This document shows, piece after piece, positions 1 to 64,000 of a DNA stretch of 64,000 bases (position 1 is the first letter of the stretch; the number at the start of each line of letters is the position of its first letter). This DNA is from an uncultured Candidatus Saccharibacteria bacterium. Lineage in GTDB: Bacteria > Patescibacteriota > Minisyncoccia > UBA6257 > 1-14-0-10-40-38. Where the stretch lies: positions 104,577 to 168,576 of the forward strand of contig CAZIWN010000001.1 in assembly GCA_964543265.1 (NCBI GenBank), read 5' to 3'. The position numbers and the translations under genes were made by a program. The notes under the pieces are model-generated. The model was not told the DNA's origin. It made no database searches and saw only the letters and a list, made by a program, of their open reading frames with translations.

Positions 1-1
1 G

Positions 2-595
2 GTAAAATCTTTAGAGCAAGAGATGAATCAATTTTCCAAAAAACAAGAATTTGAAAAAGCAGAAAATATTAAAAAAAAGATTTTTGCCCTTAATCATATT
101 CAAGATATTTCTTTAATTAAAGAAGATGAGGTTTTATCTGGTCAAAATTCAAATCAATTCAGAATTGAGGGTTATGATATTTCAAACATCTCAGGAACTT
201 CTGCCGTCGGCTCCATGGTTGTTTTTATTAATGGCAAGCCAAATAAAAATGAATATAGAAAATTTAAGATTAAAACCATAACTGGTCCAAATGATACGGG
301 TATGTTGAAGGAGGTTTTATTAAGGCGTTTTAAAAATGATTGGAGAATGCCAAATTTAATTTTAATAGATGGCGGTGTTCCGCAGGTAAATTCAGCTCAA
401 GAAGTCTTAAATAATCTTAATTTAGAAATACCAATCATCGGAATTGCTAAGGGTCCCGACAGAGATAGAAATGATTTTATTGGAAATATTCCTCAAGGCG
501 TTGAAGAGAAAGTTTTAATTCAAGTTCGCGATGAAGCTCATAGATTTGCGATTAAGTTTCATAAAGAATTAAGAGGGAGGAATAGTTTTAAATAA
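2..595 (+). CDS. uvrC: Excinuclease ABC subunit C (UvrC), 3' part; the ORF is open to the window edge. The protein ends after the RNase H-like endonuclease region with no C-terminal HhH domain.
   Basis: Motifs RIEGYDISNISG...SMVVF..GKP.K..YRKFKI...ND...EVL.RR......PNL.LIDGG..Q and a terminal RDEAHRFAI are typical of UvrC. No in-frame stop lies between position 2 and the Met at 23. Confidence 0.75.
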   Translation, partial: VKSLEQEMNQFSKKQEFEKAENIKKKIFALNHIQDISLIKEDEVLSGQNSNQFRIEGYDISNISGTSAVGSMVVFINGKPNKNEYRKFKIKTITGPNDTGMLKEVLLRRFKNDWRMPNLILIDGGVPQVNSAQEVLNNLNLEIPIIGIAKGPDRDRNDFIGNIPQGVEEKVLIQVRDEAHRFAIKFHKELRGRNSFK

Positions 596-814
596 AATTT
601 CGCAAAAAAAAGAGCGGACGCTTCTTATTTTATTTAAGTAGAAGACGGCTTCGCTCCTTGTCATCAGTAATTGTTATTTTTACTGACTTTGTGATTGTTC
701 GGTTTTCGCTTGTTCTTTGGAGTCCTAATTTACTCATATGCATTTTGAGTAAAGACACAAGGAGGTTCGTGTAGGGTCACGCAAGGAACAGGATTGTACC
801 GAATAAGTTTTTGG

Positions 815-833
815 TTAGCAAAAAAGATTGCTA
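815..833. promoter_or_regulatory. Short palindrome TTAGCAA-N6-TTGCTA resembling CIRCE arms; possible auxiliary HrcA operator.
   Basis: Inverted repeat read from the sequence, about 100 nt upstream of the main CIRCE element. Confidence 0.3.
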
Positions 834-917
834 CCATTTATATTATTTTGTATGAAGTCCTGCTAATATTATACATTATTTAGCTTATTTTTATTGTGAA
901 TAACCGCCATTTGACAA

Positions 918-944
918 TTAGCAATCTGGCGTGTAGACTGCTAA
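918..944 (+). promoter_or_regulatory. CIRCE operator (HrcA binding site): TTAGCAATC-N9-GACTGCTAA. It overlaps the promoter region (TTGACA at 911-916) of the hrcA operon.
   Basis: 9-N9-9 inverted repeat matching the CIRCE consensus TTAGCACTC-N9-GAGTGCTAA at 15/18 positions, sited just upstream of hrcA-grpE-dnaK-dnaJ. Confidence 0.8.
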
Positions 945-969
945 TATATCAAATATTAAATAATATTAA

Positions 970-1689
970 ATGGAATTAAACGATCGTTCCAAAAGAATAT
1001 TAGAGGCAGTAATAAAAGAGTTTATCCGTCTTGGAAAACCTGTTTCTTCTTCAGAAATTTGTTCTGAATATGATTTAGGTGTTAAGTCGGCCACCGTAAG
1101 AAACGAGCTCAATAAACTCGAAGAGCTTGGCTATATTTATCAGCCCCACACCTCAGGAGGAAGAATTCCAACCGATGCCGGATACAAATTTTTTGTTTCT
1201 TCTTTTATGGATGGTGTCGCTATAGATTTAGCAAAAAAGGTGTCTGGAATTTTTGAATCTATTTTTGAAGAATTAAATTCTTCTGACACAAAAGGCATAG
1301 TTGAAACAATGTCTAGCGAATTAGGTCTTTTAAGTATAGGCAAATCTTCTCATGAAACAGAGGTGCATAAGAGCGGTTTAGATAATTTATTCGAAAAATT
1401 AGTTGGCAATTTTTTAATAGAAGACGAGCTTGAACTTTTCAGAGTCGTTCAAGATTTCGAAAATATAGATGAAAATATAGATGATTTAAAAAAATTTATT
1501 TCCACTAAACCATCTCCGCTGGTTTTCATTGGTAAAAGCCCGATAACCAAAAGTGAAAATTTATCAGTTATAGTAGATATATTCAAAAATGGAGATGAAG
1601 AAATAATTTTAGGAGCCATCGGGCCTAAATGGATGGATTACAGAAAACCACTGAAATTTTTTAGAGAATTAAAAGGTCTTGTAAATTAA
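970..1689 (+). CDS. hrcA: Heat-inducible transcription repressor HrcA, short form of 239 aa.
   Basis: N-terminal winged HTH (RSKRILEAVIKEFI..GKPVSSSEI......SATVRNEL..LEELGYI.QPHTSGGRIPTD.GY). It lies downstream of CIRCE and upstream of grpE-dnaK. Confidence 0.8.
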   Translation: MELNDRSKRILEAVIKEFIRLGKPVSSSEICSEYDLGVKSATVRNELNKLEELGYIYQPHTSGGRIPTDAGYKFFVSSFMDGVAIDLAKKVSGIFESIFEELNSSDTKGIVETMSSELGLLSIGKSSHETEVHKSGLDNLFEKLVGNFLIEDELELFRVVQDFENIDENIDDLKKFISTKPSPLVFIGKSPITKSENLSVIVDIFKNGDEEIILGAIGPKWMDYRKPLKFFRELKGLVN

Positions 1690-1702
1690 TCAATATAAAC
1701 CA

Positions 1703-2197
1703 ATGGAAGAAACAAAAAAAGACAATTCAATGTCAGAGCTAGAAGAACTTAAAGCAAAAATAGAAAATATAACCAAAGAAAGAGATGAATATTTAAATGG
1801 TTGGAAAAGAGCTAAGGCGGATCTGATGAATTTTCAGAAAGACGAAGAAAAAAGAATTACAGATTTAATCAAGTGGGGATTGAAAGATGTGATATCTGAA
1901 ATGATTCCAATTCTAGATAATTTCGAATTAGCCCTCGCCAACCTAGAGAAGGATGGAAAAGCGGAGAAAGGAATTCATATGATCAAGCTTCAGATGGAGG
2001 ATGCTTTAAAGAAAAAGGGTTTGGAAAAGATTTTAGTAGAGAAAGGCAAACCTTTTGATCCAAATTTTCAAGAGGCGATAGGCGAAGTTGAGTCGGAATT
2101 TGGAGAAGGGTGCGTAGTGAGAGAGATAGAGAAAGGATATTTGCTTAATGGAAAAGTTTTGCGTCCGTCTAGGGTAATGATTTCAAAAGCAAAATAA
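1703..2197 (+). CDS. grpE: Nucleotide exchange factor GrpE.
   Basis: Motifs RA.AD..N..KR typical of GrpE, plus its position in the operon. Confidence 0.9.
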   Translation: MEETKKDNSMSELEELKAKIENITKERDEYLNGWKRAKADLMNFQKDEEKRITDLIKWGLKDVISEMIPILDNFELALANLEKDGKAEKGIHMIKLQMEDALKKKGLEKILVEKGKPFDPNFQEAIGEVESEFGEGCVVREIEKGYLLNGKVLRPSRVMISKAK

Positions 2198-2230
2198 TTA
2201 TAATTTTTTTAATCAATTTAAATAAATAAT

Positions 2231-4126
2231 ATGGGAAAAATAATTGGTATAGATTTAGGAACAACTTATAGCGCAGTAGCAACAGTCGAAGGAGGATCTC
2301 CTAAGATTTTAGAAAACAGCGAAGGAATAAGAACTACTCCTTCTGTTGTCGCCATTTCAAAATCTGGCGAAAGATTAGTTGGAGTTTTAGCCAAGCGTCA
2401 GTCCGTTACAAATCCAAAAAACACCATCTTTTCAGTTAAGAGGTTGATTGGAAGAAAATATAACGATCCAGTCGTAACTCGCGACAAGGCTTGGCTTCCT
2501 TATGAAATAAAAGAATCTTCCGCTGGTTCGGTTGAGGTAAAAATGGGAGATAAATATTATAAGCCAGAAGAAATTTCTGCCATGGTCTTGCAGAAGCTAA
2601 AAGCCGATGCCGAAGCGCGTCTCGGGGAAAAAGTTGAAGAAGCAGTTATTACTGTTCCAGCTTATTTCGACGACTCTCAAAGACAAGCCACAAAAAACGC
2701 TGGAGAAATTGCTGGTCTTAAAGTTAGAAGAATTCTTCCAGAGCCAACAGCCGCCGCTTTGGCTTATGGATTAAATAAAAAGAAAAATGAAAAAATTGTA
2801 GTTTACGATTTTGGAGGCGGAACCTTCGACGTTTCAGTCTTGGAAGTCGGCGACGACACTATCGAAGTTAGGGCCACTGGCGGAGATACTCATTTAGGAG
2901 GAGACGATATAGATAAAATTATTATTGAATATTTAGTTAAAGAATACAAAGCTCAAGAGGGAGTAGATTTATCTAAAGACGCTTTAGCTCTTCAGAGATT
3001 AAAAGAAGCAGCCGAACGCACCAAGCACGAGCTTTCAACATCTTTTGAGGCAGAAGTTAATCTTCCATATATTACTTCAGACGCTTCTGGTCCAAAACAC
3101 TTCTTAATTAAAATTACCAGAGCAAAATTAGAAGAACTTACCAAGAGTTTAATCGATAGATCTATAGAATTATTAGATAAAACCATCAAGGAATCTGGAA
3201 TAGCTAAAGGAACTATAGATGAAATAGTTTTAGTTGGAGGTCAAACCAGAATGCCTGCTATTGCCGATGCTGTTAAAAAATATTTCGGCAAAGAACCGCA
3301 TAAAGGAGTAAACCCAGATGAGGTTGTGGCTTTAGGAGCTTCTATTCAGGCAGAAATTTTATCAGCCAAGGATGAAGGCAGACGTCCAGAAGGAGAGGTT
3401 AAAGATGTTTTGCTTTTAGACGTAACCCCACTTTCATTAGGAATAGAAACTCTCGGAGGAGTTTTCACAAAAATCATAGAAAAAAATACAACCATCCCGA
3501 CATCCAAATCTCAAACCTTCTCAACAGCTGCAGATAACCAGCCAGGAGTAGAGATTCATATCTTACAGGGAGAGCGCGAAATGGCTGCTGACAATAAAAC
3601 TTTAGGTAAATTTATGTTAGATGGAATTCCTCCAGCTCCTCGTGGAATTCCGCAGATTGAAGTTTCTTTCGATATAGACTCAAACGGAATCTTAAATGTT
3701 TCCGCTAAAGATAAAGCTTCTGGAAAATCTCAGTCAGTCAAAATCACAGCTTCAACCAATATGTCTAAAGAAGAAGTTGAAAGATTAAAAAACGAAGCTG
3801 CAAAATTTGCCGAGGAAGATAAAAAGAAAAGAGAGAATGCCGAAATTAAAATCAAGGCAGATCAATTAATCTTCCAGGCAGAACAAGCTTTGAAAAATGG
3901 AGGAGATAAGATTGCCGCAGACGTTAAAGATTCTGTACTTAAAAAAATAGAAAATTTAAGATCTATTAAAGACGGCATCGAATTCGAAAAAATAAAAACA
4001 GCTACCGACGAGCTTTTCACCGAAATGCAAAAAATAGGAGAAGCTATGTATAAAAAAGAAGAACCAAAGGCCGAAGGAAATAAGGATGGTGCCGCTGGAG
4101 CAAATCCTTCTGGAGAAAATAAATAA
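2231..4126 (+). CDS. dnaK: Chaperone DnaK (Hsp70).
   Basis: Motifs [29 protein letters not shown] and [16 protein letters not shown]. Confidence 0.97.
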
Positions 4127-4200
4127 TTTTAAATTGCGCTAAGACCAATCCACTTGGTCTTTCGCAATTTATAAATAAAAGCTATATAATTAATACAAAA

Positions 4201-5178
4201 ATGATTAATCAAGGTTCTGGATACTTTGAGAATAAGCCCCTTGCCGGATCAAGCCCGCAAGATATGAAAGAAAATAAAACCAAAGTTCTTCTTTATGGAA
4301 TATTTAACACTATTTCATCTTTAGCTTTAGGTTATTTCTTTTATGCTTTCTTAGATTCATTTTCTGTTTGGAATTTTATAGCACTTTGTTTATTCTTTGT
4401 GGTTTCTTTAGCTCTTTCTGTTTTTAATGCTATAGCCATCAAAGATCACTTAGAAAGGTTTATTCTAGTTCTTTTAGAGGTGCTTGCTATAATATTTTTC
4501 CCAGCAAAACTTGGCGGATTTTGGACAATATTCGCTGGTATAAGTTATTTAATATTTTCAATCTCTGCTCAAAGTATTGCTAGATCATATAGCGACAACG
4601 TTATTAAATTTAAATTTTACAATGTTGCCTATCATTTTTCTAAAAGCAAATCTACAGCTTTTGCGATTTTTATTTCTCTAGTTTTATTTGGCTACGGTTT
4701 TTATAACGGAGACAAGCTCGGTCAAGGTTTAGTTGATTCAACTATTAATTCTTCCAGATTTTTACTAGAGAGATATGTTCCTGGAATAAATTCATCATCT
4801 TCAGTTGATGATATCTTACTTGGTGTGGTTGAGAAGAAGGCCCCTGTTGGAACTAGTGTTTATGCCATCCAATCATCGGTTTCCGCTTTTAAAAAGAGCT
4901 TAGGGGAAACAATCGGATTAAATCTCACCGGCAAAGAAACAATTTTAGAATTGGTAAAAGACGGTACTTATGAAAAGACAAAAAATCTCCCATCTTTATA
5001 TAAAAATATTGGTTGGGTAATTTTAGGGCTCCTTGTTTTCTGGTCAATTAAAAGCCTCACTCATCTTTTCTCTTGGGCGATCTCAATAGTTGCATATATT
5101 TTTTACAAAATAATGTTATCCTCTGGATTTGTCCGCGTGAACGAAGAAATGATCACGAAAGAATCTATCATCATCTAG
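4201..5178 (+). CDS. Hypothetical polytopic membrane protein encoded between dnaK and dnaJ.
   Basis: Several hydrophobic helices and AT-rich native codon usage. No recognisable motif. Confidence 0.5.
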
Positions 5179-5215
5179 ACATCTCTCTTTATCCTTAATT
5201 CTTTATATCATTCCA

Positions 5216-6310
5216 ATGGCAGACGATTACTATAAAATTTTAGGCGTTGAAAAAAACGCTTCCGAAGAAGATATTAAGCGCGCTTATAGAAAAATGGCCC
5301 ACAAACATCACCCAGATAAATCTGGTGGCGATGAGGCCGCTTTTAAAAAGGTAAACGAGGCTTATCAAATTCTTTCTAATAAGGAAAAGCGTGCTCAATA
5401 CGATAAGTATGGTCGCGTTTTTGAGGGCGGCCAAGGGGGTGGTTTCAACGGCTTTCATGGTGGCAATCCTTTCGGCCAAGGAGGTTTTAATTTTGATTTC
5501 GGAAATATGGAAGATTTGGGCGATATGTTCGGCTCAATTTTCGAGGGTTTTGGAATGGGTGGCAAGCGCAAACAATATGAGCGCGGCGCCGATCTGGAAA
5601 TTCATCAAGAAATAGCTTTAAAAGAAGCCTATACGGGTATTGTTAAGAAACTTAAATTCAGCACAAAAATCAGTTGCGATAAATGTTCCGGAGTCGGACA
5701 CTTCCCAGAAAGCGGTTTCACTAAATGCGCCACCTGCGACGGCAAAGGAGAAATTAAAGAAACCAAGAGAACTTTCTTCGGTAATTTTGCCGAAGTTAGA
5801 AAATGCTCTAAATGTCGTGGGTTAGGCAAAATTCCTCATCGTCTCTGTTCTTCTTGTGAGGGTTTAGGTAGGCGAGTTGGAGAAAAAAATGTTGAGGTTA
5901 ATATTGGAGCCGGAATTGAGGATGGGCAGATTATAAAAGTAAATGGAGCCGGAGAATCTGGCGAGGCGGGAACTGACCCAGGGGACTTATATGTCAGAAT
6001 TAAGGTTTTAAAAGATAAAAAGTGGGAAAGACGAGGAGATGATCTTTTAGCTAGGCACGAAACAAGTTTAATAGATTTACTTATAACCAGATCTTTTGAG
6101 GTAGAAAATATTATAGGAGAAAAAATAAAATTAGAGCTTCCTGGAGGATTTAAGCTTGGAGATGAATTAGTTGTCTCTGGTGGTGGAATGCCCCGTCTAG
6201 GAGGATTTAGCAGGGGAAAGATGATTATTAAGCTAGAAGCTCAAATTCCAAAGAAATTAAATTCAAAAGCTAAAGAATTACTCGAACAACTTAAAAGAGA
6301 AGTAGATTAA
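5216..6310 (+). CDS. dnaJ: Chaperone DnaJ.
   Basis: J-domain with HPD (YYKILGV...HPDK), a G/F-rich linker and four CxxCxGxG zinc-finger repeats. Confidence 0.95.
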
Positions 6311-6317
6311 ATTTAAA

Positions 6318-6357
6318 ACCGCCTCCTGCATCTCGTTGGTGCAGTGGCGGTTTTTTG
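6318..6357 (+). terminator. Rho-independent terminator of the dnaK operon.
   Basis: Stem ACCGCC...GGCGGT followed by TTTTTT. Confidence 0.8.
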
Positions 6358-6363
6358 TTTGTA

Positions 6364-6483
6364 TCATCCCGTTGCAATAAACCACAGAATGATGAGAAAG
6401 ATGATGGTTGACCATCTCATGTTGAGGATCGAGCACTTCCATGGCTCAGGTTCGCTTACTGTTGGTTCTGGTCGCCTTTTCAT
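6364..6483 (-). CDS. 39-aa hydrophobic peptide (MKRRPEPTVSEPEPWKCSILNMRWSTIIFLIILWFIATG) in a GC-elevated segment.
   Basis: SD site AAGGGGG lies 6 nt upstream of the ATG. The C-terminal half is hydrophobic. It is absent from the 60-aa ORF track and I translated it by hand. Confidence 0.35.
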   Translation of the reverse strand: MKRRPEPTVSEPEPWKCSILNMRWSTIIFLIILWFIATG

Positions 6484-6522
6484 TTTTAACCCCCTTAATC
6501 TAATGAACTAATTTTATTATAT

Positions 6523-6585
6523 AAATTAAAACCACCCACAGCAACCGTAGTCGCTGGGGTGGTTCTGCGTCAGATTGTCTGACGC
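6523..6585 (-). terminator. Two tandem hairpins downstream of the islet lipoprotein gene: GCGTCAGA/TCTGACGC, then CCACCC...GGGTGG followed by a T-tract on the minus strand.
   Basis: Perfect 8-bp and 6-bp stems. The minus-strand sequence continues as TTTTAATTT. Confidence 0.6.
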
Positions 6586-6878
6586 TAGTTCGTCGCGGAG
6601 ATGGTCTCCGCGAGGCGCTCGAGGCCATCGTTCAGCTTCTCGAGGCCGTCGATGATCTTCTCCATCTCGATCGTCTGCTCGCGCATCCGCTCGAGATCGG
6701 TGTCGTCGCTCTTGACGACGTTCGGCAGCATGCGGTCGCGCATCTCGTCGTAGGCCTCCACCTTCTTCGTCGGCACCTCCTCCTTGGCGGGGGAGACGCA
6801 GCCGACGGACAGGAGGCAGAAGAAGGCGGCGATCCAGAACCCGTAGTTGAACGCGAGCATGTTTCGAAGCAAACGCAT
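6585..6878 (-). CDS. Small secreted or lipoprotein-like protein of 97 aa, GC-rich codons.
   Basis: Signal peptide with a lipobox-like LLSVGC. SD site CAAGGGAAAGGGAAAG is upstream of the ATG, and a consensus promoter lies upstream on the minus strand. Confidence 0.55.
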   Translation of the reverse strand: MRLLRNMLAFNYGFWIAAFFCLLSVGCVSPAKEEVPTKKVEAYDEMRDRMLPNVVKSDDTDLERMREQTIEMEKIIDGLEKLNDGLERLAETISATN

Positions 6879-6987
6879 TTTCTTCTTTCCCTTTCCCTTG
6901 GAAAGCTATTCTCTCGCAAGAAGGCGCTCGCCCTCATCGCAAAAGAATGCTTATTTGTTAATGTTCAATCTAACCCTAACCTTTGTA

Positions 6988-7017
6988 ATTATAGCACAAT
7001 ATATTGATATTTGTCAA
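6988..7017 (-). promoter_or_regulatory. Near-perfect sigma70 promoter with extended -10 (TTGACA-18-TGcTATAAT), copy A of the repeated promoter module.
   Basis: Read on the minus strand: CTATTGACAAATATCAATATATTGTGCTATAAT. Confidence 0.7.
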
Positions 7018-7020
7018 TAG

Positions 7021-7074
7021 ATAAGAAAGCCAATAAAATAATAGCCCCGGGTGCGCATTTGCGCATTCCGGGGC
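7021..7074 (-). terminator. Terminator of the 123-aa islet gene: GCCCCGG...CCGGGGC stem with an inner GTGCGCA/TGCGCAT palindrome, followed by a T-rich tract on the minus strand.
   Basis: Read from the sequence. Confidence 0.6.
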
Positions 7075-7080
7075 AGTAGT

Positions 7081-7452
7081 TCAGCTCGAAGCGGTAGCGG
7101 TGGCGGGGAACATCTCGCGAAGTTCCGCGCGAATCTCCTGGGCGAACCTGGTCATCGCCAAGCGCCATTCATCTTCATCGGTATGGATCCTGAGCTTTTT
7201 GGGCCAATACTTCGGGTCGCGCTTGGCCTTGGCCATGTCTGCAAGGTAGACCATCGCATCGAATCCTGTCTTGGCGTTGTTGTCTCCCGGCTTCAGTTCG
7301 AAGTCGAACGACATCTCGCCAATCCCATCGAAATCGGGCGCGGTCACGAAAGCAACGAGCTCTTCGTAGCTTCCAAGACCAAGCCATCCTTCCGGCGCCT
7401 GCTTCTTGCCGGGAAGAAAATGAAGGTCGTCAAGAAAAACATTCCTTTCCAT
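7081..7452 (-). CDS. Hypothetical 123-aa protein, GC-rich codons, unknown function.
   Basis: Clean ORF with SD site AAGGGA upstream of the ATG. Its own promoter (TTGACA-17-TAAACT at 7503-7531, minus strand) and its own terminator flank it. Composition is unlike that of the flanking genes. Confidence 0.5.
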   Translation of the reverse strand: MERNVFLDDLHFLPGKKQAPEGWLGLGSYEELVAFVTAPDFDGIGEMSFDFELKPGDNNAKTGFDAMVYLADMAKAKRDPKYWPKKLRIHTDEDEWRLAMTRFAQEIRAELREMFPATATASS

Positions 7453-7574
7453 TTTTCCCTTGTCTCCGCTTGGGTTTTTCTTTCCCTTAGGTGCTGACGT
7501 ATAGTTTAGCCCAAAACACCCAATTTGTCAAAGTTATATTAATCTACTATCTTATGCTAAAATTACATAAATAA

Positions 7575-7901
7575 ATGAGAAAAATATTATTATTTTCAAT
7601 AATTGGAATTATTTTAACTTCTTCTTTTGGATTTGCTTTAGCCAAAGAAGAAAGTCCAGAAGATATTCTTTTTATCGGTAAAATTACAAAAATCGGCCAA
7701 GATTCAATTAAATTCAAAACCGAAGACGGCGAAGAGTATTCTGCGCTTATAGACAGACTTACTCATCTCACAGATAAAAGCTACGACGAAATTATTTTTG
7801 AGAAATTTAAAAAAGGCCAAAATATTAGGGTTTGGGGTGTTCTAGCTACAGACGATTTTCATATATATTCTTCTTTTATCAGAAACCTTTCTCTTAAATA
7901 A
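7575..7901 (+). CDS. Small secreted protein (signal peptide), native AT-rich.
   Basis: N-terminal signal peptide MRKILLFSIIGIILTSSFGFALA. Confidence 0.5.
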   Translation: MRKILLFSIIGIILTSSFGFALAKEESPEDILFIGKITKIGQDSIKFKTEDGEEYSALIDRLTHLTDKSYDEIIFEKFKKGQNIRVWGVLATDDFHIYSSFIRNLSLK

Positions 7902-7922
7902 AAAATCCCCTTACGGGGATTT

Positions 7923-8558
7923 TTAAATCTTCAAGCAATCTTTTTCGGTATATTCTCCAACCCTAGTTCTAATTAAGGAATATAAATATCCTCCAGTTTT
8001 AAGTTCTGTTCCAAGATTTCTAGCAATAGAGCGTATGTAAACCCCTGGGCCGGTAGTGATCTGTAGTTTTAAAATAGGGAATTGATAAGCTAAGATTTTT
8101 ATATCTTTAACTAATACCTTTCTAGATTTTAATTCAGGGGTTTTTCCTTCGCGAGCATATTCATACAATTTTTTACCCCCAATCTTAATCGCGCTATAAA
8201 GTGGCGGAGTTTGATCAATTTCTCCAATAAATTTTTTTATAGCAAAATCAATTTCTCCACGAGTTGGTTCTTTTTCAAATTTTATTTCCGTTTTCATCCC
8301 TTGTGCGTCATCAGTCTCACTTTCTTCTCCAAGCTTAATTTCAGCAATATATTCTTTTTCCTTTTGAACTTCTGTTGAGAGTTTTTTAGTAAATTCTTTT
8401 CCCACAGCAATCACTAAAACACCCTCAGCGAGAGGGTCTAGCGTGCCAGCGTGTCCCACAATCTTTTCTCTGGCAATTCTGCGGACTTTAGCTACTATAT
8501 CGTGCGAAGTTGGTCCTTTCGGTTTCCAAACGCCCACAATTCCTTGTTTAATTAACAT
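7923..8558 (-). CDS. truB: tRNA pseudouridine(55) synthase TruB.
   Basis: Motif GHAGTLDPLAEGVLVIAVGK. Confidence 0.9.
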   Translation of the reverse strand: MLIKQGIVGVWKPKGPTSHDIVAKVRRIAREKIVGHAGTLDPLAEGVLVIAVGKEFTKKLSTEVQKEKEYIAEIKLGEESETDDAQGMKTEIKFEKEPTRGEIDFAIKKFIGEIDQTPPLYSAIKIGGKKLYEYAREGKTPELKSRKVLVKDIKILAYQFPILKLQITTGPGVYIRSIARNLGTELKTGGYLYSLIRTRVGEYTEKDCLKI

Positions 8559-8774
8559 TTATCTTATTTCAATCAATTTCTTCTTATATCGTAACCCAGA
8601 CTTGATAAATAAGCTATTTTTAGGGATTTTTAGATATTCTGCCAATATTTCAATCACTTTCAAGTTTGCCTCCATATCCTTAGCTTTTGCTTTAGTTTCT
8701 ATCTTATAAGAATTTTCTCCAATCTTTAAAATAGAATCCTTTTTCGCGTTAGTTTTTACGGTTATTTCAATCAT
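8559..8774 (-). CDS. DUF167/YggU-family small protein.
   Basis: Pattern I.VKV.P.AKK..I.....Y.I...A.A.D.EAN..VIE.LA..L. Confidence 0.55.
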   Translation of the reverse strand: MIEITVKTNAKKDSILKIGENSYKIETKAKAKDMEANLKVIEILAEYLKIPKNSLFIKSGLRYKKKLIEIR

Positions 8775-8804
8775 ATTTTATGATTATGGCACGTTATATT
8801 TTTT

Positions 8805-8833
8805 TTGACAAAAACATGATTTATCTGTATTTT
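8805..8833 (+). promoter_or_regulatory. Candidate promoter TTGACA-17-TATTTT for the islet ORF 8912-9421.
   Basis: Consensus -35 element with a weak -10. Confidence 0.4.
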
Positions 8834-8911
8834 AAATACAGCTCTTACGGTTAGAATCGAATCAATCAAACAAGCTTCCATTAAGTTGAGAAGCATAAGG
8901 GGGAGACTGAA

Positions 8912-9421
8912 ATGCCGGCAACCGCAACAATGATCGAAGTCTTCCAGATTCTCGGATTGGAGATGATAAAGCGTCCAGTTTTTTCGGATCTGCTTCCAAA
9001 AACTGGATGCGTGCCAGATAAGAGAATCACGGAACAAGTAATGGGCGAGCCGTATTCTCTATCAGCTACAAGAGATGACCATTGGCGATCCGGAACAAGA
9101 GAAATCGCTCTAGTTGAACATCCGCCAGTTTGGTCAATGTCTACTGTCTGCGCGAATTCAGCCAAGCTCGGTCTGGGTCTATTGGATCCATACGATGTTC
9201 TATATTTCGCCATCAAGCATCCAGGGGTCCAAAGGTCTGGCCCAATCGCCTTCGTTCATCAGCCGCTTTTTCTAGGCGAGAACCGGAGAGGCCTTTTTGC
9301 TCTCGTTCTCGGTTTTGATGGGCAAGACAGAACCATTAATCTTGTCAGCTGGTTCGATACTTGTGATGCCGTTCCCGGAGTTCGCTACGCCCTTTTGAAG
9401 AGGCCAGAGAAGAAGAAGTAG
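8912..9421 (+). CDS. Hypothetical 169-aa protein, intermediate to high GC, unknown function.
   Basis: Strong SD site AAGGGGGAG lies 7 nt upstream of the ATG, and a terminator follows the ORF. Its composition is foreign to the host. Confidence 0.55.
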   Translation: MPATATMIEVFQILGLEMIKRPVFSDLLPKTGCVPDKRITEQVMGEPYSLSATRDDHWRSGTREIALVEHPPVWSMSTVCANSAKLGLGLLDPYDVLYFAIKHPGVQRSGPIAFVHQPLFLGENRRGLFALVLGFDGQDRTINLVSWFDTCDAVPGVRYALLKRPEKKK

Positions 9422-9433
9422 TTCAAGGTCTCA

Positions 9434-9474
9434 AAATCCCGCGCATGAGGTAAGTCCAAAGCGCGGGTTTTTTA
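9434..9474. terminator. Bidirectional terminator CCCGCGC...GCGCGGG flanked by A- and T-tracts.
   Basis: Sits between convergent genes. Confidence 0.75.
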
Positions 9475-9885
9475 ATTCAAAAACAAATACGCCCAAATTG
9501 CTACGAAAAGAATGGGCAAAAATAGGAGCCAATTCCATAAGCGGTTTTTTCCAATCAAAACATCTTTAACAGATCCTTCTTTATGTGGCCACATCTGAAA
9601 ATCTTCATATCCAAGTTCTTTTTCAATCGCCCCGATTCTTCTAATCCAGGCATCTCTCCAAAGTTTCTGTTTCCTTAATAAGAAAAACCAATAGAAAGAC
9701 AGGATTAATCCCGTAAGCTGGGCGATATGTAGATATTCTGGGCTGACTTTGCCGGCAAATATCGCCACAAAGATGGCGCTTTCAATCGCAAAGAAAAAAT
9801 TGTATAGGCGATACAGCCCATCTATTTCAGATCGAACTTGAGCGATAAACCGATCATACTGCTTCTCCAAAAATTCTTTATTCAT
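9472..9885 (-). CDS. Hypothetical membrane protein of 137 aa.
   Basis: Two to three TM helices. The start overlaps the upstream gene by ATGA. Confidence 0.5.
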   Translation of the reverse strand: MNKEFLEKQYDRFIAQVRSEIDGLYRLYNFFFAIESAIFVAIFAGKVSPEYLHIAQLTGLILSFYWFFLLRKQKLWRDAWIRRIGAIEKELGYEDFQMWPHKEGSVKDVLIGKNRLWNWLLFLPILFVAIWAYLFLN

Positions 9886-10463
9886 TTTACATCAGTTTTT
9901 CTTTCTACTTTTAGAAGGGAGCTTGGAAATTCAACCGTCAACTTAGCCAATAAGTTCATTGGATTTTTATTGTTTTTATCAAATCTAAACTGTTCGTCTT
10001 CAAAATCTAGGAAAATTTGAGAATAATCATCCTTGGTTTGCTTACCTTTTATTTTCTCTCCAAAATATATAACCGCCATTCTCTTGCCATTTTTTTCACC
10101 AAGTCTTGCTTGTACCCAATAATTATCATCTTCAGCTTCGTCTATTACTTTAGTTGGGGGTAAATCAAGAGAGTGTATTGTGTAATCTAATGTGAGATAT
10201 CCATGCCAAGCTTTTTCTACATCTTTTCTGATCTGTCGATGATCTTTTTTGCATTCGTATTTTTTATCACATTTAACACATAAATAGCTATTTAATTCTT
10301 TATCTAAAATGTTGTGGCAATTCTGGTTTGGACAAAGAGGATTATCCCCAATAAATGCGACGCCATTTGGAGCAATAACTGGCATCCACAAAACCCCATG
10401 ACTTTTATATAATCTTTTTTCCTCCATATTATCTATAACTTGTTGGGCGGTGAGGCCTATCAA
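9882..10463 (-). CDS. Hypothetical protein of 193 aa with Cys/His clusters (CPNQNCHN, CVKCDKKYEC).
   Basis: ORF in native AT-rich sequence. Translationally coupled to its neighbours. Confidence 0.5.
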   Translation of the reverse strand: MIGLTAQQVIDNMEEKRLYKSHGVLWMPVIAPNGVAFIGDNPLCPNQNCHNILDKELNSYLCVKCDKKYECKKDHRQIRKDVEKAWHGYLTLDYTIHSLDLPPTKVIDEAEDDNYWVQARLGEKNGKRMAVIYFGEKIKGKQTKDDYSQIFLDFEDEQFRFDKNNKNPMNLLAKLTVEFPSSLLKVERKTDVK

Positions 10464-10620
10464 GTAGTTCTCCGTTAGGATCTCTTAATATTGTTAAATT
10501 TCCACAATTAGGACAAATTTCTAGATTTACAGAAGATCCCTTATTAATTTCAATCTTTCCCCTAAAAGAACAGTTTTTACAAAAAACATATTCATTGTAA
10601 GTAGTTTTATTATCTGTCAT
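10429..10620 (-). CDS. Small zinc-ribbon protein of 63 aa (CxxC...CPNC).
   Basis: Two CxxC pairs. First gene of a three-gene minus-strand operon. Confidence 0.5.
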   Translation of the reverse strand: MTDNKTTYNEYVFCKNCSFRGKIEINKGSSVNLEICPNCGNLTILRDPNGELLDRPHRPTSYR

Positions 10621-10702
10621 ATTTTTTTTAGATATTTTTTAACCCTTGTAATAAGTCTACAAATCAACGAAGACACTTGCAATAGATGATATAATTTATC
10701 AA

Positions 10703-11437
10703 ATGGCTAGGCTTAACGGAAAAAACAGTGGCTATTCCAATAAAATGGAAAAAACTACAAATATATTTTCTATTATTTGGTTATTAATGATTTTCTGGTT
10801 ATTTTATATATATTTTAAAAATATAAATAAAATTAATAATTTTCCAAGCCTAATTACTGCTTTAATTATTTTTAGTCCATTAACTGCATTTACCTATATT
10901 CAAATTATAAAATGGCAGAAAATTTCTAAAAAATTTCATCAAGGACAAGTCGGCGAAGCTTTAGTTCTTTTAGAATTATTAAAATTGCCGGACAATTATT
11001 CCATACTCCAAGACATAAAGTTTAATGGCGAATATTGGAATACTGATTTTGTTGTAATTGGTCCAACTGGGATTTTCACTATAGAGGTAAAAAGTCATAA
11101 GGGGTTTATTGAATTTAATAAAATAGAAAGACAGTTAACAATAAATAACTTACCATTTGAAAAAAATATTATATTTCAAGCAAACAGACAAGCAATGGGA
11201 TTACGAAGGTATTTAATGGAGTCAATAAATTTTTTTACACATATTAATCCCGTTATTGTTTTTTCAAGCTATTTTACTAAAATGCGCTTTGGTATGAAGT
11301 CAGTTGCTGATACGGGAGTTCAAGTTATTCAAAAAAGATGGCTAAGAAAAGTTATAGAAAAAGGAACAGGAAATCTAGATAATGAAATTATCTTAAAAAT
11401 AGAAAAAGCGATGATTAATTTAACATCTTTAAATTAA
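10703..11437 (+). CDS. Membrane-anchored NERD (nuclease-related domain) protein.
   Basis: N-terminal TM helices, then GEALVL..L..LPDNY.ILQDIKF......DFVVIGPTGIFTIEVKSHKG, which matches the NERD signature. Confidence 0.7.
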   Translation: MARLNGKNSGYSNKMEKTTNIFSIIWLLMIFWLFYIYFKNINKINNFPSLITALIIFSPLTAFTYIQIIKWQKISKKFHQGQVGEALVLLELLKLPDNYSILQDIKFNGEYWNTDFVVIGPTGIFTIEVKSHKGFIEFNKIERQLTINNLPFEKNIIFQANRQAMGLRRYLMESINFFTHINPVIVFSSYFTKMRFGMKSVADTGVQVIQKRWLRKVIEKGTGNLDNEIILKIEKAMINLTSLN

Positions 11438-11442
11438 TCTTT

Positions 11443-12048
11443 CTATGTCTTATCTTTTCTAAATTTTCTAAGCACAAAATATAAAATCACCACAAACACC
11501 GCCCCAGAGACATCCATCAGCATATCTTTTTGTGCATCCCAAATATCTCCCTGCGAACCCAAGAAAGCCGCCCCAGCATCTCCTCCCCAAATTTCTGCAT
11601 ATATCCACTCAATCCATTCATAAAGAACTGCCACAAAAGATATGGTAAAAATCGCATAAGTTGAAGCAATCCATTTTTTAGCCACAAGATTTCTACTTAA
11701 AAGATATTCCATTATAGGCAGGGCATAGAAGCCAACGGTAAAATGGGCAACTCGGTCAAACATATTCCTCTCAAAACCAAATAAATTTCCAAACCAATCA
11801 AATGGAACTTTTTCAAAAGTATAGTGTCCACCGATGGTATGTAAAAACGGCAAGACAAACATAAAAGCATAAGCCGTATTAGAAAAACGAATATTCTTAA
11901 AGTATAAAAATACGATAAAAGCGACGAGTATAAAAATCGGCCCATTCTCCGCATACCAAACATCTCGCGAAAATGGATGAATTCCCGCAATTATAAATTC
12001 AATAACATATATAGCCAGTAATAAGTGCGGAAAATACTTTTTAAGCAT
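11443..12048 (-). CDS. DUF2238/YjdF-family membrane protein.
   Basis: Motif GGHYTFEKVPF..W......RN.FDR..HF..GF. Confidence 0.5.
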   Translation of the reverse strand: MLKKYFPHLLLAIYVIEFIIAGIHPFSRDVWYAENGPIFILVAFIVFLYFKNIRFSNTAYAFMFVLPFLHTIGGHYTFEKVPFDWFGNLFGFERNMFDRVAHFTVGFYALPIMEYLLSRNLVAKKWIASTYAIFTISFVAVLYEWIEWIYAEIWGGDAGAAFLGSQGDIWDAQKDMLMDVSGAVFVVILYFVLRKFRKDKT

Positions 12049-12053
12049 TACCT

Positions 12054-13205
12054 TTATTTAATCACTTTCGCCACAGTCTTCACAAGTCGTTTATCAAAAA
12101 TCTTTGGCACGATATTTTGCTCTGTTGGTTTCTTAATTAATTTAGCAATTTCTCTCGCGGCTTTAATTTTCATCTCATCAGTTATTTTATTGACTCTATT
12201 ATCTAAGGCGCCCCTAAATACTCCAGGGAACACTTGCGCATTATTAAGCTGATTTGGAAAATCGCTTCTTCCAGTTGCCACAATTCTCGCTCCGGCTTTA
12301 AGTGCCTCCTCTGGCATAATCTCTGGCACTGGGTTGGCCAAAGTAAAAACGATCGAATCTTTATTCATAGAAGCGATCATCTCTGGGGTAACCAAATTCG
12401 GCCCAGAAACGCCGATAAATACATCGGCACCCATAAATGCGTCACTTGCCGTGCCAGTTTTATTATCTCTATTAGTAATAGAAGCTAATTCTGCTTTTTC
12501 TGCGGTTATGTCAGCGCGGTTTTTATGAATTATTCCAGAACGATCCAAAACTAAAATATTTTTAACTCCCGCCAAAAGCAAAATCTTAGTTATTGCCGTT
12601 CCAGCTGCTCCGGCTCCACTAATAACAACTCTCACATTTTCAATTTTCTTTTTTACCACCTTCAAAGCATTTAATAATCCTGCTAAAACAATAATTGCCG
12701 TGCCGTGTTGATCATCGTGCATCACTGGAATTGATAATTCTTCTTTTAATCTCCTTTCAATTTCAAAACATCGCGGAGCAGAAATATCTTCCAAATTAAT
12801 TCCTCCAAAAGCAGGGGATATCGCTTTTATGGTTTTTATTATCTCTTCTGTGTCTTGGGTATTTAAAACAATCGGCACCGCATCGATATTGGCAAACTTT
12901 TTAAACAACAAACATTTCCCCTCCATCACTGGCAACGCTCCTTCTGGACCAATATTCCCTAAGCCTAAAACTGCCGAACCGTCGGAAATCACCGCCACGC
13001 TATTTCCTTTCATTGTATAGTCTCGTGTCTTTTCTTTATTTTTGGCCACAAACGAACTCACCGCTCCAACTCCAGGGGTATAAGCCAAGCTCAAATCTTC
13101 CATATTGCGAATCGGCACCTTGCTTTCAATTGCAAAAACTCCAGTATGTTTTAAATGTAGCGCCAAAGATTTTTTATTTATCTTTTCAAGATTTCTTTTT
13201 TTCAT
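12054..13205 (-). CDS. NAD(P)-dependent malic enzyme, short form.
   Basis: Motif LAYTPGVG...ISDGSAVLGLGNIGPEGALPVMEGK, plus a Rossmann fold GAGAAG. Confidence 0.9.
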   Translation of the reverse strand: MKKRNLEKINKKSLALHLKHTGVFAIESKVPIRNMEDLSLAYTPGVGAVSSFVAKNKEKTRDYTMKGNSVAVISDGSAVLGLGNIGPEGALPVMEGKCLLFKKFANIDAVPIVLNTQDTEEIIKTIKAISPAFGGINLEDISAPRCFEIERRLKEELSIPVMHDDQHGTAIIVLAGLLNALKVVKKKIENVRVVISGAGAAGTAITKILLLAGVKNILVLDRSGIIHKNRADITAEKAELASITNRDNKTGTASDAFMGADVFIGVSGPNLVTPEMIASMNKDSIVFTLANPVPEIMPEEALKAGARIVATGRSDFPNQLNNAQVFPGVFRGALDNRVNKITDEMKIKAAREIAKLIKKPTEQNIVPKIFDKRLVKTVAKVIK

Positions 13206-13303
13206 AAATTTTAGTAGTTACATTCTATCATCTTAATTAGATTCAAAACTAGGCTTAAAAGCGCATATTTTTTAATTTTTTAAAAATAATCTACAATAGG
13301 TAT

Positions 13304-13696
13304 ATGAATAAATTTTTTAAAGATATTGGTGCTATCTTAAGCGGATTTATAAGCGTTGTTATTTTATCTGTCGGGACAGATGCCTTATTAGAGAAATTAA
13401 ATATATTTCCATCAGCGAGTGAAGGATTATTTGTTACTTGGATGTTGGTTCTGGCTTTTATATATAGAAGCATTTACGCGATTGTTGGTGGATACGTGAC
13501 AGCCAAATTAACTTCAACTAACCCAATGCGCAATGTTAAGATACTCGGATTTCTAGGAATCATAGGAGGAGTCGCTGGCGTGGTGGCTGGTTGGAATTTA
13601 TCTGATCATTGGTATCCGATTGCGCTCGCCGTCACGGCGTTTCCACTAACTTGGTTTGGTGGTAAATTAAAAAAAGATCAGCAACAAGTAAATTAA
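13304..13696 (+). CDS. Small membrane protein.
   Basis: Four hydrophobic helices. Confidence 0.5.
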   Translation: MNKFFKDIGAILSGFISVVILSVGTDALLEKLNIFPSASEGLFVTWMLVLAFIYRSIYAIVGGYVTAKLTSTNPMRNVKILGFLGIIGGVAGVVAGWNLSDHWYPIALAVTAFPLTWFGGKLKKDQQQVN

Positions 13697-13698
13697 AA

Positions 13699-13728
13699 AA
13701 ATCGCCCCCAAAGGGGCATTTTTTTATA
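13699..13728 (+). terminator. Terminator GCCCC caaa GGGGC followed by a T-tract.
   Basis: Read from the sequence. Confidence 0.7.
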
Positions 13729-13797
13729 AATATTTTTTACTCAAAAGTTATTAACACTTTACTTGCATAAAGCACTTTATTCTGCTAAAGTTAATGT

Positions 13798-14115
13798 ATG
13801 ATTAATTGGAGCAGTAAAGAAATTGAAAAATTAGTTACAGCAATTCTTCTTTTAGAAACAGAAGAAGATGCCAAAACATTTTTAAGAGATTTAATGACAG
13901 AAAAGGAAATTAGAGAATTTTCAAAACGCTTACAAGTCGCAGAAATGCTTAGTAATAAAATCTCTTATTCAGTTATTGAAAAAGAAACAGGTTTAAGCTC
14001 AACCACAATTGCCAGAGTTGCCAAATGGCTAAACGGCAAAGAGGGTGGATATAAAAATATTTTAGATAAACTGCATCGCCATAGCGCCTTACAGGTCGGT
14101 AGAAGGTTGTCTTAA
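13798..14115 (+). CDS. TrpR-like YerC/YecD family DNA-binding protein.
   Basis: Motif ...EEDAKTFLRDLMTEKEIREFSKRLQVAEML.......IEKETGLSSTTIARV. Confidence 0.75.
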   Translation: MINWSSKEIEKLVTAILLLETEEDAKTFLRDLMTEKEIREFSKRLQVAEMLSNKISYSVIEKETGLSSTTIARVAKWLNGKEGGYKNILDKLHRHSALQVGRRLS

Positions 14116-14216
14116 TGTTGGATAAATCATTAAGCTAACCTTCTCCTGAGTTGGAGAAAAGGGTCTGCTGGTCACCCTAAAAGACTAGCAACGGTTCTTT
14201 GACAAGGGAGAGAGTC

Positions 14217-14417
14217 ATGAACAGTCACATGCACCCGCACGATCACGATCACGGCGTTCGCGCTTCCGACGATCGGCATCACGGTGTTCACGGCGACCAC
14301 AGTGATCACAGCGACAGTGGCCACAGGCACCACAGGGGTGCGCACGGTCACGATCACAAGGCGCACGGTCACCACCACGGGTCGGTCCACAAGCAGAAGA
14401 GGGGCGGCGCGCACTGA
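14217..14417 (+). CDS. Histidine-rich 66-aa peptide (about 38% His) with GC-rich codons; likely metal binding.
   Basis: SD site AAGGGAG lies 6 nt upstream of the ATG at 14217. The run is MNSHMHPHDHDHG...HGHDHKAHGHHHGSVH. A terminator follows. Confidence 0.55.
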   Translation: MNSHMHPHDHDHGVRASDDRHHGVHGDHSDHSDSGHRHHRGAHGHDHKAHGHHHGSVHKQKRGGAH

Positions 14418-14493
14418 TTTCGTATTCCGCGATTTGTCAGAGATGTCATCATGAAGTCTTTTCCAAGTCCGAAGTCCGGTATTCAATACGAAA

Positions 14494-14538
14494 AAGGAGT
14501 TGATCACGATACGTCGAGATCAACTCCTTTTAATTTTT
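14494..14538. terminator. Bidirectional terminator AAGGAGTTGATC...GATCAACTCCTT followed by a T-tract.
   Basis: 12-bp perfect stem. Confidence 0.8.
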
Positions 14539-14775
14539 AAATAAAGATATTTTATCAACTCTTTTTAGTTTTTTAATCGCTGCCTCTCTCTGTTTAGCTT
14601 CTCGTAAAGTTTCAAAAGTTTCGTGATATACAAGCTTAACCGGACGGCGTATCTTCGTGTAGTGCGCCCCAGATTTTAATTCATTATGTTCTCTCAATCT
14701 TTTTTCTAAGTTATTAGTTGATCCTACGTAAAGTGTTTTATCTGCGCATTCAAGAATATAGGTAAAATATGGCAT
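14530..14775 (-). CDS. Stand-alone GIY-YIG domain protein (YhbQ/UPF0213-like).
   Basis: Motif YFTYILECADKTLYVGSTNNLEKRLREHN. Confidence 0.85.
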   Translation of the reverse strand: MPYFTYILECADKTLYVGSTNNLEKRLREHNELKSGAHYTKIRRPVKLVYHETFETLREAKQREAAIKKLKRVDKISLFKN

Positions 14776-14781
14776 TGCGGC

Positions 14782-14851
14782 TGCGGGACCTGGGCTCGAA
14801 CCAGGATACCAGCTTTCAGAGAGCTGTGTCCTACCATTAGACGATCCCGCA
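14782..14851 (-). tRNA. tRNA-Gln (anticodon CUG) with a U1:A72 pair; CCA is not encoded.
   Basis: Cloverleaf folded by hand: acceptor TGCGGGA/TCCCGCA, U8, anticodon stem CAGCT/AGCTG with loop CTCTGAA, and T-arm CTGG TTCGAGC CCAG. Confidence 0.8.
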
Positions 14852-14923
14852 ATATAAATAGGGTATAACCCTACTTCGTTTTTATAGTATAATTAAACCA
14901 ACTCATTTAGACAAATAAATCTG

Positions 14924-16255
14924 ATGTCATTTTTTTCTAGAAAAAAAACTCAAAAAGTAGAAGAAGAGAGGGTTTTAACTCAAGAAGAGAACGTTAAAAA
15001 ATTCCTTAGTGAAAGCCAGGGCCAAGAAAAAGATAAAAAACCAGAAGACGTTAAAACTCAAGCAGAAAATCAGAGCCAAGTTTCTATTATTAGAATAGTT
15101 GATCACTTAGTTTTAAACGCTTACGAAGCCGGAGCCTCTGATATTCATATCGACCCAGAAGAACACCAAATTAGAGTGCGCTTTAGGATAGACGGTATTT
15201 TACACGACCAATACACGTTTCCCAAAGACGTTCTTTCCGAAATTATAACCAGAATAAAAATTCTTTCAGGGCTAAGAACAGACGAACACCAAAAACCTCA
15301 AGACGGAAGATTTAAAGTTCCAATCAATGAAAAGAAAAACGAATTTATAGACGTCCGTGTATCCATTGCCCCAACTTATTATGGGGAAAATTGTGTTATG
15401 AGGCTTCTTGCAGAAACTGGTCAAATATTCTTTTTGGAAAATTTAGGTTTCTCTCCAGAAAATATTGAAAAAGTTTATCGCGCTATTAAAAAACCATACG
15501 GAATGATTCTAGCCACCGGTCCAACTGGATCCGGAAAAAGCTCAACTCTTTATGCAATTTTAAAGAAACTAAATACTAAAGATGTTTCAATTATTACCGT
15601 TGAAGACCCTATTGAATATTCAATCCAAGGAATAGACCAAATTCAGGTAAATAACACCACGGGATTAACATTTGCCCAAGGATTGCGTTTCATCTTGAGG
15701 CAAGATCCAAATATAATAATGGTAGGAGAAATCCGCGACGCCGAAACTGCTGGAATTGCTATTAACGCTTCTATGACTGGTCACTTATTGCTTTCAACCC
15801 TCCACACAAACGATGCCATCACAACTCTTCCAAGGTTGCTTGATATGGGCATTGAGCCATTTTTGATTGCTTCAACAATGAGTATCGCCATAGGTCAAAG
15901 ACTTGTGAGAACAATCTGTAAAGAGTGCAAAGTGGCAAAAACTTTAACCGAAAAAGAAATTTCTGCTGTCGGTGATGAAAATATTGCTAAATTTTTAAGA
16001 AAAAATAGTGATTTATATGTCGGTGTTGGATGTAAAAAATGCGATATGAGCGGATTTAAAGGTAGAGTTGGCATTCAGGAGGTTTTAGAGGTTAACGAAG
16101 AGATTAAAGATTTAATAATGAAACGCGCCAGCGCGAGCGAAGTTAAGGCAGCCGCTATTAGACACGGTATGAAAACCATGCTTGAAGATGGGTTGGAAAA
16201 AGTTAAAAACGGATTGACCACCATAGAAGAGGTCTTAAGAGTGTTTAGTGAATAA
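14924..16255 (+). CDS. pilB: Type IV pilus/type II secretion assembly ATPase (PilB/GspE family).
   Basis: Walker A GPTGSGKSS, Asp/His boxes and a tetracysteine motif. Confidence 0.9.
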   Translation: MSFFSRKKTQKVEEERVLTQEENVKKFLSESQGQEKDKKPEDVKTQAENQSQVSIIRIVDHLVLNAYEAGASDIHIDPEEHQIRVRFRIDGILHDQYTFPKDVLSEIITRIKILSGLRTDEHQKPQDGRFKVPINEKKNEFIDVRVSIAPTYYGENCVMRLLAETGQIFFLENLGFSPENIEKVYRAIKKPYGMILATGPTGSGKSSTLYAILKKLNTKDVSIITVEDPIEYSIQGIDQIQVNNTTGLTFAQGLRFILRQDPNIIMVGEIRDAETAGIAINASMTGHLLLSTLHTNDAITTLPRLLDMGIEPFLIASTMSIAIGQRLVRTICKECKVAKTLTEKEISAVGDENIAKFLRKNSDLYVGVGCKKCDMSGFKGRVGIQEVLEVNEEIKDLIMKRASASEVKAAAIRHGMKTMLEDGLEKVKNGLTTIEEVLRVFSE

Positions 16256-16266
16256 ATAAAATTAAA

Positions 16267-17310
16267 ATGTTTGGAATTTCACTTCAAGAAAAAACTTTAT
16301 TCTGCAGGCATATGGCCATCGCCCTAAAATCAGGAATGAGCCTTATTGATGGGCTGAAAATGATTAAGAATCAATCTGATTCTGGTCAGATGAAAAAAAT
16401 TGCCGAGCATTTAATCGGAACGGTTGAAAAAGGGGAATTTTTATCTAAAGGATTAGAAAAATACGAAAAAGTTTTCGGAAATTTATTCGTTAATATTATT
16501 CGCATTGCCGAGACGAGCGGAACTTTGCCCGAAAATTTAAATTATCTCGCTGAAGAATTAAAAAAGAAGCAGGAAATTATTTCTAAGGTTAGGGGAGCCA
16601 TGGTTTATCCAATAATCATTATGATAGTCACGATTTCTATGGCTGTTTTTATGATGATCTTCATTTTCCCTAAGATGTTGCCTATTTTTAAGGGATTAAA
16701 AGTTGATCTTCCTCTTTCTACAAAAATATTAATAGTTGTAGCTAACGCTGTTAATTCTTATGGATTATATATGTTAGGAGGATCGATAGCTCTTTTTGTA
16801 GGTTTTAGATTGATGTTGAATTGGAAAGGTTTTAGATATCCTATGCACTGGTTGTTGCTTAAGCTTCCAATTGTCGGAAAAATTTCTCAAGAAGTTAATC
16901 TCGCAAACATTTCAAGAACCCTCTGGCTCCTTTTAAGAGGAGGAATCAAAATTGTTGAGGGAGTTAATATTGTGGGCGATACGCTTCAAAACGCCGTTTT
17001 TAGGGAATATTTAAAAAAATCATCAAACACCATAAGGAGCGGAAAATTTCTTTCAGAAGCTTTATATGAAAAAAAATCTCTTTTTCCATTCGTTTTTTCA
17101 AATATGATTTCGGTTGGTGAAAGCACGGGAAATTTAACAGAAAATTTAAAATATTTATCAGAATATTATGATTCTGAAGTTGATGAATACTTAAAAAATT
17201 TATCCAGCACCTTAGAACCAATTCTTTTGGTATTTATGGGTGTCATTGTAGGATTTATTGCTATTTCGTTTATAACCCCAATTTATAAACTCACCCAAGG
17301 AGTAAGATAA
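16267..17310 (+). CDS. pilC: Type IV pilus platform protein (PilC/GspF family).
   Basis: Two GspF repeats (IAETSGTLPENL / VGESTGNLTENL) and three TM segments. Confidence 0.85.
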   Translation: MFGISLQEKTLFCRHMAIALKSGMSLIDGLKMIKNQSDSGQMKKIAEHLIGTVEKGEFLSKGLEKYEKVFGNLFVNIIRIAETSGTLPENLNYLAEELKKKQEIISKVRGAMVYPIIIMIVTISMAVFMMIFIFPKMLPIFKGLKVDLPLSTKILIVVANAVNSYGLYMLGGSIALFVGFRLMLNWKGFRYPMHWLLLKLPIVGKISQEVNLANISRTLWLLLRGGIKIVEGVNIVGDTLQNAVFREYLKKSSNTIRSGKFLSEALYEKKSLFPFVFSNMISVGESTGNLTENLKYLSEYYDSEVDEYLKNLSSTLEPILLVFMGVIVGFIAISFITPIYKLTQGVR

Positions 17311-17401
17311 TCCCGATTTTAAATTGCGAAGTAATATTAAAATCGAGGATCCCGATCTCTCTGATATAATTATAAAGAACATCGGGAAAATAAGAATTAA
17401 G

Positions 17402-17851
17402 ATGAAAAATAAAAAAACAAATTCTATCTATGGATTCAGCCTTACAGAGCTTATTCTTACTATGGGTATTATGATTACCATATTTGCCCTAACTATTCCC
17501 TTTATCTCAAAGCAATTTTCATATTTTGATCTTTCGGTTGAAAGAGACCGCTTAGTTGCCAATCTTCGAAGAGCAAGAATTATGGCCATGACTAATAGAA
17601 ATTCTTTACCTCACGGGCTCTATGTTGCTTCAAGCACTTTTTATGTTTTTGAAGGAACATCTTTCGCATCCAGAAATCAATCTTATGACGAATCCTATGA
17701 CAGGAGGCCAGAGGTTGGAATCTCCGGCGGGCCAGAAGTTGTTTTTACTTCTCTTTCGGGAACTACATCTAGTTCAACTTTTATATTAACTTCGCAATCT
17801 AACAGTGCAACGGTAGTCGTAAATCCAGAAGGTGGCGTATCTTATTATTAA
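17402..17851 (+). CDS. Prepilin-type pilin or pseudopilin.
   Basis: N-terminal G|FSLTELIL cleavage/methylation motif followed by a hydrophobic helix. Confidence 0.7.
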   Translation: MKNKKTNSIYGFSLTELILTMGIMITIFALTIPFISKQFSYFDLSVERDRLVANLRRARIMAMTNRNSLPHGLYVASSTFYVFEGTSFASRNQSYDESYDRRPEVGISGGPEVVFTSLSGTTSSSTFILTSQSNSATVVVNPEGGVSYY

Positions 17852-17855
17852 AAAT

Positions 17856-19268
17856 ATGAAAATTTTAAAAAACAATAAGGGTCAAAGTATTCTAGAGATA
17901 TTAATAGCGATTGGAATTGCTTTAGTTTCTATTAGCGCCGGCTCAATGCTATTTTTTGGCAACCAAACAACTTTTTTAGATCAAAAAAATTATCTTAAAG
18001 CTAGCGGTTTAGCCTCTGAATGCATAGAAGCTTCTAAGCAAATTTATAATAGAGATTGGAACGAACTTATTGTTGGCGGTCATGGTTTATTTTATGATGC
18101 CAGCGCTAAAAGCTGGTCTTATGCCAGCAGCTCTTCTGATGTTGTAGATATTTTTACCAGGGTTGCTACAGTGAGTACAACCTCTTCAAGTTTAGTAAAA
18201 GATCTAAAGTGCTCCATTTCTTGGAGTATAGATCCAGACAGGCCTCAACGCATAGATATGTATTATAAATTTTCAAACTGGTTTGGGCTTTATGGAGATT
18301 GGTCTAATCCAAGAACTTTAGGAACAATAGATTTAGGTGCAGGTAATCAAGGAACCGATCTTAAAGTTAGGAGTAAAATTGTTTATGTCACAACTAAGGC
18401 ATCTACAGCTTCAAAGAATGATTTTCACGTAGTTGATGCTACAAACGGAAATTTCCCGACTGTTCTAAAAAGCATCAACACTGGTCCAGGATTATTAGCT
18501 ATAGATATATATGGTGATTATGCCTATGTGGCAGCTGATTCTGACAGTAGGCAATTTCAAATAATTAATATCGCAACTAATAATAATCCATTTCTCGTAT
18601 CTTCATCCTCTATTCCAAGCAATGTTGCGAAGGGAGCTTCTGTTGCTTATAGAAATGGATACGTTTATTTAGGCACAAAAAACTCATCAGGAGGAAAAGA
18701 ATTAAATATTTTCAACGTATCTAATCCATCTTCGCCAACAATTACTGGTTCTTATGAGGTTGGGGGAGATGTAAATAAAATATTTCTTTATAATAACTAC
18801 GCCTATCTAGTGACTTCCTTAAATGATGGTCAAGTTTTTGTTTTAGACGTTTCAAATCCAGCATCTCCAACTCTAGCTAAAAAATACGATGTTTATGGAG
18901 ATACCGACGGAGATTCTATAGATATAGTCGGTAATTTAGTTTATTACGGAAGCTATCATGAATATGATCCGGTTGGTTTTGAGCTTAATATTTTAGATAC
19001 ATCTAATTTCCCAACCATAGTCGCTACTGGCACGAAAGACACCGCGGCAAATATTAACGATGTTTATGTAAAAGACTATATTGCTTTTATGGCTACAGAT
19101 GACAGTAACCAAGAGTTTCGAGCTTATGATATATCTAACCCTAAAAACGTAACTCTAATAAGTACTCTAAATTTTCCTCAGGTTGCAGCTGCTATAGATT
19201 ATGAAAATAATCTTGTTTATGTCGCAGTAAGAAGTAATGACACATTAAGAATAGTAACCTCTCAATGA
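17856..19268 (+). CDS. Large prepilin-like protein of about 470 aa with a repeat-rich C-terminal domain (beta-propeller-like LVYVA/YAYVA/YAYLV repeats); candidate pilus tip or adhesin pilin.
   Basis: G|QSILEIL prepilin motif. Recurring hydrophobic (L/Y)(V/A)Y(V/L) repeat units. Confidence 0.6.
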   Translation: MKILKNNKGQSILEILIAIGIALVSISAGSMLFFGNQTTFLDQKNYLKASGLASECIEASKQIYNRDWNELIVGGHGLFYDASAKSWSYASSSSDVVDIFTRVATVSTTSSSLVKDLKCSISWSIDPDRPQRIDMYYKFSNWFGLYGDWSNPRTLGTIDLGAGNQGTDLKVRSKIVYVTTKASTASKNDFHVVDATNGNFPTVLKSINTGPGLLAIDIYGDYAYVAADSDSRQFQIINIATNNNPFLVSSSSIPSNVAKGASVAYRNGYVYLGTKNSSGGKELNIFNVSNPSSPTITGSYEVGGDVNKIFLYNNYAYLVTSLNDGQVFVLDVSNPASPTLAKKYDVYGDTDGDSIDIVGNLVYYGSYHEYDPVGFELNILDTSNFPTIVATGTKDTAANINDVYVKDYIAFMATDDSNQEFRAYDISNPKNVTLISTLNFPQVAAAIDYENNLVYVAVRSNDTLRIVTSQ

Positions 19269-19789
19269 AGCCACTTATTTTCTTAAAAACCAAAAAAGAC
19301 GGATTCACTTTTATAGAGACACTTCTTTATTCAGCGATACTTGTGATTTTTTTAGGTTTTTCATATACGCTCTTAACTTCTTTTTTAAAGATTTCAAACC
19401 AATCAAGGTCTTCCATAGAAGCTTCGGATGAGGCTAATTTTATTTTAAGTAAAATTAATTATTCTTTAAATCAAGCTCAATACATTTCTTTTCCGGCCAC
19501 AAATACATCTTCTTTAATCGCTTTAGAGATATATGATTATAATAATGTAAAAAATAGATTTGATGTTTCAGGAAATAATATTTTATTTTCAAGAAATGGG
19601 CTCGGCACAACAACTTTAAATAGTAGCACTACAATTATTTCTTATTTTTCTATTGATAATAATTTTCAACCAGACAGCAATACTAGCGGGTTAAAAATTA
19701 ATTTTACCGTCAAGCAAAAATCAGTCGGAATCCAATTTGGGGAATTAGCCTCAACAACTATTTCAACAACTTATGTTTTACAAAAATAA
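19265..19789 (+). CDS. Prepilin-type minor pilin.
   Basis: G|FTFIETLL motif. Confidence 0.65.
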   Translation: MKPLIFLKTKKDGFTFIETLLYSAILVIFLGFSYTLLTSFLKISNQSRSSIEASDEANFILSKINYSLNQAQYISFPATNTSSLIALEIYDYNNVKNRFDVSGNNILFSRNGLGTTTLNSSTTIISYFSIDNNFQPDSNTSGLKINFTVKQKSVGIQFGELASTTISTTYVLQK

Positions 19790-20168
19790 AAAAAATAGCG
19801 GCTATATCGCCATAGTTACCGCAGTCATACTTTCTTCTATAGTTTATTTTCTTGCTTTTAGTTTTTCAGAAACATCAACTCTTGGGCGATATGATGCTTT
19901 AATTTTAAATAATAAAAAAGAGAGCAGATATCTGGCAGAAAGTTGTCTCGATTATGGAAAGCTTCAGTTGGCTCAAAATATAAATTATACCGGCAGCGAA
20001 ACAGTAACTCTTCCCAATGGAACTTGTTTTATCGGGGCCGTAACAACCCAAGGGAGCAATAAAATATTCACCTCAACAGCTTCTTTCGGTAACTCAAAAA
20101 CCGTGTTAAGATTAACATTAACACAGGTTAATCTTGGAAAAATAAAACTTGAAGAACTTCAATCGTAA
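19773..20168 (+). CDS. Pilin-like (PilX-like) protein.
   Basis: N-terminal hydrophobic helix after Gly, without the conserved Glu5. Confidence 0.45.
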   Translation: MFYKNKKNSGYIAIVTAVILSSIVYFLAFSFSETSTLGRYDALILNNKKESRYLAESCLDYGKLQLAQNINYTGSETVTLPNGTCFIGAVTTQGSNKIFTSTASFGNSKTVLRLTLTQVNLGKIKLEELQS

Positions 20169-20622
20169 AAATAAAGGTGTAACTCTTTCGGAAATATTAA
20201 TTTCAGTTTCAATATTAGCGATTTTAACCGCTGTTTTTATTATATCTTCAAATCCTGTTTCTACTCTGACAAATTCAAGAAACTTTGAGCGCCAAGCAGA
20301 ATTAAATTTGATTATGAACGCCATTTCTCAAAACATTGGGGATAATAACGGTAATTTCGGTTGTATCTCTGGTTCAATTCCCACGGCGACCACAACTATG
20401 GCTAGCACAACGTCATTAACCGGAGATTATAATATAGCTCCTTGTCTTGTCCCAGTTTATTTAGACGCTTTACCAATCGATCAAGGTTCATCTTCTGCTT
20501 ATTGGACCTCGACCACAAGTAACAATAGCGCCTATTCTATAATTATAAACTCTACCACCGGAAGAATAAAGGTATTTGCTCCATATTCGGAAGGATCAAC
20601 CACCATATCGGTTACTAGATAG
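20149..20622 (+). CDS. Prepilin-type pilin, candidate major pilin.
   Basis: G|VTLSEILISV motif and a Thr/Ser-rich body. Confidence 0.65.
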   Translation: MKNFNRKNKGVTLSEILISVSILAILTAVFIISSNPVSTLTNSRNFERQAELNLIMNAISQNIGDNNGNFGCISGSIPTATTTMASTTSLTGDYNIAPCLVPVYLDALPIDQGSSSAYWTSTTSNNSAYSIIINSTTGRIKVFAPYSEGSTTISVTR

Positions 20623-21466
20623 ATTTCGCTTCTTTTGGTTTTCCTCCCTCCTCTTGTATAGTTTTTAATTTAAGTTTCCCGTTTTCAATTTCCGCGCTTA
20701 GAATTTTTATTCTCTTATTATTTTTTATCACGTAAACTCCTGGCTCGTTTCCGAGGGCTCTAATTTTTTTATCAATTAAAATTGCTTTTTCTCCGCCAAT
20801 TTCCAGAGCTTCGCTTAAGTCATTTAATTCAATAAATCCATCTTGCGAAGAAAATTTTTTAGTATAAGTTGCTTCTTCTTCGTTTTGTTTAGTCGCCTTA
20901 ATTTCTTTTTTAAATAATTTAGGCAAAACTTCAACAACTAGATCTCCTCCAGCTTCTGCCGATTCCTTTTCTAATTCTAGATAATTTTTATTTTCAAGAC
21001 GTATTTTTTGAGTTTTAATCATTGATCCGCTATCAATTCCTTCATCTAAAGAATATATAGTTACTCCCGTTTCAGTCTCTTTAGAAAGTATTACTGATTG
21101 TATTGGTGTTGCTCCTCTGAATTTAGGCAAAATAGATGGATGGATTCCAATAGTGCCAAATTTTGGCATCTCTAAAACATCTTTTTTTAATATTTTAGAA
21201 TAAGCGGCAACCACAAAAAAATCTGGAGATATATTTAATTCTGATAATTTATCTAGTAAATCTGATTTATTTAATTTATCTTTTTGTAAAACAGGTATTT
21301 TATATTTTTCTGCTAATATTTTTGTCTCTGGGCTGGTTAATATTTTTTTTCTTCCCTTTGGTTTATCAATATTACAAACAACAAGAGAGGGGAGGACTCC
21401 TCCTTTAATTATTCTTTCCAAAGCTATTTCGGCAAATCTTGGTGATCCAAAAAATACAATCTGCAT
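20615..21466 (-). CDS. fmt: Methionyl-tRNA formyltransferase.
   Basis: N-terminal MQIVFFGSP.FA...L..I and a formyltransferase fold. Confidence 0.85.
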   Translation of the reverse strand: MQIVFFGSPRFAEIALERIIKGGVLPSLVVCNIDKPKGRKKILTSPETKILAEKYKIPVLQKDKLNKSDLLDKLSELNISPDFFVVAAYSKILKKDVLEMPKFGTIGIHPSILPKFRGATPIQSVILSKETETGVTIYSLDEGIDSGSMIKTQKIRLENKNYLELEKESAEAGGDLVVEVLPKLFKKEIKATKQNEEEATYTKKFSSQDGFIELNDLSEALEIGGEKAILIDKKIRALGNEPGVYVIKNNKRIKILSAEIENGKLKLKTIQEEGGKPKEAKSI

Positions 21467-21970
21467 TTATTTAGTTATTCCGTCTTCAATTTTATGAATA
21501 TCCGTAGCCCTATCTATAAACAATCCTCCATTTAAATGATCCATTTCGTGTTGAAAAATTCTTGCCAACAACCCCCAGGCTTTTATCTTTATATTTTTTC
21601 CATTAGCATCTAATCCAGTCAAAACAACATTTGTTGGTCTTTTTACTTTTCCAAATGTTTTTGGAACGCTTAAGCATCCCTCTTCAAAATCTACCGATTC
21701 TCCTTCTGATTTTACAATTTCAGGATTAAAAACCGCATAAAATTTACCTCTAGATTTTTGATTTCCCGGTATTTCTGCCACAAAAACTCTGGCATTGATT
21801 CCTATTTGATTTGCGGCAAGCCCTATTCCATCAGCCAACCTCATTGTCCTCTTCATCTCGGCAATTAAATCTTTTATTTCTTTTTTTGAATACTTCGAAA
21901 AATCAAAATCTTTGGTTTTTGATTTTAAGAATTTCTCATTTTCTTTTGAGGCTATTGTCAGTATTTCCAT
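21467..21970 (-). CDS. def: Peptide deformylase.
   Basis: Motifs EGCLSVP and HEMDHLNG. Confidence 0.95.
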   Translation of the reverse strand: MEILTIASKENEKFLKSKTKDFDFSKYSKKEIKDLIAEMKRTMRLADGIGLAANQIGINARVFVAEIPGNQKSRGKFYAVFNPEIVKSEGESVDFEEGCLSVPKTFGKVKRPTNVVLTGLDANGKNIKIKAWGLLARIFQHEMDHLNGGLFIDRATDIHKIEDGITK

Positions 21971-21984
21971 TTTTAAAATTCTTT

Positions 21985-22317
21985 TTAATTTTTAGCTACA
22001 GATTTTGTTTTTTGATCTTCCTTTTTACTCAGGGCTACCAATTTCATGAAATATGCCCCTCGATTTAAGACATTATTATTTTCTGAAACAGATTTAGCTA
22101 AGGCCAATAACTTGTCTTTATTATACATCTTTGCCAGCTTAATGTAAAGAGATTTATATTTGTGATCGCCCAGTATTTGTGAAATTAAAAGACCGGTCAT
22201 CTGATAATCTTTATATACCTTAGATTTTTTAGATTTATTTTTAATTTCAGTTAAATATTTGTCTTTATCAAATAAATCCTTATTCATACATTCAAGTCTA
22301 ACCCATATCCCTACCAC
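21985..22317 (-). CDS. Hypothetical protein.
   Basis: ORF only. Confidence 0.4.
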   Translation of the reverse strand: MVGIWVRLECMNKDLFDKDKYLTEIKNKSKKSKVYKDYQMTGLLISQILGDHKYKSLYIKLAKMYNKDKLLALAKSVSENNNVLNRGAYFMKLVALSKKEDQKTKSVAKN

Positions 22318-22342
22318 GAGCCAATATAAAAGTAATTGTTAG

Positions 22343-23653
22343 TTGGTGGTTGTTATTGGTGTGTGTTATCATTTTTTTATGCAAAATTTGTTTTTAAAGA
22401 TTAAAAATTATTTTGATATTCACTCTAAATTAATATTTCCGGCCATATTAGGAATTGGTTTAGTCGCTGGTTCGTATTATCTAGGATTTATTTTTGGAAC
22501 CCAACATCCAGATCATATTATTGTTGAGGGGATAAAAAATATGAGCGATAGCGATGTTAAAGCGGATATGGGTATATTTTGGGAAGCTTTTAAGAAGTTA
22601 AGGGTTAATCATTATGATTCTGACAAAACAACAGAAAAAGATTTTGTTTATGGAGCAATATCTGGTCTTGCCAGTACTTTTGGAGATCCAAATACGGTTT
22701 TTTTTAAACCCGTAGAATCAAAAAAATTTAAAGACGATATTTCAGGAACATTCGGTGGTATAGGCGCAGAAATAGGAATTAAAGACGGAACCTTGGTTAT
22801 CGTTGCTCCAATTAAAGACTCTCCATCAGATAAGGCTGGTTTAAAGCCGGGAGACAGGATTTTTAAAATTGAGGGAAAAATTACTTCTGGTATGACTGTT
22901 CCAGACGCTGTCAATATTATTAGAGGTAAAATTGGAACAAATATTAATTTAACTATGTATAGAGATTCTTGGGCCGCGCCAAGAGAATTTTCTATCACTA
23001 GGCAAGAAATAGTTTTACCAAATTTAGATTCAAAAATGCTGGACGATAAGATTATGTATATGAGGCTTCATAATTTTAATGAAAACAGCGTTAAGCAATT
23101 CTCTCAAGCAGTTTCAGAATTTTCAAAGAATGGGGGTAAGGGATTGATCTTTGATTTAAGGGGTAACCCAGGTGGATATCTACAGGTCGCAGTTGACCTT
23201 GCTGGTTGGTTCTTAAAAAACGGCTCCCTAGTTGTAACTCAAGATTATAAAAGTTCAATGGATTTTGGTTTTCATTCAAGCGGTAACGAATTTTTTGCCA
23301 ATATTCCAGTAGTTTTGTTATTAGATCAGGGATCCGCCTCAGCTTCAGAAATATTAGCAGGAGCTCTGAAATTCAATAGGCCAGATATAAAAATAGTTGG
23401 AGCAAAAAGTTTTGGTAAGGGAACGGTTCAAGACTTAGAAGATTTATCAGATGGTTCTCAGCTTAAAGTCACTATTGCTCATTGGATAATGCCAAATGGA
23501 GTTAGTATTGAGAAAAATGGCATAGCTCCAGATTATGAGGTTCAAATTTCTGAAGACGATCTAAAAAATAAAAACGACGCCCAGATGAATAAGGCCTTAG
23601 AGGTTTTGAGGTCTGAAATGTTCGGAACTTCTACGGCTTCAGTTAAAAAATAA
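22343..23653 (+). CDS. C-terminal processing peptidase (S41, CtpA/Prc-like) with a PDZ domain.
   Basis: Motifs GIGAEIG and DSPSDKAGLKPGDRI, with Ser/Lys catalytic context; a start at the later Met (22379) is possible. Confidence 0.8.
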   Translation: MVVVIGVCYHFFMQNLFLKIKNYFDIHSKLIFPAILGIGLVAGSYYLGFIFGTQHPDHIIVEGIKNMSDSDVKADMGIFWEAFKKLRVNHYDSDKTTEKDFVYGAISGLASTFGDPNTVFFKPVESKKFKDDISGTFGGIGAEIGIKDGTLVIVAPIKDSPSDKAGLKPGDRIFKIEGKITSGMTVPDAVNIIRGKIGTNINLTMYRDSWAAPREFSITRQEIVLPNLDSKMLDDKIMYMRLHNFNENSVKQFSQAVSEFSKNGGKGLIFDLRGNPGGYLQVAVDLAGWFLKNGSLVVTQDYKSSMDFGFHSSGNEFFANIPVVLLLDQGSASASEILAGALKFNRPDIKIVGAKSFGKGTVQDLEDLSDGSQLKVTIAHWIMPNGVSIEKNGIAPDYEVQISEDDLKNKNDAQMNKALEVLRSEMFGTSTASVKK

Positions 23654-23659
23654 AATAAT

Positions 23660-24088
23660 ATGAAAGTTTTACTTTTGGAAAATGTTAAAGGTATAGGTAA
23701 AAAAATGGAGATTAAGGAGGTAAAAGATGGTTACGCAAAAAATTTTCTTATAGCCAAAGGTTTAGCAACTCCAGCCAGTAGCGAATCGATGTCTATTAAG
23801 CACGGATATGATGAATCAAAAAAGAGCGACTTGGCTAAAAGAAAAGAGGCATCAGAAAAAGTTAAGTCCATCGTTTTAGAGTTTTCTGTTAAGGTTGGTT
23901 CTAAGGGTGAAGTCTTTGAAAGCGTTGGAGAAAAAGACATTGAAAAAGCTCTGCGATTAAAAGGAATTGATGGATTTAAAATTAATCTAGAGCATCATAT
24001 TAAATCTCTTGGAGAGCATTCTGTTTCTTTGAGTTTTGGAAAAGAATTTAATTCCTCAGTTAAGGTTGTGCTTAAGAAAAATAGTTAA
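23660..24088 (+). CDS. rplI: Ribosomal protein L9.
   Basis: N-terminal [36 protein letters not shown]. Confidence 0.9.
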
Positions 24089-24097
24089 TTAATTAAA

Positions 24098-24128
24098 AAA
24101 ACCGGTTTTCACCGGTTTTTTTAATCTT
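24098..24128. terminator. Bidirectional terminator AAACCGGT tttc ACCGGTTT.
   Basis: Sits between convergent rplI and rpmA. Confidence 0.8.
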
Positions 24129-24411
24129 ATTTCTTAACCTCTTCTATTTTAACCACCTTAACGTATCTTGTGCTTCTGTCGAAGTTGGATTTTTTCTTAT
24201 CTAAGAATTTAACCACTCCATTTTTCAACGCATATAATGTGTCATCTCCTCCAACTGCCACATTTGCTCCAGCGAGATATCTAGATCCTCTTTGCCTGAT
24301 GATTATTTCTCCAGCTCTAACAGCCTCGTTCTGATTTACCTTAATTCCAAGGCGTTGAGATCTCGAGTCTCTACCGTTTGCTGTTGAGCCTCCCGATTTA
24401 GTATGTGCCAT
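24127..24411 (-). CDS. rpmA: Ribosomal protein L27.
   Basis: Motif [16 protein letters not shown]...RLG.K. Confidence 0.95.
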
Positions 24412-24519
24412 TTTTTTTCAAAAAATAGAGCATGGCGATCTATTAAATTAGATAACTAATCGCCTAACCCTTATTTATAATGATATAATTAGTGGAATAA
24501 AGTATAGTATATTAAACAT

Positions 24520-25242
24520 ATGGCGTCAAATCAATCTAGGCTGGTTTTCGATATAGAAACAATAGGTGAAGATTTCAGTAAAATAGACAAAACAACCCAA
24601 GATAACTTAACAAATTGGATTAAAAGAGACGCTGAAGATAAGGATGATTATGAGAGAATGTTGGATGATCTCAAAAATGGTTTAGGCTTTTCCCCGTTAA
24701 CAGGGGAAATAGTGGCTATTGGAGTTTTAGATATTGATAAAGATAAGGGAGGTGTTTACTATCAGTCTCCAGATGTAAAATCTGAAAAATTCGAAGAAGA
24801 CGGCATTACCTATGAACCAATGGACGAAGCAGGAATTTTAAAAAAATTCTGGGACATAGCTTCAAAATATAGTGTCTTTGCCACCTTTAACGGCCGAGCT
24901 TTCGACGTTCCATTTATCATGGCTCGTTCGGCTATTAAGAAAGTTAAGCCGACAAAAAATCTGATGTTTAGTCGCTATCTCTATCAGCAGCATTCAGATT
25001 CAATTCATATAGATCTTTGCGACCAGCTTTCTTTCCAGGGAGCAGTTAGAAAAAAGGGGAGTCTTCATTTATGGAGTAGGGCACTGGGTATTAAAAGCCC
25101 CAAAGCCAGTGGAATTACCGGAGATGATGTTGGTTTCTTATTTAAAAAGAAAAAATATTTAGATATTGCTCGTTATAACGTGGGGGATTTAAAAGCCACA
25201 AAAGATCTTTTTAAGGTTTGGGAAGAATATTTTAATATCTAA
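24520..25242 (+). CDS. Predicted 3'-5' exonuclease (RNase H-like, PolB-exonuclease-related).
   Basis: Exo-I-like motif LVFDIETIG and later acidic motifs. Confidence 0.55.
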   Translation: MASNQSRLVFDIETIGEDFSKIDKTTQDNLTNWIKRDAEDKDDYERMLDDLKNGLGFSPLTGEIVAIGVLDIDKDKGGVYYQSPDVKSEKFEEDGITYEPMDEAGILKKFWDIASKYSVFATFNGRAFDVPFIMARSAIKKVKPTKNLMFSRYLYQQHSDSIHIDLCDQLSFQGAVRKKGSLHLWSRALGIKSPKASGITGDDVGFLFKKKKYLDIARYNVGDLKATKDLFKVWEEYFNI

Positions 25243-25248
25243 GAAAAA

Positions 25249-25407
25249 ATGTTTGAAAATTTTAAAAATTGGTTTAAAGAAAATGAAAAGAAGATATTAT
25301 TTATCCTTATAATATTTCTAAGTATCACTTTAAGTTTAGGATTAGGATTCTTGCTTGGAAAAAAATCAAAAGTCACACCAATTATTATCGAGAAAAATTC
25401 AAATTAA
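25249..25407 (+). CDS. 52-aa single-TM peptide (MFENFKNWFKENEKKILFILIIFLSITLSLGLGFLLGKK...).
   Basis: Hand-translated small ORF in native AT-rich sequence, followed by a strong terminator. Confidence 0.35.
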   Translation: MFENFKNWFKENEKKILFILIIFLSITLSLGLGFLLGKKSKVTPIIIEKNSN

Positions 25408-25414
25408 ATTTTAA

Positions 25415-25456
25415 GTGCCACCTCCAGCGCTTGCGCTAAATAGGTGGCACTTTTTC
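25415..25456. terminator. Terminator GTGCCACCT...AGGTGGCAC followed by TTTTT; also T-rich on the minus strand.
   Basis: 9-bp perfect stem. Confidence 0.8.
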
Positions 25457-25466
25457 TTCCCCGTCT

Positions 25467-25688
25467 TCAGTTCAGGACGGTGACGAATCTCCCGATTGGT
25501 GTGAAGACTTGTTCACCGTCGACGATCTCGAGTTGTCCGAGAACTTCGCCACATCCCGGTACGGGGCAAGAAACGTTTGAGTGTTTGCAGGACGGGGCAG
25601 CGACCTTGCACTGGCCATACCTTCCTTCCCACTTGCAAACGCACCTGATCTGCGTCTCCGCACCGCACTCCTTCTGACTCATCGTCAT
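25467..25688 (-). CDS. Cys-rich 73-aa protein with 8 Cys (CGAETQIRCVCKWEGRYGQCKVAAPSCKHSNVSCPVPGCG) and GC-rich codons.
   Basis: SD site AGGAGG lies 9 nt upstream of the ATG at 25688. It is wedged between a terminator and the rnpB promoter. Confidence 0.5.
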   Translation of the reverse strand: MTMSQKECGAETQIRCVCKWEGRYGQCKVAAPSCKHSNVSCPVPGCGEVLGQLEIVDGEQVFTPIGRFVTVLN

Positions 25689-25761
25689 TTCTTTCCGCCT
25701 CCTGAAGCTGGATTCGAAACTAGACATAATAATAACAATAATTAAGCCAAAAAGGCAAGAT

Positions 25762-25790
25762 TTGTCTATTTTTAATATTTATGGTATACT
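25762..25790 (+). promoter_or_regulatory. rnpB promoter TTGTCT-17-TATACT.
   Basis: Spacing places the transcription start near 25797, which is the first nucleotide of the P1 helix. Confidence 0.55.
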
Positions 25791-25796
25791 TTTAAA

Positions 25797-26141
25797 GTCG
25801 CTTAGGTGATTACACGGCATCGCAAAAAAATGCCGTGAGGAAAGTCTGGACTCCTGTCTTGCGAGAAATCGCAAGTAAACGTACCGGTTAAAAGCCGGCT
25901 GGGTAATCCAAGAGGTGCGAAAAGTGACGCTCAAAGACGAAAGAATTTGAGAATCCGCTTGCGGATTAACCTTCTCTATAGTGAAGGAGAGGGGTGCAAC
26001 GGCTAAATCCTTACGAGGTGCAAGATCGTGCTCTAAATTAAAACTTAGAGAGAATCGCTTGAGCCTTAAAGTAATTTAGGGCCTAGATAAATTATCACCG
26101 CTTCGCCGAAAGGCGGAAACAGAATCCGGCTTATTAGCGAC
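25797..26141 (+). ncRNA. rnpB: RNase P RNA (bacterial type A).
   Basis: Conserved GAGGAAAGUCUGGACUCC (P4 5' strand), ACAGAAUCCGGCUUA (P4 3' strand) and a P1 pairing GTCGCT/AGCGAC, followed by a terminator. Confidence 0.85.
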
Positions 26142-26155
26142 AAAAAATATCAGAA

Positions 26156-26180
26156 GTCCGCGCCTAAAGCGCGGATTTTT
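26156..26180 (+). terminator. rnpB terminator TCCGCGC ctaaa GCGCGGA followed by TTTTT.
   Basis: Read from the sequence. Confidence 0.8.
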
Positions 26181-26196
26181 GATATATGGTTTAATA

Positions 26197-26225
26197 TTGC
26201 TTTTATGACAACAATCTGTTATTAT
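26197..26225 (+). promoter_or_regulatory. Candidate promoter TTGCTT-17-TATTAT for the small membrane ORF.
   Basis: Read from the sequence. Confidence 0.4.
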
Positions 26226-26269
26226 GATTAACAGTTCTTCGGTTAAGGTCATTGGGAGGGAAGGCCTTG

Positions 26270-26458
26270 GTGGAATTCGGAAAGAGGCTTTGCTTCGCTC
26301 TGGTCTGGACTGTTTCCTGGGTTCTTCCGAAGGAATCTAGGGACGAGGAAGAAGAGGTGAGTGGTGTCTTGAAGCTTCTCCTCTTCGCCCTTGTCGGAGT
26401 TGGAACGGCCTTGGTTCTTCACTTCTATCGGATGAGGCAAAACTTCATCCAGATTTGA
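26270..26458 (+). CDS. Small two-TM membrane protein of 62 aa from the GTG start (68 aa if the TTG at 26252 is used), GC-rich.
   Basis: SD site GGGAGGGAAGG lies 5 nt upstream of the GTG. Two hydrophobic helices are separated by an acidic EEEE loop. A terminator follows. Confidence 0.45.
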   Translation: MEFGKRLCFALVWTVSWVLPKESRDEEEEVSGVLKLLLFALVGVGTALVLHFYRMRQNFIQI

Positions 26459-26477
26459 AAGAAGGCCAAGTGTCTCA

Positions 26478-26558
26478 AATGGCGTGCTGCCACCAAGTAG
26501 CGCGCCATTTTTTTTGTAAAAAAAGACCACCCATTACTCGCTCGCGAGCTAGGGTGGT
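26478..26558. terminator. Pair of convergent terminators sharing a central T8/A7 tract: ATGGCG...CGCCAT followed by T8 on the plus strand, and ACCACCC...GGGTGGT followed by a T-tract on the minus strand.
   Basis: Read from the sequence. Confidence 0.65.
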
Positions 26559-26570
26559 TTTCTGTCGCTG

Positions 26571-26789
26571 TTAACGAGGAGTAGTCGCTTCCCCGAACAG
26601 CATCGGTACTTCTATCAGATGCTTTTTATTGCATCCCTTCTTGCATTTCGGATGCGTCGAGCTCCCAAAATATGTATTGCCCTTTGGGATCTTACCACCG
26701 CACCCAGTGCAGGTACGATCCAAATGGGCAACATGATGTTCTGGAACCTCATCATCCTCTTCGTCGCTTCCGCCGTTGCCTCCACGCAT
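26571..26789 (-). CDS. Small zinc-ribbon protein of 72 aa from the ATG (CTGCGGKIPKGNTYFGSSTHPKCKKGC), acidic N-terminus.
   Basis: SD site GGGGAGGG lies upstream of the ATG. Its own promoter TTGAAA-17-TATAGT (26845-26873, minus strand) and its own terminator flank it. Confidence 0.5.
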   Translation of the reverse strand: MRGGNGGSDEEDDEVPEHHVAHLDRTCTGCGGKIPKGNTYFGSSTHPKCKKGCNKKHLIEVPMLFGEATTPR

Positions 26790-26876
26790 TGGGTTCGCCC
26801 TCCCCGTGAATGGATTGATGGTCAAGAAACGTGTACTGATATTTACTATAAAACATTCTTAAATAATTTTCAAAAT

Positions 26877-26920
26877 GAAAAGGCCCGGCTAGAACTATAC
26901 GTTCTATAACCGGACCTTTT
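26877..26920. terminator. Bidirectional terminator with a long imperfect stem GGCCCGGCTAGAAC tatac GTTCTATAACCGGACC, flanked by A4 and T4.
   Basis: Read from the sequence. Confidence 0.65.
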
Positions 26921-26946
26921 GCTCCGTCTTGCGGAGCCGTCGCCTT

Positions 26947-27153
26947 TCAGGCGGTGGCAACTGCGAGTTGCCGGCTCTCGGCGCGGAGCTCTGCGAGTTC
27001 TCCGCTCGAGAACAGATTGAGCAGTTCAGGCCACGTCGGCATCCTGCCGAGCTTCCGAGCCTTCCGCGCGATGATCTGCCGCATCGTGGGCACCGCGACC
27101 TCTTCTGAGCACTGATCGCAACCATTCGCGCAGCACTTGGATTCGCACGCCAT
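26947..27153 (-). CDS. Cys-rich 68-aa protein (N-terminal CESKCCANGCDQC, basic/helical C-terminus).
   Basis: A GGGGGG tract lies 7 nt upstream of the ATG. Copy B of the consensus promoter sits about 90 nt upstream. Confidence 0.5.
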   Translation of the reverse strand: MACESKCCANGCDQCSEEVAVPTMRQIIARKARKLGRMPTWPELLNLFSSGELAELRAESRQLAVATA

Positions 27154-27246
27154 CGTAGTTCCCCCCGAATGCCATTCTGATTTCGCCCTAAGGCTCGTCA
27201 GAGGACTTGTGAATGACTAGGGCCAATCCCTTATCATCACTCCTAT

Positions 27247-27276
27247 ATTATATCATACAATATATTAATTTGTCAA
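27247..27276 (-). promoter_or_regulatory. Near-perfect sigma70 promoter TTGACA-18-TGaTATAAT, copy B of the repeated promoter module.
   Basis: Read on the minus strand: CTATTGACAAATTAATATATTGTATGATATAAT. Confidence 0.7.
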
Positions 27277-27469
27277 TAGATAAAGCATAAAAAGCTAATA
27301 AAATAAGGATTTTAATATAAAAAATCTTAAAAATAAGGATTTTTTAACAACTCCAAATTTTCACCTCTTTACAAATTAAATTTACTTTGATATAATATGG
27401 AAATGAAGGTTGGACTCAAATCGTTATTAATAGTAGCGATGAGTCCAAAAAATAATTTAAAATAACTAT

Positions 27470-29485
27470 ATGTTTAAAAAAATTATACTTTTAAATATTG
27501 CAATTCTCTCGATATTCTTTATCGATTCAAACCATAGCAAAGCTTTGGCTTCTTTTCCTGGCTATTGTTCTGGTGAAACAATAATTTTTGCTCAAGACAT
27601 AGCGGGAGTTACCCCAGGGCATAACGCTGACACGGCTATTATTAATGATAGAAGCGGAACTCGTTTAGCAACTATTAATCAGGTTAGTGATGATTATGTG
27701 GTTTTTCCTAATGATTATTATATTAAGCTTTATTCTGGAGAAAGAATCGTTTATGCCGGAGCTCAAAAAGCTAATTTAACTTTTGAAATAACAGACAATA
27801 ATTATTCTGTTTTAAATAGTTATTCTTTCGGAGTTACTGGATCTGGTAGAAAAGAAGTTCCAATATCTCAAGATGGTTATATCCATTTTATTAAAAATTT
27901 TAAATCCAATCAGGCAAGCTGGGTAATTATTTGTCCAACATCAGGATATAATCCTCCAACATCTAATAATCAGATAACCTGGAATCAGATCCAAACCCAA
28001 TATGTAAATGTTGGCAGTCTTTTGCAGTTTTCTGTTTCCGCAAACAGCTCAACCGGAAGAACAATTTCATACAGCGTAGTTAATTTGGCCCAAGGAGCTT
28101 CTTTCGATTCTAATACGAGACAATTTTCTTGGACTCCAAATCAGCCAGGAACATTTAATGTAACTTTTAGAGCCAATGATGGAATTAATTCTTCTGATAT
28201 GAATGTTTCCATAATTGTAAACGGTATAGGTGGTGGCAACGGTTGTTACTACGGTTGCAATAATAGTTGCGGATATAATTACAGCAATGATTATATATAT
28301 TCAGGTCCTTCTGTTGTAGAGCGTTATGACATTTTCAATATATTCGGAAACTCAAATCATTATAATTACAATAATTGCAATACTAGTTGCGGTTATTATG
28401 GAAATTGTAATTACAACAGTGGTTATTACTATCAGACCTATAATGTCTATGGTCCAACTTGGAACATAATCACTAATCAAACTGGTTATGCTGGACAGCT
28501 TTTAAGATTCGTAGTTTTAGCTAATAGCCAAAACGCTTCCAATCTTTCTTATTCCGCTTTTAATCTTCCTTCTGGAGCATCTTTTGATTCTGTTACTAGA
28601 ACGTTTTCTTGGGTTCCAGGATTTAATCAAGTAGGAACTTATCATGTTTTATTTAGGGTAACAGATGGATTTTCAGCTTCTCAAGACATGAATGTGACGG
28701 TGACTATTTTAAATGGCGGCGCTTCAGCTCCAAACTTTACAGTCTTTGATCCTCCAACTACTGGAGTCGAAAATCAAACATGGACATATACAGTTCAAGC
28801 AGTTTCAACGGGAGGTGGTGGAGTTGTTTATAGATTACTAACCGCTCCAGCTGGTATGACTATCGGTCAATATTCCGGAACTATTAATTGGGTTCCAAAT
28901 TCTTCTCAAGGAAGACCAGCTCCATACCTAGTAACCGTTGGAGCCTCTTCTGGATATGCAGAAAATACAAGATCATTTAACTTAACCATAACCGACTTGG
29001 ATGGAAATTATTCCAACTACATTCCACCTTACCAATCACAAGGCTCTGGATCTTATGCCAGAAAACCAAACATCTATAATATAAACGTGGACAGTATAGA
29101 TGGAGGTATTCGTGTTTCTTGGAGTACAGATATTCCGGCTAAAGGAAGGGTGATTTACGGAAAAGAATCTCAAGCCAATAAAGGTGAGCCATATTCATAT
29201 TCCAACGCCACAAATTATTCCGAAGTTAATAAAGATAATTCAGTTAATTTAACTGGGTTAGAGGATAATCAAACTTATTATTTAAGAATCGTTGCTGATG
29301 CTTCTGGTGCAGTTTCTACTAGTGAAGAGTTTAGTCATGTGTTTATAGCTTCAGCTGGGTTAGGGCTTGGTCTTGCTCTAGCTTCTTTAGGTGCTCTACT
29401 TTCTAATGGATGGTTTTGGTTAATAGTTTTAATAGTTGTAACGATTTTCTACATCTATCCCAGATTTATTAAAAAAACATCATAA
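27470..29485 (+). CDS. Large secreted, surface-anchored protein with putative Ig-like (He_PIG-type) repeats, a Cys/Tyr/Asn-rich low-complexity segment and a C-terminal TM anchor.
   Basis: Signal peptide. Three repeats of the pattern YS..NL..GASFDS.TR.FSW.P...GT..V.FR..DG. C-terminal GLGLGLALASLGALL...WLIVLIVV. Confidence 0.6.
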   Translation: MFKKIILLNIAILSIFFIDSNHSKALASFPGYCSGETIIFAQDIAGVTPGHNADTAIINDRSGTRLATINQVSDDYVVFPNDYYIKLYSGERIVYAGAQKANLTFEITDNNYSVLNSYSFGVTGSGRKEVPISQDGYIHFIKNFKSNQASWVIICPTSGYNPPTSNNQITWNQIQTQYVNVGSLLQFSVSANSSTGRTISYSVVNLAQGASFDSNTRQFSWTPNQPGTFNVTFRANDGINSSDMNVSIIVNGIGGGNGCYYGCNNSCGYNYSNDYIYSGPSVVERYDIFNIFGNSNHYNYNNCNTSCGYYGNCNYNSGYYYQTYNVYGPTWNIITNQTGYAGQLLRFVVLANSQNASNLSYSAFNLPSGASFDSVTRTFSWVPGFNQVGTYHVLFRVTDGFSASQDMNVTVTILNGGASAPNFTVFDPPTTGVENQTWTYTVQAVSTGGGGVVYRLLTAPAGMTIGQYSGTINWVPNSSQGRPAPYLVTVGASSGYAENTRSFNLTITDLDGNYSNYIPPYQSQGSGSYARKPNIYNINVDSIDGGIRVSWSTDIPAKGRVIYGKESQANKGEPYSYSNATNYSEVNKDNSVNLTGLEDNQTYYLRIVADASGAVSTSEEFSHVFIASAGLGLGLALASLGALLSNGWFWLIVLIVVTIFYIYPRFIKKTS

Positions 29486-29496
29486 CCATTTTAAAA

Positions 29497-29526
29497 CCCC
29501 GCATAATGCGGGGTTTTAAATTTGAC
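29497..29526 (+). terminator. Terminator AAAACCCCGC ataat GCGGGGTTTT.
   Basis: Read from the sequence. Confidence 0.8.
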
Positions 29527-29822
29527 GAAGAATCTTTTTAGATTCAAAATTAAAAATAGCACGATCCGAAGGCAACATTTTGCCAAAGGAGAAGAACTTG
29601 GAAAAAACCCTGCCAAGAGAGGAGCGATTTCGCGAGTGGGGAGTCGCAGAAACACTATTTCGCGGCGCATTTCTTATTCTTTGCGGACCGCTAGGATATT
29701 TGATCGGAGGTTTTTTCGTGGGATATTTATTGAATGCTAAGTGACGATCTTCTGCCGCGCGAGTACAGGCGCGGCTTTTAATTTATAACAAAATTATATT
29801 ATTTCTTGTTATAATAATTCCT

Positions 29823-30302
29823 ATGGATAAAAAAATAGAAATCGCAACCTTTGCCGCTGGTTGTTTTTGGGGAGTTGAAGATAAATTTATGGAAACCAAG
29901 GGAGTAGTTAAAACAGAGGTTGGTTATACTGGAGGACACACTCAAAATCCAACATATAAAGAAGTCTGTACTGATAAGACTGGTCACGCTGAAGCTGTGA
30001 ATGTTTATTTTGATCCAAGTCAGGTTTCTTATGAGCAACTTTTAAATATCTTCTGGGATCTGCACGATCCAACCCAATTCAATCGCCAAGGACCAGATTA
30101 TGGCAGCCAATATCGCTCGACAATTTTTTATCACGACGAAAATCAAAAATCTTTAGCCGAAAAATCAAAATCCGAATTAGATCAAAGTAAAAAATATTCC
30201 AAAAAAATAGTTACAGAAATCACTAAAGCTACAGAATTTTATAGAGCTGAGGAATATCATCAACAATATATGAAAAAGACTGGATTAAAAGTTTGCCATT
30301 AA
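29823..30302 (+). CDS. msrA: Peptide methionine sulfoxide reductase MsrA.
   Basis: Motif FAAGCFWGVE. Confidence 0.95.
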   Translation: MDKKIEIATFAAGCFWGVEDKFMETKGVVKTEVGYTGGHTQNPTYKEVCTDKTGHAEAVNVYFDPSQVSYEQLLNIFWDLHDPTQFNRQGPDYGSQYRSTIFYHDENQKSLAEKSKSELDQSKKYSKKIVTEITKATEFYRAEEYHQQYMKKTGLKVCH

Positions 30303-30306
30303 TAAT

Positions 30307-30933
30307 ATGTCTAATCCACTAATTACAATATTTCAGCTTATAGTTTTAATTTTCTCGGTGATGATTCATGAGATTTCGCATGGAGCTATGGCTCTTAAAT
30401 TTGGCGACACCACAGCTAAAGATGCTGGCAGGTTAACATTAAATCCTTTGCGCCATATAGATCCAATATACTCAGTATTATTGCCATTAATCCTAATGCT
30501 TTCCGGAGCTCCGGTTTTTGGAATGGCCAAACCCGTTCCAGTTAATCCGTTCAATTTAAAAAATCCCAAAAAACAATATGGCCTAGTTGGTTTAGCTGGT
30601 CCATTAAGCAATTTTTTACTGGCTTTAATTTTTGGATTATTTCTAAGAATTATTCCATTAATAAATAGCAATCCATCTATCGCTCTAATTCTAGGTTTTG
30701 AAATTATAGTTTTGGTTAATATTAGTTTGGGAGTTTTTAATATGTTGCCAATTCCTCCATTAGATGGCTCAAATTTTTTATTTTCCTTTTTAAAGGATGA
30801 TTCAAGGGTTAAATATTTTTTGGCGCGATACGGAATGATAATTTTATTAGTTTTAATTTTTACAAATTCAATTAATTTTATTAGTCCAATAATCGGTTTT
30901 TTATTCAAATTATTTACAGGAATTAATCTCTAG
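30307..30933 (+). CDS. Site-2 protease family (M50) intramembrane metalloprotease, short form.
   Basis: HEISH in TM1 and the LPIPPLDGSNF (NPxxLDG-like) motif. Confidence 0.75.
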   Translation: MSNPLITIFQLIVLIFSVMIHEISHGAMALKFGDTTAKDAGRLTLNPLRHIDPIYSVLLPLILMLSGAPVFGMAKPVPVNPFNLKNPKKQYGLVGLAGPLSNFLLALIFGLFLRIIPLINSNPSIALILGFEIIVLVNISLGVFNMLPIPPLDGSNFLFSFLKDDSRVKYFLARYGMIILLVLIFTNSINFISPIIGFLFKLFTGINL

Positions 30934-30976
30934 TTTATTTTTTGACATTTAACCTCATAGATATAAGATTGTATAT

Positions 30977-31678
30977 ATGGCCAAAAAATATGTCGTTACT
31001 ATATATGGCGCCCCAGGTTCGGGCAAGACAATGCAAGCCGATCTTCTTTCTAGGAGATTGGGTATTTTGCATTTCGACATAGGACATTTTTTGGAAGAAA
31101 TTTTTAAAGATAAGAATTATTTAAGCGATAAAAAAGTAATTGAACAAAAACAAATTTTCGAAACAGGTGGAATGTGCGATCCTCTATGGGTTGTTTCTTT
31201 AGTTTCTAAGCGATTTAAAGAGATTTCAGATTCAGGATCTAGCTTGATTCTTAGCGGATCATTAAGAACGGTTTTAGAAACATTCGGCCACGAAAAGATG
31301 AAGGGGTTGATAGATGTTTTAGAAGATGGTTATGGTAAGGATAATATTTATTTCTATTTCTTAGACTCAAAGCCAGAAACTTCAATTAAGAGAAATAAAA
31401 ATAGATTGATTTGTTCAATTTGCGGAAGACCAGTTTTAAGCGATTCCTTTAAGACAAAGCCGATTGCCTGTCCGATTTGCGGAGGTAAGCTAAGCGCTAG
31501 AGCTCTAGATAAGCCAGAAATTATAAAGAAGCGCCTTATGGTTTTTAACTCAGACACAGCACCAGTTTTAGATGAATTGAGTAAGCGAGGCTACAAGATT
31601 ACTCATATTCAGGGAGAGAGAAAGCCGTACGAGGTTGAAGCAGATATTCTAAAAAGCCTGAATCATGATAAAAAATAA
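30977..31678 (+). CDS. Adenylate-kinase-like NMP kinase with a zinc-ribbon LID.
   Basis: P-loop GAPGSGKTMQA and CSICGRP...CPICGG; it overlaps map, as in the secY-adk-map arrangement. Confidence 0.6.
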   Translation: MAKKYVVTIYGAPGSGKTMQADLLSRRLGILHFDIGHFLEEIFKDKNYLSDKKVIEQKQIFETGGMCDPLWVVSLVSKRFKEISDSGSSLILSGSLRTVLETFGHEKMKGLIDVLEDGYGKDNIYFYFLDSKPETSIKRNKNRLICSICGRPVLSDSFKTKPIACPICGGKLSARALDKPEIIKKRLMVFNSDTAPVLDELSKRGYKITHIQGERKPYEVEADILKSLNHDKK

Positions 31679-32417
31679 AGAAGAGATAGAAAGAATAGGA
31701 AAATCTGGTAAAATTTTAGCTGAAGTTCTAAAGATATTAAAGAAAGAGGCAAAGATAGGAGTTTCACTTTTACAACTAGACGCACTAGCAAAAAAATCGA
31801 TTGAGTCGCTTGGTGGAATTCCAGCATTTTTAAATTATTTTCCATATGGAGCAAAGAAGCCGTATCCAAATACGCTGTGCGCTTCTTTGAATGAAGTGAT
31901 AGTTCACGGCGTACCAACAGAAAGAAAGTTGAGGGATGGGGACGTTTTAAAGCTTGATCTCGGTGTTGTGTTTGATGGTTTTTATTCTGATTCCGCAATC
32001 ACCGTTATTATTGGTAATCCTTCTAAGGAGGCTTTAAACCTAATCAAGGCAACGGAATTGGCTTTAGTAGAAGGGATTAAGTCAGCCAAGTCCGGCAATA
32101 CCTTGGGAGATGTAGGTTTTGCCATTCAATCAGTTGCTAGTAAGTATGGAGTTTCTGTTGTTCGTGGACTAGGTGGTCATGGAGTGGGTCGCGATCTTCA
32201 CGAAGAGCCCTTTATAGATAATATGGGAAGCCCAGGAAAGGGTCTTAAGTTGAAAGATGGAATGGTGGTTGCGTTAGAGCCAATGTTCTCTTTAGGTTCC
32301 GGAGAGATAAAAATTCTCCCAGATGATAGTTATGCCACAAAGGATGGATCCTTATCTGCTCAATTTGAGCATACGGTCCTTATAACTAAGGCTGGGGGCG
32401 AGATTTTAACCAAGTAA
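31665..32417 (+). CDS. map: Methionine aminopeptidase type I.
   Basis: Motif GHGVGRDLHEEP and the metal-ligand pattern. Confidence 0.9.
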   Translation: MIKNKEEIERIGKSGKILAEVLKILKKEAKIGVSLLQLDALAKKSIESLGGIPAFLNYFPYGAKKPYPNTLCASLNEVIVHGVPTERKLRDGDVLKLDLGVVFDGFYSDSAITVIIGNPSKEALNLIKATELALVEGIKSAKSGNTLGDVGFAIQSVASKYGVSVVRGLGGHGVGRDLHEEPFIDNMGSPGKGLKLKDGMVVALEPMFSLGSGEIKILPDDSYATKDGSLSAQFEHTVLITKAGGEILTK

Positions 32418-32541
32418 AACCTCGTCCAACAATATCGAGTTCTAATCTTGGTTGATGTGCGATAGATGATTTATTTTTGCTTTAAAATTTCAAATTTTAA
32501 CACTTTTTTGAATTTGATTAATATTATTAATTAATGTAAAC

Positions 32542-33015
32542 TTGATACTTAATTTTATGGAATACTACTTAACACCTGAAAAACTAAGCGAATTAAAAAC
32601 CGAATTGGAACGGTTAAAAACCGAAGCCAGAATTGAGATTTCAGAAAAGATAAAACGCGCCAAAGAATATGGTGATTTATCTGAGAATGCAGAATATTCA
32701 GAAGCCCGTGATGAGCAGGCCGAACTAGAGAAAAAAATTGCAGAAATGGAGGATTTAATAGGTAATGCAGTTTTAATTAAAAAAGCTCATAATAAAAAGG
32801 GATTGATAGAAATAGGATCAAGCTTCACGGTTTCTAAAAATGGTAAGGAAGCTAAGATGAGGCTCGTCGGTTCAAGCGAGGCAGATCCAGTAGCCGGCTT
32901 GATTTCTAATGAATCTCCTTTAGGAAAAGAGCTTTTAGGAAAGGAAAAAGGTGACACCATCACGATTAAGGCCCCAATGGGTGAGATAAAATACAAAATT
33001 TTACAAGTAGATTAA
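32542..33015 (+). CDS. greA: Transcription elongation factor GreA (the true start is probably the Met at 32557).
   Basis: N-terminal coiled coil YGDLSENAEY.EAR.EQ and a C-terminal FKBP-like domain. Confidence 0.9.
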   Translation: MILNFMEYYLTPEKLSELKTELERLKTEARIEISEKIKRAKEYGDLSENAEYSEARDEQAELEKKIAEMEDLIGNAVLIKKAHNKKGLIEIGSSFTVSKNGKEAKMRLVGSSEADPVAGLISNESPLGKELLGKEKGDTITIKAPMGEIKYKILQVD

Positions 33016-33026
33016 TTTTAATTTAA

Positions 33027-34484
33027 ATGGACTCATTAAGAGAAGAAAGAATTAAAAAACTAAACCTGCTTCGCAAGGCCAATATCGATCCATATCCTCC
33101 AAGAATTAAAAGAGATTTTGAAATTAATTCAGTCATATCGAATTTTAATAAATTTACTAAAGCCAAAAAGAAAATTTCTTTAGTTGGGCGCTTGGTTGGT
33201 TTAAGGGTTCAAGGAGCTTTATTTTTCGCTGACTTAAAAGATGAATCTGGAAAGATTCAAATTTTAGGTAAAAAAGATAATCTAAAAAATTTTGATATTT
33301 TTAAAGACGCCATAGATATAGGTGATTTTGTCGAAGTTTCTGGAGTTCCTTTTATTACCAAAAGAGGAGAAAAAAGCATAGAGGCAAAATCAATTAATAT
33401 TATCGTAAAAAGTTTGCGCCCAATACCATCAGATTGGTATGGCATACAAGACATTGAGCTTAAATTAAGAAAAAGATATTTAGATATTTTAGCCAATGAG
33501 GATATAAAAGAATTATTTAAAAAGAAAACTATTTTTTGGGCCACTTTCAGGGATGAATTAAAAAAGGAGGGTTTTTTAGAAGTTGAAACTCCAATTTTAG
33601 AGACTACTCCAGGAGGAGCTGATGCTGAGCCATTTAAGACGCATCACAACGCTCTTGATACTGATTTTTATTTAAGGATATCTTTAGAGATTGCTTTAAA
33701 AAAACTTTTAGTTGCTGGATATGAAAAAATTTTTGAAATAGGCAGAATTTTTAGAAATGAAGGCATAGACGCAGAACACTTACAAGACTATACCCAGATA
33801 GAATTTTATTGGGCTTATAAAGACTACAACGATTTAATGAAATTCATCGAACCTCTTTATAAAAAAATTATTAAAAATACTTTCGGAACTCTAAAAACCG
33901 AATGGAGGGGTATGAAAGTTGATTGGGGGAAAAAATGGCAAAAAATTTCATATTATGATCTTTTCAGAGAAAAATTAAGCATTGATTTAGAAAAAGCTTC
34001 AACCGCCGACCTAGAAAAGAAGGCTAAAAGTTTAAATCTAAAAATAGAACCAAATTTAAATCGTGGAAGATTAATCGATATTCTTTTCAAAACAATTCGC
34101 AAAGAGATTATTCAACCAGTGTTTTTAATCGACCAACCAGCAGAGCTTGAGCCGTTAGCTAAGCGCAATCCAGCTTCTCCTCATAAAGTTGAGAGGATGC
34201 AGATTATTGCTTGTGGAACAGAGCTTGGTAAGGGATTCTCTGAAGCTAATGATCCGTTAGATCAACGCGCTAGATTTGAAGAGCAAATGAAGATGAGGGA
34301 AGCGGGAGATAAAGAAGCTCAGATGTTAGATGAAGAATTTCTAGAAGCTCTTGAATACGGAATGCCTCCAACTGCGGGTTTTGGTATTTCGGAAAGATTA
34401 TTCGCTGTTTTAGCCGATAAACCAGTTCGAGAATGTGTATTTTTCCCTTTAATGAAAAGAGTTTCTAAAAAAGAAGACCAATAA
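33027..34484 (+). CDS. lysS: Lysyl-tRNA synthetase (class II).
   Basis: OB-fold N-terminus, class II motifs and GRIFRNEGID. Confidence 0.9.
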   Translation: MDSLREERIKKLNLLRKANIDPYPPRIKRDFEINSVISNFNKFTKAKKKISLVGRLVGLRVQGALFFADLKDESGKIQILGKKDNLKNFDIFKDAIDIGDFVEVSGVPFITKRGEKSIEAKSINIIVKSLRPIPSDWYGIQDIELKLRKRYLDILANEDIKELFKKKTIFWATFRDELKKEGFLEVETPILETTPGGADAEPFKTHHNALDTDFYLRISLEIALKKLLVAGYEKIFEIGRIFRNEGIDAEHLQDYTQIEFYWAYKDYNDLMKFIEPLYKKIIKNTFGTLKTEWRGMKVDWGKKWQKISYYDLFREKLSIDLEKASTADLEKKAKSLNLKIEPNLNRGRLIDILFKTIRKEIIQPVFLIDQPAELEPLAKRNPASPHKVERMQIIACGTELGKGFSEANDPLDQRARFEEQMKMREAGDKEAQMLDEEFLEALEYGMPPTAGFGISERLFAVLADKPVRECVFFPLMKRVSKKEDQ

Positions 34485-34502
34485 CGGTCTTCTTTTTTAA
34501 TC

Positions 34503-34532
34503 TTGACAATATATCTATTTAGGGAATAAAAT
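34503..34532 (+). promoter_or_regulatory. Consensus-like promoter TTGACA-18-TAAAAT at the start of a GC-rich islet.
   Basis: Read from the sequence. Confidence 0.6.
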
Positions 34533-34590
34533 TAAATTCCACGCGCTTTAAGAGGAAGCGCGCAGAAATCACTTGTCGAAGGGAGATTGA

Positions 34591-34821
34591 ATGGGTGCGA
34601 AGAGGGGATCTACGGTGAGGCAGGGATCTGTTGGCGGCGCCTCTTCTTCTACTGTCTTGAACCGACTGGCTCAACCCGACTGGAAGTTCAAGGGGGTTGA
34701 ACCGATTCGCGGGGCGATGAAGGGGTGCAGGTCTTGCACCTTCGATGGCGTGCCTCACGGTCAGTTCAGGGTGGGTGGTCCGAGGGGCGTCGTCTCCAGG
34801 TGTCCTTGCACGAACAGGTGA
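34591..34821 (+). CDS. Small 76-aa ORF (CRSC...CPC) in a GC-rich islet; coding status uncertain.
   Basis: SD site GAAGGGAG lies 6 nt upstream of the ATG. The Gly/Arg/Ser/Val-rich composition is typical of a random GC-rich translation. A 5' UTR hairpin CGCGCTT/AAGCGCG precedes it and a strong terminator follows. Confidence 0.35.
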   Translation: MGAKRGSTVRQGSVGGASSSTVLNRLAQPDWKFKGVEPIRGAMKGCRSCTFDGVPHGQFRVGGPRGVVSRCPCTNR

Positions 34822-34825
34822 TTTT

Positions 34826-34866
34826 TCAGCCCGGCTTTCCGAAAAGGAAGCCGGGCTGTATAATTT
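34826..34866 (+). terminator. Terminator CAGCCCGGCTTTCC gaaaa GGAAGCCGGGCTG followed by TATAATTTAT.
   Basis: 13-bp near-perfect stem. Confidence 0.8.
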
Positions 34867-34872
34867 ATATAA

Positions 34873-35256
34873 ATGAAAAAAGTTATGGTTTTCGGCGACT
34901 TCGATGGCCTTCATGAGGGTCATAGATTTTTTCTACGAAGCGCCAGAAAGTATGGAGATTATTTAATAGTGGCAGTTTCTCAAGATCATATTATCAAGCA
35001 TTTAAAAGGAGAATATCCAATAAAGAATTTTGCCGAACGCTTTGAGCACTTAGAAAATTATGACGATGTAAATCAAGTTGTCATTGGTGATCCGGAAAAC
35101 TCCCCAATTAATTTGATAAAAAAATATAATCCCGATATAGTTGTCTTATCTAAAAATCAAGAATTTTTACAAAACGAGATAGAAAGAAATTACGAAAATT
35201 TTTCTAAAAAAATTGAATTAAAGATAGTAGACGTTGGAGAAATAAAAATTTATTAA
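34873..35256 (+). CDS. Cytidylyltransferase-like (HxGH) nucleotidyltransferase domain protein (FMN adenylyltransferase-like).
   Basis: Motif VFGDFDGLHEGHRFFL. Confidence 0.55.
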   Translation: MKKVMVFGDFDGLHEGHRFFLRSARKYGDYLIVAVSQDHIIKHLKGEYPIKNFAERFEHLENYDDVNQVVIGDPENSPINLIKKYNPDIVVLSKNQEFLQNEIERNYENFSKKIELKIVDVGEIKIY

Positions 35257-35261
35257 TTAAT

Positions 35262-36557
35262 ATGCTAGATATAAAATTCATCAAAGAAAACGCTGATTTG
35301 GTTCAAAAAGTCAGTAATGAAAAAGGTTATAAGGTTGATGTTTCTGAGACTCTTAAGCTTTATAATGAGCAAAACTTAATTCTTCAGAAAATAGAAGGAT
35401 TGAGAAAAGAAAGAAATGAATTAGCAGCCCTTTCAAAAAATTCCAAACCCACAGAAGAGCATATTAAACGCGGAAAAGAGATAAAATCAGAAATTACCAA
35501 TCTTGAAGAATCTCTTAAAAAAGCCGAAAGCGATTTTTTAATTTCAATAAAAAAAATTCCAAACATTTATTCAGAAGATGTTCCTAAGGGAAAATCAGAA
35601 GATGAAAATGTTGTGGTTAAAACAGTAGGCGAAATTCCAAAATTTAAATTTACTCCCAAAAATCATTGGCAATTAGGTGAGGCTAAACACTGGATAGATA
35701 AAGAAAGAGCCACTAAAGTCGCCGGCACTCGTTTTGCGTATCTTATGGGAGATATGGTCCGCTTAGAATGGGCTCTTATGCGTTTTGCTATGGACGTTTT
35801 AACCGACGAAAAAACTTTAAAGAAAATAATTAAGGCTAATAATTTAAAAGTTTCTTCCAAACCATTTATTCCAGTTCTTCCTCCTTATATGATCAAAACA
35901 GAGCAATATGATGCTATGGATAGACTCGAGCCAAGAGAAGAAAGATATAAAATCGAAGGTGAAGATCTCTGGCTTCAAGGTTCCGCTGAGCACGTTTTAG
36001 GCAGTATGCACTCCGATGAAATTTTTAACGAAAGTGAATTACCGTTAAGATATGTCGGCTTTGCCACATCTTTTAGAAAAGAAGCTGGAAGCTATGGAAA
36101 AGATATGGAGGGCATTATCCGTCTTCATCAATTTAATAAGATGGAATTAGAAAGTTTTTCTGTAAAAGAAAATGGTATGCAAGAACATTTATTTTTTGTC
36201 GCCATTCAAGAGTATTTAATGAAAACACTAGAGCTTCCTTATAGGGTTGTAATGAAATGCACCGCAGATATCGGCAAACCAAACGCCAGAGGAATTGATA
36301 TTGATGTTTGGCTCCCTGGGCAAAATAAATATCGCGAAACTCACACAGCAGATTATATGACCGACTATCAAGCGCGCAGGCTTAAAACCAGAGTCAGAAG
36401 AGCCGATAATTCAGTTGAATTAATCCACACCAACGACGCCACTGCTCTTTCTCAAAGGCCATTAATAGCTATCTTAGAAAACAATCAAAGAGAAGACGGA
36501 TCAATCGAAATTCCTAAAGTTTTGCGTCCATACATGAACGGTAGAAAAGTTATTTAA
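35262..36557 (+). CDS. serS: Seryl-tRNA synthetase.
   Basis: N-terminal coiled-coil arm and the class II core (RFAYLMGDMVRLEWALMRFAMD). Confidence 0.85.
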   Translation: MLDIKFIKENADLVQKVSNEKGYKVDVSETLKLYNEQNLILQKIEGLRKERNELAALSKNSKPTEEHIKRGKEIKSEITNLEESLKKAESDFLISIKKIPNIYSEDVPKGKSEDENVVVKTVGEIPKFKFTPKNHWQLGEAKHWIDKERATKVAGTRFAYLMGDMVRLEWALMRFAMDVLTDEKTLKKIIKANNLKVSSKPFIPVLPPYMIKTEQYDAMDRLEPREERYKIEGEDLWLQGSAEHVLGSMHSDEIFNESELPLRYVGFATSFRKEAGSYGKDMEGIIRLHQFNKMELESFSVKENGMQEHLFFVAIQEYLMKTLELPYRVVMKCTADIGKPNARGIDIDVWLPGQNKYRETHTADYMTDYQARRLKTRVRRADNSVELIHTNDATALSQRPLIAILENNQREDGSIEIPKVLRPYMNGRKVI

Positions 36558-36565
36558 TTTTAAAT

Positions 36566-36600
36566 GCCCAACCATTTTCACGGTTGGGCATTTTATTTGT
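36566..36600. terminator. Terminator GCCCAACC attttcac GGTTGGGC followed by a T-tract (bidirectional).
   Basis: Read from the sequence. Confidence 0.8.
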
Positions 36601-36762
36601 TTATCTTTTCGGCTTTTTATTTGGTTTACATATCAACCATACCATTAAAGCCAAAAGCCCAAGGGCAATAAGTGCGATGTTCCAAGGATTTATCCCAAAA
36701 TCCTTAGCTGTTGTTATTATCTCTCGCGACCATCCTGGCATTGGACACTTGCTGTCTTGCAT
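36601..36762 (-). CDS. 53-aa protein with a C-terminal TM helix (MQDSKCPMPGWSREIITTAKDFGINPWNIALIALGLLALMVWLICKPNKKPKR).
   Basis: SD site AAGGGG lies 6 nt upstream of the ATG. Candidate promoter TTGATA-16-TAGACT lies upstream on the minus strand. Hand-translated. Confidence 0.4.
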   Translation of the reverse strand: MQDSKCPMPGWSREIITTAKDFGINPWNIALIALGLLALMVWLICKPNKKPKR

Positions 36763-36838
36763 CTTTTTCCCCTTAGTTTTTTGCCATTTGTGCTGTTTTC
36801 TAGTCTACAAGAATATTTTTAATTATCAAAACTTAAAT

Positions 36839-36884
36839 AAAAAAAAGAACCCGAGAACCGCTCTGGATGAGCTAGCTCTCGGGC
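36839..36884 (-). terminator. Minus-strand terminator CCCGAGA...TCTCGGG followed by TTCTTTTTTTT.
   Basis: Read from the sequence. Confidence 0.6.
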
Positions 36885-37089
36885 TGCAGAACAGTCCACA
36901 TTCACGATCCCGAAAAGAGTTACGACGATTTCCTCGAGGACTTACGTCTCAGGGTTCGATTGAGGGGAAGAAGCCAAGCTGAAGTTCGATCCAATTGCAC
37001 CATCTTTCGCCGGCGTTTGAATCTCTCCCTTATACGCTTTTCTAAAGATCGAGGTGAACTTTCCGCCCGTATATAATATCATATTTCTT

Positions 37090-37273
37090 TAAAAACAAAA
37101 AAATCCGAGAATCATGTACTTGCGCACAAGATTCTCGGATCCAGGAACCCTCTTTGCTAGGGACATCATTGGAAGGTTTGCAGTGCTATGGAATTAATCG
37201 TGCTCTGCGCAGGATCTTACCAAGGCTGTTGCATTCTTTCCGTTGGAAACCTAGCTCATACGGCTAACCTGGT
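37090..37273 (-). ncRNA. Candidate small RNA of about 180 nt. Promoter TTGACA-17-TATATT (37281-37309, minus strand), then an ORF-less body, then an 11-bp perfect hairpin terminator ATCCGAGAATC...GATTCTCGGAT with a T7 tract.
   Basis: No ORF longer than 26 aa and no SD site. Strong promoter and terminator. Identity unknown. Confidence 0.4.
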
Positions 37274-37334
37274 TAATTTAAATATAACAATATTACATCT
37301 TTATGTCAAATTTGTAACAAATTAACATTTATTT

Positions 37335-38399
37335 TTGTTGAACTATCTAATGAATAAAAAACTAAAAATCACTCTACTTTTTGGAGGAAAATCAGCCGAA
37401 CACGAAGTTTCTATGCTTTCGGCAAAAAATGTTTTTAATGCTCTTGATAAGAATAAATACGAAGTTTTTTTAATCGGAATTGATAAAACGGGTTATTGGA
37501 GTTTTTTTGAAGACTCCAAAATCTTATCCGAAAAAAGCATAGAAAAAATAAACAGAAATCATAATGGATTCTTAGATCCCAACTGCGGAAAAATTTTAGT
37601 TGATTCAGATGTAATTTTTCCAGTCCTCCACGGTGGCACAGGAGAAGATGGAACAATTCAAGGATTTTTCAAATTAATAAATAAACCATTCGTCGGCCCA
37701 GGAGTTTTAGGGTCTGCTTTGGGGATGGATAAAGATGTAGCTAAGCGCTTATTAAATCAAGCGGGGATTGCTACGGCTAAATTTATTACTCTTAGAGATT
37801 ATGAAAATATAGATTTTAAAAAAATAAAAAAACAGCTAGGGCTTCCGCTTTTTATAAAACCAGCCAACTCCGGTTCTTCGATCGGAGTTTCTAAAGTTAA
37901 AAAAGAATCAGAATTTACACTAGCCATTAAAGAGGCTTTTAAATACGATAGTAAAATATTAATCGAAGAATTTATAGACGGCAGACAAATTGAATGTTCT
38001 ATATTGGGAAATGATAATCCAATAGCTTCAATCCCAGGAGAAGTTATCACAACTCATGAATTTTATTCATACGAGGCAAAATATTTAGACAAAAACGGTG
38101 CAATTCTAGAAATTCCAGCTAAATTAAATAAAAAAATCTCTAAACAAATTCAAGAAATATCATTAAAAACTTTTAAAGTCTTAGAATGTTTTGGTTTAAG
38201 TCGTGTCGATCTTTTTTTAGATAAAAAGGGAAAGATTTATGTTAATGAAATAAACACTCTTCCAGGATTCACTTCAATCAGTATGTATCCCAAACTCTGG
38301 GAAGCTAGCGGAATAAGTTATTCAGATTTAATAGATAAACTCATCGAATTAGCAATAGAAAAATTTAAAAAAGACAGTAAATTAAAAACTTCTTATTAA
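37335..38399 (+). CDS. ddl: D-alanine--D-alanine ligase.
   Basis: N-terminal KI.LLFGGKSAEHEVS..SA and an ATP-grasp domain. Confidence 0.9.
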   Translation: MLNYLMNKKLKITLLFGGKSAEHEVSMLSAKNVFNALDKNKYEVFLIGIDKTGYWSFFEDSKILSEKSIEKINRNHNGFLDPNCGKILVDSDVIFPVLHGGTGEDGTIQGFFKLINKPFVGPGVLGSALGMDKDVAKRLLNQAGIATAKFITLRDYENIDFKKIKKQLGLPLFIKPANSGSSIGVSKVKKESEFTLAIKEAFKYDSKILIEEFIDGRQIECSILGNDNPIASIPGEVITTHEFYSYEAKYLDKNGAILEIPAKLNKKISKQIQEISLKTFKVLECFGLSRVDLFLDKKGKIYVNEINTLPGFTSISMYPKLWEASGISYSDLIDKLIELAIEKFKKDSKLKTSY

Positions 38400-38445
38400 A
38401 AATTAAACCGCCAGGACCCTTGTTGGGCGCTGGCGGCGTTTAGTT
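38400..38445. terminator. Bidirectional terminator CCGCCAG...CTGGCGG.
   Basis: A-tract upstream; T-tract on the minus strand. Confidence 0.65.
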
Positions 38446-38451
38446 CAATAC

Positions 38452-38802
38452 TTAGCCCGTAGGCTCAGTATACGTAGCATCAAGAATAAAACTCTTCTTT
38501 TGATCAAAGGTTCCACTGAATTTATCATCTCCGCGCTTAACAGCAATTCTAACAGGAACCCACACGTGTCCGAATGTTGCATCTGCCTTGCGATACATCG
38601 TACAGGTTACCGAAACCGGAAGCAGGCCCTGAGCTGGTCCACGATTTTTAAGACTTAAGGTAAATGTTCTGATGTCCAGAAACCGCGTAGCTTCGATATC
38701 CATAGCATTCCACACGGAGTCATTATCTCCGTCAACCGTGCTAATTGCGATTTGCGTCATCCTGATTGCCAAAAGCACGCCAGCAGCCAAGCTCATTTTC
38801 AT
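38452..38802 (-). CDS. Secreted 116-aa protein (signal peptide MKMSLAAGVLLAIRMTQIAIS), GC-rich codons.
   Basis: SD site GGAG lies 6 nt upstream of the ATG at 38802. Copy C of the consensus promoter lies upstream. Confidence 0.5.
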   Translation of the reverse strand: MKMSLAAGVLLAIRMTQIAISTVDGDNDSVWNAMDIEATRFLDIRTFTLSLKNRGPAQGLLPVSVTCTMYRKADATFGHVWVPVRIAVKRGDDKFSGTFDQKKSFILDATYTEPTG

Positions 38803-38940
38803 CGGACATCTCCTTGTCAAAAGGGGATTCACTCCAGGGGTCAACCCAGAAAGTGGCAGCCATCACGGCAGCACCTTAGAAGCAAGAATAAGTCTTCTTT
38901 CCAAAGTGCCACCGTGACAACCTCTCAATATGCTTATAAA

Positions 38941-38970
38941 ATTATAGCACAATATTACTATAAAAGTCAA
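38941..38970 (-). promoter_or_regulatory. Near-perfect sigma70 promoter TTGACT-18-TGcTATAAT, copy C of the repeated promoter module.
   Basis: Read on the minus strand: CTATTGACTTTTATAGTAATATTGTGCTATAAT. Confidence 0.7.
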
Positions 38971-39029
38971 TAGTCACAAAACCCATATAAATTAGTCAAA
39001 ATAGGTCATTTAGGTTATTATAAATTCCA

Positions 39030-40157
39030 ATGAAAGAGGAAAAAATCTACAAAACCTGGATTGAGCTCAATAGCAAAAATCTAAAAAACAATATCTCGAT
39101 ATTTAAAGGTTTATTAGATAAAAAAACCAAGCTTTTCGCTGTTGTTAAATCTAATGCCTATGGCCATGGATTAGAGGATTTTTCTAGAATTGCGGATAAA
39201 TTCAAAGTTGATGGTTTTTGCGTTGATTCAATAATTGAAGGAATTAAATTGAGAAATATCGGCATCACAAAACCAATTCTAGTTATAGGGCCTTCAATTC
39301 CAGGAAATTCATTATTAGATGCCAAGAAAAACGACATAACTATTTCCATTTCCAATTTAGAGGCTTTAAAAATTTATTCTACCTCAAAAGCCAAGCCAGA
39401 TTTTCATCTTAAAATAGATACGGGCATGCATCGCCAAGGATTGCAGATTTTTGAAATAAACGATGCTATTAATATTATTAAAAAGAAAAAACTTCCAATT
39501 AATGGCGTTTATACCCATTTTGCCTCAGCTAAAGATCCTAAAAATACCGAATTCACCAATAAACAATTTAATGAATTTAAAGAAGTTATTAAATTATTAG
39601 AAACTGCCGGCTTGAAAGATTTAGCCAAACACTGTTCCGCAACTGGTGGAACTTTATTAGATAAAAAATATCATCTAGATATGGTTCGTGTCGGCATCGG
39701 TCTTTATGGAATTTATCCAAGCGATGAGCTTAAAAAAGAATTTCAGGAAAAATATAAATTACTTCCAGTTTTATCCTGGAAAGCGCTTGTAAGCGAAATA
39801 AAAGAAGTTAAATCTGGCGAAGGAATAAGTTATGACTTAACCGAAAAATTAAATAAAAATTCAAAAATTGCCATCATTCCAATTGGTTATTGGCACGGCT
39901 ATCCTAGAAGCCTAACCAGTGTTGGAAAAATTTTAATAAATGGCATTGAGTGTAAGGTTTTGGGCAGAGTTTGTATGGATATGATTATAGTTGATGTTTC
40001 TAGTATGAAAGATGTGAATCTGGGAAATATTTCTATTTTAATTGGAAAATCTGAAACTGCAGAAATATCTTTGGAAAATATTTCTGAATTAGCAGGAGTT
40101 TCTACTTATGAGTTTGTTACCAGAATAAATCCATTAATTAAAAAAGTAGTAATTTAA
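39030..40157 (+). CDS. alr: Alanine racemase.
   Basis: PLP site AVVKSNAYGHG. Confidence 0.9.
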   Translation: MKEEKIYKTWIELNSKNLKNNISIFKGLLDKKTKLFAVVKSNAYGHGLEDFSRIADKFKVDGFCVDSIIEGIKLRNIGITKPILVIGPSIPGNSLLDAKKNDITISISNLEALKIYSTSKAKPDFHLKIDTGMHRQGLQIFEINDAINIIKKKKLPINGVYTHFASAKDPKNTEFTNKQFNEFKEVIKLLETAGLKDLAKHCSATGGTLLDKKYHLDMVRVGIGLYGIYPSDELKKEFQEKYKLLPVLSWKALVSEIKEVKSGEGISYDLTEKLNKNSKIAIIPIGYWHGYPRSLTSVGKILINGIECKVLGRVCMDMIIVDVSSMKDVNLGNISILIGKSETAEISLENISELAGVSTYEFVTRINPLIKKVVI

Positions 40158-40158
40158 A

Positions 40159-40950
40159 ATGGAAATTCATCAGAGCAATATTAAAAGAAAAAAAAGAAAG
40201 CTTAAATTTGAAATCTATTTTTTATTAGTGATTTTTTTATGTGGACCAATCTTGGCTCTTAAGGCGATAAAAGAAACTTCAATTTTTCAAATTAAAAATA
40301 TAGAAATATCTGGTATTGATAATTCAGAAAAATCTTTTTTCCTTGAGAATCTTAAAAAATACGCCTTTAGGCCAAGCATTTTAGCTCTATTGGGAGACAA
40401 TAATATTTTTTCTTGGAAAAGCGATATCCGGTCTTTGGAATTTCTTCAATTCAATAATGTCAGTATCGAAAAAGATGTCGCCGATATGTCTATAAAAATA
40501 AAAGCGGAAAAAGTTGGCAAATTTGGTATTTGGTGTTTTGCGGTTAATTCTATAAATGGTAATTGTTTCTGGATCTCTTCTAGTGATGGTGTTGTTTTAG
40601 AAGAAGCCCCTCAAACATCTGGCGGTCTTTATCCTGGAATTTTTGAAGATTCATCGCGCTCTGGTTTTTTGGGATTAAAGATCGTGGAAGATATAAAATT
40701 TTCTAATCTTAAAAAAATATTACAAGAACTAAATTCTTTTAGTGTAGTTGCTGAAAAAATTGAATATAAAAAAACCGGTGATATTTTAAGTATTCACAAT
40801 AAAACCGGTTCAAAATTAATTTTTAATTTAAATTTCGATCCATCTCTTAATTTAGAAGCTTTGGGTAAAATTATTAAAAAATCTTCATTAAAAGACATTG
40901 ATTATATAGATCTTTCTGTTGAGGGTAAAATTTACGTAAAACCCAAATAA
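40159..40950 (+). CDS. FtsQ-like cell division protein (TM anchor plus a POTRA-like domain).
   Basis: Motif IKNIEISGIDNSEKSFFLENL, plus its position after ddl-alr. Confidence 0.5.
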   Translation: MEIHQSNIKRKKRKLKFEIYFLLVIFLCGPILALKAIKETSIFQIKNIEISGIDNSEKSFFLENLKKYAFRPSILALLGDNNIFSWKSDIRSLEFLQFNNVSIEKDVADMSIKIKAEKVGKFGIWCFAVNSINGNCFWISSSDGVVLEEAPQTSGGLYPGIFEDSSRSGFLGLKIVEDIKFSNLKKILQELNSFSVVAEKIEYKKTGDILSIHNKTGSKLIFNLNFDPSLNLEALGKIIKKSSLKDIDYIDLSVEGKIYVKPK

Positions 40951-40962
40951 TTTTCAGCTTTT

Positions 40963-41352
40963 ATGTTTATAAAATTTCCTAAAGATACTCCAAGTATTTC
41001 TTGGACACGCCATATTAAAAATAAGATGGCTTTTTATGGCCTTTCTGAATCAAAAATAAAATCTATACTTGCTTATCCAAAACGCAAAGAAGAGGGTATT
41101 GCTCCTGATACTTTTGCTTCAATGAAGCGAAATGATAAAAAAGAAAAAAAGGAAGAGATTTGGATAATGTATCTAGATAAAAAAGAAAAAATGAAGGTAT
41201 CAAAGCTCAAAAAAAGATCAAAGATTTTAATGATCAGTGCTTGGCGTTATCCGGGAATTTCAAAGCCAGGCTCTCAAATACCAATTCCTGAAGATATTTT
41301 AAATGAAGTAAAAGGATTTTTTAAAATTCAGGAAAATTCTAGTCTTTTGTAA
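40963..41352 (+). CDS. Hypothetical protein.
   Basis: ORF only. Confidence 0.4.
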   Translation: MFIKFPKDTPSISWTRHIKNKMAFYGLSESKIKSILAYPKRKEEGIAPDTFASMKRNDKKEKKEEIWIMYLDKKEKMKVSKLKKRSKILMISAWRYPGISKPGSQIPIPEDILNEVKGFFKIQENSSLL

Positions 41353-41353
41353 A

Positions 41354-41382
41354 TTGACATTTAGATTCCTTATTGTTAAAAT
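41354..41382 (+). promoter_or_regulatory. Consensus promoter TTGACA-17-TAAAAT.
   Basis: Read from the sequence. Confidence 0.65.
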
Positions 41383-41389
41383 TGTAGGA

Positions 41390-41707
41390 CAAGCGAGTTT
41401 AGAGGTCGCAAGTCAGCCTTCTGACGCCAAAGTTCTCAAGCTCCTTCTTCGCACTTCGCAAGCGTCTTTAGGTCTAAAAAATGGACTCTCGACCTTCATC
41501 GGGAGTTGACCTTCCGTTTTCACTGGTCACAAATCCAGTGACCGCTGGCTAACCGATTACGACCAGGTTATCCGACACGGTGAGTAATCTCTGGGACAAT
41601 TAGATGTAACTAACCAGGGAGCGGTAAGAAATTGCGCCTCAAAAACTCGCGCGGTGCCCCAAGCTTCGAGCAGGGTGAAAGACAACCCTGCTCGAAGCTA
41701 CTTTTTT
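41390..41707 (+). ncRNA. Candidate ncRNA of about 320 nt (GC about 50%), bounded by the consensus promoter and a 15-bp perfect hairpin terminator AGCTTCGAGCAGGGT...ACCCTGCTCGAAGCT followed by T6.
   Basis: No ORF longer than 28 aa on either strand and no SD site. Identity unknown; I found no match to tmRNA, SRP RNA or RNase P RNA motifs. Confidence 0.45.
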
Positions 41708-41723
41708 AAAATAAATATAAAAC

Positions 41724-42719
41724 ATGAAATTATCCATAGGTATAGTTGGTCTCCCAAACGTTGGTAAATCGACTTTATTTAAAATAATCACAAAAAACGA
41801 AGTTAATATAGCTAATTATCCATTTTGCACAATTGATCCAAACGTAGGAGTCGTTTCTGTACCAGATGAAAGATTGGATAAATTAAGCGATATGTCTAAG
41901 TCTGCCAAAAAAGTACCAGCTATTATTGAATTTTATGATATTGCTGGTCTTGTTAAGGGCGCCTCTTCTGGTGAGGGATTGGGTAATCAGTTTTTATCTC
42001 ACATCAAAGAAACGGAGGTAATAGTCCAAGTATTAAGATGTTTTTCTTCTGAAGAAATAATTCACGTTGAAAACAGAGTTGATCCTTTAACTGATTTAGA
42101 AATTATAAATACCGAATTAATTTTAAAAGACTTAGACGTTGTCTCTAAAAGATTTGCCAAAATAGATTCAGAAATAAAATCAGGCAACAAACAGGCAGTT
42201 AAAAACAAAGAGGTTTTAGCTAAAATAAAAGAAAAGCTTGAAAAAGGGGAATTAATTAGCGATTTTAGAGATGAATTAATAGTTAAAGAACTCCAGCTTT
42301 TAACTGCTAAAAAGCAAATCTATTTTTTAAATGGTAAACCAGAAGATGTTAGTGAAAAATTGAAAGCCAAAATAGCTTCTTTAAATTGTGAGTATGTCGT
42401 TTCTGACTTATCTACCGCAGAAAATATTCCGGAACTGATTAAAAAAGCTTACAAAGTTCTAGATCTTATTAGTTTTTTCACTACTGGAGAAGACGAATCA
42501 CGCGCTTGGACTATTAAGCGTGGTTGGAAAGCGCCACAAGCTTCAGGGGTTATTCATACCGACTTTGAAAAGAAATTTATTCGCGCAGAGGTAATTGCTT
42601 CAGATAAATTATTAGAATGCGGTTCTTGGGTTAAAGCAAAAGAAAAAGGATTAATCAGGGTAGAGGGTAAAGAATACGAGGTGAAAGATGGTGATGTTTT
42701 AGTTGTCCGACACAGCTAA
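41724..42719 (+). CDS. ychF: Ribosome-binding ATPase YchF (Obg-family GTPase).
   Basis: Motifs GIVGLPNVGKSTLF and ANYPFCTIDPNVG, plus a C-terminal TGS domain. Confidence 0.9.
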   Translation: MKLSIGIVGLPNVGKSTLFKIITKNEVNIANYPFCTIDPNVGVVSVPDERLDKLSDMSKSAKKVPAIIEFYDIAGLVKGASSGEGLGNQFLSHIKETEVIVQVLRCFSSEEIIHVENRVDPLTDLEIINTELILKDLDVVSKRFAKIDSEIKSGNKQAVKNKEVLAKIKEKLEKGELISDFRDELIVKELQLLTAKKQIYFLNGKPEDVSEKLKAKIASLNCEYVVSDLSTAENIPELIKKAYKVLDLISFFTTGEDESRAWTIKRGWKAPQASGVIHTDFEKKFIRAEVIASDKLLECGSWVKAKEKGLIRVEGKEYEVKDGDVLVVRHS

Positions 42720-42768
42720 TTTTTAGGCTGTTAATTAATGACCACGCTAAAAATGATATAATTTTAGT

Positions 42769-44331
42769 ATGTCTTTTTTAGCATTCTCGCTTATTCCAGT
42801 TTTTATATTGGGAATTTTTGTTTATCTGACTTCATTAAAGAAACATAAAATATATAAAAATTTTTATTCAAATTTTGGATTTTCTTTATCTAATTTTAAA
42901 GTTGCTAAGCCAGAAGAGGAAAAATTTAAATTTGAAATATTTTCAGATTTTTTAATTGAGAAAAATATTAGATCAGTCTTTGAGGTTTACAAATCGAGGC
43001 TTTCAGACGACGTTCGATTTGAAATATGTGTTCCTAATTTTGTTTTTCCTATAGTTAAAGCAAAATTTTCAGAAATATGGCCAGAAATTAAATTAATTGA
43101 TTTTCCCGAATCGGGTCTTCATTTTGAAACCAATTCCAATATTGGTGGAGAATTTTCCTTCCCCAAAAACGAATCTTTTCAGGGGTTTTTGGGTTTTATT
43201 TTTTCATTTCTTAAAGAAATATCCTTTGGTTCCGGATATATTTTTCAAGCCATAGCCAATCCTCATCTAGAAGGCAACCTAGACGCCGATGTTAGAATTC
43301 TTATTTCTTCTAGTGATAAGCTGGAGAATGAGCATGTCTTTGATAATTTTATTAGTAGGTTTAAGGAAAATTTTAAAAATTCTGGGATAAAATTTATTAA
43401 ATCTAGAAATTCCGAAGATTTAAAATCAAAAATCATTTCTAGACAAAATTTATCGTCATCTTTTCTTTCTTCTAGAGATTTTTCAAATATCTTTAATTTT
43501 TCGTTGGGTGAAAAAGATAAGGTTTATAAAAAACTGAAAATTTCAGAAATATCTGGAAAATCAAGAAAAAAGGGAAATTCTTTAGCGATTAGTTCCAAAA
43601 AATCTTTAATACTCGGATCAGACGAGGAAAGTCTTTCTGATTTTATAGCCACGCTTGCTTTAAACGATATTCATCTAGGTAAAAATGTCATTTTCTTGGA
43701 AAAAAATCTATCAGTCATAGAAAAAATAGTTTCCAATTTTCCAAAAGAAAAAGCTAATGATTTAATACTTTTAGATCAAAAAGATGCTTTTAAGATTCTT
43801 AAATTAAAAAATCTTCAACTCGAAGGCAAGGATTATAAGGCTGCCGTTTTCTCTCCTCACAATTTTAATAAGGAAAAATTTCTTCCAAGAGAAACAAAAA
43901 TTTATGCCGGTATGATGAGCGGCTTTAATTCTAGGCTGATAGAAGAAATCTTGGCTAAGAATTTTTTTAATAATATAGAAATAGTTTTAGCATCTAACCA
44001 ATTATCTATTTTAGCCCCAAATATTAAAAATCTATTAAAATTAAAAATAGGCACAGCCGCTTTTCTTAAGTTAGATAAAGAAGAATTGCGAAAAATAGAA
44101 GATGAATTCCCAGAAATTATAAATTCAGATTCAATGCATAACTTAAATGACGATACGGCAATTCTAAATAATCTTGAAAGTGGAGGCTTCAATTCCGGAG
44201 ATTTGCGTTTAGTTAAATTTAATAAGATTATAAGTAATGTGTCTGAAATGAAGAAAATGGAGACATATGCCAATCTCGTTTATTGGTCTAATAAAAAATA
44301 TATAGATGAAATTATAAGTAAATTAGTTTAA
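42769..44331 (+). CDS. Hypothetical 520-aa protein.
   Basis: ORF only; N-terminal TM segment. Confidence 0.45.
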   Translation: MSFLAFSLIPVFILGIFVYLTSLKKHKIYKNFYSNFGFSLSNFKVAKPEEEKFKFEIFSDFLIEKNIRSVFEVYKSRLSDDVRFEICVPNFVFPIVKAKFSEIWPEIKLIDFPESGLHFETNSNIGGEFSFPKNESFQGFLGFIFSFLKEISFGSGYIFQAIANPHLEGNLDADVRILISSSDKLENEHVFDNFISRFKENFKNSGIKFIKSRNSEDLKSKIISRQNLSSSFLSSRDFSNIFNFSLGEKDKVYKKLKISEISGKSRKKGNSLAISSKKSLILGSDEESLSDFIATLALNDIHLGKNVIFLEKNLSVIEKIVSNFPKEKANDLILLDQKDAFKILKLKNLQLEGKDYKAAVFSPHNFNKEKFLPRETKIYAGMMSGFNSRLIEEILAKNFFNNIEIVLASNQLSILAPNIKNLLKLKIGTAAFLKLDKEELRKIEDEFPEIINSDSMHNLNDDTAILNNLESGGFNSGDLRLVKFNKIISNVSEMKKMETYANLVYWSNKKYIDEIISKLV

Positions 44332-44340
44332 TAAAATAAA

Positions 44341-45318
44341 ATGCCAAAAATATTTATTACAAGAAACATTCCAGAATCCGGAATTAAAATGCTCCGCGAT
44401 AAGGGTTATGAATTAGTTATTAATCCAAAAGACAGAGTTCTTTCCAAATCCGAATTAATCAAATCCATAAAAGGTAAGAATTACGATGCTGTTTTATGTC
44501 TTTTAACTGACAAAATAGATCAAGAAGTCTTCGATGCTTCTTCGTCATCTGTAAAAATCTTTGCTAATTACGCTGTTGGCACTGATAATATAGATCTTAA
44601 GTATGCTGCCACTAAAAATATTTTAATTTCTAATACTCCAGACGTTTTAACTAATTCAGTGGCCGAACATGCCTTTGCTTTAATACTTTCAATTTCAAAA
44701 AGAATTGTTGAGGCAGACGATTTTATGAGAACGGGAAAATACAAGGGTTGGGAGCCTAAATTATTATTAGGATCAGACGTTTACGGCAAAACTCTTGGTA
44801 TAGTTGGTTTGGGTCGTATTGGTGCCAGAGTCGCTCATTTTGCCATTAATGGGTTTGGTATGAGAGTTTTATATTATGATCCAAAACGAAATGAAAACTT
44901 TGAAAAAGATCAGCCAGGAGCAACCTACACTTCTAACTTGGATGATGTCTTAAAGGGTTGCGATTACATTAGTATCCATGTTCCACTTCTTCCAACCACC
45001 AAGCATTTAATTAATGAAGAAAAGTTAAAATTAATGAAGCCGACAGCTTATTTAATTAATACTTCTCGCGGACCAATAGTTGATGAAATAGCTCTTTCTA
45101 ATGCTTTAAAAAATAACACCATTAAAGGAGCCGCTTTAGACGTTTTTGAATTTGAACCTAAACTGTATTCCGGCCTCAAAAAACTTAAAAATATTATAGT
45201 AACCCCACATACAGCTTCTGCCACCATAGAAACCAGAGAAAGTATGTCAAAAATGTGCGCAGAAAATATTATCGCCGCTCTAGAGGGGAAAACTCCTCCA
45301 AATCTTGTGAAAATATAA
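44341..45318 (+). CDS. D-isomer-specific 2-hydroxyacid dehydrogenase (glyoxylate/hydroxypyruvate reductase-like).
   Basis: NAD-binding motif GIVGLGRIGARVA and catalytic-domain motifs. Confidence 0.85.
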   Translation: MPKIFITRNIPESGIKMLRDKGYELVINPKDRVLSKSELIKSIKGKNYDAVLCLLTDKIDQEVFDASSSSVKIFANYAVGTDNIDLKYAATKNILISNTPDVLTNSVAEHAFALILSISKRIVEADDFMRTGKYKGWEPKLLLGSDVYGKTLGIVGLGRIGARVAHFAINGFGMRVLYYDPKRNENFEKDQPGATYTSNLDDVLKGCDYISIHVPLLPTTKHLINEEKLKLMKPTAYLINTSRGPIVDEIALSNALKNNTIKGAALDVFEFEPKLYSGLKKLKNIIVTPHTASATIETRESMSKMCAENIIAALEGKTPPNLVKI

Positions 45319-45332
45319 ATTCTAAACTTTAA

Positions 45333-45366
45333 AAAGGCAAATCTTGTATAGATTTGCCTTTTTAAA
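45333..45366 (+). terminator. Terminator GGCAAATCT tgtata AGATTTGCC followed by TTTTT.
   Basis: Read from the sequence. Confidence 0.8.
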
Positions 45367-45379
45367 TACTATATGTTAT

Positions 45380-45638
45380 CCTTATAAGCGTCGGTAGGGC
45401 TGACTTTGTCTTAGCTCTGATAAGTGGGACACTTTGTGCCCACAACGAAATTCGGCGAATAGAGAGGCGTGGTCGCAAGATCACAATAGCTCCTCTCGTC
45501 AGAGTACGAGCAAATCAGCCCTACCGACACCATTTCAAAAACAAGGCACACGGTGCTGCTGGTACCCCCCCGTACCAGACACCGCTGAGTCACTGGTCCG
45601 ACGCTACCCGCAAGGGCGCGCTCGGACCTATTTTTTTA
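45380..45638 (+). ncRNA. Candidate structured ncRNA of about 260 nt. A 14-bp long-range helix (45390-45403 pairing with 45515-45528) encloses 111 nt. Then a GGTAC-C6-GTACC hairpin and a terminator GTCCGA...TCGGAC followed by T7.
   Basis: No credible ORF. Helices read directly from the sequence. Possible promoter TTGTAT-18-TACTAT (45344-45373). Confidence 0.4.
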
Positions 45639-45649
45639 CAATCTTAATT

Positions 45650-45676
45650 AAAACCCCGCCAATCGGCGGGGTTTTC
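45650..45676. terminator. Bidirectional terminator AAAACCCCGCC aatc GGCGGGGTTTT; it also terminates typA.
   Basis: Read from the sequence. Confidence 0.8.
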
Positions 45677-47479
45677 TTATTCAGTTCTCTTTCTTAGCGC
45701 ATTCTTTAAAATTCTTTTTCTTAATCTTATAGATGTTGGAGTGGCTTCTACCAATTCATCATCTCCAATATACTCCAAGGCCTCTTCAAGGGTTAATTTT
45801 TTAGCTGGCACCAAATCATCAGTTACAGCATCTGTTTTTGCTCTAAAGTTAGTCAACTGTTTAGCTTTACAAACATTTACCACCAAATCTTCTGATTTTG
45901 CATTTTGTCCTACAACTTGTCCTTCATAAACATCTTCTGCTGGAGCCACAAACATAACTCCTCTTTCTTGAGAGCTTAATAGAGCATAGGCGGTAGATTT
46001 TCCGGCCTCATGTGCAACCAAGGATCCATGTGGGCTAGTTTCTAATCCCTGTATTTTTGGGAAATATCCAGCGCTTAAACTATTTATAATTCCCATACCT
46101 TTAGTTTCTATAAGTAATTGATTTCTAAATCCAATAAGGCCCCTGGTAGGAATAAAGAAGTGAAACGCCACAGTTCCATTATCAACTGCCATATTTTTCA
46201 TTTCTCCCTTACGTTCACTTATCTTTTGAATAACCATTCCCGAATATTTTTCTGGTGCTTCAATCCAAACATCTTCGAATGGCTCCATGGTTACTCCGTT
46301 TTCTTCATTGAAAATAACTTCTGGTCTCGAAACTTGAAGTTCGTATCCTTCGCGTCTCATTTTTTCAATTAAAATTGAAAGGTGAAGTTCTCCTCTTCCG
46401 CTTACAATAAATTCGTCTGCAGATTTACCCTGCACAACCTGTAGCGCAACATCGCTATCTAATTCTTTCTCTAATCTTTCTTTTAGGTTTCTTGAAGTGC
46501 AATATTCTCCCTCTCTGCCAGCAAAAGGGGACGTATTTACTCCAAAAATCATTTTAACCGTAGGTTTTTCTATAACGATTGGCTTCATTCCTTTTGGATT
46601 TTCAGCTTCAGAAATAGTGTCTCCAATCATAATATTATCCACTCCAGCCACAGCTCCGATATCTCCAGCCACAAGCTCTGGAACTTCAACTTTTCCAAGT
46701 CCCGAAAAGACCATTAAGTTTGTAAGCTTAACTTTAGAAATTTCTCCATTTCTATGAACTACAGAAATCATCTGCCCAGATTTCATCTTTCCAGCAGTCA
46801 CTCTTCCAATTCCAATTTTTCCCTTAAAGTTGTCATAAGCTAAGGAAACAACCATCATTTGTAGTGTTTCATTTATTTCTGCTTTAGGTGTTGGGATGTG
46901 TTTAATAATCTCTTCAATTAATGGTTTAACTCCAGTCATATTCTCAAGTTCTGGGGCCATTCCAGTCTTTCCCAATCTTCCAGAAGCATAAACGATAGGG
47001 AAATTAAGCTGATCGTTATTTGCTCCTAATTCTATAAATAATTCTATAGTTTTTTCTAAAACATAATTAATTCTTGCATTGGGTTTATCAATTTTATTTA
47101 TAACTACAATAATCTTATGTCCCATCGCCAATGCTTTCTTTAAAACGAATCTTGTTTGAGGCATTGGGCCTTCTTGAGCATCGATAAGTAAAAGCGAACC
47201 ATCAGCCATATTTAAAACGCGCTCAACTTCTCCTCCGAAGTCTGCGTGTCCAGGGGTGTCTATGATATTAATTTTATATTCACCATAACGAACAGAAGCA
47301 TTTTTAGAGAATATAGTAATTCCTCTTTCTCTTTCAATTTCGTTAAAGTCCATTATCATCGATCCACCCTCTCCAAGCCTTCCAAGATCAGTTTCGGATT
47401 GTCTCAAAAGCGCATCAACTAAAGTTGATTTTCCGTGGTCGACGTGAGCAATAATTGCGATATTTCTTAAGTTATTCAT
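45677..47479 (-). CDS. typA: Translational GTPase BipA/TypA.
   Basis: G1 motif AIIAHVDHGKSTLVD and an EF-G-like domain organisation. Confidence 0.95.
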   Translation of the reverse strand: MNNLRNIAIIAHVDHGKSTLVDALLRQSETDLGRLGEGGSMIMDFNEIERERGITIFSKNASVRYGEYKINIIDTPGHADFGGEVERVLNMADGSLLLIDAQEGPMPQTRFVLKKALAMGHKIIVVINKIDKPNARINYVLEKTIELFIELGANNDQLNFPIVYASGRLGKTGMAPELENMTGVKPLIEEIIKHIPTPKAEINETLQMMVVSLAYDNFKGKIGIGRVTAGKMKSGQMISVVHRNGEISKVKLTNLMVFSGLGKVEVPELVAGDIGAVAGVDNIMIGDTISEAENPKGMKPIVIEKPTVKMIFGVNTSPFAGREGEYCTSRNLKERLEKELDSDVALQVVQGKSADEFIVSGRGELHLSILIEKMRREGYELQVSRPEVIFNEENGVTMEPFEDVWIEAPEKYSGMVIQKISERKGEMKNMAVDNGTVAFHFFIPTRGLIGFRNQLLIETKGMGIINSLSAGYFPKIQGLETSPHGSLVAHEAGKSTAYALLSSQERGVMFVAPAEDVYEGQVVGQNAKSEDLVVNVCKAKQLTNFRAKTDAVTDDLVPAKKLTLEEALEYIGDDELVEATPTSIRLRKRILKNALRKRTE

Positions 47480-47526
47480 ATTGGGTTGAGCGTTTATTCT
47501 ACTATATTTTGATTTAAAGAGTCAAT

Positions 47527-47554
47527 TTGACTAAAGATAATATTTGTCTATAAT
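47527..47554 (+). promoter_or_regulatory. Consensus promoter TTGACT-16-TATAAT.
   Basis: Read from the sequence. Confidence 0.6.
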
Positions 47555-47599
47555 AATAAAACCCTTAATTTTGAGGGGGTAAAAGGGAGGGATTGATAG

Positions 47600-47791
47600 A
47601 TGAGCTCTTCTGGTTCTGCGACGGCTGCACCAATCATCAGGGGACGTTGCTTAGAGCTTCGCTCCAACGCCCTTTCTCGTCGGGCTAGAAACGTGAATCA
47701 TCGCGCATTGAGCGATCACGCTCGCACCTGCGCCAGCTGCAGGGACCACCTTGCATCGCTCGCCGCCAAGCAATCGAGCTCGGCGTCTTGA
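47600..47791 (+). CDS. Small 63-aa ORF with an HxxxCxxC (ZAS-like) motif (HARTCASC); coding status uncertain.
   Basis: SD site AAGGGAGGG lies 9 nt upstream of the ATG. The Arg/Ser/Ala-rich composition could be a random GC-rich translation. A terminator follows. Confidence 0.35.
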   Translation: MSSSGSATAAPIIRGRCLELRSNALSRRARNVNHRALSDHARTCASCRDHLASLAAKQSSSAS

Positions 47792-47796
47792 GCCAA

Positions 47797-47838
47797 ATAC
47801 TCCGATAGGCCACGGGTCTGTCGGAGTATTTTATTTTC
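47797..47838 (+). terminator. Terminator ATACTCCGA...TCGGAGTAT followed by TTTATTTT.
   Basis: Read from the sequence. Confidence 0.75.
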
Positions 47839-48940
47839 CTAAGCTTTCAATAATCGCAATCTCAAGCGGTATAAAAGAAAAAGGAGAATACCTCATTTCA
47901 GAATAAGCTCTAATTAACGATTTTAATAGATTAATTAAAAACTTTTCATCAGCGCTAATGGAAAGATTTTTTAATTTATTCAGTTCGGTAGTCGTAAATT
48001 CTTCCACAAATATTTTTTCAAAATCAGGATTTGCTTTCAGGGCTAAAATTTTTCTCAAAAAATGTATCAATTCTTTAGCTGAATCAACAATACTTATTCC
48101 GTTGTTATAAATCGCATTTACCGCCTCGATAGATTCTTTAGTTTTTTTATTTAATATCAACTCTGCTAAATTAGAAATCTTTTTAAATCCGGCTTTTCCT
48201 AAAATAGATTCAACCTTGTCGGCGGTAATTTTTTCTTCCAAACTTCCCATTTGGTCAAGTATAGATTCGGCGTCTCTAAATCCTCCTTCTGCGGTTTCTG
48301 CAATGAGTTCTAATGCCTCATCTTCTATGTCGATTTTTTCAGTTTTAGAGATGTCTTTTAATTTTTTAAATAATTTCTGAATAGGAATTTTCCTAAAATT
48401 AAATTTTTGGACACGCGACAAGATCGTTCCAGGAACTTTTTCATATTCCGTCGTAGCTAAAATAAATACAGCGTGAGCTGGTGGCTCTTCTAATGTCTTT
48501 AATAGCGCATTAAAAGCTTCTTTAGTTAACTGATGAACTTCGTCTATAATAAAAACCTTATATTTTGAAGATGTGGGGGATAGTTTAATAGATTCTTTTA
48601 AATCTCTAATTTCATCTATGCCCCTATTTGAAGCCGCATCCATTTCCACGACATCTAATGATTTTCCAGAATCGACATCTATACATTTAAGGCATTCATT
48701 GCAAGGCTCTCCTTTGGCGGCAAATTTTTTATCACTTTGGCGCGTTTCGCAATTTAATATTTTAGCCAAAATTCTAGCAACCGTCGTTTTTCCTGTTCCT
48801 CGACTGCCATAAAAAAGATAGGCATGCGAAATTCTGTCTTGAATTGCCGCGTTTTTTAATGTTTCAGTAATATGGTCTTCACCTAAAACATCTTCTAATT
48901 TTTTAGGTCTATATTTTCTATATAAAGCTCCTCCTTTCAC
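47831..48940 (-). CDS. dnaX: DNA polymerase III gamma/tau subunit (short form).
   Basis: Motifs GSRGTGKTT and a zinc module C..C..C. Confidence 0.9.
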   Translation of the reverse strand: MKGGALYRKYRPKKLEDVLGEDHITETLKNAAIQDRISHAYLFYGSRGTGKTTVARILAKILNCETRQSDKKFAAKGEPCNECLKCIDVDSGKSLDVVEMDAASNRGIDEIRDLKESIKLSPTSSKYKVFIIDEVHQLTKEAFNALLKTLEEPPAHAVFILATTEYEKVPGTILSRVQKFNFRKIPIQKLFKKLKDISKTEKIDIEDEALELIAETAEGGFRDAESILDQMGSLEEKITADKVESILGKAGFKKISNLAELILNKKTKESIEAVNAIYNNGISIVDSAKELIHFLRKILALKANPDFEKIFVEEFTTTELNKLKNLSISADEKFLINLLKSLIRAYSEMRYSPFSFIPLEIAIIESLGK

Positions 48941-49096
48941 GGTTTTATTCTTTTATTTTTGAATCTCTTATTCAAAAATGATTATAACAGAATAAAATTG
49001 CTTCGCGAAATTTTTGGACAAAAAATGAGCGAGTTAGATGCCTTAGCGTTAATTTAGAAAATATTCTTAATCTGTTAAACTTAATATATTACTCCA

Positions 49097-50344
49097 ATGG
49101 CAAAAAGCTTATTTTTAAGCACGATAGCCGCCTCGGCACTTTTCGCTGTGTCTTATTTTTATATTAATAATGAAAAAAATATTATAACTATAAATAACGA
49201 ACCAATTGTTGCCCAAAAAGAAGACGCAATGGTTTCAAAAGCTGTTAACGATAAAATAACTAACGAAGTTATTGAGACTGATAAGCCATTACAAGAGGTT
49301 GATCAATCTTTAATACTGCCAATTGAAAATAAAACAGATAAAATTGAAACACCAGAAGAAGTTCGTGGTCTTTATTTTACTTCGCTATTTTTTAATCAAA
49401 AATATTTTTTAGATTTTGCTCGTAAAATGAAAAATTCTAATAAAATAAATACCTTAGTTATTGACCTTAAAGATTCGGATGGATTTGTTTCATATGATTC
49501 AAAAGTAAAAGAAGTGTCAGACTACGGAACAGGAAAACCATTTATTAGAAATATTAAAAATAAATTAGAAGATCTTCACAAGGAGGGATTCTATTTAATC
49601 GCAAGAATTAATATTTTTAATGATCAGGCCCTAGCTAAATCACGGCCTGGTTTTGCTTTAAAATCGATTACTGGAGATTCTTGGAAGACAGATAAAGGTA
49701 CTTTTTGGCTTAATCCATCTAATGTAAACGTTTGGCTTTATAATGCTAATCTAGGAATAGAGGCTTATAATCTTGGTTTTGACGAAATTAATTTTGATTA
49801 TATTAGATTTCCCTCAGAGGGAGATATGAATGCTCTGGATTTGGGTGAAATAACAAGTTATTCATCAACTATAAGAAATTTCTCCTCATTTTTAAGAGAC
49901 ACTTTTAAAAATGTTAAAATATCTGCTGATATTTTTGCCTATTCCTTAATAGAGAAAAATAATTTAGGCATAGGTCAAAGATATGAAGATTTTTTTGGAT
50001 ATTTTGATTATATTTGCCCGATGATGTATCCATCTCATTACAATAAAAATTTTTTAGGTTTTGAAAATTCAGCTCTTCATCCCTATGAAGTGGTAAGATA
50101 TTCTTTAATTATAGGTAAAAATAGGGCCTTGGATTTTTTCGCCAATAATCCAGATAAAAATCAATCATTCAAAATGAGGCCTTGGTTCCAGGCCTTTAGT
50201 CTTTCTGACCATTATGATTCAAATATGATCAATGCTCAGATATCTGCATTAAACGACGAGGTTTTGATTAATAAAAATTTTTGGAACGGTTATTTAATGT
50301 GGGACGCTTCCAATATTTATAATGATTTTTCCATAGCTAAATAA
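49097..50344 (+). CDS. Secreted hypothetical protein, possibly glycoside-hydrolase-like (TIM barrel).
   Basis: N-terminal TM or signal sequence and the motif EINFDYIRFP; weak call. Confidence 0.35.
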   Translation: MAKSLFLSTIAASALFAVSYFYINNEKNIITINNEPIVAQKEDAMVSKAVNDKITNEVIETDKPLQEVDQSLILPIENKTDKIETPEEVRGLYFTSLFFNQKYFLDFARKMKNSNKINTLVIDLKDSDGFVSYDSKVKEVSDYGTGKPFIRNIKNKLEDLHKEGFYLIARINIFNDQALAKSRPGFALKSITGDSWKTDKGTFWLNPSNVNVWLYNANLGIEAYNLGFDEINFDYIRFPSEGDMNALDLGEITSYSSTIRNFSSFLRDTFKNVKISADIFAYSLIEKNNLGIGQRYEDFFGYFDYICPMMYPSHYNKNFLGFENSALHPYEVVRYSLIIGKNRALDFFANNPDKNQSFKMRPWFQAFSLSDHYDSNMINAQISALNDEVLINKNFWNGYLMWDASNIYNDFSIAK

Positions 50345-50345
50345 T

Positions 50346-51134
50346 ATGAACGAATATCTTGTAAAAGTTAAAGACTTCGAGGGCCCCCTCTATAAACTTC
50401 TCGAATTAATAGAAGAAAAACACTTAGAGATAACAGAGATGAGTTTAGGTGCTGTTACTTCTGATTTTCTGGATTTTTTAAGAAAATCTGAAACAAATAT
50501 GCCAAGCGATATTATTTCAGATTTTTTAGTAGTAGCCTCAAGACTTATCTTAATTAAATCAAAAGAACTTATTCCTGGGGTTGAGCTTAAAAGCTCTGAA
50601 GATTCGGAAATTAAAGATTTAGAAAATCGTCTTAAAATATATAGAGAATTTTTACTTAGGGCTAAGGTTGGCGAAGATAAGCGTCCAGGGGCAGCTTATG
50701 TTATTAGAGGGATTCTTTCTAGTGGATTTTATTTTACGTCTAGAGGTTATTTAAGAGGTGTTTGGAAAAATCCAATTTTTATATTTCCTAAAAACGTTTC
50801 ATTAAAATCTATAAAAGAATATGCAGAAAAAGCTTTTATTTTAGAAAATTTCAAAATAAAAGATCCTGAAGGAGCTGTTAAGAAGTTAGTTGTCAGGCTA
50901 GAAGAAAAAATTATTGAACTTTTAGATCGTTTAGGTAAAGAAGGTAAAAATAGTTTTAATTTATTAGCTAAAACAAAACCTAAAATGGAAATTATAGTTT
51001 TGTTTTTAGCAGTTTTGCATTTAGCTAGAGATAGAAAATTAAAATTTGAGCAGAAAGAAAAATTTGGTGATATAATTTTAGAAAAGGAAAAGGAATTGGA
51101 AGCAGAAAATATTTCAAGCCCAAATGGAAACTGA
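50346..51134 (+). CDS. scpA: Segregation and condensation protein A.
   Basis: N-terminal F.GPL..LL.LIE....I.......VT.DFL. Confidence 0.8.
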   Translation: MNEYLVKVKDFEGPLYKLLELIEEKHLEITEMSLGAVTSDFLDFLRKSETNMPSDIISDFLVVASRLILIKSKELIPGVELKSSEDSEIKDLENRLKIYREFLLRAKVGEDKRPGAAYVIRGILSSGFYFTSRGYLRGVWKNPIFIFPKNVSLKSIKEYAEKAFILENFKIKDPEGAVKKLVVRLEEKIIELLDRLGKEGKNSFNLLAKTKPKMEIIVLFLAVLHLARDRKLKFEQKEKFGDIILEKEKELEAENISSPNGN

Positions 51135-51720
51135 AAATCAAAAAGAAATTAGCCTAAAAGGCAGAATAGAGGGGGTGCTTTTTGCTTATGGAGAAGCAAT
51201 ATCTAAAGACAAATTAATGCCTTTGCTTTTTGGTGATAAAAATAACCTTCCAGAATCGGATTTAGCCTTCAATTCAGCTATTGCGGATTTGAAATTAAAA
51301 TACGAATCAGACCTAAGCTGTGGTCTTTGTTTATTAGAGTCTAATAATAAGTTTGAATTGGTGGCTAGATCAGAATTAGGACCAATTATTTCCAGTTTAA
51401 TTAAGAGCGAAATGGAGGGTGATTTATCAGAAAGTGCATTAGAGGTTTTATCTATAATTATTTACGGAGGCCCCATAGAAAAACATTTAATAGACTATAT
51501 CAGAGGTGTAAATTCAACTTTAGCCATTAAAAATCTAGAGATGAGGGGATTGATTGAAAAAAAATCTTCAGAAAATAAAAATGTATTTAAATATTTAGCG
51601 TCTACTGATCTAATTTTAAAATTAGGAGTCGCTAATTTAGAAGAAGTTCCAGAATATCAGCGCTTTAAAGGCTTGGTCGAGTCAGCTAGGGCTAATTTTT
51701 CATCTCAGAATGTTAAATAG
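51124..51720 (+). CDS. scpB: Segregation and condensation protein B.
   Basis: Motif IEG.LFAYGE.IS and tandem wHTH; overlaps scpA. Confidence 0.8.
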   Translation: METENQKEISLKGRIEGVLFAYGEAISKDKLMPLLFGDKNNLPESDLAFNSAIADLKLKYESDLSCGLCLLESNNKFELVARSELGPIISSLIKSEMEGDLSESALEVLSIIIYGGPIEKHLIDYIRGVNSTLAIKNLEMRGLIEKKSSENKNVFKYLASTDLILKLGVANLEEVPEYQRFKGLVESARANFSSQNVK

Positions 51721-52762
51721 TAAAAAAAAGGTATTTTTTTTATCTTTAATAATATTATATTTTGCATTCACTGCTCATTTTTTAATTTTTAAAAAATTTG
51801 AAAATCGCAATAATAATCTATTAAAAGCCAATCTTGTTGATTTGGGGATAGTAGCTTCGGATGATGATATCGATAATAGTTCCGAATCAAATTTATTTAA
51901 GCCATTAAAAATACAATCCTTTGAGAGCTATAAAAAAGCTCCAATATTTTTTAAACCAGAAATCAAAAAAGAAGTAACAAAAAAAGAAGTTAGTAAAACC
52001 ACCTCAATAAAGGAAGATAAAGATAATCCCATTCTCTCTGCCCATTCTATTTTATTAAGAGACATTTCTTCTAATAATGTTTTAATGAAAAAAAATGAAT
52101 CCGTTGAGTGGCCAATGGCTTCCCTGACAAAATTAATGACAGCAACCATTGCTATAGAAAATATGGATTTGTCTTCAAAAATTACAATTTCAGAAAAATC
52201 TGCAAATCAATCCAGTAATTCTCTTTTTAAGGCTGGTGAATCTTATTCTGCTCTAGATATGATTAAAGCGTCACTAATTCTATCCAATAATGCTTCAGCT
52301 ATGGCGCTCTCCGAATCTTTTGGATATCAGAGGTTTATGGGGCTTATGCAGTCTAAGGCAGATTTTTTAGGAATGAAAAAAACAAAATTTTATGAGCCAA
52401 CAGGTCTTTCTCCTTTAAATAAATCAACAGCTTTAGATTTCGAAATTTTAGCAAAATATATTTATACCAATCATAAAGAAATATTGGATATAACTTCAGA
52501 AAAAATCGCAGAAATTAAAGAATTATCCTCCGGCAACACAAAAACCCTTAACAGCACCAATATATTTGCGGGAGAGGAATATTTTATAGGTGGTAAAACT
52601 GGCTATACGGCTGAAGCTCAGGGTAATCTATTTTCAATATTTAAAGCTGGAAATAAGGTCTTATTAAGTATAGTATTAGGTTCTACCTCTAGATTCGAAG
52701 ACACTCAAAAAATATATATATTAGGCTTAAGAAAACTCCTCGGACTTTCTGTTTCGAAATAA
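51710..52762 (+). CDS. D-alanyl-D-alanine carboxypeptidase (S11, PBP5-like).
   Basis: SxxK motif (MASLTK), plus SNN and KTG motifs. Confidence 0.75.
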   Translation: MLNSKKKVFFLSLIILYFAFTAHFLIFKKFENRNNNLLKANLVDLGIVASDDDIDNSSESNLFKPLKIQSFESYKKAPIFFKPEIKKEVTKKEVSKTTSIKEDKDNPILSAHSILLRDISSNNVLMKKNESVEWPMASLTKLMTATIAIENMDLSSKITISEKSANQSSNSLFKAGESYSALDMIKASLILSNNASAMALSESFGYQRFMGLMQSKADFLGMKKTKFYEPTGLSPLNKSTALDFEILAKYIYTNHKEILDITSEKIAEIKELSSGNTKTLNSTNIFAGEEYFIGGKTGYTAEAQGNLFSIFKAGNKVLLSIVLGSTSRFEDTQKIYILGLRKLLGLSVSK

Positions 52763-52779
52763 CTTTATTTTATTAATTT

Positions 52780-53820
52780 ATGATTACTCTACAAGTTGTT
52801 AAGGTTTTAATAGTTTCAATAATTTCTTTCCTTTTTGCTTTTATTTTTACACCATCAATTTATAAAATTTTAATAAACATCAAGGCCAGAAAAAGAATTC
52901 GCTCAAAAGAAGAGGCTCCAATTATGGCCTCTTTGCACGAAAAAAAAGCTGGAACTCCAACGATGGCCGGTGTTTTAATTTGGGGAACCGTTGCCGCTTT
53001 ATCTCTATTTCTTTTTATTATGGATTTATTTTTTGATGGTTTCTGGGGCTATATGAATTTCATTAGCCGTCCAGAAACATATCTTCCTTTAACGGCTATG
53101 ATCATAGCCGGATTATTAGGTCTTTTAGATGATTTTATAGGTGTTTTTAGAATTAAGAATTCTAGTGGACTAAAGATAAAGCATAAGCTTCTAGCTTATT
53201 TATTTTTAGGAATCATAGGGGCTTCTTGGTTTTATTTCAGATTAGGTTGGGACACTTTGATGATCCCATTTATAGGTAACGTTACGGTTGGATGGCTTTA
53301 TATTCCAATATTTATCTTTGTAATTATAGCCACGACATTCTCGGCTAATGAAACTGATGGTTTAGATGGTTTGTTGGGCGGTACAGTTCTTTTTGGTTAT
53401 ATCGCTTTAACCATAGTTGCTTTCGCTCTTGGAAAATACAATCTAGCAACTTTTGGAGGAGCAATTATTGGATCACTCTTAGCTTTTCTTTGGTTTAATA
53501 TTTATCCAGCGAAATTTATGATGGGCGACACTGGATCTATGGCTTTGGGAATGACCTTGGGGGTTATTGCAATGCTTACTAATACAACCCTACTATTACC
53601 ATTTTTTGCCTTTATCTTTGTTTTAGAATCTGCCTCCGTTATAATTCAAGTTACAAGTAAGAAGCTTAGGGGTAAAAAGATTTTTCTTTCTGCTCCTATA
53701 CATCATCATTTTGAGGCTTTGGGTTGGGGAGAAACAAAGGTTACTATGAGGTTTTGGATTATTTCTGCTATGGCTTCCACTATAGGTTTAATTATTTTCT
53801 TTCTTAATCGTTATCTATAA
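52780..53820 (+). CDS. mraY: Phospho-N-acetylmuramoyl-pentapeptide transferase.
   Basis: Polytopic membrane protein with LLGLLDDFIGV and NETDGLDGL motifs, in a cell-wall gene context. Confidence 0.8.
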   Translation: MITLQVVKVLIVSIISFLFAFIFTPSIYKILINIKARKRIRSKEEAPIMASLHEKKAGTPTMAGVLIWGTVAALSLFLFIMDLFFDGFWGYMNFISRPETYLPLTAMIIAGLLGLLDDFIGVFRIKNSSGLKIKHKLLAYLFLGIIGASWFYFRLGWDTLMIPFIGNVTVGWLYIPIFIFVIIATTFSANETDGLDGLLGGTVLFGYIALTIVAFALGKYNLATFGGAIIGSLLAFLWFNIYPAKFMMGDTGSMALGMTLGVIAMLTNTTLLLPFFAFIFVLESASVIIQVTSKKLRGKKIFLSAPIHHHFEALGWGETKVTMRFWIISAMASTIGLIIFFLNRYL

Positions 53821-53829
53821 ATAAAATAT

Positions 53830-54708
53830 ATGAATTTTTTAAATCAAATTAAGTCTTCAATTTATAATCCTCAGTTTTATAAAGACTTAGAGCATCAACC
53901 AGTGTCTTTTTCTATAAAATATTTCATCAAACTTGTTTTCTGTGCATCGTTTTTATCCTTGTTAATTATTGGAATATTTAATAAGTCATTTTTTTCAAAT
54001 ACAAAAACTTTAATAGAAAAAGGATTTGATACTATTCCAGAAGACTTAGAAATAAATATTAATAATTCTAGTGGAATTATTGAGTCGAACAAAAAAGAGC
54101 CATATTTTTTAAACGAAAACGCCATTATTAATAATAATGGAAATATTAAAAAATTAGATTCTTCCCATCTTTTATTTGTAAATACAAATATTGATTTTTC
54201 TGTTAATGCCCTAAACGAATCAAATTCAGTTGTTTCCGTATTCAGAGATTCAATCGCTTTCTATAACCCCAAAGATCAAAATATAAGAATTTATAAAGCA
54301 ACAGACTTGCCAGATTTAAAAATTTCAAAAAGTGAAGTTCTTAAGTGGAAAAATAAATTCTTTAAATTCTGGCCATTAATTGTTGTGCTTCTTAATTTAA
54401 TTATGTTTTTTGGTTTGATTATTTCCTCATTTAAATATTTGATTTTGGGTGTTGTTTTTGGGCTTATCTTAATGTTTTTATTAAGAATTAAAAATAACAA
54501 AGTTTCTTTCAAATATTCTTTTAAAATAGCTATTCATTTATTTACCATATCTATAATTTTTAGCATCATTGAAGAGTCATTCTTCGTATATGGATTTGGT
54601 TCGAGTTATGGATATTTTTCAATTCTTTCCTTTATCACAATTTTGAATTTAAAGGATTTTGGTAAGCAGGAAAACTTAAATTCTGAAAATCCAGGATCAT
54701 CTGTTTAA
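53830..54708 (+). CDS. Hypothetical membrane protein.
   Basis: ORF with TM helices. Confidence 0.4.
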   Translation: MNFLNQIKSSIYNPQFYKDLEHQPVSFSIKYFIKLVFCASFLSLLIIGIFNKSFFSNTKTLIEKGFDTIPEDLEININNSSGIIESNKKEPYFLNENAIINNNGNIKKLDSSHLLFVNTNIDFSVNALNESNSVVSVFRDSIAFYNPKDQNIRIYKATDLPDLKISKSEVLKWKNKFFKFWPLIVVLLNLIMFFGLIISSFKYLILGVVFGLILMFLLRIKNNKVSFKYSFKIAIHLFTISIIFSIIEESFFVYGFGSSYGYFSILSFITILNLKDFGKQENLNSENPGSSV

Positions 54709-54791
54709 TTACTTCTATCGTTATTTGTTTTGACATTAGGGGCCATTTTATTTTTTTGCTATAATAATAAGAATCATCTCTTGATAAAAAG

Positions 54792-56282
54792 ATGCTTCTT
54801 ATTAAAAACGCCAAAATAATAGATGGTACTGGTGGTCTGCCTTTTTTGGGTGACGTTTTAATTGATAAAAATATTATTTTAGACGTCGGCAATTTAGTGA
54901 ATAATAAGACAAAGAATATTTTTAATGCAGAGGGAAATTATTTAATACCAGGAATTATAGATATTAATTCTTCTTCGGATCATTATTTCACTATTTTTTC
55001 AGATCGGGGACAGGAAAGTCTTTTAAGTCAGGGCGTCACAACAATTATAGGTGGTCATTGCGGAGTTTCCCTGGCTCCATCTTTTTACGGAGAATTTTTT
55101 GGTATAGAAAACTGGTCAACGCCACATAGTTATAATATTGCTTGGCATGGAGTTGATGAGTTTTTAGATGTTATAGAAAAAAATGGTCTTAGTTTAAATT
55201 TTGGAACCTTTATTGGCTACAACTCTATAAGAGGAAGTGTTTTAGGCGATCACAAGAGAGATGCAACTATTAATGAATTAAAAGTCATTAAGAAAATAAT
55301 TAATCTAGGTCTAAAGGAGGGGGCGCTCGGCCTGTCTTTTGGTTTGGGTTTTATTGATGGTAGATCTATAAACTTTAAAGAGATAATTGAAGCCTTAAAA
55401 CCAGTAAAAAGATTTGATCGTCCTTTTTCTATTCATCTTAAGGACTATAAAAATAATTTAGAAAATTCTATTAGCGAAGTTGTTAGTATTTCTAAAAAAT
55501 CTGGCACAACAGCGATTATTAACCATTTAAAACCTGTATTGGGTTTCGAGAAGTCTTTTGGAAATGCTTTATCTGCTATTTCTTCAGATTTAAATAATCA
55601 AATATATTTCGACTCATATGCATCTCATTGGTCCCTAGCTCCAATTCAATTTATGCTTCCCGATTGGATTAAATTTGGTAAAAAGGAGGATATTTTAAAA
55701 AGCATAAAGGATAAGCATTTAAAAAGTAAAATCATTTCTGAAATAGAAGATTTTAATCCCAACAATATCAAAATAGCTCATTCAAAAATTTTATCCCATT
55801 TAGACGGAATATCTTTAAAGGATTATTCAGCCAATCGCTCTATTTCTGGCAAAGAAGCTATATTGGAGTTATTAGAAAAATCAAAATTCGAAATGGTTCT
55901 TCTGGTAAAAAATATCAATTATGATTATTCACTAATGACACTTTGCCAAAAAAATGCAATTTTATCTTCAAATTCTCCAGGATTTAATTTAAATAAATCT
56001 GGTCTTAGTCACGAAAGAAATTTAGATATTTTTTCCATATTTTTTAAATTTGCGGAGCACTCAAAAGCAATATCAATAGAGAGAGCTATTCAGAAAGCCA
56101 CTAGTTTACCAGCTTCAATATTGGGTATTAAAAATAGGGGAATTATAGGAAAAAATTTTATAGCCGACATAGCTATTTTAGATAAGGATTGGAAAGCAAG
56201 AGAAGTTTTTATTTCTGGTGATAAGGTTTTTTCAAATGGAAAATCTTTAAATAAATTAAATGGCAGAATTTTAAAGAAATAA
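54792..56282 (+). CDS. Amidohydrolase-family protein (D-aminoacylase-like).
   Basis: N-terminal LIKNAKIIDGTG...GDVLI....I and a metal-dependent hydrolase fold. Confidence 0.5.
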   Translation: MLLIKNAKIIDGTGGLPFLGDVLIDKNIILDVGNLVNNKTKNIFNAEGNYLIPGIIDINSSSDHYFTIFSDRGQESLLSQGVTTIIGGHCGVSLAPSFYGEFFGIENWSTPHSYNIAWHGVDEFLDVIEKNGLSLNFGTFIGYNSIRGSVLGDHKRDATINELKVIKKIINLGLKEGALGLSFGLGFIDGRSINFKEIIEALKPVKRFDRPFSIHLKDYKNNLENSISEVVSISKKSGTTAIINHLKPVLGFEKSFGNALSAISSDLNNQIYFDSYASHWSLAPIQFMLPDWIKFGKKEDILKSIKDKHLKSKIISEIEDFNPNNIKIAHSKILSHLDGISLKDYSANRSISGKEAILELLEKSKFEMVLLVKNINYDYSLMTLCQKNAILSSNSPGFNLNKSGLSHERNLDIFSIFFKFAEHSKAISIERAIQKATSLPASILGIKNRGIIGKNFIADIAILDKDWKAREVFISGDKVFSNGKSLNKLNGRILKK

Positions 56283-56283
56283 T

Positions 56284-57390
56284 ATGATGCCCATATCTTC
56301 AAAAAGAAAATACACTTGGCCAGACACTTTTTTTACAGCCATTTTTTTTGTTTTAATTTTTTGGGGATTGATTATATTAGGAAGCGCATCTTCAAATTTT
56401 TCCAATTTAAAATTCGGAGACAGTTTTTATATGTTAAAAAAACAAATTGTTTTTGGATTTTTAATAGGTTTAGCTGGTTTCTTCTTGGCTTTAAAAATAC
56501 CATATAAAAATTACAAAAAAATAGCTCCACTTCTCCTTATAGGTTCAATATCTCTTTTAGTTCTAGTGTTTACGCCTCTTGGGCTTACTATTAAGGGTTC
56601 TGCAAGATGGGTTGATTTTAAGTTATTTTCTTTTCAACCATCGGAAGTTGCTAAATTTCTTTCTATTATTTACTTTGCCTATTGGTTTAGTAAAAAAAAT
56701 ACAGGGGAACTATCTTTTAAAGAAATTATTCCATTTTTTATAATTTTAGGAACAATCTTAACTCTTTTATTTTTAGAGCCGGCCACGAGCGTCGCTGTTA
56801 TTATATTTCTATCATCTTTTGCTATTTATTTCTTCGCCGGAGCCAGATTCAGTCACGTAGCCGCTTCTATTGCTTGTCTTTTATTAATTCTCGGCGGAAT
56901 TATTTATTCCACCCCATATAGATTTTCAAGAATTCAGGGATTTTTTAATAGTCAGGAATTTTCTCAAACTAGCGGATTTCATATAGATCAAGCAATGATT
57001 GCAATTGGATCAGGAAGATTAACGGGCGTAGGATTCGGGCAATCAACAACTAAATTAAGATTTTTACCAGAACCATATGGAGATTCTATCTTTGCTGTTT
57101 TAAGCGAAGAATTCGGATTTTTAGGATCTATTTTCACAATTTTACTTTTTGGATTATTGATTTTAAGGATTTTTATTTTAGCAAAAAAAATTCCAGATAA
57201 ATTTGGTTCCTATCTCTTAATAGGATTTGGATCAATGATAGGGATTCAAGCTTTTATTAATATTGCTGCAATCTCCGGTCTAATTCCTTTAACTGGAATG
57301 CCTTTGCCTTTTATAAGTTATGGAGGAACGGCTTTGGCAGTTTTTATGACAATATCAGGCATTATAGCCAATGTTTCCAAGTCGGCTTAA
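56284..57390 (+). CDS. ftsW: SEDS-family peptidoglycan glycosyltransferase FtsW/RodA.
   Basis: Ten TM segments and the motif LPEPYGDSIFAVL; adjacent to murG. Confidence 0.8.
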   Translation: MMPISSKRKYTWPDTFFTAIFFVLIFWGLIILGSASSNFSNLKFGDSFYMLKKQIVFGFLIGLAGFFLALKIPYKNYKKIAPLLLIGSISLLVLVFTPLGLTIKGSARWVDFKLFSFQPSEVAKFLSIIYFAYWFSKKNTGELSFKEIIPFFIILGTILTLLFLEPATSVAVIIFLSSFAIYFFAGARFSHVAASIACLLLILGGIIYSTPYRFSRIQGFFNSQEFSQTSGFHIDQAMIAIGSGRLTGVGFGQSTTKLRFLPEPYGDSIFAVLSEEFGFLGSIFTILLFGLLILRIFILAKKIPDKFGSYLLIGFGSMIGIQAFINIAAISGLIPLTGMPLPFISYGGTALAVFMTISGIIANVSKSA

Positions 57391-57415
57391 TAAAAAGTTA
57401 TGATAAAATAAATTT

Positions 57416-58549
57416 ATGTCTAAAATCAGAATACTCCTAGCGGGTGGTGGCAGTGGTGGGCACATAATGCCCCTTTTAGCTGTTGCTGATGAGGCTTGGA
57501 GATATGCGGATGAAAATAAGTTAGAACTTAAGATGAGATATTTTGGTAATCCTCTGGAATATAAAAATGAACTATTGCTTCGCAAAATTCCAATATCTAA
57601 AGTTGCTTCTTCAAAAATCAGAAGATATTTTGATCTTCGTAATTTTTTAGATATTTTTAAGTTTTTTTTCAGTCTTTTTCAGTCTTTTTGGAAAGTTTAT
57701 CTTTTTATGCCTAATGTATGTTTTTCCAAAGGTGGTCCTGGGGCTATTTCTGTGATCTTGGCCTGTAGATTCTATAGAATTCCAGTCATTATTCACGAAT
57801 CAGATTCAATTCCCAGCATAACAACTAAAATATCTTGTAGATTCGCCAAGTCTGTACAATTAGCTTTTCCGTCTGCTAAAGACTATTTTCCTGGATGGAA
57901 AAATATAAAAATAGTTGGCAATCCTGTAAGAAAGATAGTTTCTCAGATTATTAGCAAGAGAGAAGCAAAAGAATTTTTTGGTTTTAATCCAGATCTTCCA
58001 GTAGTTCTTTTTGCTGGCGGATCTCAAGGCTCGAATCATATTAATGATTTTGTTTTGGTTAATTTAAAAAAATTTCTGCCAAATTTTCAGATACTTCACC
58101 AAGTTGGAGTAGAAAATATTAATGCCTATAAAGCGGAGTATGAGGTTATGTCTAGAGATTTATTACCAGAATTAAAATCGAAATATAAATTTTTTGCTTT
58201 TTTTAAAAATGAGATAGGGGAAAGTTATAATTCGGCAGATGTTTTTGTTGGCCGTGCCGGAGCCGGACAAATATTCGAAGTGGCCTCATTAAAAATCCCA
58301 AGCATTTTAATTCCTCTTCCAGATTCAGCCAATAATCATCAATTTGAAAATGCAATTAAGTATGAAGAATCAGGGTCGTCTTTTACCATAGAGCAAGACA
58401 ATTTAATCCCAGAAGTTTTAATTCAAGAAATCGATAGTATCTTAAATAATCCAGATAAAAGAAAACAGATGGAGTCTTCGGCCGGGCAATTTTACAACCC
58501 AAACTCAGCAAGGCTTATCGTCCAAGATATTTTCGCTTCAGTTAAATAA
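57416..58549 (+). CDS. murG: UDP-GlcNAc:lipid I GlcNAc transferase MurG.
   Basis: Motif GGGSGGHIMP and a GT-B fold. Confidence 0.9.
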   Translation: MSKIRILLAGGGSGGHIMPLLAVADEAWRYADENKLELKMRYFGNPLEYKNELLLRKIPISKVASSKIRRYFDLRNFLDIFKFFFSLFQSFWKVYLFMPNVCFSKGGPGAISVILACRFYRIPVIIHESDSIPSITTKISCRFAKSVQLAFPSAKDYFPGWKNIKIVGNPVRKIVSQIISKREAKEFFGFNPDLPVVLFAGGSQGSNHINDFVLVNLKKFLPNFQILHQVGVENINAYKAEYEVMSRDLLPELKSKYKFFAFFKNEIGESYNSADVFVGRAGAGQIFEVASLKIPSILIPLPDSANNHQFENAIKYEESGSSFTIEQDNLIPEVLIQEIDSILNNPDKRKQMESSAGQFYNPNSARLIVQDIFASVK

Positions 58550-58618
58550 AAAATCATATTTTTTTACCCTATTTACAGGGTGGATTTTTTATTATTTAAA
58601 TGATACTATTTATAGACA

Positions 58619-60097
58619 ATGCCACCCAAAGAACTCAAAGAAATAAGGGTTCGTATAGCCCCAAGCCCTACGGGTTTTTTTCACTTTGGAACCGCAAGAA
58701 CAGCTCTTTTTAACTATCTTTTTGCCAAAAAAAACAATGGCAAATTTATCGTAAGAATTGAAGATACTGACAAGGAGAGATCAAAGCCAGAATATGAGAA
58801 AGATATTTTAGATGGTCTGCGATGGCTTGGACTTAATTCGGACGAAGATCCGGTTAATGGTGGTAAATTTGGTCCATATCGCCAAAGTGAAAGAACAGAC
58901 ATTTATGCAAAATATTTAGAAAAGCTTTTAAAAGAAAATAAAGCTTATTATTGTTTTTGTAGGGCCGAAGATTTAGAAGAAGAAAGAAAGGCTATGATGG
59001 AATCTGGTATTGCTCCAAAATATTCCGGAAAATGCAGAAACATATCTCATAAAGAATCTGAAGATAAAGTTAAGCAAGGAGCTCCATCTGTAATCAGATT
59101 TAAAATGCCAGAAGAAAAAATTCATTTCAATGACTTAATTAAGGGCAAGATAGAAATGGATTTATCTTTGTTTGGAGATCAAGTCATAGCCAAAAATATT
59201 CGTGAACCTCTTTATAATTTTGCAGTTGTCGTTGATGATCACGAAATGAAAATCTCTCACGTTATAAGAGGGGAAGATCATTTATCAAACACTCCTAAAC
59301 AAATTCCATTGCAAAAAGCTCTCGGTTTTGAACATGTCATATATGCTCATTTGCCTCTTATTTTAAATCCAGATAGAAGTAAGATGTCTAAAAGATTTTT
59401 AGACGTTTCTATTAAGGATTATAAGGACAAGGGCTATCTTCCTTCGGCCATGGTTAATTTCATGGCTTTAATTGGTTGGCATCCAGAAGCAAAGTCTGGA
59501 ACTTCTGAAAAAGAAATTTTTAATATAAAAGAATTAATTTCAGAATTTAATTTAGAAAGAGTTCAAAAGGGTGGAGGTATTTTTAGCGAAGAAAAATTAG
59601 ATTGGATTAATTCTCAATTTATTAAAAGTATGGAAGATTCCCATCTCTTAGAAGAACTTAAATTAAGGGGTGAAATAAGTGCTGAAAACAAATTTTTAGA
59701 TAAAGATTCTATCTTAAAAATAATTAAAATATCTAAAGAGAGAATGAAAAAATTAAGCGACTTTAAAGATTTAGCTCAATTTTTCTTTATGCTTCCTTCT
59801 TATGATAAAAATCTTTTAATTTGGAAAAAATCTAATTTAGCCGGCGCAGTTGTTTCTCTTAATAAATGTTTAGAGGTTATGGAATCTATTAAAATAGATA
59901 ATTTTAAAAAAGAAATTATAGAAAAAGAATTAAACGTTTTTGCCGATAAAATGGGGAAGGGTGATATCTATTGGCCTCTTAGAGTCGCTCTTTCTGGAAA
60001 GGAGTTTTCTCCTCCTCCGCAAGAAATTATGGATATAATTGGCAAAGAAGAGTCTATTAAGAGAGTAAAATTTGCCATAGAGCATATAGAAAAATAA
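58619..60097 (+). CDS. gltX: Glutamyl-tRNA synthetase.
   Basis: Motif RIAPSPTGFFHFGTARTALFNY (HIGH region) and KMSKR. Confidence 0.9.
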   Translation: MPPKELKEIRVRIAPSPTGFFHFGTARTALFNYLFAKKNNGKFIVRIEDTDKERSKPEYEKDILDGLRWLGLNSDEDPVNGGKFGPYRQSERTDIYAKYLEKLLKENKAYYCFCRAEDLEEERKAMMESGIAPKYSGKCRNISHKESEDKVKQGAPSVIRFKMPEEKIHFNDLIKGKIEMDLSLFGDQVIAKNIREPLYNFAVVVDDHEMKISHVIRGEDHLSNTPKQIPLQKALGFEHVIYAHLPLILNPDRSKMSKRFLDVSIKDYKDKGYLPSAMVNFMALIGWHPEAKSGTSEKEIFNIKELISEFNLERVQKGGGIFSEEKLDWINSQFIKSMEDSHLLEELKLRGEISAENKFLDKDSILKIIKISKERMKKLSDFKDLAQFFFMLPSYDKNLLIWKKSNLAGAVVSLNKCLEVMESIKIDNFKKEIIEKELNVFADKMGKGDIYWPLRVALSGKEFSPPPQEIMDIIGKEESIKRVKFAIEHIEK

Positions 60098-60098
60098 A

Positions 60099-61367
60099 AT
60101 GAAAACTCTTTATTCAAAACTATTTCTAGTAGTAATATTTTTTTCACTTATTTTTTTGAGTTCTTTTAATAGATCTCTTGCTTTAACGGAGGTTGAATTA
60201 AATTTAAAATCAGCTATTGAAGATAAGTCCAAAGATCTTCAGGAAATAACAAAAAAAATAGAAGAAACTCAAAATCAGCTTTTTGAAACACAAGAAAAGG
60301 GCACAACCTTAAAACAAGAAGTTAAAAGAACAGACAATCTTCTTAATCAAATAAATTTAAATATTAAATCCAGTGAAATTAAAATAGATAAACTAACTCT
60401 AGAGCTTCAAAATCTTAGTTCTACTAAAAAAGATAAAGAAGATAAGATAGTAGAAAAAAAGACAGCTATTGAAGAACTTTTAAGGCAGATTATGAAGAAA
60501 AGTAGAGAGTCTGGTTTGAGATTAATTTTAGAAAGCAAAAGCATCTCTCAGGGTGTTTTGGATTCTAGATCCATAGAATATATGAGCAAAAGCCTCGCTT
60601 CGGAGGTGGACGATTTAGAGATTTTAAAACAGGACCTATCAAGCCAGATCCAAGAAGCAGCAGATAAAAAAAGATCTCTCGAGGGAGAAAAAACTAATCT
60701 TAAATATAAAAAAAATATCGCAGAAGATGAAAAAAATAATAAACAATATATTTTAAGCACCACCAAAAACCAAGAAAAATTATATCAGGCACAATTAAAA
60801 GAATTAGAAAAAAAACAAGAAGAAATAGCCGCGGAGGTTGAAGCTATTGAATCAGAGCTTCGCGCCAAAATAGACCCAAGCCTTCTTCCTAGCGCCATAC
60901 CAGGAGTTCTTCTTTGGCCAGTTGCTGGCGGAAGATTAACTCAAGGGTATGGTTCCACCGCCTTTGCTCTTAAGACTTATAAAGGCAAACACCACAACGG
61001 AGTTGATGTCGGAGCCCCTATAGGAACGCCTATTTATAGCGCCGAAGACGGTGAGGTTGTTTTTGTTGCTAATCAAGATAATTTTTGCAGAGGAGCAGGA
61101 TATGGAAAGGTAATAGTAGTTAAACATAATAATAATTTAACAACTCTTTATGGCCATCTTTCTCAGCAGGCAGTTTACGTTGGCCAAAAAGTTAAAAAAG
61201 GAGATACTATCGGTTATCTTGGAAAATCGGGATGGGCAACAGGACCGCACCTACATTTCACAGTTTTTGAAAGCGCAACCTATTATGTAAAACCAACAAG
61301 ATCTTGCGGGCCTATGCCAGTAGGAGGAGATATGGATCCTAATAAGTATCTTTCACACGCACCTTAA
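60099..61367 (+). CDS. M23 peptidase with an N-terminal coiled coil (EnvC-like).
   Basis: Motifs HHNGVDVGAPIGTPIYSAEDGEVVF and GHLHF. Confidence 0.85.
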   Translation: MKTLYSKLFLVVIFFSLIFLSSFNRSLALTEVELNLKSAIEDKSKDLQEITKKIEETQNQLFETQEKGTTLKQEVKRTDNLLNQINLNIKSSEIKIDKLTLELQNLSSTKKDKEDKIVEKKTAIEELLRQIMKKSRESGLRLILESKSISQGVLDSRSIEYMSKSLASEVDDLEILKQDLSSQIQEAADKKRSLEGEKTNLKYKKNIAEDEKNNKQYILSTTKNQEKLYQAQLKELEKKQEEIAAEVEAIESELRAKIDPSLLPSAIPGVLLWPVAGGRLTQGYGSTAFALKTYKGKHHNGVDVGAPIGTPIYSAEDGEVVFVANQDNFCRGAGYGKVIVVKHNNNLTTLYGHLSQQAVYVGQKVKKGDTIGYLGKSGWATGPHLHFTVFESATYYVKPTRSCGPMPVGGDMDPNKYLSHAP

Positions 61368-61376
61368 TTTTCTTTA

Positions 61377-62318
61377 ATGTTGAAGCACTCTTTTCTTCAA
61401 TCTCAAGAATGGGCTGATTTTCAAAAATCTTTAAATAGAGATTTTTTAAATTGCGAAATTAATGGAATAAAATCTTTTTTTCAAAAAAATAATTTTCCTT
61501 TAAGGTTTCATTATTTTTATTTTCCTCGTGGACCAATCTTTAAAAAAGAAATAGATGATTCAGAGCTCAATAGCTTAATTAATATATTTAAACAGGGGAG
61601 AGTAGCCTCCAAAAAAACAATTTCTTTTAAAATAGAGCCGAATGAAAATTATTCAGAAAAATTAGAACAAGTATTATTTAGAGCTGGATTTAAAAAGGCC
61701 AAATCAATACAACCACAAGAAACTATTATTTTAAATCTGGATAATACCGAAGAAGTGCTTCTTCGAGAAATGGAACATGATACTCGTTATGCAATAAGAT
61801 ATTCAATTCGTCAAGGCGTTGAAATTATTAAATCAGAAACTTTAGAAGATAAGGAAAAATTATTCGAAAAATTCTGGGATATTTTTAAAGAAACAAATAC
61901 AAAACATAACCTTAAAGCTTACGATAAAGCTTATTATAAAAAATTATCTGAAATTGATGGAAAATTAAAATCTTATATATATCTTGCCCAAATTAACGGC
62001 CAAAGTATTGCTTCAGCCATATTTTTATCTTACGGCAGTGAAACATTCTATATGTTTGCCGGCTCGCGTACGGGGTTTGCCAAGTTTAACGCTCCAAGCC
62101 TGATCATCTGGACCGCCATAAGGGATTTTAAGCTTAAGGGCTTTAAAACGCTTGATTTATGGGGTGTTAGCGATACAAATACTAAATGGCTTGGTGTAAC
62201 TAGGTTTAAAAGAGGTTTTGGAGGCAAATCTATAAAGTATATAGGAACTTACGAATATGTATTAAATAAATTTAATTATTATATATTTAATTTAATAAAA
62301 TTTATTTTAAGAAAATAA
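61377..62318 (+). CDS. FemAB-family peptidoglycan bridge transferase-like protein.
   Basis: N-terminal FLQSQEWADFQ, which is typical of FemAB/acyltransferases. Confidence 0.5.
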   Translation: MLKHSFLQSQEWADFQKSLNRDFLNCEINGIKSFFQKNNFPLRFHYFYFPRGPIFKKEIDDSELNSLINIFKQGRVASKKTISFKIEPNENYSEKLEQVLFRAGFKKAKSIQPQETIILNLDNTEEVLLREMEHDTRYAIRYSIRQGVEIIKSETLEDKEKLFEKFWDIFKETNTKHNLKAYDKAYYKKLSEIDGKLKSYIYLAQINGQSIASAIFLSYGSETFYMFAGSRTGFAKFNAPSLIIWTAIRDFKLKGFKTLDLWGVSDTNTKWLGVTRFKRGFGGKSIKYIGTYEYVLNKFNYYIFNLIKFILRK

Positions 62319-62469
62319 TTTAAATAAAAGGGTAGAAATATGATAAATAATCATAAAATCATATAAAGTTTATTTTATATAGTTTTATGACTATATATGT
62401 CGCAAAAGGTATATTGGGCGACAGGTAATAGATATAGTCCCCGATAGATCAAGATAAGATTTTTTTGAA

Positions 62470-62520
62470 AATTAAAAAGCCCCTCTCCTATCTCTTTCGA
62501 GTATAGGATTGGGGCTTTCG
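62470..62520 (-). terminator. Minus-strand terminator AAAGCCCC...GGGGCTTT followed by a T-tract on the minus strand.
   Basis: Read from the sequence. Confidence 0.6.
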
Positions 62521-62521
62521 T

Positions 62522-63220
62522 TCAGTGATTCCAGTTTGTAGCGACTTCGCTACCAAACTGGTTTGCCAGACAATTCCTGAAGCGTTCGTCTTCCTCCTTT
62601 TCCCTCTTCAGGATGTCTCCAATTCCCTGCTGGTTCTCTTCGAGCTTCTCGAAGCTCATTCCGCAGAAGGCGCTTCTCGCCAATTCTTCGCAGTTGCGAA
62701 GCTTGGCAAAGCCGACGACGAGATCATTCAGCTGGGACGGCGACAAATCGTGGGGGTTGATCTCAGGCAAGGTCTCGAATAGATTCATCGCCATCTTTTG
62801 GAGATGATCGAGATCCATCTTGCCTTCTGGGTCCTGCAAGTAATTCCAGGATTGATGATCAACCAAGCTCTTCTTATGGAGCTTGGTAAGTTCGTGCTTG
62901 AGAAAATCGTTTTCCTTCTTCAGGGCTTCGATTTCCTCGTGAGCGCTTGTGAGCTCTTGGGTGAGCTCGAGGATGTTGCTCTGGCTCTCGCCAGTTTCGA
63001 TCTGAGGCTCGATTGCGCTCCTCTCGGCAACGATCTCCGTTTCCGGAGCCGTCGGCGCAAGTGTCACAGCCTGGTAGGCTTCGATCTTGGTAGGGTCATC
63101 TCCAACGAAGTTTTGTTGAGGGTGACAACCATAATCGACGCCGTGATTGTTGTTTCCTGAAATTGCGAACATGGCAACGCAGAAAACAACAAGCGCAATC
63201 AATCCGACAATTCGCTTCAT
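62522..63220 (-). CDS. Secreted coiled-coil protein of 232 aa with GC-rich codons.
   Basis: Signal or TM anchor MKRIVGLIALVVFCVAMFAISG, heptad-rich middle and SD site AAAGGAG upstream. Second gene of a two-gene minus-strand operon. Confidence 0.55.
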   Translation of the reverse strand: MKRIVGLIALVVFCVAMFAISGNNNHGVDYGCHPQQNFVGDDPTKIEAYQAVTLAPTAPETEIVAERSAIEPQIETGESQSNILELTQELTSAHEEIEALKKENDFLKHELTKLHKKSLVDHQSWNYLQDPEGKMDLDHLQKMAMNLFETLPEINPHDLSPSQLNDLVVGFAKLRNCEELARSAFCGMSFEKLEENQQGIGDILKREKEEDERFRNCLANQFGSEVATNWNH

Positions 63221-63249
63221 AGCTGACAGCTCCTTTGTCTTTCGAGTGA

Positions 63250-63295
63250 TCCCGGAAGGATCTCTTTCACTACTTAAGCCGAGATCCTTCCGGGA
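63250..63295 (-). promoter_or_regulatory. Perfect 15-bp intercistronic hairpin TCCCGGAAGGATCTC...GAGATCCTTCCGGGA with no U-tract.
   Basis: Sits between two co-oriented genes; possible processing, stability or attenuation element. Confidence 0.45.
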
Positions 63296-63311
63296 ATCTT
63301 CTCGGCTGCCG

Positions 63312-63851
63312 TCAGTTGTGGATCTTGTTGTTCGAGCCCTGGTAGTTTTCGACGTTGGCGTCGCTCCTGCCGTTCAAGTCAACGTCGTTGCCGTTGTTCC
63401 CGCCATCGGGACCAGTGAGCAACCCACCACCTTCGAAGTCGTGATCGTTGTTGTCGCAGTTCTTCTCGTTGACGCCGCCACCGTTCTTGATGTCGATGTC
63501 ATTCCCGTCGCAATCGTCCAGCTTGATCTTGCCGCCATCGGCATCGATCTCGTCGCCGTTCAGGCCTTCACCGCGGGCCAGTACGCCCTTCTTGATGGTG
63601 ATCTTGGCCTTCACGTAGTCGCCGTGATTCCAGATCTCTTCGACGACGACGTTGTCCGCGCTGTCTGGGCTGTTGGTGACCTTTCCTTCTCCGTCCGGAG
63701 CGGTCCAGGTCTGGCCAGGTCCCAGGCGAGTCGTGTGCGTTCCCGATGACGATCCGCTCGTCGCCGCGTTGGCGACCGACGTCCCTCCTCCGATCGCGAA
63801 GATCGCGACCAGAGCGAGTGCGAGCAAGGCGAAAATCTTCCTCGGATTCAT
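63312..63851 (-). CDS. Secreted Asp/Gly/Asn-rich protein with DxDxDG-like repeats; putative Ca2+-binding protein.
   Basis: Signal peptide MNPRKIFALLALALVAIFAIGGGTSVANA. Loops DADGGKIKLDD, DGNDIDIKNGG and DNNDHDFEGGG. SD site AGGAG upstream. Confidence 0.55.
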   Translation of the reverse strand: MNPRKIFALLALALVAIFAIGGGTSVANAATSGSSSGTHTTRLGPGQTWTAPDGEGKVTNSPDSADNVVVEEIWNHGDYVKAKITIKKGVLARGEGLNGDEIDADGGKIKLDDCDGNDIDIKNGGGVNEKNCDNNDHDFEGGGLLTGPDGGNNGNDVDLNGRSDANVENYQGSNNKIHN

Positions 63852-64000
63852 GCGTTCACTCCTGTGTTTTGGCCCGTTTTCGGTTCTTAAGCGAAATCGG
63901 GCTTAAGCCTACCTCCCCTTCTTTCGTCGCTGTTTTGTCAAGGTGCTACGAATCTAGGGCTACACACCCCAGTTTCATACTTAACATTACTCCTTTAACA

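Follow-up and report, generated by a model that had tools for sequence, protein, structure and literature searches.

The interval known as islet 7 is a gap of 792 nt between serS (35262-36557, plus strand) and ddl (plus strand, ATG at 37350), and it belongs to a stretch of 64,000 nt analysed here as a whole (the window). The GC content of the window is low, about 30-35%, and the genome is that of an uncultured, ultra-small member of the Patescibacteria/CPR; the best relatives of the SerS protein, with 58-73% identity, come from 'Saccharibacteria' and other CPR MAGs, and two public runs contain contigs identical to the window. An earlier note on this DNA had claimed three co-directional units on the minus strand between serS and ddl, and all three were found in their place when the sequence was read again. 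In the order of their orientation they are referred to here as unit A, unit B and the miniprotein gene. The convergent serS and miniprotein genes are separated by a hairpin (36562-36593) with a 12-bp stem and an 8-nt loop, whose arms are 100% complementary and which is followed in either direction by T-rich sequence; it is probably a two-way terminator. At the other end of the gap a palindrome, AATTTGT-T-ACAAATT (37300-37321), overlaps the -35 elements of two promoters that diverge from here, those of unit A and of ddl, and is kept in part in two of the related loci, L084 and L088.

Taken singly, the signals within the islet do not stand out. There are 19 promoter matches where shuffled sequences lead one to expect 17.5, and eight terminator matches where 5.5 are expected, which is no enrichment in either case. 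Unit A including its terminator is strikingly stable compared with shuffles (z -5.07), but the fold of unit B is no more stable than that of shuffled sequences (z -1.79 in the window, z +0.23 in L084). The case for the units consequently depends on a comparison with relatives, and the signal that exceeds chance is indeed a comparative one: in relatives with shared synteny, promoters, terminators and folds recur in corresponding positions. These were reached via Ddl homologues of 72-90% identity, on contigs that share the layout serS - gap - ddl. They comprise L084, L085 and L086, which are from one species (Ddl 90% identical), L087 (GCA_009694925.1; 73%), L088 (72%) and L089/L090 (73%). A further relative, the 593-nt contig L109, was found by phmmer with the miniprotein.

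The miniprotein gene (36762-36601, minus strand) encodes 53 amino acids and is preceded by the SD sequence AAGGGG (36774-36769). It is present just as claimed before, including the TM tail: the protein begins with MQDSKCP, contains a single C-terminal TM stretch and ends in a basic tail, KPNKKPKR. Its synteny extends over six related lineages. Syntenic homologues of 59-66 aa are encoded in L087 (62 aa, MPQEESKCPIPG...), L088 (59 aa, MTGESKCPLG...), L089/L090 (64 aa, MPQDSKCPVG...) and L109 (66 aa, ...MRQDSKCPVSG...), and the SKCP motif and one C-terminal TM stretch are common to all of them. In L084 and L086 codon 12 of the gene is an in-frame TAA, beyond which the sequence is still conserved. 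No Pfam family matched the protein, and a phmmer search among 1.84 billion cluster representatives returned a single relative. The miniprotein thus described appears to be clade-specific, with a predicted C-terminal TM anchor of the tail-anchored kind. A promoter, TTGATA-16-TAGACT (36829-36802, minus strand), lies upstream of the gene and is followed by a conserved start region, A-AAA-CAGCACA. This promoter is conserved in L084, L087, L109 and L090, and since it is kept in L109 and also in L090, where the RNA units are lacking, the miniprotein gene can be regarded as a transcription unit of its own.

The promoter proposed for unit A, TTGACA-17-TATATT, was confirmed at 37309-37281 (minus strand), where 11 of 12 positions match and a TG precedes the -10, making it a sigma-70-type promoter close to the consensus; the -35 is kept in relatives, reading TTGACA/TTGACG in L084 and L088. 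From here the unit is predicted to extend from about 37275 to 37090, about 181 nt, and consists of an RNA body (37275-37141) that, judged from the predicted fold and the pair counts, forms an imperfect hairpin rod of ~135 nt, followed by an intrinsic terminator (37140-37090; stem 37140-37103, then a T-tract). The terminator had previously been described as an 11-bp perfect hairpin with a T-tract. Hairpin and T-tract stand, but the arms (37103-37117 and 37126-37140) are 15 nt long and 93% complementary, and RNAfold predicts 11 pairs, one unpaired base on each side and 5 further pairs. An equivalent hairpin with T-tract is found in the relatives.

Just past the T-tract of the unit A terminator lies the extended -10 element of unit B, TGATATTAT (37081-37073, minus strand), which as TGNTATTAT is invariant across four species. 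This conserved element places the start of unit B near 37069 rather than at 37050, as had been thought, whereas the terminator, GCCCGAGAG...UCUCGGGU (36885-36839, with the stem at 36884-36850 and the T-tract running to 36839), and the end at 36839 agree with the earlier description. Counted from the start set by the conserved extended -10, unit B would therefore measure ~231 nt (~37069-36839) instead of the 170-180 nt first given. The RNA body (37069-36886, minus strand) is made up of a closing rod and a head and is conserved in relatives. T-tracts follow the terminators in all homologues of both units.

Neither unit seems to code for a protein. The 27-aa ORF reported for unit B does exist (37003-36920), but it was not found conserved in L087, L088 or L084: the start codon is replaced by ACG in L087, there is no ATG in L084, and in L088 a stop follows after 6 codons. 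Minus-strand ORFs of at least 30 aa vary between species, with the exception of the miniprotein. L088 has a plus-strand ORF of 195 aa, which the other spacers match only in short fragments over different frames; this ORF was rejected as a gene, and so were the 27-aa and 46-aa ORFs inside the units, which differ between species. When compared across the spacers of the relatives, units A and B showed no reading frame that was conserved, whichever strand was read. The earlier description of one small TM protein next to two ORF-less candidate sRNA units, each running from promoter to terminator, is thus backed by the comparative data, and islet 7 appears to be composed of three separate conserved minus-strand genes.

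The distribution of the three is not the same. Unit B occupies the corresponding place and strand in L084/L086, L087, L088 and L109 (nhmmer 1e-47 to 1e-60), and a model built for it, R2, scores 98.8-186 bits on the homologues. Homologues of unit A were detected with nhmmer in L084 and L088, and the corresponding model, R1, finds only these two and the window. Unit A is cleanly absent from L087, where unit B is present, and L089/L090 contain neither RNA unit, the miniprotein gene there being separated from ddl by 142 nt; close relatives without the RNAs retain the miniprotein gene. A search of 80 serS loci of GTDB species with both units (BLAST, nhmmer) gave no homologues, and next to the closest SerS of this set (73%) the downstream synteny is absent. 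The RNAs would accordingly be confined to one small CPR clade, with B in five lineages and A in three. Because L087 lacks A and L089/L090 lack both, the RNAs have to be considered accessory, and being dispensable in relatives they can be expected to have a narrow function, if any.

MAFFT alignments recovered only P1 and the terminator of unit B; their register shifts led to poor RNAalifold results for the inner helices of B and for A, and alignments fitted by hand to the structures, with three to four sequences, were used instead. Folded individually, the unit B homologues display one common architecture. A closing rod of ~26 bp (P1/P1b/P2/P3) brings both ends of the RNA body together, and the terminator starts 0-1 nt past P1. 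The two strands of P1 are nearly invariant (GCAGAA/UUCUGC plus AG/CU around a bulged G). P1b comes next and is followed by a bulge of 3-6 nt on the 3′ side, then by P2 and P3, which have six pairs each and whose sequences are almost wholly different between species. The head contains a P4 domain (AAGGGAGAGA...UCUUCCCCU) and the P6 hairpin, with an extra inserted hairpin only in L087 and L088. The counts from the hand alignment lean towards the model, because the alignment was fitted to the structure and the shuffles do not preserve phylogeny; standard pairs fill 96.7% of 180 cells, and in 17 of 49 pairs both sides have changed. None of 500 shuffles reached these values, and slid controls were 35-50% paired. 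Compensatory change affects five of the six pairs of P3 and 3 pairs of the terminator helix (helix 6), in which 97.9% of the cells are paired. For the interior of P4 no consistent alignment across the homologues was obtained.

Each of the three unit A homologues folds singly into a rod of the same length, ~135 nt. The basal half is too diverged for column alignment, yet it is paired in each species, while an apical domain of 63-65 nt (37237-37175) is conserved and aligns unambiguously. From its base upwards this domain consists of an 8-pair stem, GC/GC, UGG/CCA or UCU/GGA and an A-rich internal loop, beyond which follow a 4-bp stem, a conserved C-C mismatch, a 3-bp stem and a GAGA loop (GCAGA in the window). 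With three hand-aligned sequences and the same leaning towards the model, 91.8% of the apical domain is paired and 13 of 21 pairs show change on both sides, a number reached by none of 500 shuffles; slid controls were 25-35% paired. From these alignments it appears that both RNA folds are maintained by compensatory substitution and are under selection.

Neither unit could be assigned to a known family. With Rfam 15 at gathering thresholds the islet has no match, and a search of 1.1 kb of the islet at E up to 10 produced chance-level matches only. Under these lax settings the window and the spacers of two relatives matched RybB, the L10 leader, PreQ1 and others, all with E >1, and the scattered chance matches in the L087 and L088 spacers had no family in common. 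An Rfam scan had been recommended in the earlier note, with a known riboswitch of ddl as the outcome that would speak against small RNA genes; in the searches of the window and of the L087 and L088 spacers, Rfam assigned the units to no ddl riboswitch and to no other family. Across the whole window the lax scan returned only tRNA-Gln and an RNase P RNA (25797-26145), the latter with 95.5 bits at a cut-off of 100. As to tmRNA, ARAGORN reported nothing in the window except the tRNA-Gln (14779-14851). A full-text search of the literature on small or structured RNAs of CPR/Patescibacteria, including 6S RNA, found no relevant paper.

Free-standing structured non-coding RNAs such as raiA, OLE and ROOL came to light as GC-rich intergenic regions in AT-rich genomes (GC-IGR). 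Units A and B resemble these RNAs in being GC-enriched, ORF-less and intergenic in a genome of ~32% GC, in being equipped with a promoter and a terminator each, in their extensive conserved structure, and in showing no tie to the downstream gene. They differ in that neither sequence nor model searches with Rfam 15 match them to any of these families and in that they are found in one small CPR clade, and they are much smaller than OLE or ROOL. A free-standing structured RNA in a GC-rich intergenic region is the nearest kind to which the two units can be compared, and none of the named families compared with them fits.

We think it probable that islet 7 contains two new, lineage-specific and free-standing structured candidate sRNA genes and in addition a miniprotein gene with its own promoter. 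Units A and B would be transcribed as stable non-coding RNAs acting in trans. What acts would be the folded shape, with a protein or another RNA as the partner bound, and not a short antisense seed, although on this particular point we consider the chances to be about even. Three observations led us to the folded-shape reading. Each RNA is helical over nearly its full length, and structural selection acts on this length; where unpaired bases are conserved, they are located in junctions and loops; and in unit B neither strand of P1 varies, in contrast to the freely covarying P2 and P3.

The main alternative, which we regard as unlikely but still worth considering, is that A and B are regulatory sRNAs pairing via a seed with the ribosome-binding regions of mRNAs, such as the mRNA of the adjacent miniprotein gene. 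Free-standing units of 180-230 nt that run from promoter to terminator are typical of such sRNAs, and in the window the sequence CUUCUUCCCCU of unit B is complementary at 10 of 11 positions to the SD region of the miniprotein gene. However, CUUCUUCCCCU is paired within unit B, where it forms the 3′ strand of P4. Complementarity between a C/U-rich sequence and a purine-rich SD is generic, moreover, and from a reading of the sequences it falls at a non-homologous position in the relatives. It would also be unusual among seed-type sRNAs for almost the entire molecule to be helical and covarying, as is the case for A and B. Unrestricted RNAduplex predictions among A, B and the miniprotein mRNA were uninformative.

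A separate possibility, and a doubtful one, is that unit B is a structured RNA that associates with itself. The loop of P6 contains a palindrome in every unit B lineage: UCCUCGAGGA in the window (36940-36931, minus strand), UCUCGAGA and CCUCGAGG in relatives, and CCUAGG in two lineages. It has been preserved through one paired C-G to U-A change and a symmetric deletion of 2 nt, and it is unable to make a stable local hairpin. Such palindromes would suit a homodimer of unit B held by a loop-loop 'kissing' contact. A second palindrome lies in P4 (CGCCGGCG / UUGCCGGCAA / GCCGGC) and is GCCGGC-based in three of four full-length homologues. About one palindrome of such length is expected per sequence by chance, so that only the conserved position and the paired changes are of note.

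Unit B might alternatively be a cis-acting leader, a riboswitch or an attenuator that governs read-through into the miniprotein gene. The arrangement would be suitable, as a promoter is followed by a structured domain of ~185 nt, a strong intrinsic terminator, ~75 nt and then an ORF on the same strand. A conserved promoter is, however, situated between the unit B terminator and the ORF, and L090, where the ORF occurs without unit B, retains it; in L109 the distance from the terminator to the miniprotein promoter is ~70 nt longer. By inspection, a possible antiterminator (UUUUCGGG with CCCGAGAG) can be drawn in the window only, and not in L084 or L087, and no known aptamer class was matched. 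With a conserved promoter in between and, by inspection, no antiterminator kept in L084 or L087, a leader role is improbable.

It is similarly improbable, and if anything slightly more so, that one or both units are a highly divergent housekeeping RNA such as 6S RNA or SRP RNA. The known RNAs of this lineage are divergent, as seen with the RNase P RNA that scores below its cut-off. The size of ~180-230 nt is that of 6S RNA; the 5′ and 3′ ends of unit B meet in a long closing stem, and unit A is a rod. Unit A also recalls the bacterial SRP (4.5S) RNA, being a long hairpin with a GNRA-type tetraloop at the apex and conserved internal loops nearby, and its 3′ strand contains CCAAGGCA, as does 4.5S RNA. 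Against this, no 6S and no SRP model matched at E up to 10 in ~1 kb each of the window, L087 and L088. The 6S-like shape that the earlier note had thought worth looking for, a closing stem with a central bubble, was not borne out, since A is a rod with small internal loops and no large central bubble and the head of B is branched. The strands flanking the GAGA/GCAGA apex of unit A differ from the helix-8 consensus; unit A is thus without the SRP helix-8 motif at its tetraloop, and a separate terminator hairpin comes after the rod. Close relatives lack the units in this spacer, but their genomes could carry a housekeeping gene at another site.

We consider a module resembling type I toxin-antitoxin systems, with the miniprotein as toxin and unit B and/or A as RNA antitoxin, to be very improbable. 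A protein of 53-66 aa with one TM stretch, basic-tailed in the window, does adjoin small RNA genes, and the SD complementarity described above could be seen in the same light. The RNAs are, however, co-directional with the miniprotein gene and upstream of it, not antisense to it, and the protein and its promoter persist in L089/L090 without an RNA partner, which is the main reason for doubting such a module; the conserved N-terminal motif and the stable synteny also differ from the usual patchy multicopy pattern. Equally improbable is the reading of the units as relics without function, left by decayed genes or by a mobile element and carrying inverted repeats by chance: their presence varies across species, their GC content is above that of the genome, their terminators are alike and part of P4 resembles an ORF elsewhere in the window (see below), but compensatory changes keep ~50 pairs in B and ~20 in A even though Ddl is only 72-90% identical, promoters and terminators are conserved, and searches of the window, of 0.88 Mb of related loci and of phage and plasmid records found no further copy or match.

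Returning to two free-standing structured RNAs as the preferred reading, the genes for A, B and the miniprotein look real, and the units appear to be undescribed. The locus provides two concrete RNA families that are backed by covariation and come with coordinates and with the searchable models R1 and R2. CPR genomes are small and the organisms almost all uncultured; if A and B are expressed, a reduced episymbiont genome would devote sequence to clade-specific folded RNAs. The practical value is modest, as the families are known from just three to five lineages.

Neither the comparison of the window with itself nor a search of 0.88 Mb of related loci with R1 and R2 revealed further copies of the units. 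A distant BLAST of the units against phage and plasmid records gave no match, nor did viral contigs match a pattern derived from P1 and the terminator of unit B. A metagenome scan with this pattern yielded 18 matches, approximately the chance estimate, of which none fit the unit B profile. The unit A terminator is similar to that of unit B, which explains a weak match of R2 on unit A and gives a hint of an old tandem duplication that took in the terminator part at least. Within the window, ~70 nt of the P4 region of unit B resemble the 5′ end of an ORF at 8912-9421 (nhmmer E 0.008). This likeness is marginal; the ORF has no homologue anywhere and no similarity to the islet at the protein level.

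About a dozen stretches of the 64 kb are GC-rich, unit B among them, and at least four of these look like conserved non-coding RNA, namely A, B and the stretches at 34485-34872 and 41353-41723. If all of them are RNAs, this reduced CPR genome would be uncommonly well provided with structured RNAs, a reading that we likewise consider doubtful, and the GC-rich stretches across the window suggest that there are possibly many more RNAs of this kind.

About twelve stretches of the window have a GC content of at least 45%, as compared with a background of ~32%, and the majority of them lack an ORF belonging to a known family. They include 6401-7500, 8901-9500, 14101-14550, 25401-27250 and 34501-34950, followed by 38401-38950, 41351-41700, 45351-45750, 47551-47900 and 62501-63950. 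Two GC-rich intergenic stretches, 34485-34872 on the plus strand and 41353-41723, show conservation of their DNA in the relatives L084 and L087, with nhmmer E-values between 1e-20 and 1e-34. The former has a promoter (TTGACA-18-TAAAAT) and a 13-bp terminator; it also contains a 76-aa ORF that lacks conservation at the protein level. Both stretches look like additional candidate structured RNAs. A bacterial class A RNase P RNA lies at 25797-26145 on the plus strand, with an Rfam score of 95.5 bits, slightly under the gathering score of 100. It sits within a 2.2-kb, mostly GC-rich region (~25250-27470) in which there is no ORF of at least 100 aa.

A further promoter-to-terminator unit (8842-9472, plus strand) contains a 169-aa ORF (8912-9421) that has no Pfam family and no relative among 5.8 billion proteins. 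The 5′ end of this ORF (AUAAGGGGGAGACUGAAAUGCCGGCAA...GAUCGAAGUCUUCC) is similar to the P4 domain in the branched head of the fold of unit B, one of the two minus-strand candidate structured-RNA genes between serS and ddl (nhmmer within the window, E 0.008). The fold energy of the unit against shuffled sequences gives a z of −2.4; it may be either a gene or an RNA.

The divergent promoters of ddl and unit A, the other of the two candidate RNA genes, have −35 regions overlapped by a palindrome (AATTTGT-T-ACAAATT, 37300-37321) that is partially conserved in L084 and L088 and could be an operator common to both. Since a −10-like hexamer ends 5-7 nt upstream of its ATG, ddl appears to be leaderless or almost so. 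In the ddl-alr spacer, gene callers find minus-strand ORFs of 130, 186 and 150 aa in the window (38400-39029), L084 (7119-7679) and L087 (7162-7614), respectively. These are mutually unrelated, and conservation of the spacer is limited to its edges; L089 is without such a spacer, its ddl and alr being 69 nt apart.

Downstream of unit B, ~70 additional nt in the relative L109 (160-250) separate its terminator from the promoter of the miniprotein gene, which in the window encodes a 53-aa protein with a C-terminal TM segment; these nucleotides contain the inverted repeat TCATATCACACTTTTC...GAAAAAGTGTGATAGATGA. In the closest relative, this gene carries an in-frame TAA at codon 12 (L084, 5386-5388, minus strand), identical in L086; the two assemblies are independent. 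The interrupted gene could be a recent pseudogene, a downstream ATG could be used, or the codon could be read through; beyond the TAA, the TM part is in frame and still conserved.

What the first reader, a model, noticed from the sequence alone, without database searches (positions are those of the whole stretch)
38400..39000. Islet 8: secreted 116-aa protein driven by promoter copy C, convergent with ddl
The protein has a signal peptide (MKMSLAAGVLLAIRMTQIAIS) followed by a beta-rich body (…TFTLSLKNRGPAQGLLPVSVTCTMYRKADATFGHVWVPVRIAVKRGDDKF…). Codons are GC-rich and the SD site is GGAG. No family was recognised. It may be an exported effector or adhesin fragment of foreign origin.
Basis: seen in the sequence. 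Interest (0 to 1): 0.5.

Follow-up and report, generated by a model that had tools for sequence, protein, structure and literature searches.

The report
Orphan exported-protein gene in swap slot
A real but family-less 116-codon gene for a probably exported small protein sits, with its own promoter and terminator, in a spot between two cell-wall genes where three related candidate-phyla bacteria each carry a different, unrelated GC-rich gene behind the same promoter.

Summary
On the minus strand there is a near-consensus promoter (38970-38941), a ~130-nt leader, an AAGGAG ribosome-binding site, a 116-codon ORF (38802-38452) and a hairpin terminator shared with convergent ddl.

The ORF is longer than chance gives (P about 0.007). 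It shows in-frame coding signatures and is GC-enriched at all three codon positions relative to host genes.

It has no homologue in 1.8-5.8 billion proteins and no hit in Pfam, PHROGs, NCBIfam, PADLOC, PDB, phage, plasmid or viral sets. AlphaFold2 failed (pLDDT 35-37).

The N-terminus fits a Sec signal peptide or signal anchor. This is unverified.

New finding: in two related Paceibacteria-like genomes (about 80% nucleotide identity) the same ddl-alr gap keeps the promoter and early leader. One of them also keeps the terminator. Each carries a different GC-rich coding sequence, unrelated in any frame.

The unit therefore resembles a phage "moron" or a Neisseria "minimal mobile element", but on a chromosome.

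"Foreign origin" is supported. "Exported" is plausible. "Effector or adhesin fragment" has no support beyond a short DUF11-like motif. Function is unknown. Interest is moderate and lies mainly in the swap slot.

The parts
38941..38977 (-). Sigma-70-type promoter ('copy C'): -35 TTGACT at 38970-38965, 18-nt spacer, TG-extended -10 TATAAT at 38946-38941, with AT-rich upstream flank
   Evidence: 11 of 12 matches, TG present. (repeat family D1/D4 with 6988-7024 and 27247-27283); conserved in L082 and L086, whereas everything downstream diverges.
38803..38934 (-). Predicted 5' untranslated leader (~130 nt). The transcription start near 38934 is inferred from the -10 position, not mapped
   Evidence: fold dG -53.6, z -5.0. 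The first ~35 nt align with the L082/L086 leaders. The SD-ATG region is weakly similar to L086 (10 of 500 shuffles reach the score).
38858..38922 (-). 65-nt leader hairpin: 24 contiguous pairs plus a 4-bp inner stem, 8 of the pairs G.U
   Evidence: dG -38.9 kcal/mol, z -9.4 on the transcribed strand, against -19.7 on the opposite strand. Only microRNA-like noise in Rfam.
38810..38815 (-). Shine-Dalgarno AAGGAG, 7 nt upstream of ATG 38802
   Evidence: Read directly from the sequence. In the leader fold it is partly paired with an upstream CCCCUU.
38452..38802 (-). Coding sequence: 116 aa plus TAA stop; an orphan protein
   Evidence: coding statistics; GC by codon position; no homologue but itself. 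Gene callers chose 116 aa (Logan) or 114 aa from the second ATG (NCBI).
38740..38802 (-). Codons 1-21: signal-peptide-like N-terminus MKMSLAAGVLLAIRMTQIAIS, candidate cleavage AIS|TV
   Evidence: hydropathy and -3/-1 rule. Not verified with a dedicated predictor.
38398..38436 (.). Hairpin (38436-38408) plus T/A tract, acting as a bidirectional intrinsic terminator for the ORF and for convergent ddl
   Evidence: dG -22.9 on minus, -22.5 on plus. It is homologous to the L086 terminator, with a compensatory change in the inner stem (GCCC/GGGU versus ACUC/GAGU).
37335..38399 (+). ddl (D-Ala-D-Ala ligase): conserved left flank of the slot
   Evidence: Pfam Dala_Dala_lig. Homology to L082/L086 stops at its stop codon or at the terminator.
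39030..40157 (+). alr (alanine racemase): conserved right flank of the slot, divergent from the cargo promoter
   Evidence: 87% aa identity to P0008. Homology to L082/L086 resumes exactly at 38940.

Best explanation
This is an autonomous, moron-like transcription unit. It occupies a hypervariable slot between the housekeeping genes ddl and alr on the chromosome of an AT-rich Paceibacteria-like (Patescibacteria/CPR) bacterium.

Shown:
- A near-consensus promoter, conserved among three related genomes, faces a GC-enriched cargo.
- The cargo consists of a structured ~130-nt leader, an AAGGAG ribosome-binding site, a 116-codon ORF with genuine coding signatures, and a hairpin terminator shared with convergent ddl.
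- The coding sequence is specific to this lineage. The two related genomes carry unrelated GC-rich coding sequences at the same place.

Inferred:
- The gene was acquired from a higher-GC source and is partly ameliorated. GC3 has fallen to 0.44 while GC1 and GC2 remain high.
- Cargo is exchanged by recombination through the conserved flanks (promoter/leader on one side, terminator or ddl on the other), with no mobility gene of its own.
- The product is taken to the Sec translocon by its N-terminal hydrophobic segment. It ends up outside the single membrane, either as a free ~10.6-kDa beta-rich domain or as one anchored by its N-terminus.
- There it serves as a strain-specific cell-envelope accessory factor. 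My best guess is surface interaction or exclusion (host-cell contact, or blocking phage or competitors), by analogy with what phage morons often encode.
- The leader hairpin probably tunes mRNA stability or processing.
For: - Architecture.
- Coding reality: ORF length P 0.006-0.009; in-frame purine-1, RNY and codon-likelihood signals.
- Composition: GC1/2/3 of 0.50/0.44/0.44 against host 0.43/0.33/0.25.
- Slot behaviour: homology of L082 and L086/L087 to the window stops at ddl or the terminator and resumes at 38940. The three cargos (116, 150 and 147 aa) are unrelated by BLASTP, tblastx and blastn. The other two have GC3 of 0.67 and 0.85 in the coding frame.
- Retained control regions: L082 and L086 share the whole ~105-nt leader up to the start codon (0 of 500 shuffles). 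The window and L086 share the terminator, with a compensatory stem change.
- No integrase, transposase or shared att-like repeat.
- Export signal.
- Islet cargos can be selected proteins: the cargo of a neighbouring slot, shared by L082 and L086, has dN/dS 0.37.
- Genuine sequence: identical in three assemblies.
Against: - No homologue exists, so there is no conservation or dN/dS test for this particular ORF.
- AlphaFold2 gave no confident fold (pLDDT 35 and 37.5).
- The hydrophobic core is short and is followed by Arg14, and no SignalP-type predictor was run.
- GC content is nearly flat across codon positions, unlike the other islet genes.
- There are no expression data.
- Only three lineages sample the slot, all about 80% identical in DNA. 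Cargo turnover could therefore be slow and ordinary.
- The proposed function is by analogy only.
Confidence: 0.55

Rival explanations
1. The unit is real and coding, but the product is not secreted. The N-terminal segment is either an uncleaved membrane anchor that keeps the domain at the membrane, or part of a cytoplasmic protein.
For: - The 19-residue hydropathy of 1.67 just reaches a transmembrane threshold.
- Arg14 interrupts the hydrophobic stretch.
- The cargos at the same slot in L082 and L086 have no signal peptide.
Against: - The n/h/c layout and a single AIS|TV site fit signal peptidase I.
- Several other islet genes in the window carry clear signal or lipoprotein signals.
Confidence: 0.17
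2. The functional product is RNA. The strong promoter makes a structured transcript (long G.U-rich hairpin, terminator) that acts as a regulatory or processed RNA, and the ORF is incidental.
For: - The leader hairpin has z -9.4 and is strand-asymmetric.
- The whole transcript has z -3.1.
- Another promoter-driven GC-rich islet at 41353-41723 has no ORF and looks like a conserved RNA.
Against: - An optimally spaced AAGGAG, an ORF of improbable length and in-frame coding signatures.
- The structure signal comes from the leader and terminator, not from the ORF body.
- No Rfam family.
- No sequence conservation of the cargo among relatives.
Confidence: 0.1
3. It is functionless captured DNA: a decaying remnant of foreign sequence that happens to lie behind a promoter kept for other reasons, such as sharing the region with the alr promoter.
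For: - Orphan status.
- Partial amelioration.
- The conserved 90-nt block also holds alr's likely promoter.
Against: - The intact ORF, ribosome-binding site and terminator geometry.
- All three genomes keep an intact ORF behind this promoter.
- The minus-strand promoter stays near consensus in all three.
Confidence: 0.1
4. The slot is part of a dedicated capture-and-express system. It would be integron-like but dispersed, installing foreign coding sequences precisely between a resident promoter/leader and a terminator, using an unrecognised recombinase and recombination sites.
For: - The break between L082 and L086 lies at the start codon, with the full leader retained.
- Promoter, leader and terminator are retained around an unrelated interior at a second slot, 34545-34824.
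- The promoter module is repeated three times in the window.
- 7 of 10 near-consensus promoters precede GC-rich islets.
- Islets are unusually dense in this lineage.
Against: - No shared att-like repeat among islets.
- No integrase or transposase in the window ORFs scanned.
- Breakpoints differ between genome pairs: about +35 versus the start codon at the 5' side, and terminator versus the ddl stop at the 3' side.
- No cargo was seen at two different slots.
Confidence: 0.08

Closest known systems
Phage 'morons' (Hendrix/Juhala concept; definition as given in PMC2920897)
   Same: - A single gene with its own promoter and terminator, inserted between two otherwise adjacent genes.
- Nucleotide composition differs from its surroundings.
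- It sits at a hotspot where different units occupy the same place in related genomes.
- The cargo is of the small envelope or hypothetical-protein type.
   Different: - It sits among housekeeping genes of a cellular chromosome, not in a phage or prophage. No phage genes are nearby.
- The promoter is resident and conserved, rather than arriving with the cargo.
- The same cargo has not been seen in any other genome.
Neisseria minimal mobile elements (Saunders & Snyder 2002; Snyder 2007; as summarised in PMC3787668)
   Same: - A region between specific conserved flanking genes that varies in composition and gene content among close relatives.
- It has no mobility genes of its own.
- Exchange through the homologous flanks is the natural explanation.
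   Different: - Exchange by transformation has not been shown here.
- The genomes compared are different species (about 80% identity), not strains.
- Identical cassettes in distant strains, the hallmark evidence in Neisseria, were not found.
- Here the homology arms appear to include the promoter/leader and the terminator, not only the flanking genes.
Integron gene cassettes
   Same: Promoterless coding sequences expressed from a resident promoter; diverse orphan small proteins; cassette-like replacement.
   Different: - No attC-like imperfect palindrome family is shared by the islets.
- No IntI-type recombinase was seen.
- The slots are dispersed singly around the chromosome rather than arrayed.
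DUF11 / CARDB-type bacterial Ig-like surface repeats
   Same: Residues 34-57 (MDIEATRFLDIRTFTLSLKNRGPA) resemble the strand-N-x-G-P motif of a DUF11-type repeat in P0004 (42% over 24 aa). The protein has an alternating beta pattern and a likely export signal.
   Different: - No Pfam hit at E <= 1.
- hhalign probability is 5% over 17 columns.
- The large-database hits are artefacts of summing over many repeats in unrelated repetitive proteins.
- It is a single ~95-aa domain, not a repeat array, with no anchor motif.

Membership tests
Phage moron | Own promoter | tested here: met
   TTGACT-18-TATAAT with TG, 11 of 12 matches. This is a consensus match only; no transcription start was mapped.
Phage moron | Own factor-independent terminator | tested here: met
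   A 12-bp hairpin, dG -22.9, z -4.5, followed by UUUAAUUUUU. The simple scanner missed it because of its interrupted stem and T-run.
Phage moron | Nucleotide composition different from neighbours | tested here: met
   46% GC against a 35% window average. GC3 is 0.44 against 0.25 +/- 0.04.
Phage moron | Lies between two genes that are directly adjacent in related genomes | tested here: inconclusive
   No relative with an empty ddl-alr gap was found. L082 and L086 hold other cargos. The 64%-identity relative L083 has 7 kb of AT-rich genes there.
Phage moron | Resides in a phage or prophage genome | tested here: not met
   The neighbours are lysS, serS, ddl, alr, ychF and bipA-like housekeeping genes. 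No phage families were found nearby.
Minimal mobile element (Neisseria type) | [quoted passage not shown] | tested here: met
   Three unrelated cargos lie between conserved ddl and alr.
Minimal mobile element (Neisseria type) | No mobility genes or terminal repeats of its own | tested here: met
   A single ORF with no family. No repeat is shared with other islets apart from the promoter.
Minimal mobile element (Neisseria type) | The same cassette is found in distantly related strains, showing transfer by flank recombination | tested here: not met
   The cargo was found only in the identical strain. Sampling of this lineage is thin.
Integron cassette | attC recombination site at the cassette 3' end, related among cassettes | tested here: not met
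   All-against-all blastn of 11 islets found only promoter similarity. The 3' hairpins look like ordinary terminators.
Integron cassette | IntI tyrosine recombinase with attI next to the promoter | tested here: inconclusive
   None was found among the window ORFs scanned. Only 64 kb of a genome of at least 307 kb was visible.
DUF11/CARDB Ig-like domain | Significant match to the family profile | tested here: not met
   Pfam gave 0 families at E <= 1. hhalign against DUF11-type repeats gave probability 5%.
Sec signal peptide (SPase I type) | Positive n-region, hydrophobic h-region of at least 7 residues, small residues at -3 and -1 | tested here: met
   MK / LAAGVLLAI (Kyte-Doolittle 2.8) / AIS|TV. 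This is a rule-of-thumb test only; no trained predictor was available.

The most novel reading that the evidence does not exclude
This Paceibacteria lineage may carry a dispersed gene-capture and expression platform. Resident promoter/leader modules (at least three paralogous copies in this window) and terminators would act as fixed docking arms. Between them, foreign GC-rich coding sequences would be installed and swapped with near start-codon precision, by an unrecognised mechanism and from an unsampled donor pool. The 116-aa gene would be one captured cargo.
Probability: 0.1. Interest if true: 0.8.

Novelty: new variant of a known kind. Interest (0 to 1): 0.4.

Why it matters
Taken alone, the gene is one more orphan small protein in a candidate-phyla genome. 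The locus matters more.

It shows a reduced, AT-rich episymbiont-type chromosome holding strongly promoted single-gene slots whose cargo turns over completely between related species. The promoter and 5' leader, and in one pair the terminator, stay in place.

In this lineage such GC-rich islets make up about 12% of the sequence. Apart from a remote cREC_REC/PHROG match for one, the cargos tested match no known family, and the two searched in the billion-protein collections have no close homologue.

If these cargos are surface or exclusion factors, they would be the variable interface between these bacteria and their hosts or phages. Their unknown GC-rich source is an open question about gene flow into Patescibacteria.

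Tried and rejected
- **Word-indexed homologue search** and **exhaustive phmmer against 1.84 billion representatives**: only the protein itself. The five other hits are highly repetitive proteins (25, 8, 7, 6 and 3 stretches) of unrelated kinds, so their E-values come from summing weak repeat matches. Rejected as homologues.
- **Family and collection searches**: Pfam, PHROGs, PADLOC, NCBIfam, PDB sequences; tblastn against phage and plasmid collections; IMG/VR scan. Nothing found.
- **AlphaFold2**: full length and mature domain gave pLDDT 35.2 and 37.5. No fold search was run, because it would be meaningless on such models.
- **DUF11 lead**: tested with BLASTP and hhalign. Motif-level similarity only.
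- **ddl scan of genome contigs**: flooded by distant ddl genes, best 60%. It did not recover close relatives.
- **Metagenome scan** with the slot-specific 21-mer CCCATATAAATTAGYCAAAAT: two chance hits inside an unrelated epimerase gene.
- **Donor hunt through other cargos**: the cREC_REC protein found only itself. Three viral scans found nothing.
- **Cargo moving between slots or paralogous cargos**: none.
- **Rfam on the islet and the whole window**: only microRNA-like hairpin noise on the leader.
- **Literature search** for GC-rich islets in Patescibacteria: nothing relevant found.

Full report
**1. What is there**

The window is AT-rich (35% GC) and carries housekeeping genes. The finding lies in the 630-bp gap between ddl (37335-38399, +) and alr (39030-40157, +). 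Reading the minus strand, the elements are, in order:

- A promoter, TTGACT-18 nt-TATAAT, preceded by TG. It matches 11 of 12 consensus positions at 38970-38941.
- A leader of about 130 nt.
- AAGGAG at 38815-38810.
- ATG at 38802 and a 116-codon ORF ending with TAA at 38452.
- After a further 15 nt, a hairpin at 38436-38408 followed by UUUAAUUUUU (dG -22.9 kcal/mol, z -4.5).

The hairpin folds equally well on the plus strand behind ddl, so the two genes converge on one bidirectional terminator.

**2. Is it more than chance, and is it coding?**

- An ORF of this length appears in 0.6-0.9% of 5000 dinucleotide-preserving shuffles of the 496-nt cargo.
- In the ORF frame, 70% of first codon positions are purines (host genes 68%).
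- The RNY codon fraction is 0.38, against 0.12 and 0.25 in the other two frames (host 0.34).
- The ORF frame has the best log-likelihood under the host codon table of all six frames.
- The optimally spaced AAGGAG and the stop codon lying just before the terminator fit a gene.

I therefore treat it as a real gene. Two gene callers agree except on which of two adjacent ATGs to use, giving 116 or 114 aa.

The sequence is not an assembly artefact. Contigs assembled from two different read sets (DRR736439, SRR12487045) are 100% identical to the window over 5.3 and 6.2 kb, and the protein also lies on a 307-kb NCBI contig.

**3. Composition**

Nineteen host genes average GC1/2/3 of 0.43/0.33/0.25 (sd about 0.04). 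This ORF has 0.50/0.44/0.44, so it is enriched at all three positions.

It lacks the steep GC3 excess of the other islet genes in the window (GC3 0.63-0.95). That fits either an older acquisition whose synonymous sites have drifted towards the host, or a donor of middling GC. This is inference.

**4. The protein**

It has no relatives:
- The word-indexed search of 5.8 billion proteins returned only itself.
- An exhaustive phmmer search of 1.84 billion cluster representatives returned itself plus five very repetitive proteins of unrelated kinds. Their scores are sums over up to 25 weak repeat matches.
- Pfam, PHROGs, PADLOC, NCBIfam, PDB sequences, phage and plasmid records and IMG/VR all gave nothing.
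- AlphaFold2 without an alignment failed for both the full-length and the mature forms (pLDDT 35 and 37.5). Both models placed only beta strands, at the same four places.

The N-terminus (MK, then LAAGVLLAI, then RMTQIAIS|TVDG) has a hydrophobic core comparable to those of clearly signal-bearing islet proteins. It has one good -3/-1 cleavage site. There is no lipobox cysteine. Export is plausible, but an uncleaved anchor is not excluded.

One lead remains. Residues 34-57 resemble the strand-NxGP motif of a DUF11-type Ig-like repeat. The profile comparison gives 5% probability, so this is not membership.

**5. The surroundings change the picture**

Homologues of alr led to two related genomes:
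- L082: NCBI GCA_009694925.1, labelled Candidatus Pacebacteria, alr 87% identical in protein.
- L086/L087: alr in the same 90%-identity cluster as the window's.

Both are about 75-85% identical to the window in DNA over about 17 kb of perfectly syntenic genes.

In both, homology to the window stops at the ddl stop codon (L082) or at the terminator (L086). It resumes exactly at 38940, the -10 box of the cargo promoter. The promoter and the first ~35 nt of the leader are conserved in all three.

Between these points each genome has a different GC-rich gene on the same strand:
- 116 aa in the window.
- 150 aa in L082 (GC3 0.67).
- 147 aa in L086 (GC3 0.85).

The three are unrelated by BLASTP, tblastx in all frames and sensitive blastn.

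L082 and L086 are 84-86% identical to each other. They share the entire ~105-nt leader up to the start codon (0 of 500 shuffles reach the alignment score) and diverge from there. The window and L086 share the terminator, with a compensatory change in its inner stem.

A more distant relative (alr 64%) has no GC-rich islet here and instead carries 7 kb of AT-rich genes.

The locus is therefore a slot in which the transcription and translation signals persist while the coding sequence is replaced.

**6. It is not the only one**

- A second slot (34545-34824) keeps its promoter, leader and a ~100% identical terminator around an interior that differs between the window and L082/L086. The cargo that L082 and L086 share there has dN/dS 0.37, so such cargos can be selected proteins.
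- Seven of the ten near-consensus promoters in the window sit directly upstream of GC-rich islets.
- The promoter modules at 7017, 27276 and 38970 are alike over about 70 nt, including upstream sequence.
This is a crude control.
- The cargos tested lack close relatives. Even the one with a Pfam domain (cREC_REC) finds only itself in the word-indexed search. None recurs at another slot.
- No integrase, transposase or shared att-like repeat was found.
- Not all islets are of this kind. One is RNase P RNA. Another, at 41353-41723, is conserved and ORF-free.

**7. The leader**

A 65-nt hairpin (38922-38858) has 24 contiguous pairs plus 4 more, and 8 of them are G.U. It folds at -38.9 kcal/mol (z -9.4) on the transcribed strand but only -19.7 on the other strand. 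That asymmetry points to function in RNA.

It starts about 13 nt from the inferred transcription start, so it is not a classic 5'-terminal protective stem. A double-strand-specific RNase site or a regulator of stability or translation is my inference. The ribosome-binding site can pair weakly with an upstream CCCCUU. No Rfam family matches.

**8. Best explanation and rivals**

The best explanation is a chromosomal, moron-like single-gene unit in a flank-defined swap slot. It encodes a lineage-specific, probably Sec-exported small beta-rich protein with an accessory envelope role (confidence 0.55).

The rivals are:
- A membrane-anchored or cytoplasmic product (0.17).
- An RNA-level function with an incidental ORF (0.10).
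- Inert captured DNA (0.10).
- A dedicated capture system (0.08).

The breakpoints differ between genome pairs. That favours ordinary recombination through conserved flanks over a site-specific mechanism, although the start-codon-precise break between L082 and L086 is unexplained.

**9. Comparison with what is known**

The unit meets the moron criteria quoted in PMC2920897 (own promoter and terminator, deviant GC, hotspot behaviour), except that it is not in a phage.

[quoted passage not shown] The diagnostic sharing of a cassette between distant strains was not seen.

It fails the integron tests applied here: no attC family was found, and no IntI was seen.

From my own knowledge, not tested here: Patescibacteria commonly encode competence and pilus genes. 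That would make flank-mediated exchange feasible.

**10. Verdict**

It is a new variant of a known kind. Interest is moderate (0.4) and comes from the conserved-signal, swapped-cargo slot and the unexplained GC-rich orphan cargo pool, not from the protein itself.

Noticed in passing
window 25797-26145 (+): Bacterial class A RNase P RNA. It scores 95.5 bits, just under Rfam's gathering score of 100 (E 7.8e-28), with a full-length model match. It is missed at the default threshold.
   Followed up: partly
window 41353-41723 (+); L082 12403-12768; L086 12440-12806: A promoter (TTGACA-17-TAAAAT) followed by about 330 nt of GC-rich sequence with no ORF and a strong terminator hairpin, upstream of ychF. 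It is conserved in both related genomes. Of 89 predicted pairs, 12 keep pairing through changes on both sides. No Rfam family matches. It is a candidate undescribed structured RNA.
   Followed up: partly
window 34503-34870 (+); L082 5400-5930: A second swap slot. The promoter, leader hairpin and a ~100% identical terminator are conserved, but the interior is unrelated between the window (76-aa Cys-containing ORF) and L082/L086. Those two share an ~84-aa Cys-rich ORF (70% identical over 89 aligned codons, dN/dS 0.37).
   Followed up: partly
window 6300-7560 (-): Three tandem GC-rich single-gene units, each with its own terminator hairpin: a 123-aa cREC_REC (PF20274) protein that also hits PHROG 1479; a 97-aa lipoprotein (lipobox LSVGC) with GC3 of 0.95; and a 39-aa membrane peptide. 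The middle unit is driven by promoter copy A.
   Followed up: partly
window, whole: Seven of the ten near-consensus sigma-70 promoters lie directly upstream of GC-rich islets. GC-rich islets make up about 12% of bases in this lineage, against 0-13% (median 0) in other AT-rich loci.
   Followed up: partly
window 25380-27300 (-): A GC-rich block around RNase P RNA holds several small Cys-rich or zinc-ribbon-like ORFs (68, 73 and 72 aa) with their own hairpin terminators. The first is behind promoter copy B (27276-27247). None has a significant Pfam match (best E 0.03-0.08, below cut-off).
   Followed up: no
window 62475-63994 (-): A 1.5-kb GC-rich island (54% GC) at the window edge encodes two proteins with clear signal peptides (232 aa and 179 aa; GC3 0.63 and 0.79). 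Neither has a family. The 232-aa protein has a weak PADLOC PDC-M33C hit, E 1e-4.
   Followed up: no
window 38993-39032 (+): alr has no Shine-Dalgarno sequence. A promoter-like TAGTCA-17-TATTAT ends 8 nt before its ATG, so alr may be translated from a leaderless or nearly leaderless mRNA. This 90-nt block is conserved in L082 and L086.
   Followed up: no
L082 15431-19013; L087 8550-10700 (corresponds to window 45319-45672): Where the window has a 350-nt GC-rich islet, the related genomes carry a PIF1-family helicase gene. L082 also carries an 88-aa GIY-YIG gene. This is another variable intergenic site.
   Followed up: no
window 14125-14522: A GC-rich islet (54% GC) next to tRNA-Gln holds a 72-aa histidine-rich ORF on the plus strand (HPHDHDHG...HGHHHG). 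It overlaps a 111-aa ORF on the minus strand, and the coding strand is unresolved.
   Followed up: no

Follow-up and report, generated by a model that had tools for sequence, protein, structure and literature searches.

Between a gene for a conserved hypothetical protein and ychF, the window (the whole 64-kb stretch of DNA that was analysed) carried a GC-rich segment that we read, with roughly even confidence, as an autonomous gene for a structured non-coding sRNA of approximately 315 nt outside the described families. Judging from their alignment, three diverged copies of this element keep one secondary structure via compensatory changes. The element was restricted to one narrow, genus-level clade of Paceibacteria, in which it was represented by three sequences. 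Its position leaves a choice between a stand-alone sRNA and a leader or attenuator of ychF, and the evidence leans towards the former, an about even proposition, over the latter, to which we give a clearly smaller chance, because ychF retains a putative -10 box of its own and a conserved antiterminator was not found. Patescibacteria have tiny genomes and, to our knowledge, almost no characterised regulatory RNAs. An RNA of this kind would be a new orphan class from a radiation that is mostly uncultured.

The upstream neighbour in the ORF list (40963..41352, + strand) encodes a conserved 129-aa hypothetical protein with 841 homologues in Patescibacteria, in which no Pfam domain was found. Its TAA stop codon (41350-41352) lies 1 nt 5′ of the -35 box of the RNA promoter. 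The downstream neighbour (41724..42719, + strand) is ychF, a ribosome-associated ATPase gene, as the preliminary description had proposed. Its product has the Pfam domains MMR_HSR1, FeoB_N and YchF-GTPase_C and is named redox-regulated ATPase YchF in the sources. The genes around the RNA locus are alr, an FtsQ-like gene, ychF, bipA and dnaX.

The transcription signals of the preliminary description, a TTGACA-17-TAAAAT promoter and a 15-bp perfect terminator followed by T6, were both located on the + strand. The promoter (41354..41382) comprises a -35 box, TTGACA, at 41354-41359, a 17-nt spacer and a -10 box, TAAAAT, at 41377-41382. With a TG at 41374-41375, 5′ of the -10 box, it has an extended -10 (TGtTAAAAT, 41374-41382) and is near-consensus overall (TTGACA-17-TGnTAAAAT). 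It scored 11/12 with the TG and was the top promoter-like site within 39-44 kb. The TTGAC and ATTGTTAA motifs of this promoter were kept in two sister lineages (loci L081 and L096), as was TGTTAA of the extended -10. The intrinsic terminator (41662..41707, just 5′ of ychF) has the arms AGCTTCGAGCAGGGT (41662-41676) and ACCCTGCTCGAAGCT (41685-41699), which form 15 perfect pairs, nine of them G-C, around an 8-nt loop and are followed by AC and U6 (41702-41707). By itself the hairpin had a folding energy of -29.7 kcal/mol, and we estimate that 64 kb would contain ~4e-4 perfect 15-bp inverted repeats with loops of 3-8 nt by chance. The stem was maintained in L081 and L096, with four pairs changed on both sides. 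From these two signals, with the start placed 6-8 nt 3′ of the -10 box and the 3′ end in the U tract, the predicted primary transcript spans 41388..41707 (+ strand, ~315-320 nt). The GC content of about 50% reported for its body was confirmed: it was 0.49-0.51 over 41400-41700, compared with 0.23-0.33 in the flanks and 30-35% in the genome.

Many local helices had been proposed for this body, in agreement with the single-sequence fold (z-scores of -5.6 and -3.9 for the + and - strands, respectively). Folding z-scores were strongly negative for ORF-bearing GC-rich cassettes as well, and therefore stability alone proves little. The consensus fold common to the three variants has a 17-bp closing helix, P1, enclosing five inner helices, and is predicted to be a five-way, P1-closed multi-helix junction (all coordinates on the + strand). 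The 5′ strand of P1 (GCGAGUUU-A-GAGG-U-CGCAA, 41393..41411) pairs with its 3′ strand (UUGCG-CCUC-AA-AAACUCGC, 41632..41650) in the pair model and in RNAalifold, and the two were also detected as an inverted repeat (I2). Four of its 17 pairs were changed on both sides and 96% of cells were paired. P2 (41417..41472) is an irregular helix of 12 pairs, 41417-41428 with 41461-41472, two of them changed on both sides. Its apical loop is variable and pyrimidine-rich and contains UCCUUCUU (41442-41449), invariant in all three variants. The P3 hairpin (CUCUCG/CGGGAG, 41486..41505) has a C/U-rich 8-nt loop, 100% of cells paired and one pair changed on both sides, and was lengthened by RNAalifold. It is followed by the J3/7 linker, UUGACCUUCCGUU (41506..41518), in which the alignment showed a conserved UUGA and then a pyrimidine-rich stretch.

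The P7 domain (41519..41584), formed by UUCACU (41519-41524) with GGUGAG (41579-41584), encloses the hairpins P4 and P5 and was 100% paired, its changes being solely from C-G to U-G. Two pairs were changed on both sides in P4 (41525-41543, loop AAAUCCA), and P5 (41547-41573) was 87.5% paired. In the P6 hairpin (UCUCUGG/CCAGGGA, 41588..41620) pairing was likewise 100% and one pair had changed from U-G to C-G; its loop of 19-21 nt begins with a conserved GACAAU. The most conserved core, by identity to L081, comprises P7, P4, P5, P6 and their junctions (41519..41631), at 80% identity against 63% in the 5′ half. All the longest invariant blocks, CUGGCUAACCGA, ACGGUGAG, AAUCUCUGGGACAAU and AACCAGGGAGCG, fell within this 3′ core. 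While P7, P5 and P6 were highly conserved, the 5′ half (P2, P3, the linker and the P4 loop) was fast-evolving, with pyrimidine-rich loops.

In a hand alignment of the three variants, which was fitted to the structure, 93.6% of cells were paired over 79 pairs, 13 of which were changed on both sides, compared with 5.4 +/- 1.8 in shuffles (none of 500 reached 13) and 0-3 in slid controls. RNAalifold recovered the same helices as the hand model. In the MAFFT alignment, left unedited, the body had a consensus energy of -58.7, whereas column shuffles gave -36.4 +/- 4.5; the z-scores were -5.0 for the + strand and -2.4 for the - strand. Changes on both sides were marginal in the body of this unedited alignment (8 versus 4.9 +/- 1.8, a count reached by 16 of 200 shuffles). 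The covariation statistics are weak, because the alignment contains just three distinct sequences, all from a single narrow clade. The model includes 19 G-U cells that would be C-A mismatches if read on the opposite strand; these pairs, together with the shuffle z-scores, favour the + strand.

Homologues of the RNA were confined to L081/L082 and L096-L098, where they occupy the same position 5′ of ychF (homologous segments L081:5669-5962 and L096:4581-4874). The window genotype occurs in the Logan samples DRR736439 and SRR12487045, L081 in SRR8561390 / GCA_009694925.1 and L096 in ERR5863125 / ERZ27280317. The YchF proteins of these two sister lineages are ~90% identical to that of the window, and synteny was complete across the three carriers. 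Among the three variants the RNA had 68-70% nucleotide identity, versus 81-82% for ychF. In the next relatives (YchF 71-77%) the RNA was absent from the site upstream of ychF, as it was in L083, L087, L090, L091 and nearly all of ~50 Patescibacteria ychF loci; the gaps upstream of ychF in Paceibacteria were mostly below 130 nt. No nhmmer match was obtained in 80 ychF loci taken from the species representatives of GTDB. A covariance model (R1), built on the conserved core at 41503-41639, was run over 1.13 Mb of loci and the window and matched the three known lineages only; a further match of 24 bits in L006 was rejected as AT-rich noise. The RNA was single-copy, both across the 64 kb of the window and across 1.1 Mb of related loci. 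A metagenome pattern scan with GGTGAGNAATCTCTGGGACAA returned two matches, both in a GC-rich primase-like ORF whose flanks are unrelated, and we attribute them to chance. Three pattern scans of viral contigs, together with blastn against phages and plasmids, found nothing.

Rfam 15 was searched at gathering and at permissive thresholds with the window, the 551-nt region and the homologous loci. It gave no known family, in line with the preliminary description: there was none at E <= 10 in the 551-nt search of the window copy, besides spurious matches (mir-1262 and traJ_5) on the terminator hairpin, and none at E <= 1 in L081 and L096. A tmRNA had been discounted earlier, and ARAGORN found none in the window, where it detected only a tRNA-Gln, nor was there an Rfam tmRNA match. 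As for a tag frame, the internal AUG ORF ran to 23 codons in the window copy and to 8 in the sister lineages. The exclusion of SRP RNA, an RNA marked by a helix 8 with a GNAR tetraloop and conserved symmetric and asymmetric loops, also stood: the models RF00169/RF01854 gave no match, at E <= 10 for the window copy and at E <= 1 for L081 and L096. RNase P was indeed encoded elsewhere, at 25797-26145 on the + strand (RF00010, 95.5 bits, E 7.8e-28); its score is slightly below the gathering score of 100. Neither RF00010 nor RF00011 matched within 41250-41800 at E <= 10. Likenesses seen by eye to the P4 strand of RNase P, SRP helix 8, a T-box and a B12 box were dropped because they had no model support.

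It is very unlikely that the element is a highly diverged universal or known RNA (6S/Ms1-like, SRP RNA, tmRNA, T-box or cobalamin riboswitch) missed by Rfam. The strong promoter, the size of ~300 nt and the long closing helix do recall housekeeping RNAs, and the models of Rfam may perform poorly in this phylum, in which a genuine RNase P reached 95.5 bits against a gathering score of 100. Ms1, a 6S-related RNA of ~300 nt, is known to escape sequence searches (PMC9130861), and the element resembles 6S and Ms1 in size class, strong promoter, long terminal closing helix and poor sequence conservation. Against such an origin, however, these families were missing at E <= 10 from the 551-nt region and at E <= 1 from the two other variants, and ARAGORN reported no tmRNA. 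The consensus fold is a five-way, multi-branched junction and not the 6S-type rod with a large central bubble, and no Rfam 6S match was obtained. Nor would a universal RNA be lacking both at the syntenic site and throughout 1.1 Mb of related loci, or be limited to so narrow a distribution as one genus-level clade.

The statement that no ORF exceeds 28 aa held for ATG starts but failed when TTG and GTG starts were allowed, which gave ORFs of 51, 50, 42, 37 and 36 aa. None of these was conserved in the homologues and none had a Pfam match. That the locus encodes a small protein is the explanation we consider least credible, although ORFs of 25-51 aa exist with such starts, a GGGAG motif precedes a 25-aa TTG ORF at 41632-41709, and nearby islets encode small proteins led by a Shine-Dalgarno (SD) sequence. 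This 25-aa ORF shrinks to 3 codons in L081, and the AUG at 41481, which opens 23 codons in the window copy, opens only 8 in L081 and L096. Indels were not multiples of three. Among the variants, tblastx gave only short matches, in all frames and with frame switches, the ORFs differed from one variant to another, and there was no Pfam match. Neither of the outcomes that would have spoken against a novel RNA, a clear Rfam match or a translated small ORF, was encountered, and no reading frame was shared.

An unknown structured RNA and a cis-leader of ychF were the two options originally offered for the element, and the conserved fold, the lack of an Rfam family and the lack of a shared frame support that choice. 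As a stand-alone sRNA, it would have a promoter of its own, of the sigma-70 type with an extended -10, driving + strand transcription; the RNA would fold as the long closing helix P1 around a multi-helix junction and would end at the strong intrinsic terminator abutting the ychF core promoter. Transcription and termination are drawn here from sequence signals. Rather than acting on ychF, the free RNA would work in trans, be it as a regulator or as a scaffold for protein binding, and it may have come as a self-contained cassette into the space separating ychF from its ancestral promoter region. A different cassette in the window, at 47527-47831, offers an analogy: it has a similar promoter, a GC-rich body of ~270 nt and a 17-bp terminator, and since it sits between two minus-strand genes, it cannot be the leader of any gene.

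If the element were instead a cis-acting 5′ leader (an attenuator, a riboswitch or a protein-binding leader), transcription from 41354-41382 followed by stop or read-through at the 41662-41707 terminator would set ychF expression. We hold both the leader role and this mode of control to be possible but rather unlikely. In each of the three lineages the element lies directly 5′ of ychF and shares its strand, though with complete synteny in the three carriers this adjacency is not independent evidence. P1 closes its domain immediately before a strong terminator and a same-strand gene, an arrangement shared with terminating riboswitches and leaders and typical of many riboswitch aptamers. The RNA promoter aligned with the ychF promoter of L083, a locus without the RNA, and is its counterpart in position and sequence; the element thus occupies the former 5′ region of ychF. 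At L009 an unrelated structured GC-rich element was found at the same site, between promoter and ychF, with only 13 nt from its last hairpin to the ychF ATG and no space for a separate ychF promoter. In the window copy itself, a putative ychF -10 box (TAAAAT, 41707..41712, + strand) lies 11 nt before the ATG and overlaps the end of the terminator U tract, but no -35 was recognisable, and ychF could therefore depend on read-through. YchF modulates translation of leaderless mRNA in E. coli (PMC8138138), and as the host genome appears largely leaderless (it is nearly SD-less, with an SD in 1 of 57 genes), tight control of ychF would be plausible.

Unlike terminating riboswitches and leaders, however, the element showed no antiterminator conserved across the three variants that would compete with the terminator. 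The best competitor for the 5′ arm of the terminator was P5 in L081 and L096 (-17 to -18 kcal/mol), and in the window copy it was an unrelated weak site (-11.1, versus -29.7 for the hairpin). In addition, ychF has promoter elements of its own: its -10 box is at the spacing typical of this genome, in which many genes of the window have a TATAAT-like box ~8-12 nt before the start codon, and L081 and L096 have a TTGCAA-17-TAAAAT promoter (9/12) between hairpin and ychF. The element offers no ligand clue, and its tie to ychF exists in one clade only; being absent from most Paceibacteria ychF loci, it is not a general ychF control device. This setting raises the question of how ychF, preceded by a full terminator, is expressed in a genome that appears to be leaderless.

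The window contained many GC-rich islets bounded by a near-consensus promoter and a strong terminator, several of them with SD-led small ORFs, and the element described here (islet 9) was the sole cassette without a plausible ORF among those examined in detail. No paralogy with the other GC-rich islets was found. It is conceivable, although we think it improbable, that the element is a selfish or decaying cassette without RNA-level function, for example a small-ORF cassette that has lost its ORF, with the apparent structure a by-product of GC-rich composition. The presence of such cassettes differs between close relatives, and in islet 34539-34868 the body was almost unalignable between sister genomes while promoter and terminator were nearly identical. 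Unrelated GC-rich sequences followed the 129-aa gene at the same site in L099, L100 and L009 (those of L099 and L100 cut by contig ends), with no sequence or model similarity to the window RNA. The faster evolution of the RNA relative to ychF would also fit, as would a 10-nt direct repeat at both ends of the 330-nt unit. When the unit was compared with MITE and IS elements, however, this flanking repeat, TT(G/T)TTAAAAT, coincided with the two -10 boxes in AT-rich DNA, and the inverted repeat of P1 was internal, not at the element tips. The structured-RNA reading is favoured over such a cassette by changes on both sides that keep the helices (four in P1, two in P2, one in P3 and two in P4), by the 93.6% of cells paired at ~30% sequence divergence, by a consensus energy far under that of column shuffles, more so on the + strand, by the long invariant blocks of the 3′ core and by the presence of promoter and terminator in all three lineages.

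Phage morons are extra transcription units that have been inserted between genes, each with a promoter and a terminator of its own and an atypical base composition. The element has the same self-contained order of promoter, body and terminator, a GC content unlike that of its neighbours and presence or absence at the same junction, and several such units occur in the window. It differs from morons in lying among housekeeping genes of a bacterial chromosome, outside any recognised prophage, in having no similarity to phage, plasmid or viral collections, and in a product that would be RNA, not protein. Trans-acting sRNAs such as RoxS/RsaE and RNAIII bind purine-rich ribosome-binding sites through several C/U-rich unpaired motifs. 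Like them, the element has an independent promoter and a Rho-independent terminator, as far as sequence signals tell, and exposed pyrimidine loops that are kept among the variants (UCCUUCUU in L2, CCUUC/CCUC in L3 and UCC/CCUC in L4). Besides the invariant UCCUUCUU, the loops of P3 and P4 and the J3/7 linker remain rich in C and U even as the stems diverge. Unlike these sRNAs, it is 2-3 times larger, has no sequence similarity to them and is most conserved in its 3′ core, not in the C/U loops, in a host whose genes are almost without SD. The one strong predicted target, a 15-bp pairing of the L2 loop with the start of the islet-34539 ORF in the window (-24.4), was not conserved in the sister genomes. 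The cognate loop/ORF pairs in L081 and L096 reached ~-14 kcal/mol and were not the best site. Anti-SD targeting, tested through this complementarity to an initiation region, was rejected.

We offer as a long shot, less probable still than a functionless cassette, that islet 9 is an RNA-only member of a set of fast-evolving GC-rich cassettes colonising Paceibacteria intergenic junctions, with turnover from one close relative to the next, and acts as a dedicated regulator of accessory cassettes. Several lineages carry unrelated structured elements at the junction preceding ychF. In a genome with leaderless, SD-less genes of its own, the anti-SD-like pyrimidine loops of the RNA might then act on the few SD-led cassette mRNAs or titrate a factor that binds purine motifs. 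A wider question is the nature of these cassettes, bounded by promoter and terminator and differing between sister genomes. Plotting GC content against length of intergenic regions (IGRs) has been an approach to finding orphan structured ncRNAs in AT-rich bacterial genomes (PMC8632094, PMC11109978). Although the RNA matches none of the families those studies placed in Rfam and is known from three sequences of one clade, it shares with such orphans a ~370-nt gap of ~50% GC in a genome of ~33% GC, the absence of an ORF and a conserved multi-helix fold.

Islet 9, a candidate RNA unit of about 315 nt upstream of ychF (41354-41707, plus strand), is a real observation and not a product of chance. 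The favoured reading is a structured non-coding RNA gene that falls outside known families and is confined to one narrow Paceibacteria clade, and three sequences provide decent evidence that its fold is selected. The islet 9 RNA belongs among orphan bacterial structured or small RNAs. The preliminary description had proposed a TTGACA-17-TAAAAT promoter, a perfect 15-bp terminator followed by T6 before ychF, and a body of about 50% GC, and all of these were recovered. The stop codon of a conserved hypothetical 129-aa gene (TAA, 41350-41352) lies directly 5′ of the -35 box TTGACA (41354-41359), which is separated by a 17-nt spacer from the extended -10 TGtTAAAAT (41374-41382). With its extended -10 this promoter scored 11/12 and was the top promoter-like site within 39-44 kb. 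The RNA body, about 275 nt at approximately 50% GC, is set in flanks of 23-33% GC. The terminator hairpin (41662-41676 with 41685-41699, nine G-C pairs, -29.7 kcal/mol) is followed by AC and then the T run, 17 nt 3′ of which ychF starts at 41724. Folding z-scores were -5.6 on the plus strand versus -3.9 on the minus strand. A 10-nt direct repeat, TT(G/T)TTAAAAT (41373-41382 and 41703-41712), was found on both sides of the 330-nt unit of RNA and terminator, perhaps as what is left of a target-site duplication, perhaps merely as two -10 boxes in AT-rich DNA.

Neither the window copy nor two homologous loci matched any Rfam family. At gathering thresholds, Rfam 15 detected only a tRNA-Gln (CTG; 14781-14851, minus strand) in the whole window, the sole tRNA in 64 kb, and a permissive scan of 41250-41800 (E <= 10) returned nothing but spurious matches on the terminator hairpin. 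ARAGORN found no tmRNA. RNase P had been placed elsewhere, and a permissive whole-window Rfam scan did locate a bacterial class A RNase P RNA at 25797-26145 (plus strand, 95.5 bits, E 7.8e-28). Its score is just below the gathering score of 100, and default Rfam annotation would therefore overlook it. No RNA motif linked to ychF was found in the literature searched. The claim that islet 9 has no ORF longer than 28 aa held for ATG starts but not for TTG or GTG starts, which give ORFs of up to 51 aa. Indels among the RNA variants were mostly not multiples of three, and tblastx between variants gave only 13-21-codon matches, in all frames equally and switching between frames. From the AUG at 41481, 23 codons are open in the window copy versus 8 in the sister lineages, a 25-aa TTG ORF behind a GGGAG motif is reduced to 3 codons in the sister-lineage locus L081, and Pfam matched none of the islet 9 ORFs. 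On these grounds a protein-coding reading was rejected.

The nearest ychF loci were all from Patescibacteria/Paceibacterota MAGs of the Harrison-, Lipton- and Wolfebacteria type. The window YchF was also found in two Logan assemblies, in which the RNA region is identical to that of the window. Homologues of the RNA were detected in two more lineages of the same 90% YchF cluster (L081/L082, from GCA_009694925.1, and L096-L098), where they occupy the same site, between the 128-aa counterpart of the 129-aa gene and ychF. At the nucleotide level they are 68.5% and 70% identical to the window copy and 88.7% identical to each other; the adjoining ychF genes have 81-82% nucleotide identity. Within the RNA, identity is 80% in the 3′ core versus 63% in the 5′ half. 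Among the next relatives, this junction had no copy of the RNA in L083 (YchF 77%), where gene order is otherwise the same and only 72 nt lie between the 129-aa-gene homologue and ychF. The junction was also without it in L090 and L091 (YchF 73%) and in L087 (YchF 71%), with gaps upstream of ychF of about 105-126 nt and about 33 nt, respectively. No further copy was found among 80 GTDB ychF loci or when 1.13 Mb of loci was scanned with a conserved-core covariance model, and viral contigs, phages and plasmids yielded no homologue. Two metagenome pattern-scan matches, both inside a GC-rich ORF, were rejected as chance.

A single fold model was derived by eye from three RNA variants (window, L081 and L096). 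Helix P1 (8+4+5 pairs, 41393-41411 with 41632-41650) closes a junction containing P2 with its pyrimidine-rich apical loop (41417-41472), P3 (41486-41505), a pyrimidine-rich linker between P3 and P7, P7 (41519-41524 with 41579-41584) with hairpins P4 and P5 inside it, and P6 (41588-41620). All are on the plus strand, and the terminator is 3′ of the whole domain. In a hand alignment fitted to this model, with gaps padded with N, the 79 pairs were 93.6% paired. Two-sided changes occurred in 13 pairs, versus 5.4 +/- 1.8 after shuffling (none of 500 shuffles reached 13), and sliding the 3′ partners left 0-3 pairs changed on both sides. These changes were distributed over P1 (4), P2 (2), P3 (1), P4 (2) and the terminator (4), while P5, P6 and P7 showed one-sided variation or none. 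RNAalifold independently predicted the same helices from the hand alignment. Since that alignment was fitted to the model, the test was repeated with column shuffles of an unedited MAFFT alignment. With the terminator left aside, the consensus energy of the body was -58.7 versus -36.4 +/- 4.5, corresponding to z = -5.0 on the plus strand (0 of 200 shuffles as low) and -2.4 on the minus strand. Two-sided pairs numbered 8 versus 4.9 +/- 1.8, a marginal excess that 16 of 200 shuffles reached. Nineteen G-U cells of the model become C-A mismatches if read on the opposite strand. Support for a selected fold from the three sequences is good but not conclusive.

We give roughly even chances to islet 9 being a stand-alone RNA. 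That it is the leader of ychF seems rather unlikely, although its promoter and that of ychF in L083 (TTCACT-17-TAACAT, 11 nt 5′ of the ATG) can be aligned at every base, and the unit of about 330 nt therefore occupies the former 5′ end of ychF, for which the window copy has no -35. Yet ychF retains a genome-typical arrangement (TAAAAT at 41707-41712, 11 nt, ATG), and in L081 and L096 a TTGCAA-17-TAAAAT lies within the 48 nt separating the hairpin from the ychF ATG, both of which favour independence. Only 1 of 57 predicted genes in the window has a Shine-Dalgarno-like (SD) motif, and many have a TATAAT-like box 8-12 nt 5′ of the ATG, which suggests that host mRNAs may be mostly leaderless or very short-leader.

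Also in favour of a leader, the junction of 129-aa homologue and ychF in L009, from a Harrisonbacteria MAG, is occupied by a GC-rich element of 250 nt that is unrelated to islet 9. This element (L009:5710-6000) has TTGCCA-17-TATGCT as its promoter and folds (z = -6.0) with several hairpins and a closing helix of 15 bp, and only 13 nt lie between the last hairpin and the ychF ATG; it had no Rfam match and no similarity to the window RNA. Against a leader, no pairing that competes with the terminator is conserved, and a unit of similar build at 47527-47831 is unable to be one because its flanking genes are both on the minus strand.

The variable pattern of GC-rich cassettes around islet 9 is arguably more intriguing than islet 9 alone. 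The window has more than 12 GC-rich islets without Pfam-recognisable ORFs (45-59% GC versus a 30-35% background), for example at 6311-7497, 8863-9483, 14071-14507, 25395-25796, 26146-27469 and 29486-29822 in the first half and at 34518-34923, 36558-37334, 38398-38940, 45319-45707, 47480-47830 and 62319-64000 in the second. The highest-scoring promoter-like sites in the window (11-12 of 12) are mostly at islet 5′ edges, at 7017, 27276, 37309 and 38970 on the minus strand and 34503, 41354 and 47527 on the plus strand. At least three islet promoters have a strong same-strand terminator (34503 with 34827-34858, 41354 with 41662-41699 and 47527 with 47795-47831). Together the islets are a population of autonomous cassettes. 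Their architecture is similar to that of phage “morons”, from which they differ in having no phage context. Several contain small ORFs with strong SD motifs, unlike the host genes. Islet 9 was the sole islet without a plausible ORF among those examined in detail, and it shared no sequence with the other window islets.

The islet 34539 cassette (34503-34868, plus strand) consists of TTGACA-18-TAAAAT, an SD-led 76-aa ORF and a 13-bp terminator. Its promoter and terminator are nearly identical across sister genomes (L101:5456-5946, L102:5456-5907), whereas their bodies can hardly be aligned with that of the window copy; the ORF there is 84-87 aa with a CxxCxGxG-like motif, and L101 and L102 have this CxxC-motif protein in conserved form. 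Islets 36558 and 45319 are common to the window, L081 and L096. In L083, bipA and dnaX are separated by only 59 nt, compared with which islet 47480-47830 is an insertion. The unit in this islet (47527-47831, plus strand) lies between minus-strand bipA and dnaX. Its promoter is TTGACT-16-TATAAT (11/12), its terminator has 17 bp, and its GC-rich body of about 270 nt folds with z = -4.5 and may contain a 63-aa ORF preceded by GGGAGGG. Given the L083 spacing, it is another clade-specific insertion. In the relatives' loci L099 and L100, whose 129-aa proteins are 88% and 66% identical and where a promoter-like site overlaps the stop codon, the 129-aa gene is followed by different GC-rich sequences (L099:1265-1419, L100:2124-2318). 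Each of the two contigs breaks off within this sequence, as would fit a region that is repeated or varies among strains.

In the 5′ half of the islet 9 RNA, unpaired segments remain pyrimidine-rich despite stem changes, with UCCUUCUU in the apical loop of P2 (L2), CCUUC/CCUC in that of P3 and UCC/CCUC in that of P4. These loops pointed to possible pairing with purine-rich initiation regions in the SD-led cassette ORFs. For L2, a 15-bp pairing with codons 1-6 of the islet 34539 ORF is predicted in the window (-24.4 kcal/mol), the second-best non-self site in 64 kb. The cognate loop-and-ORF pairs of the L081 and L096 genomes reached only about -14 kcal/mol and were not the best sites, so that a specific conserved interaction between L2 and a cassette ORF is unsupported. 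Only generic pyrimidine-purine complementarity is left.

Islets 6311-7497 and 26146-27469 have a 62-nt stretch in common (77% identity, E 4e-7). A weak match links islet 6311 to L096:1735-2072 as well, and its minus strand carries an SD-led ORF of 97 aa whose signal (LLSVGC) is lipoprotein-like. The islet at 36594-37278 (minus strand), between serS and ddl, is conserved in L081, L096 and L097 and has the promoter TTGACA-17-TATATT. In its SD-led ORF of 53 aa, a single hydrophobic helix and a basic tail recall small membrane toxins.
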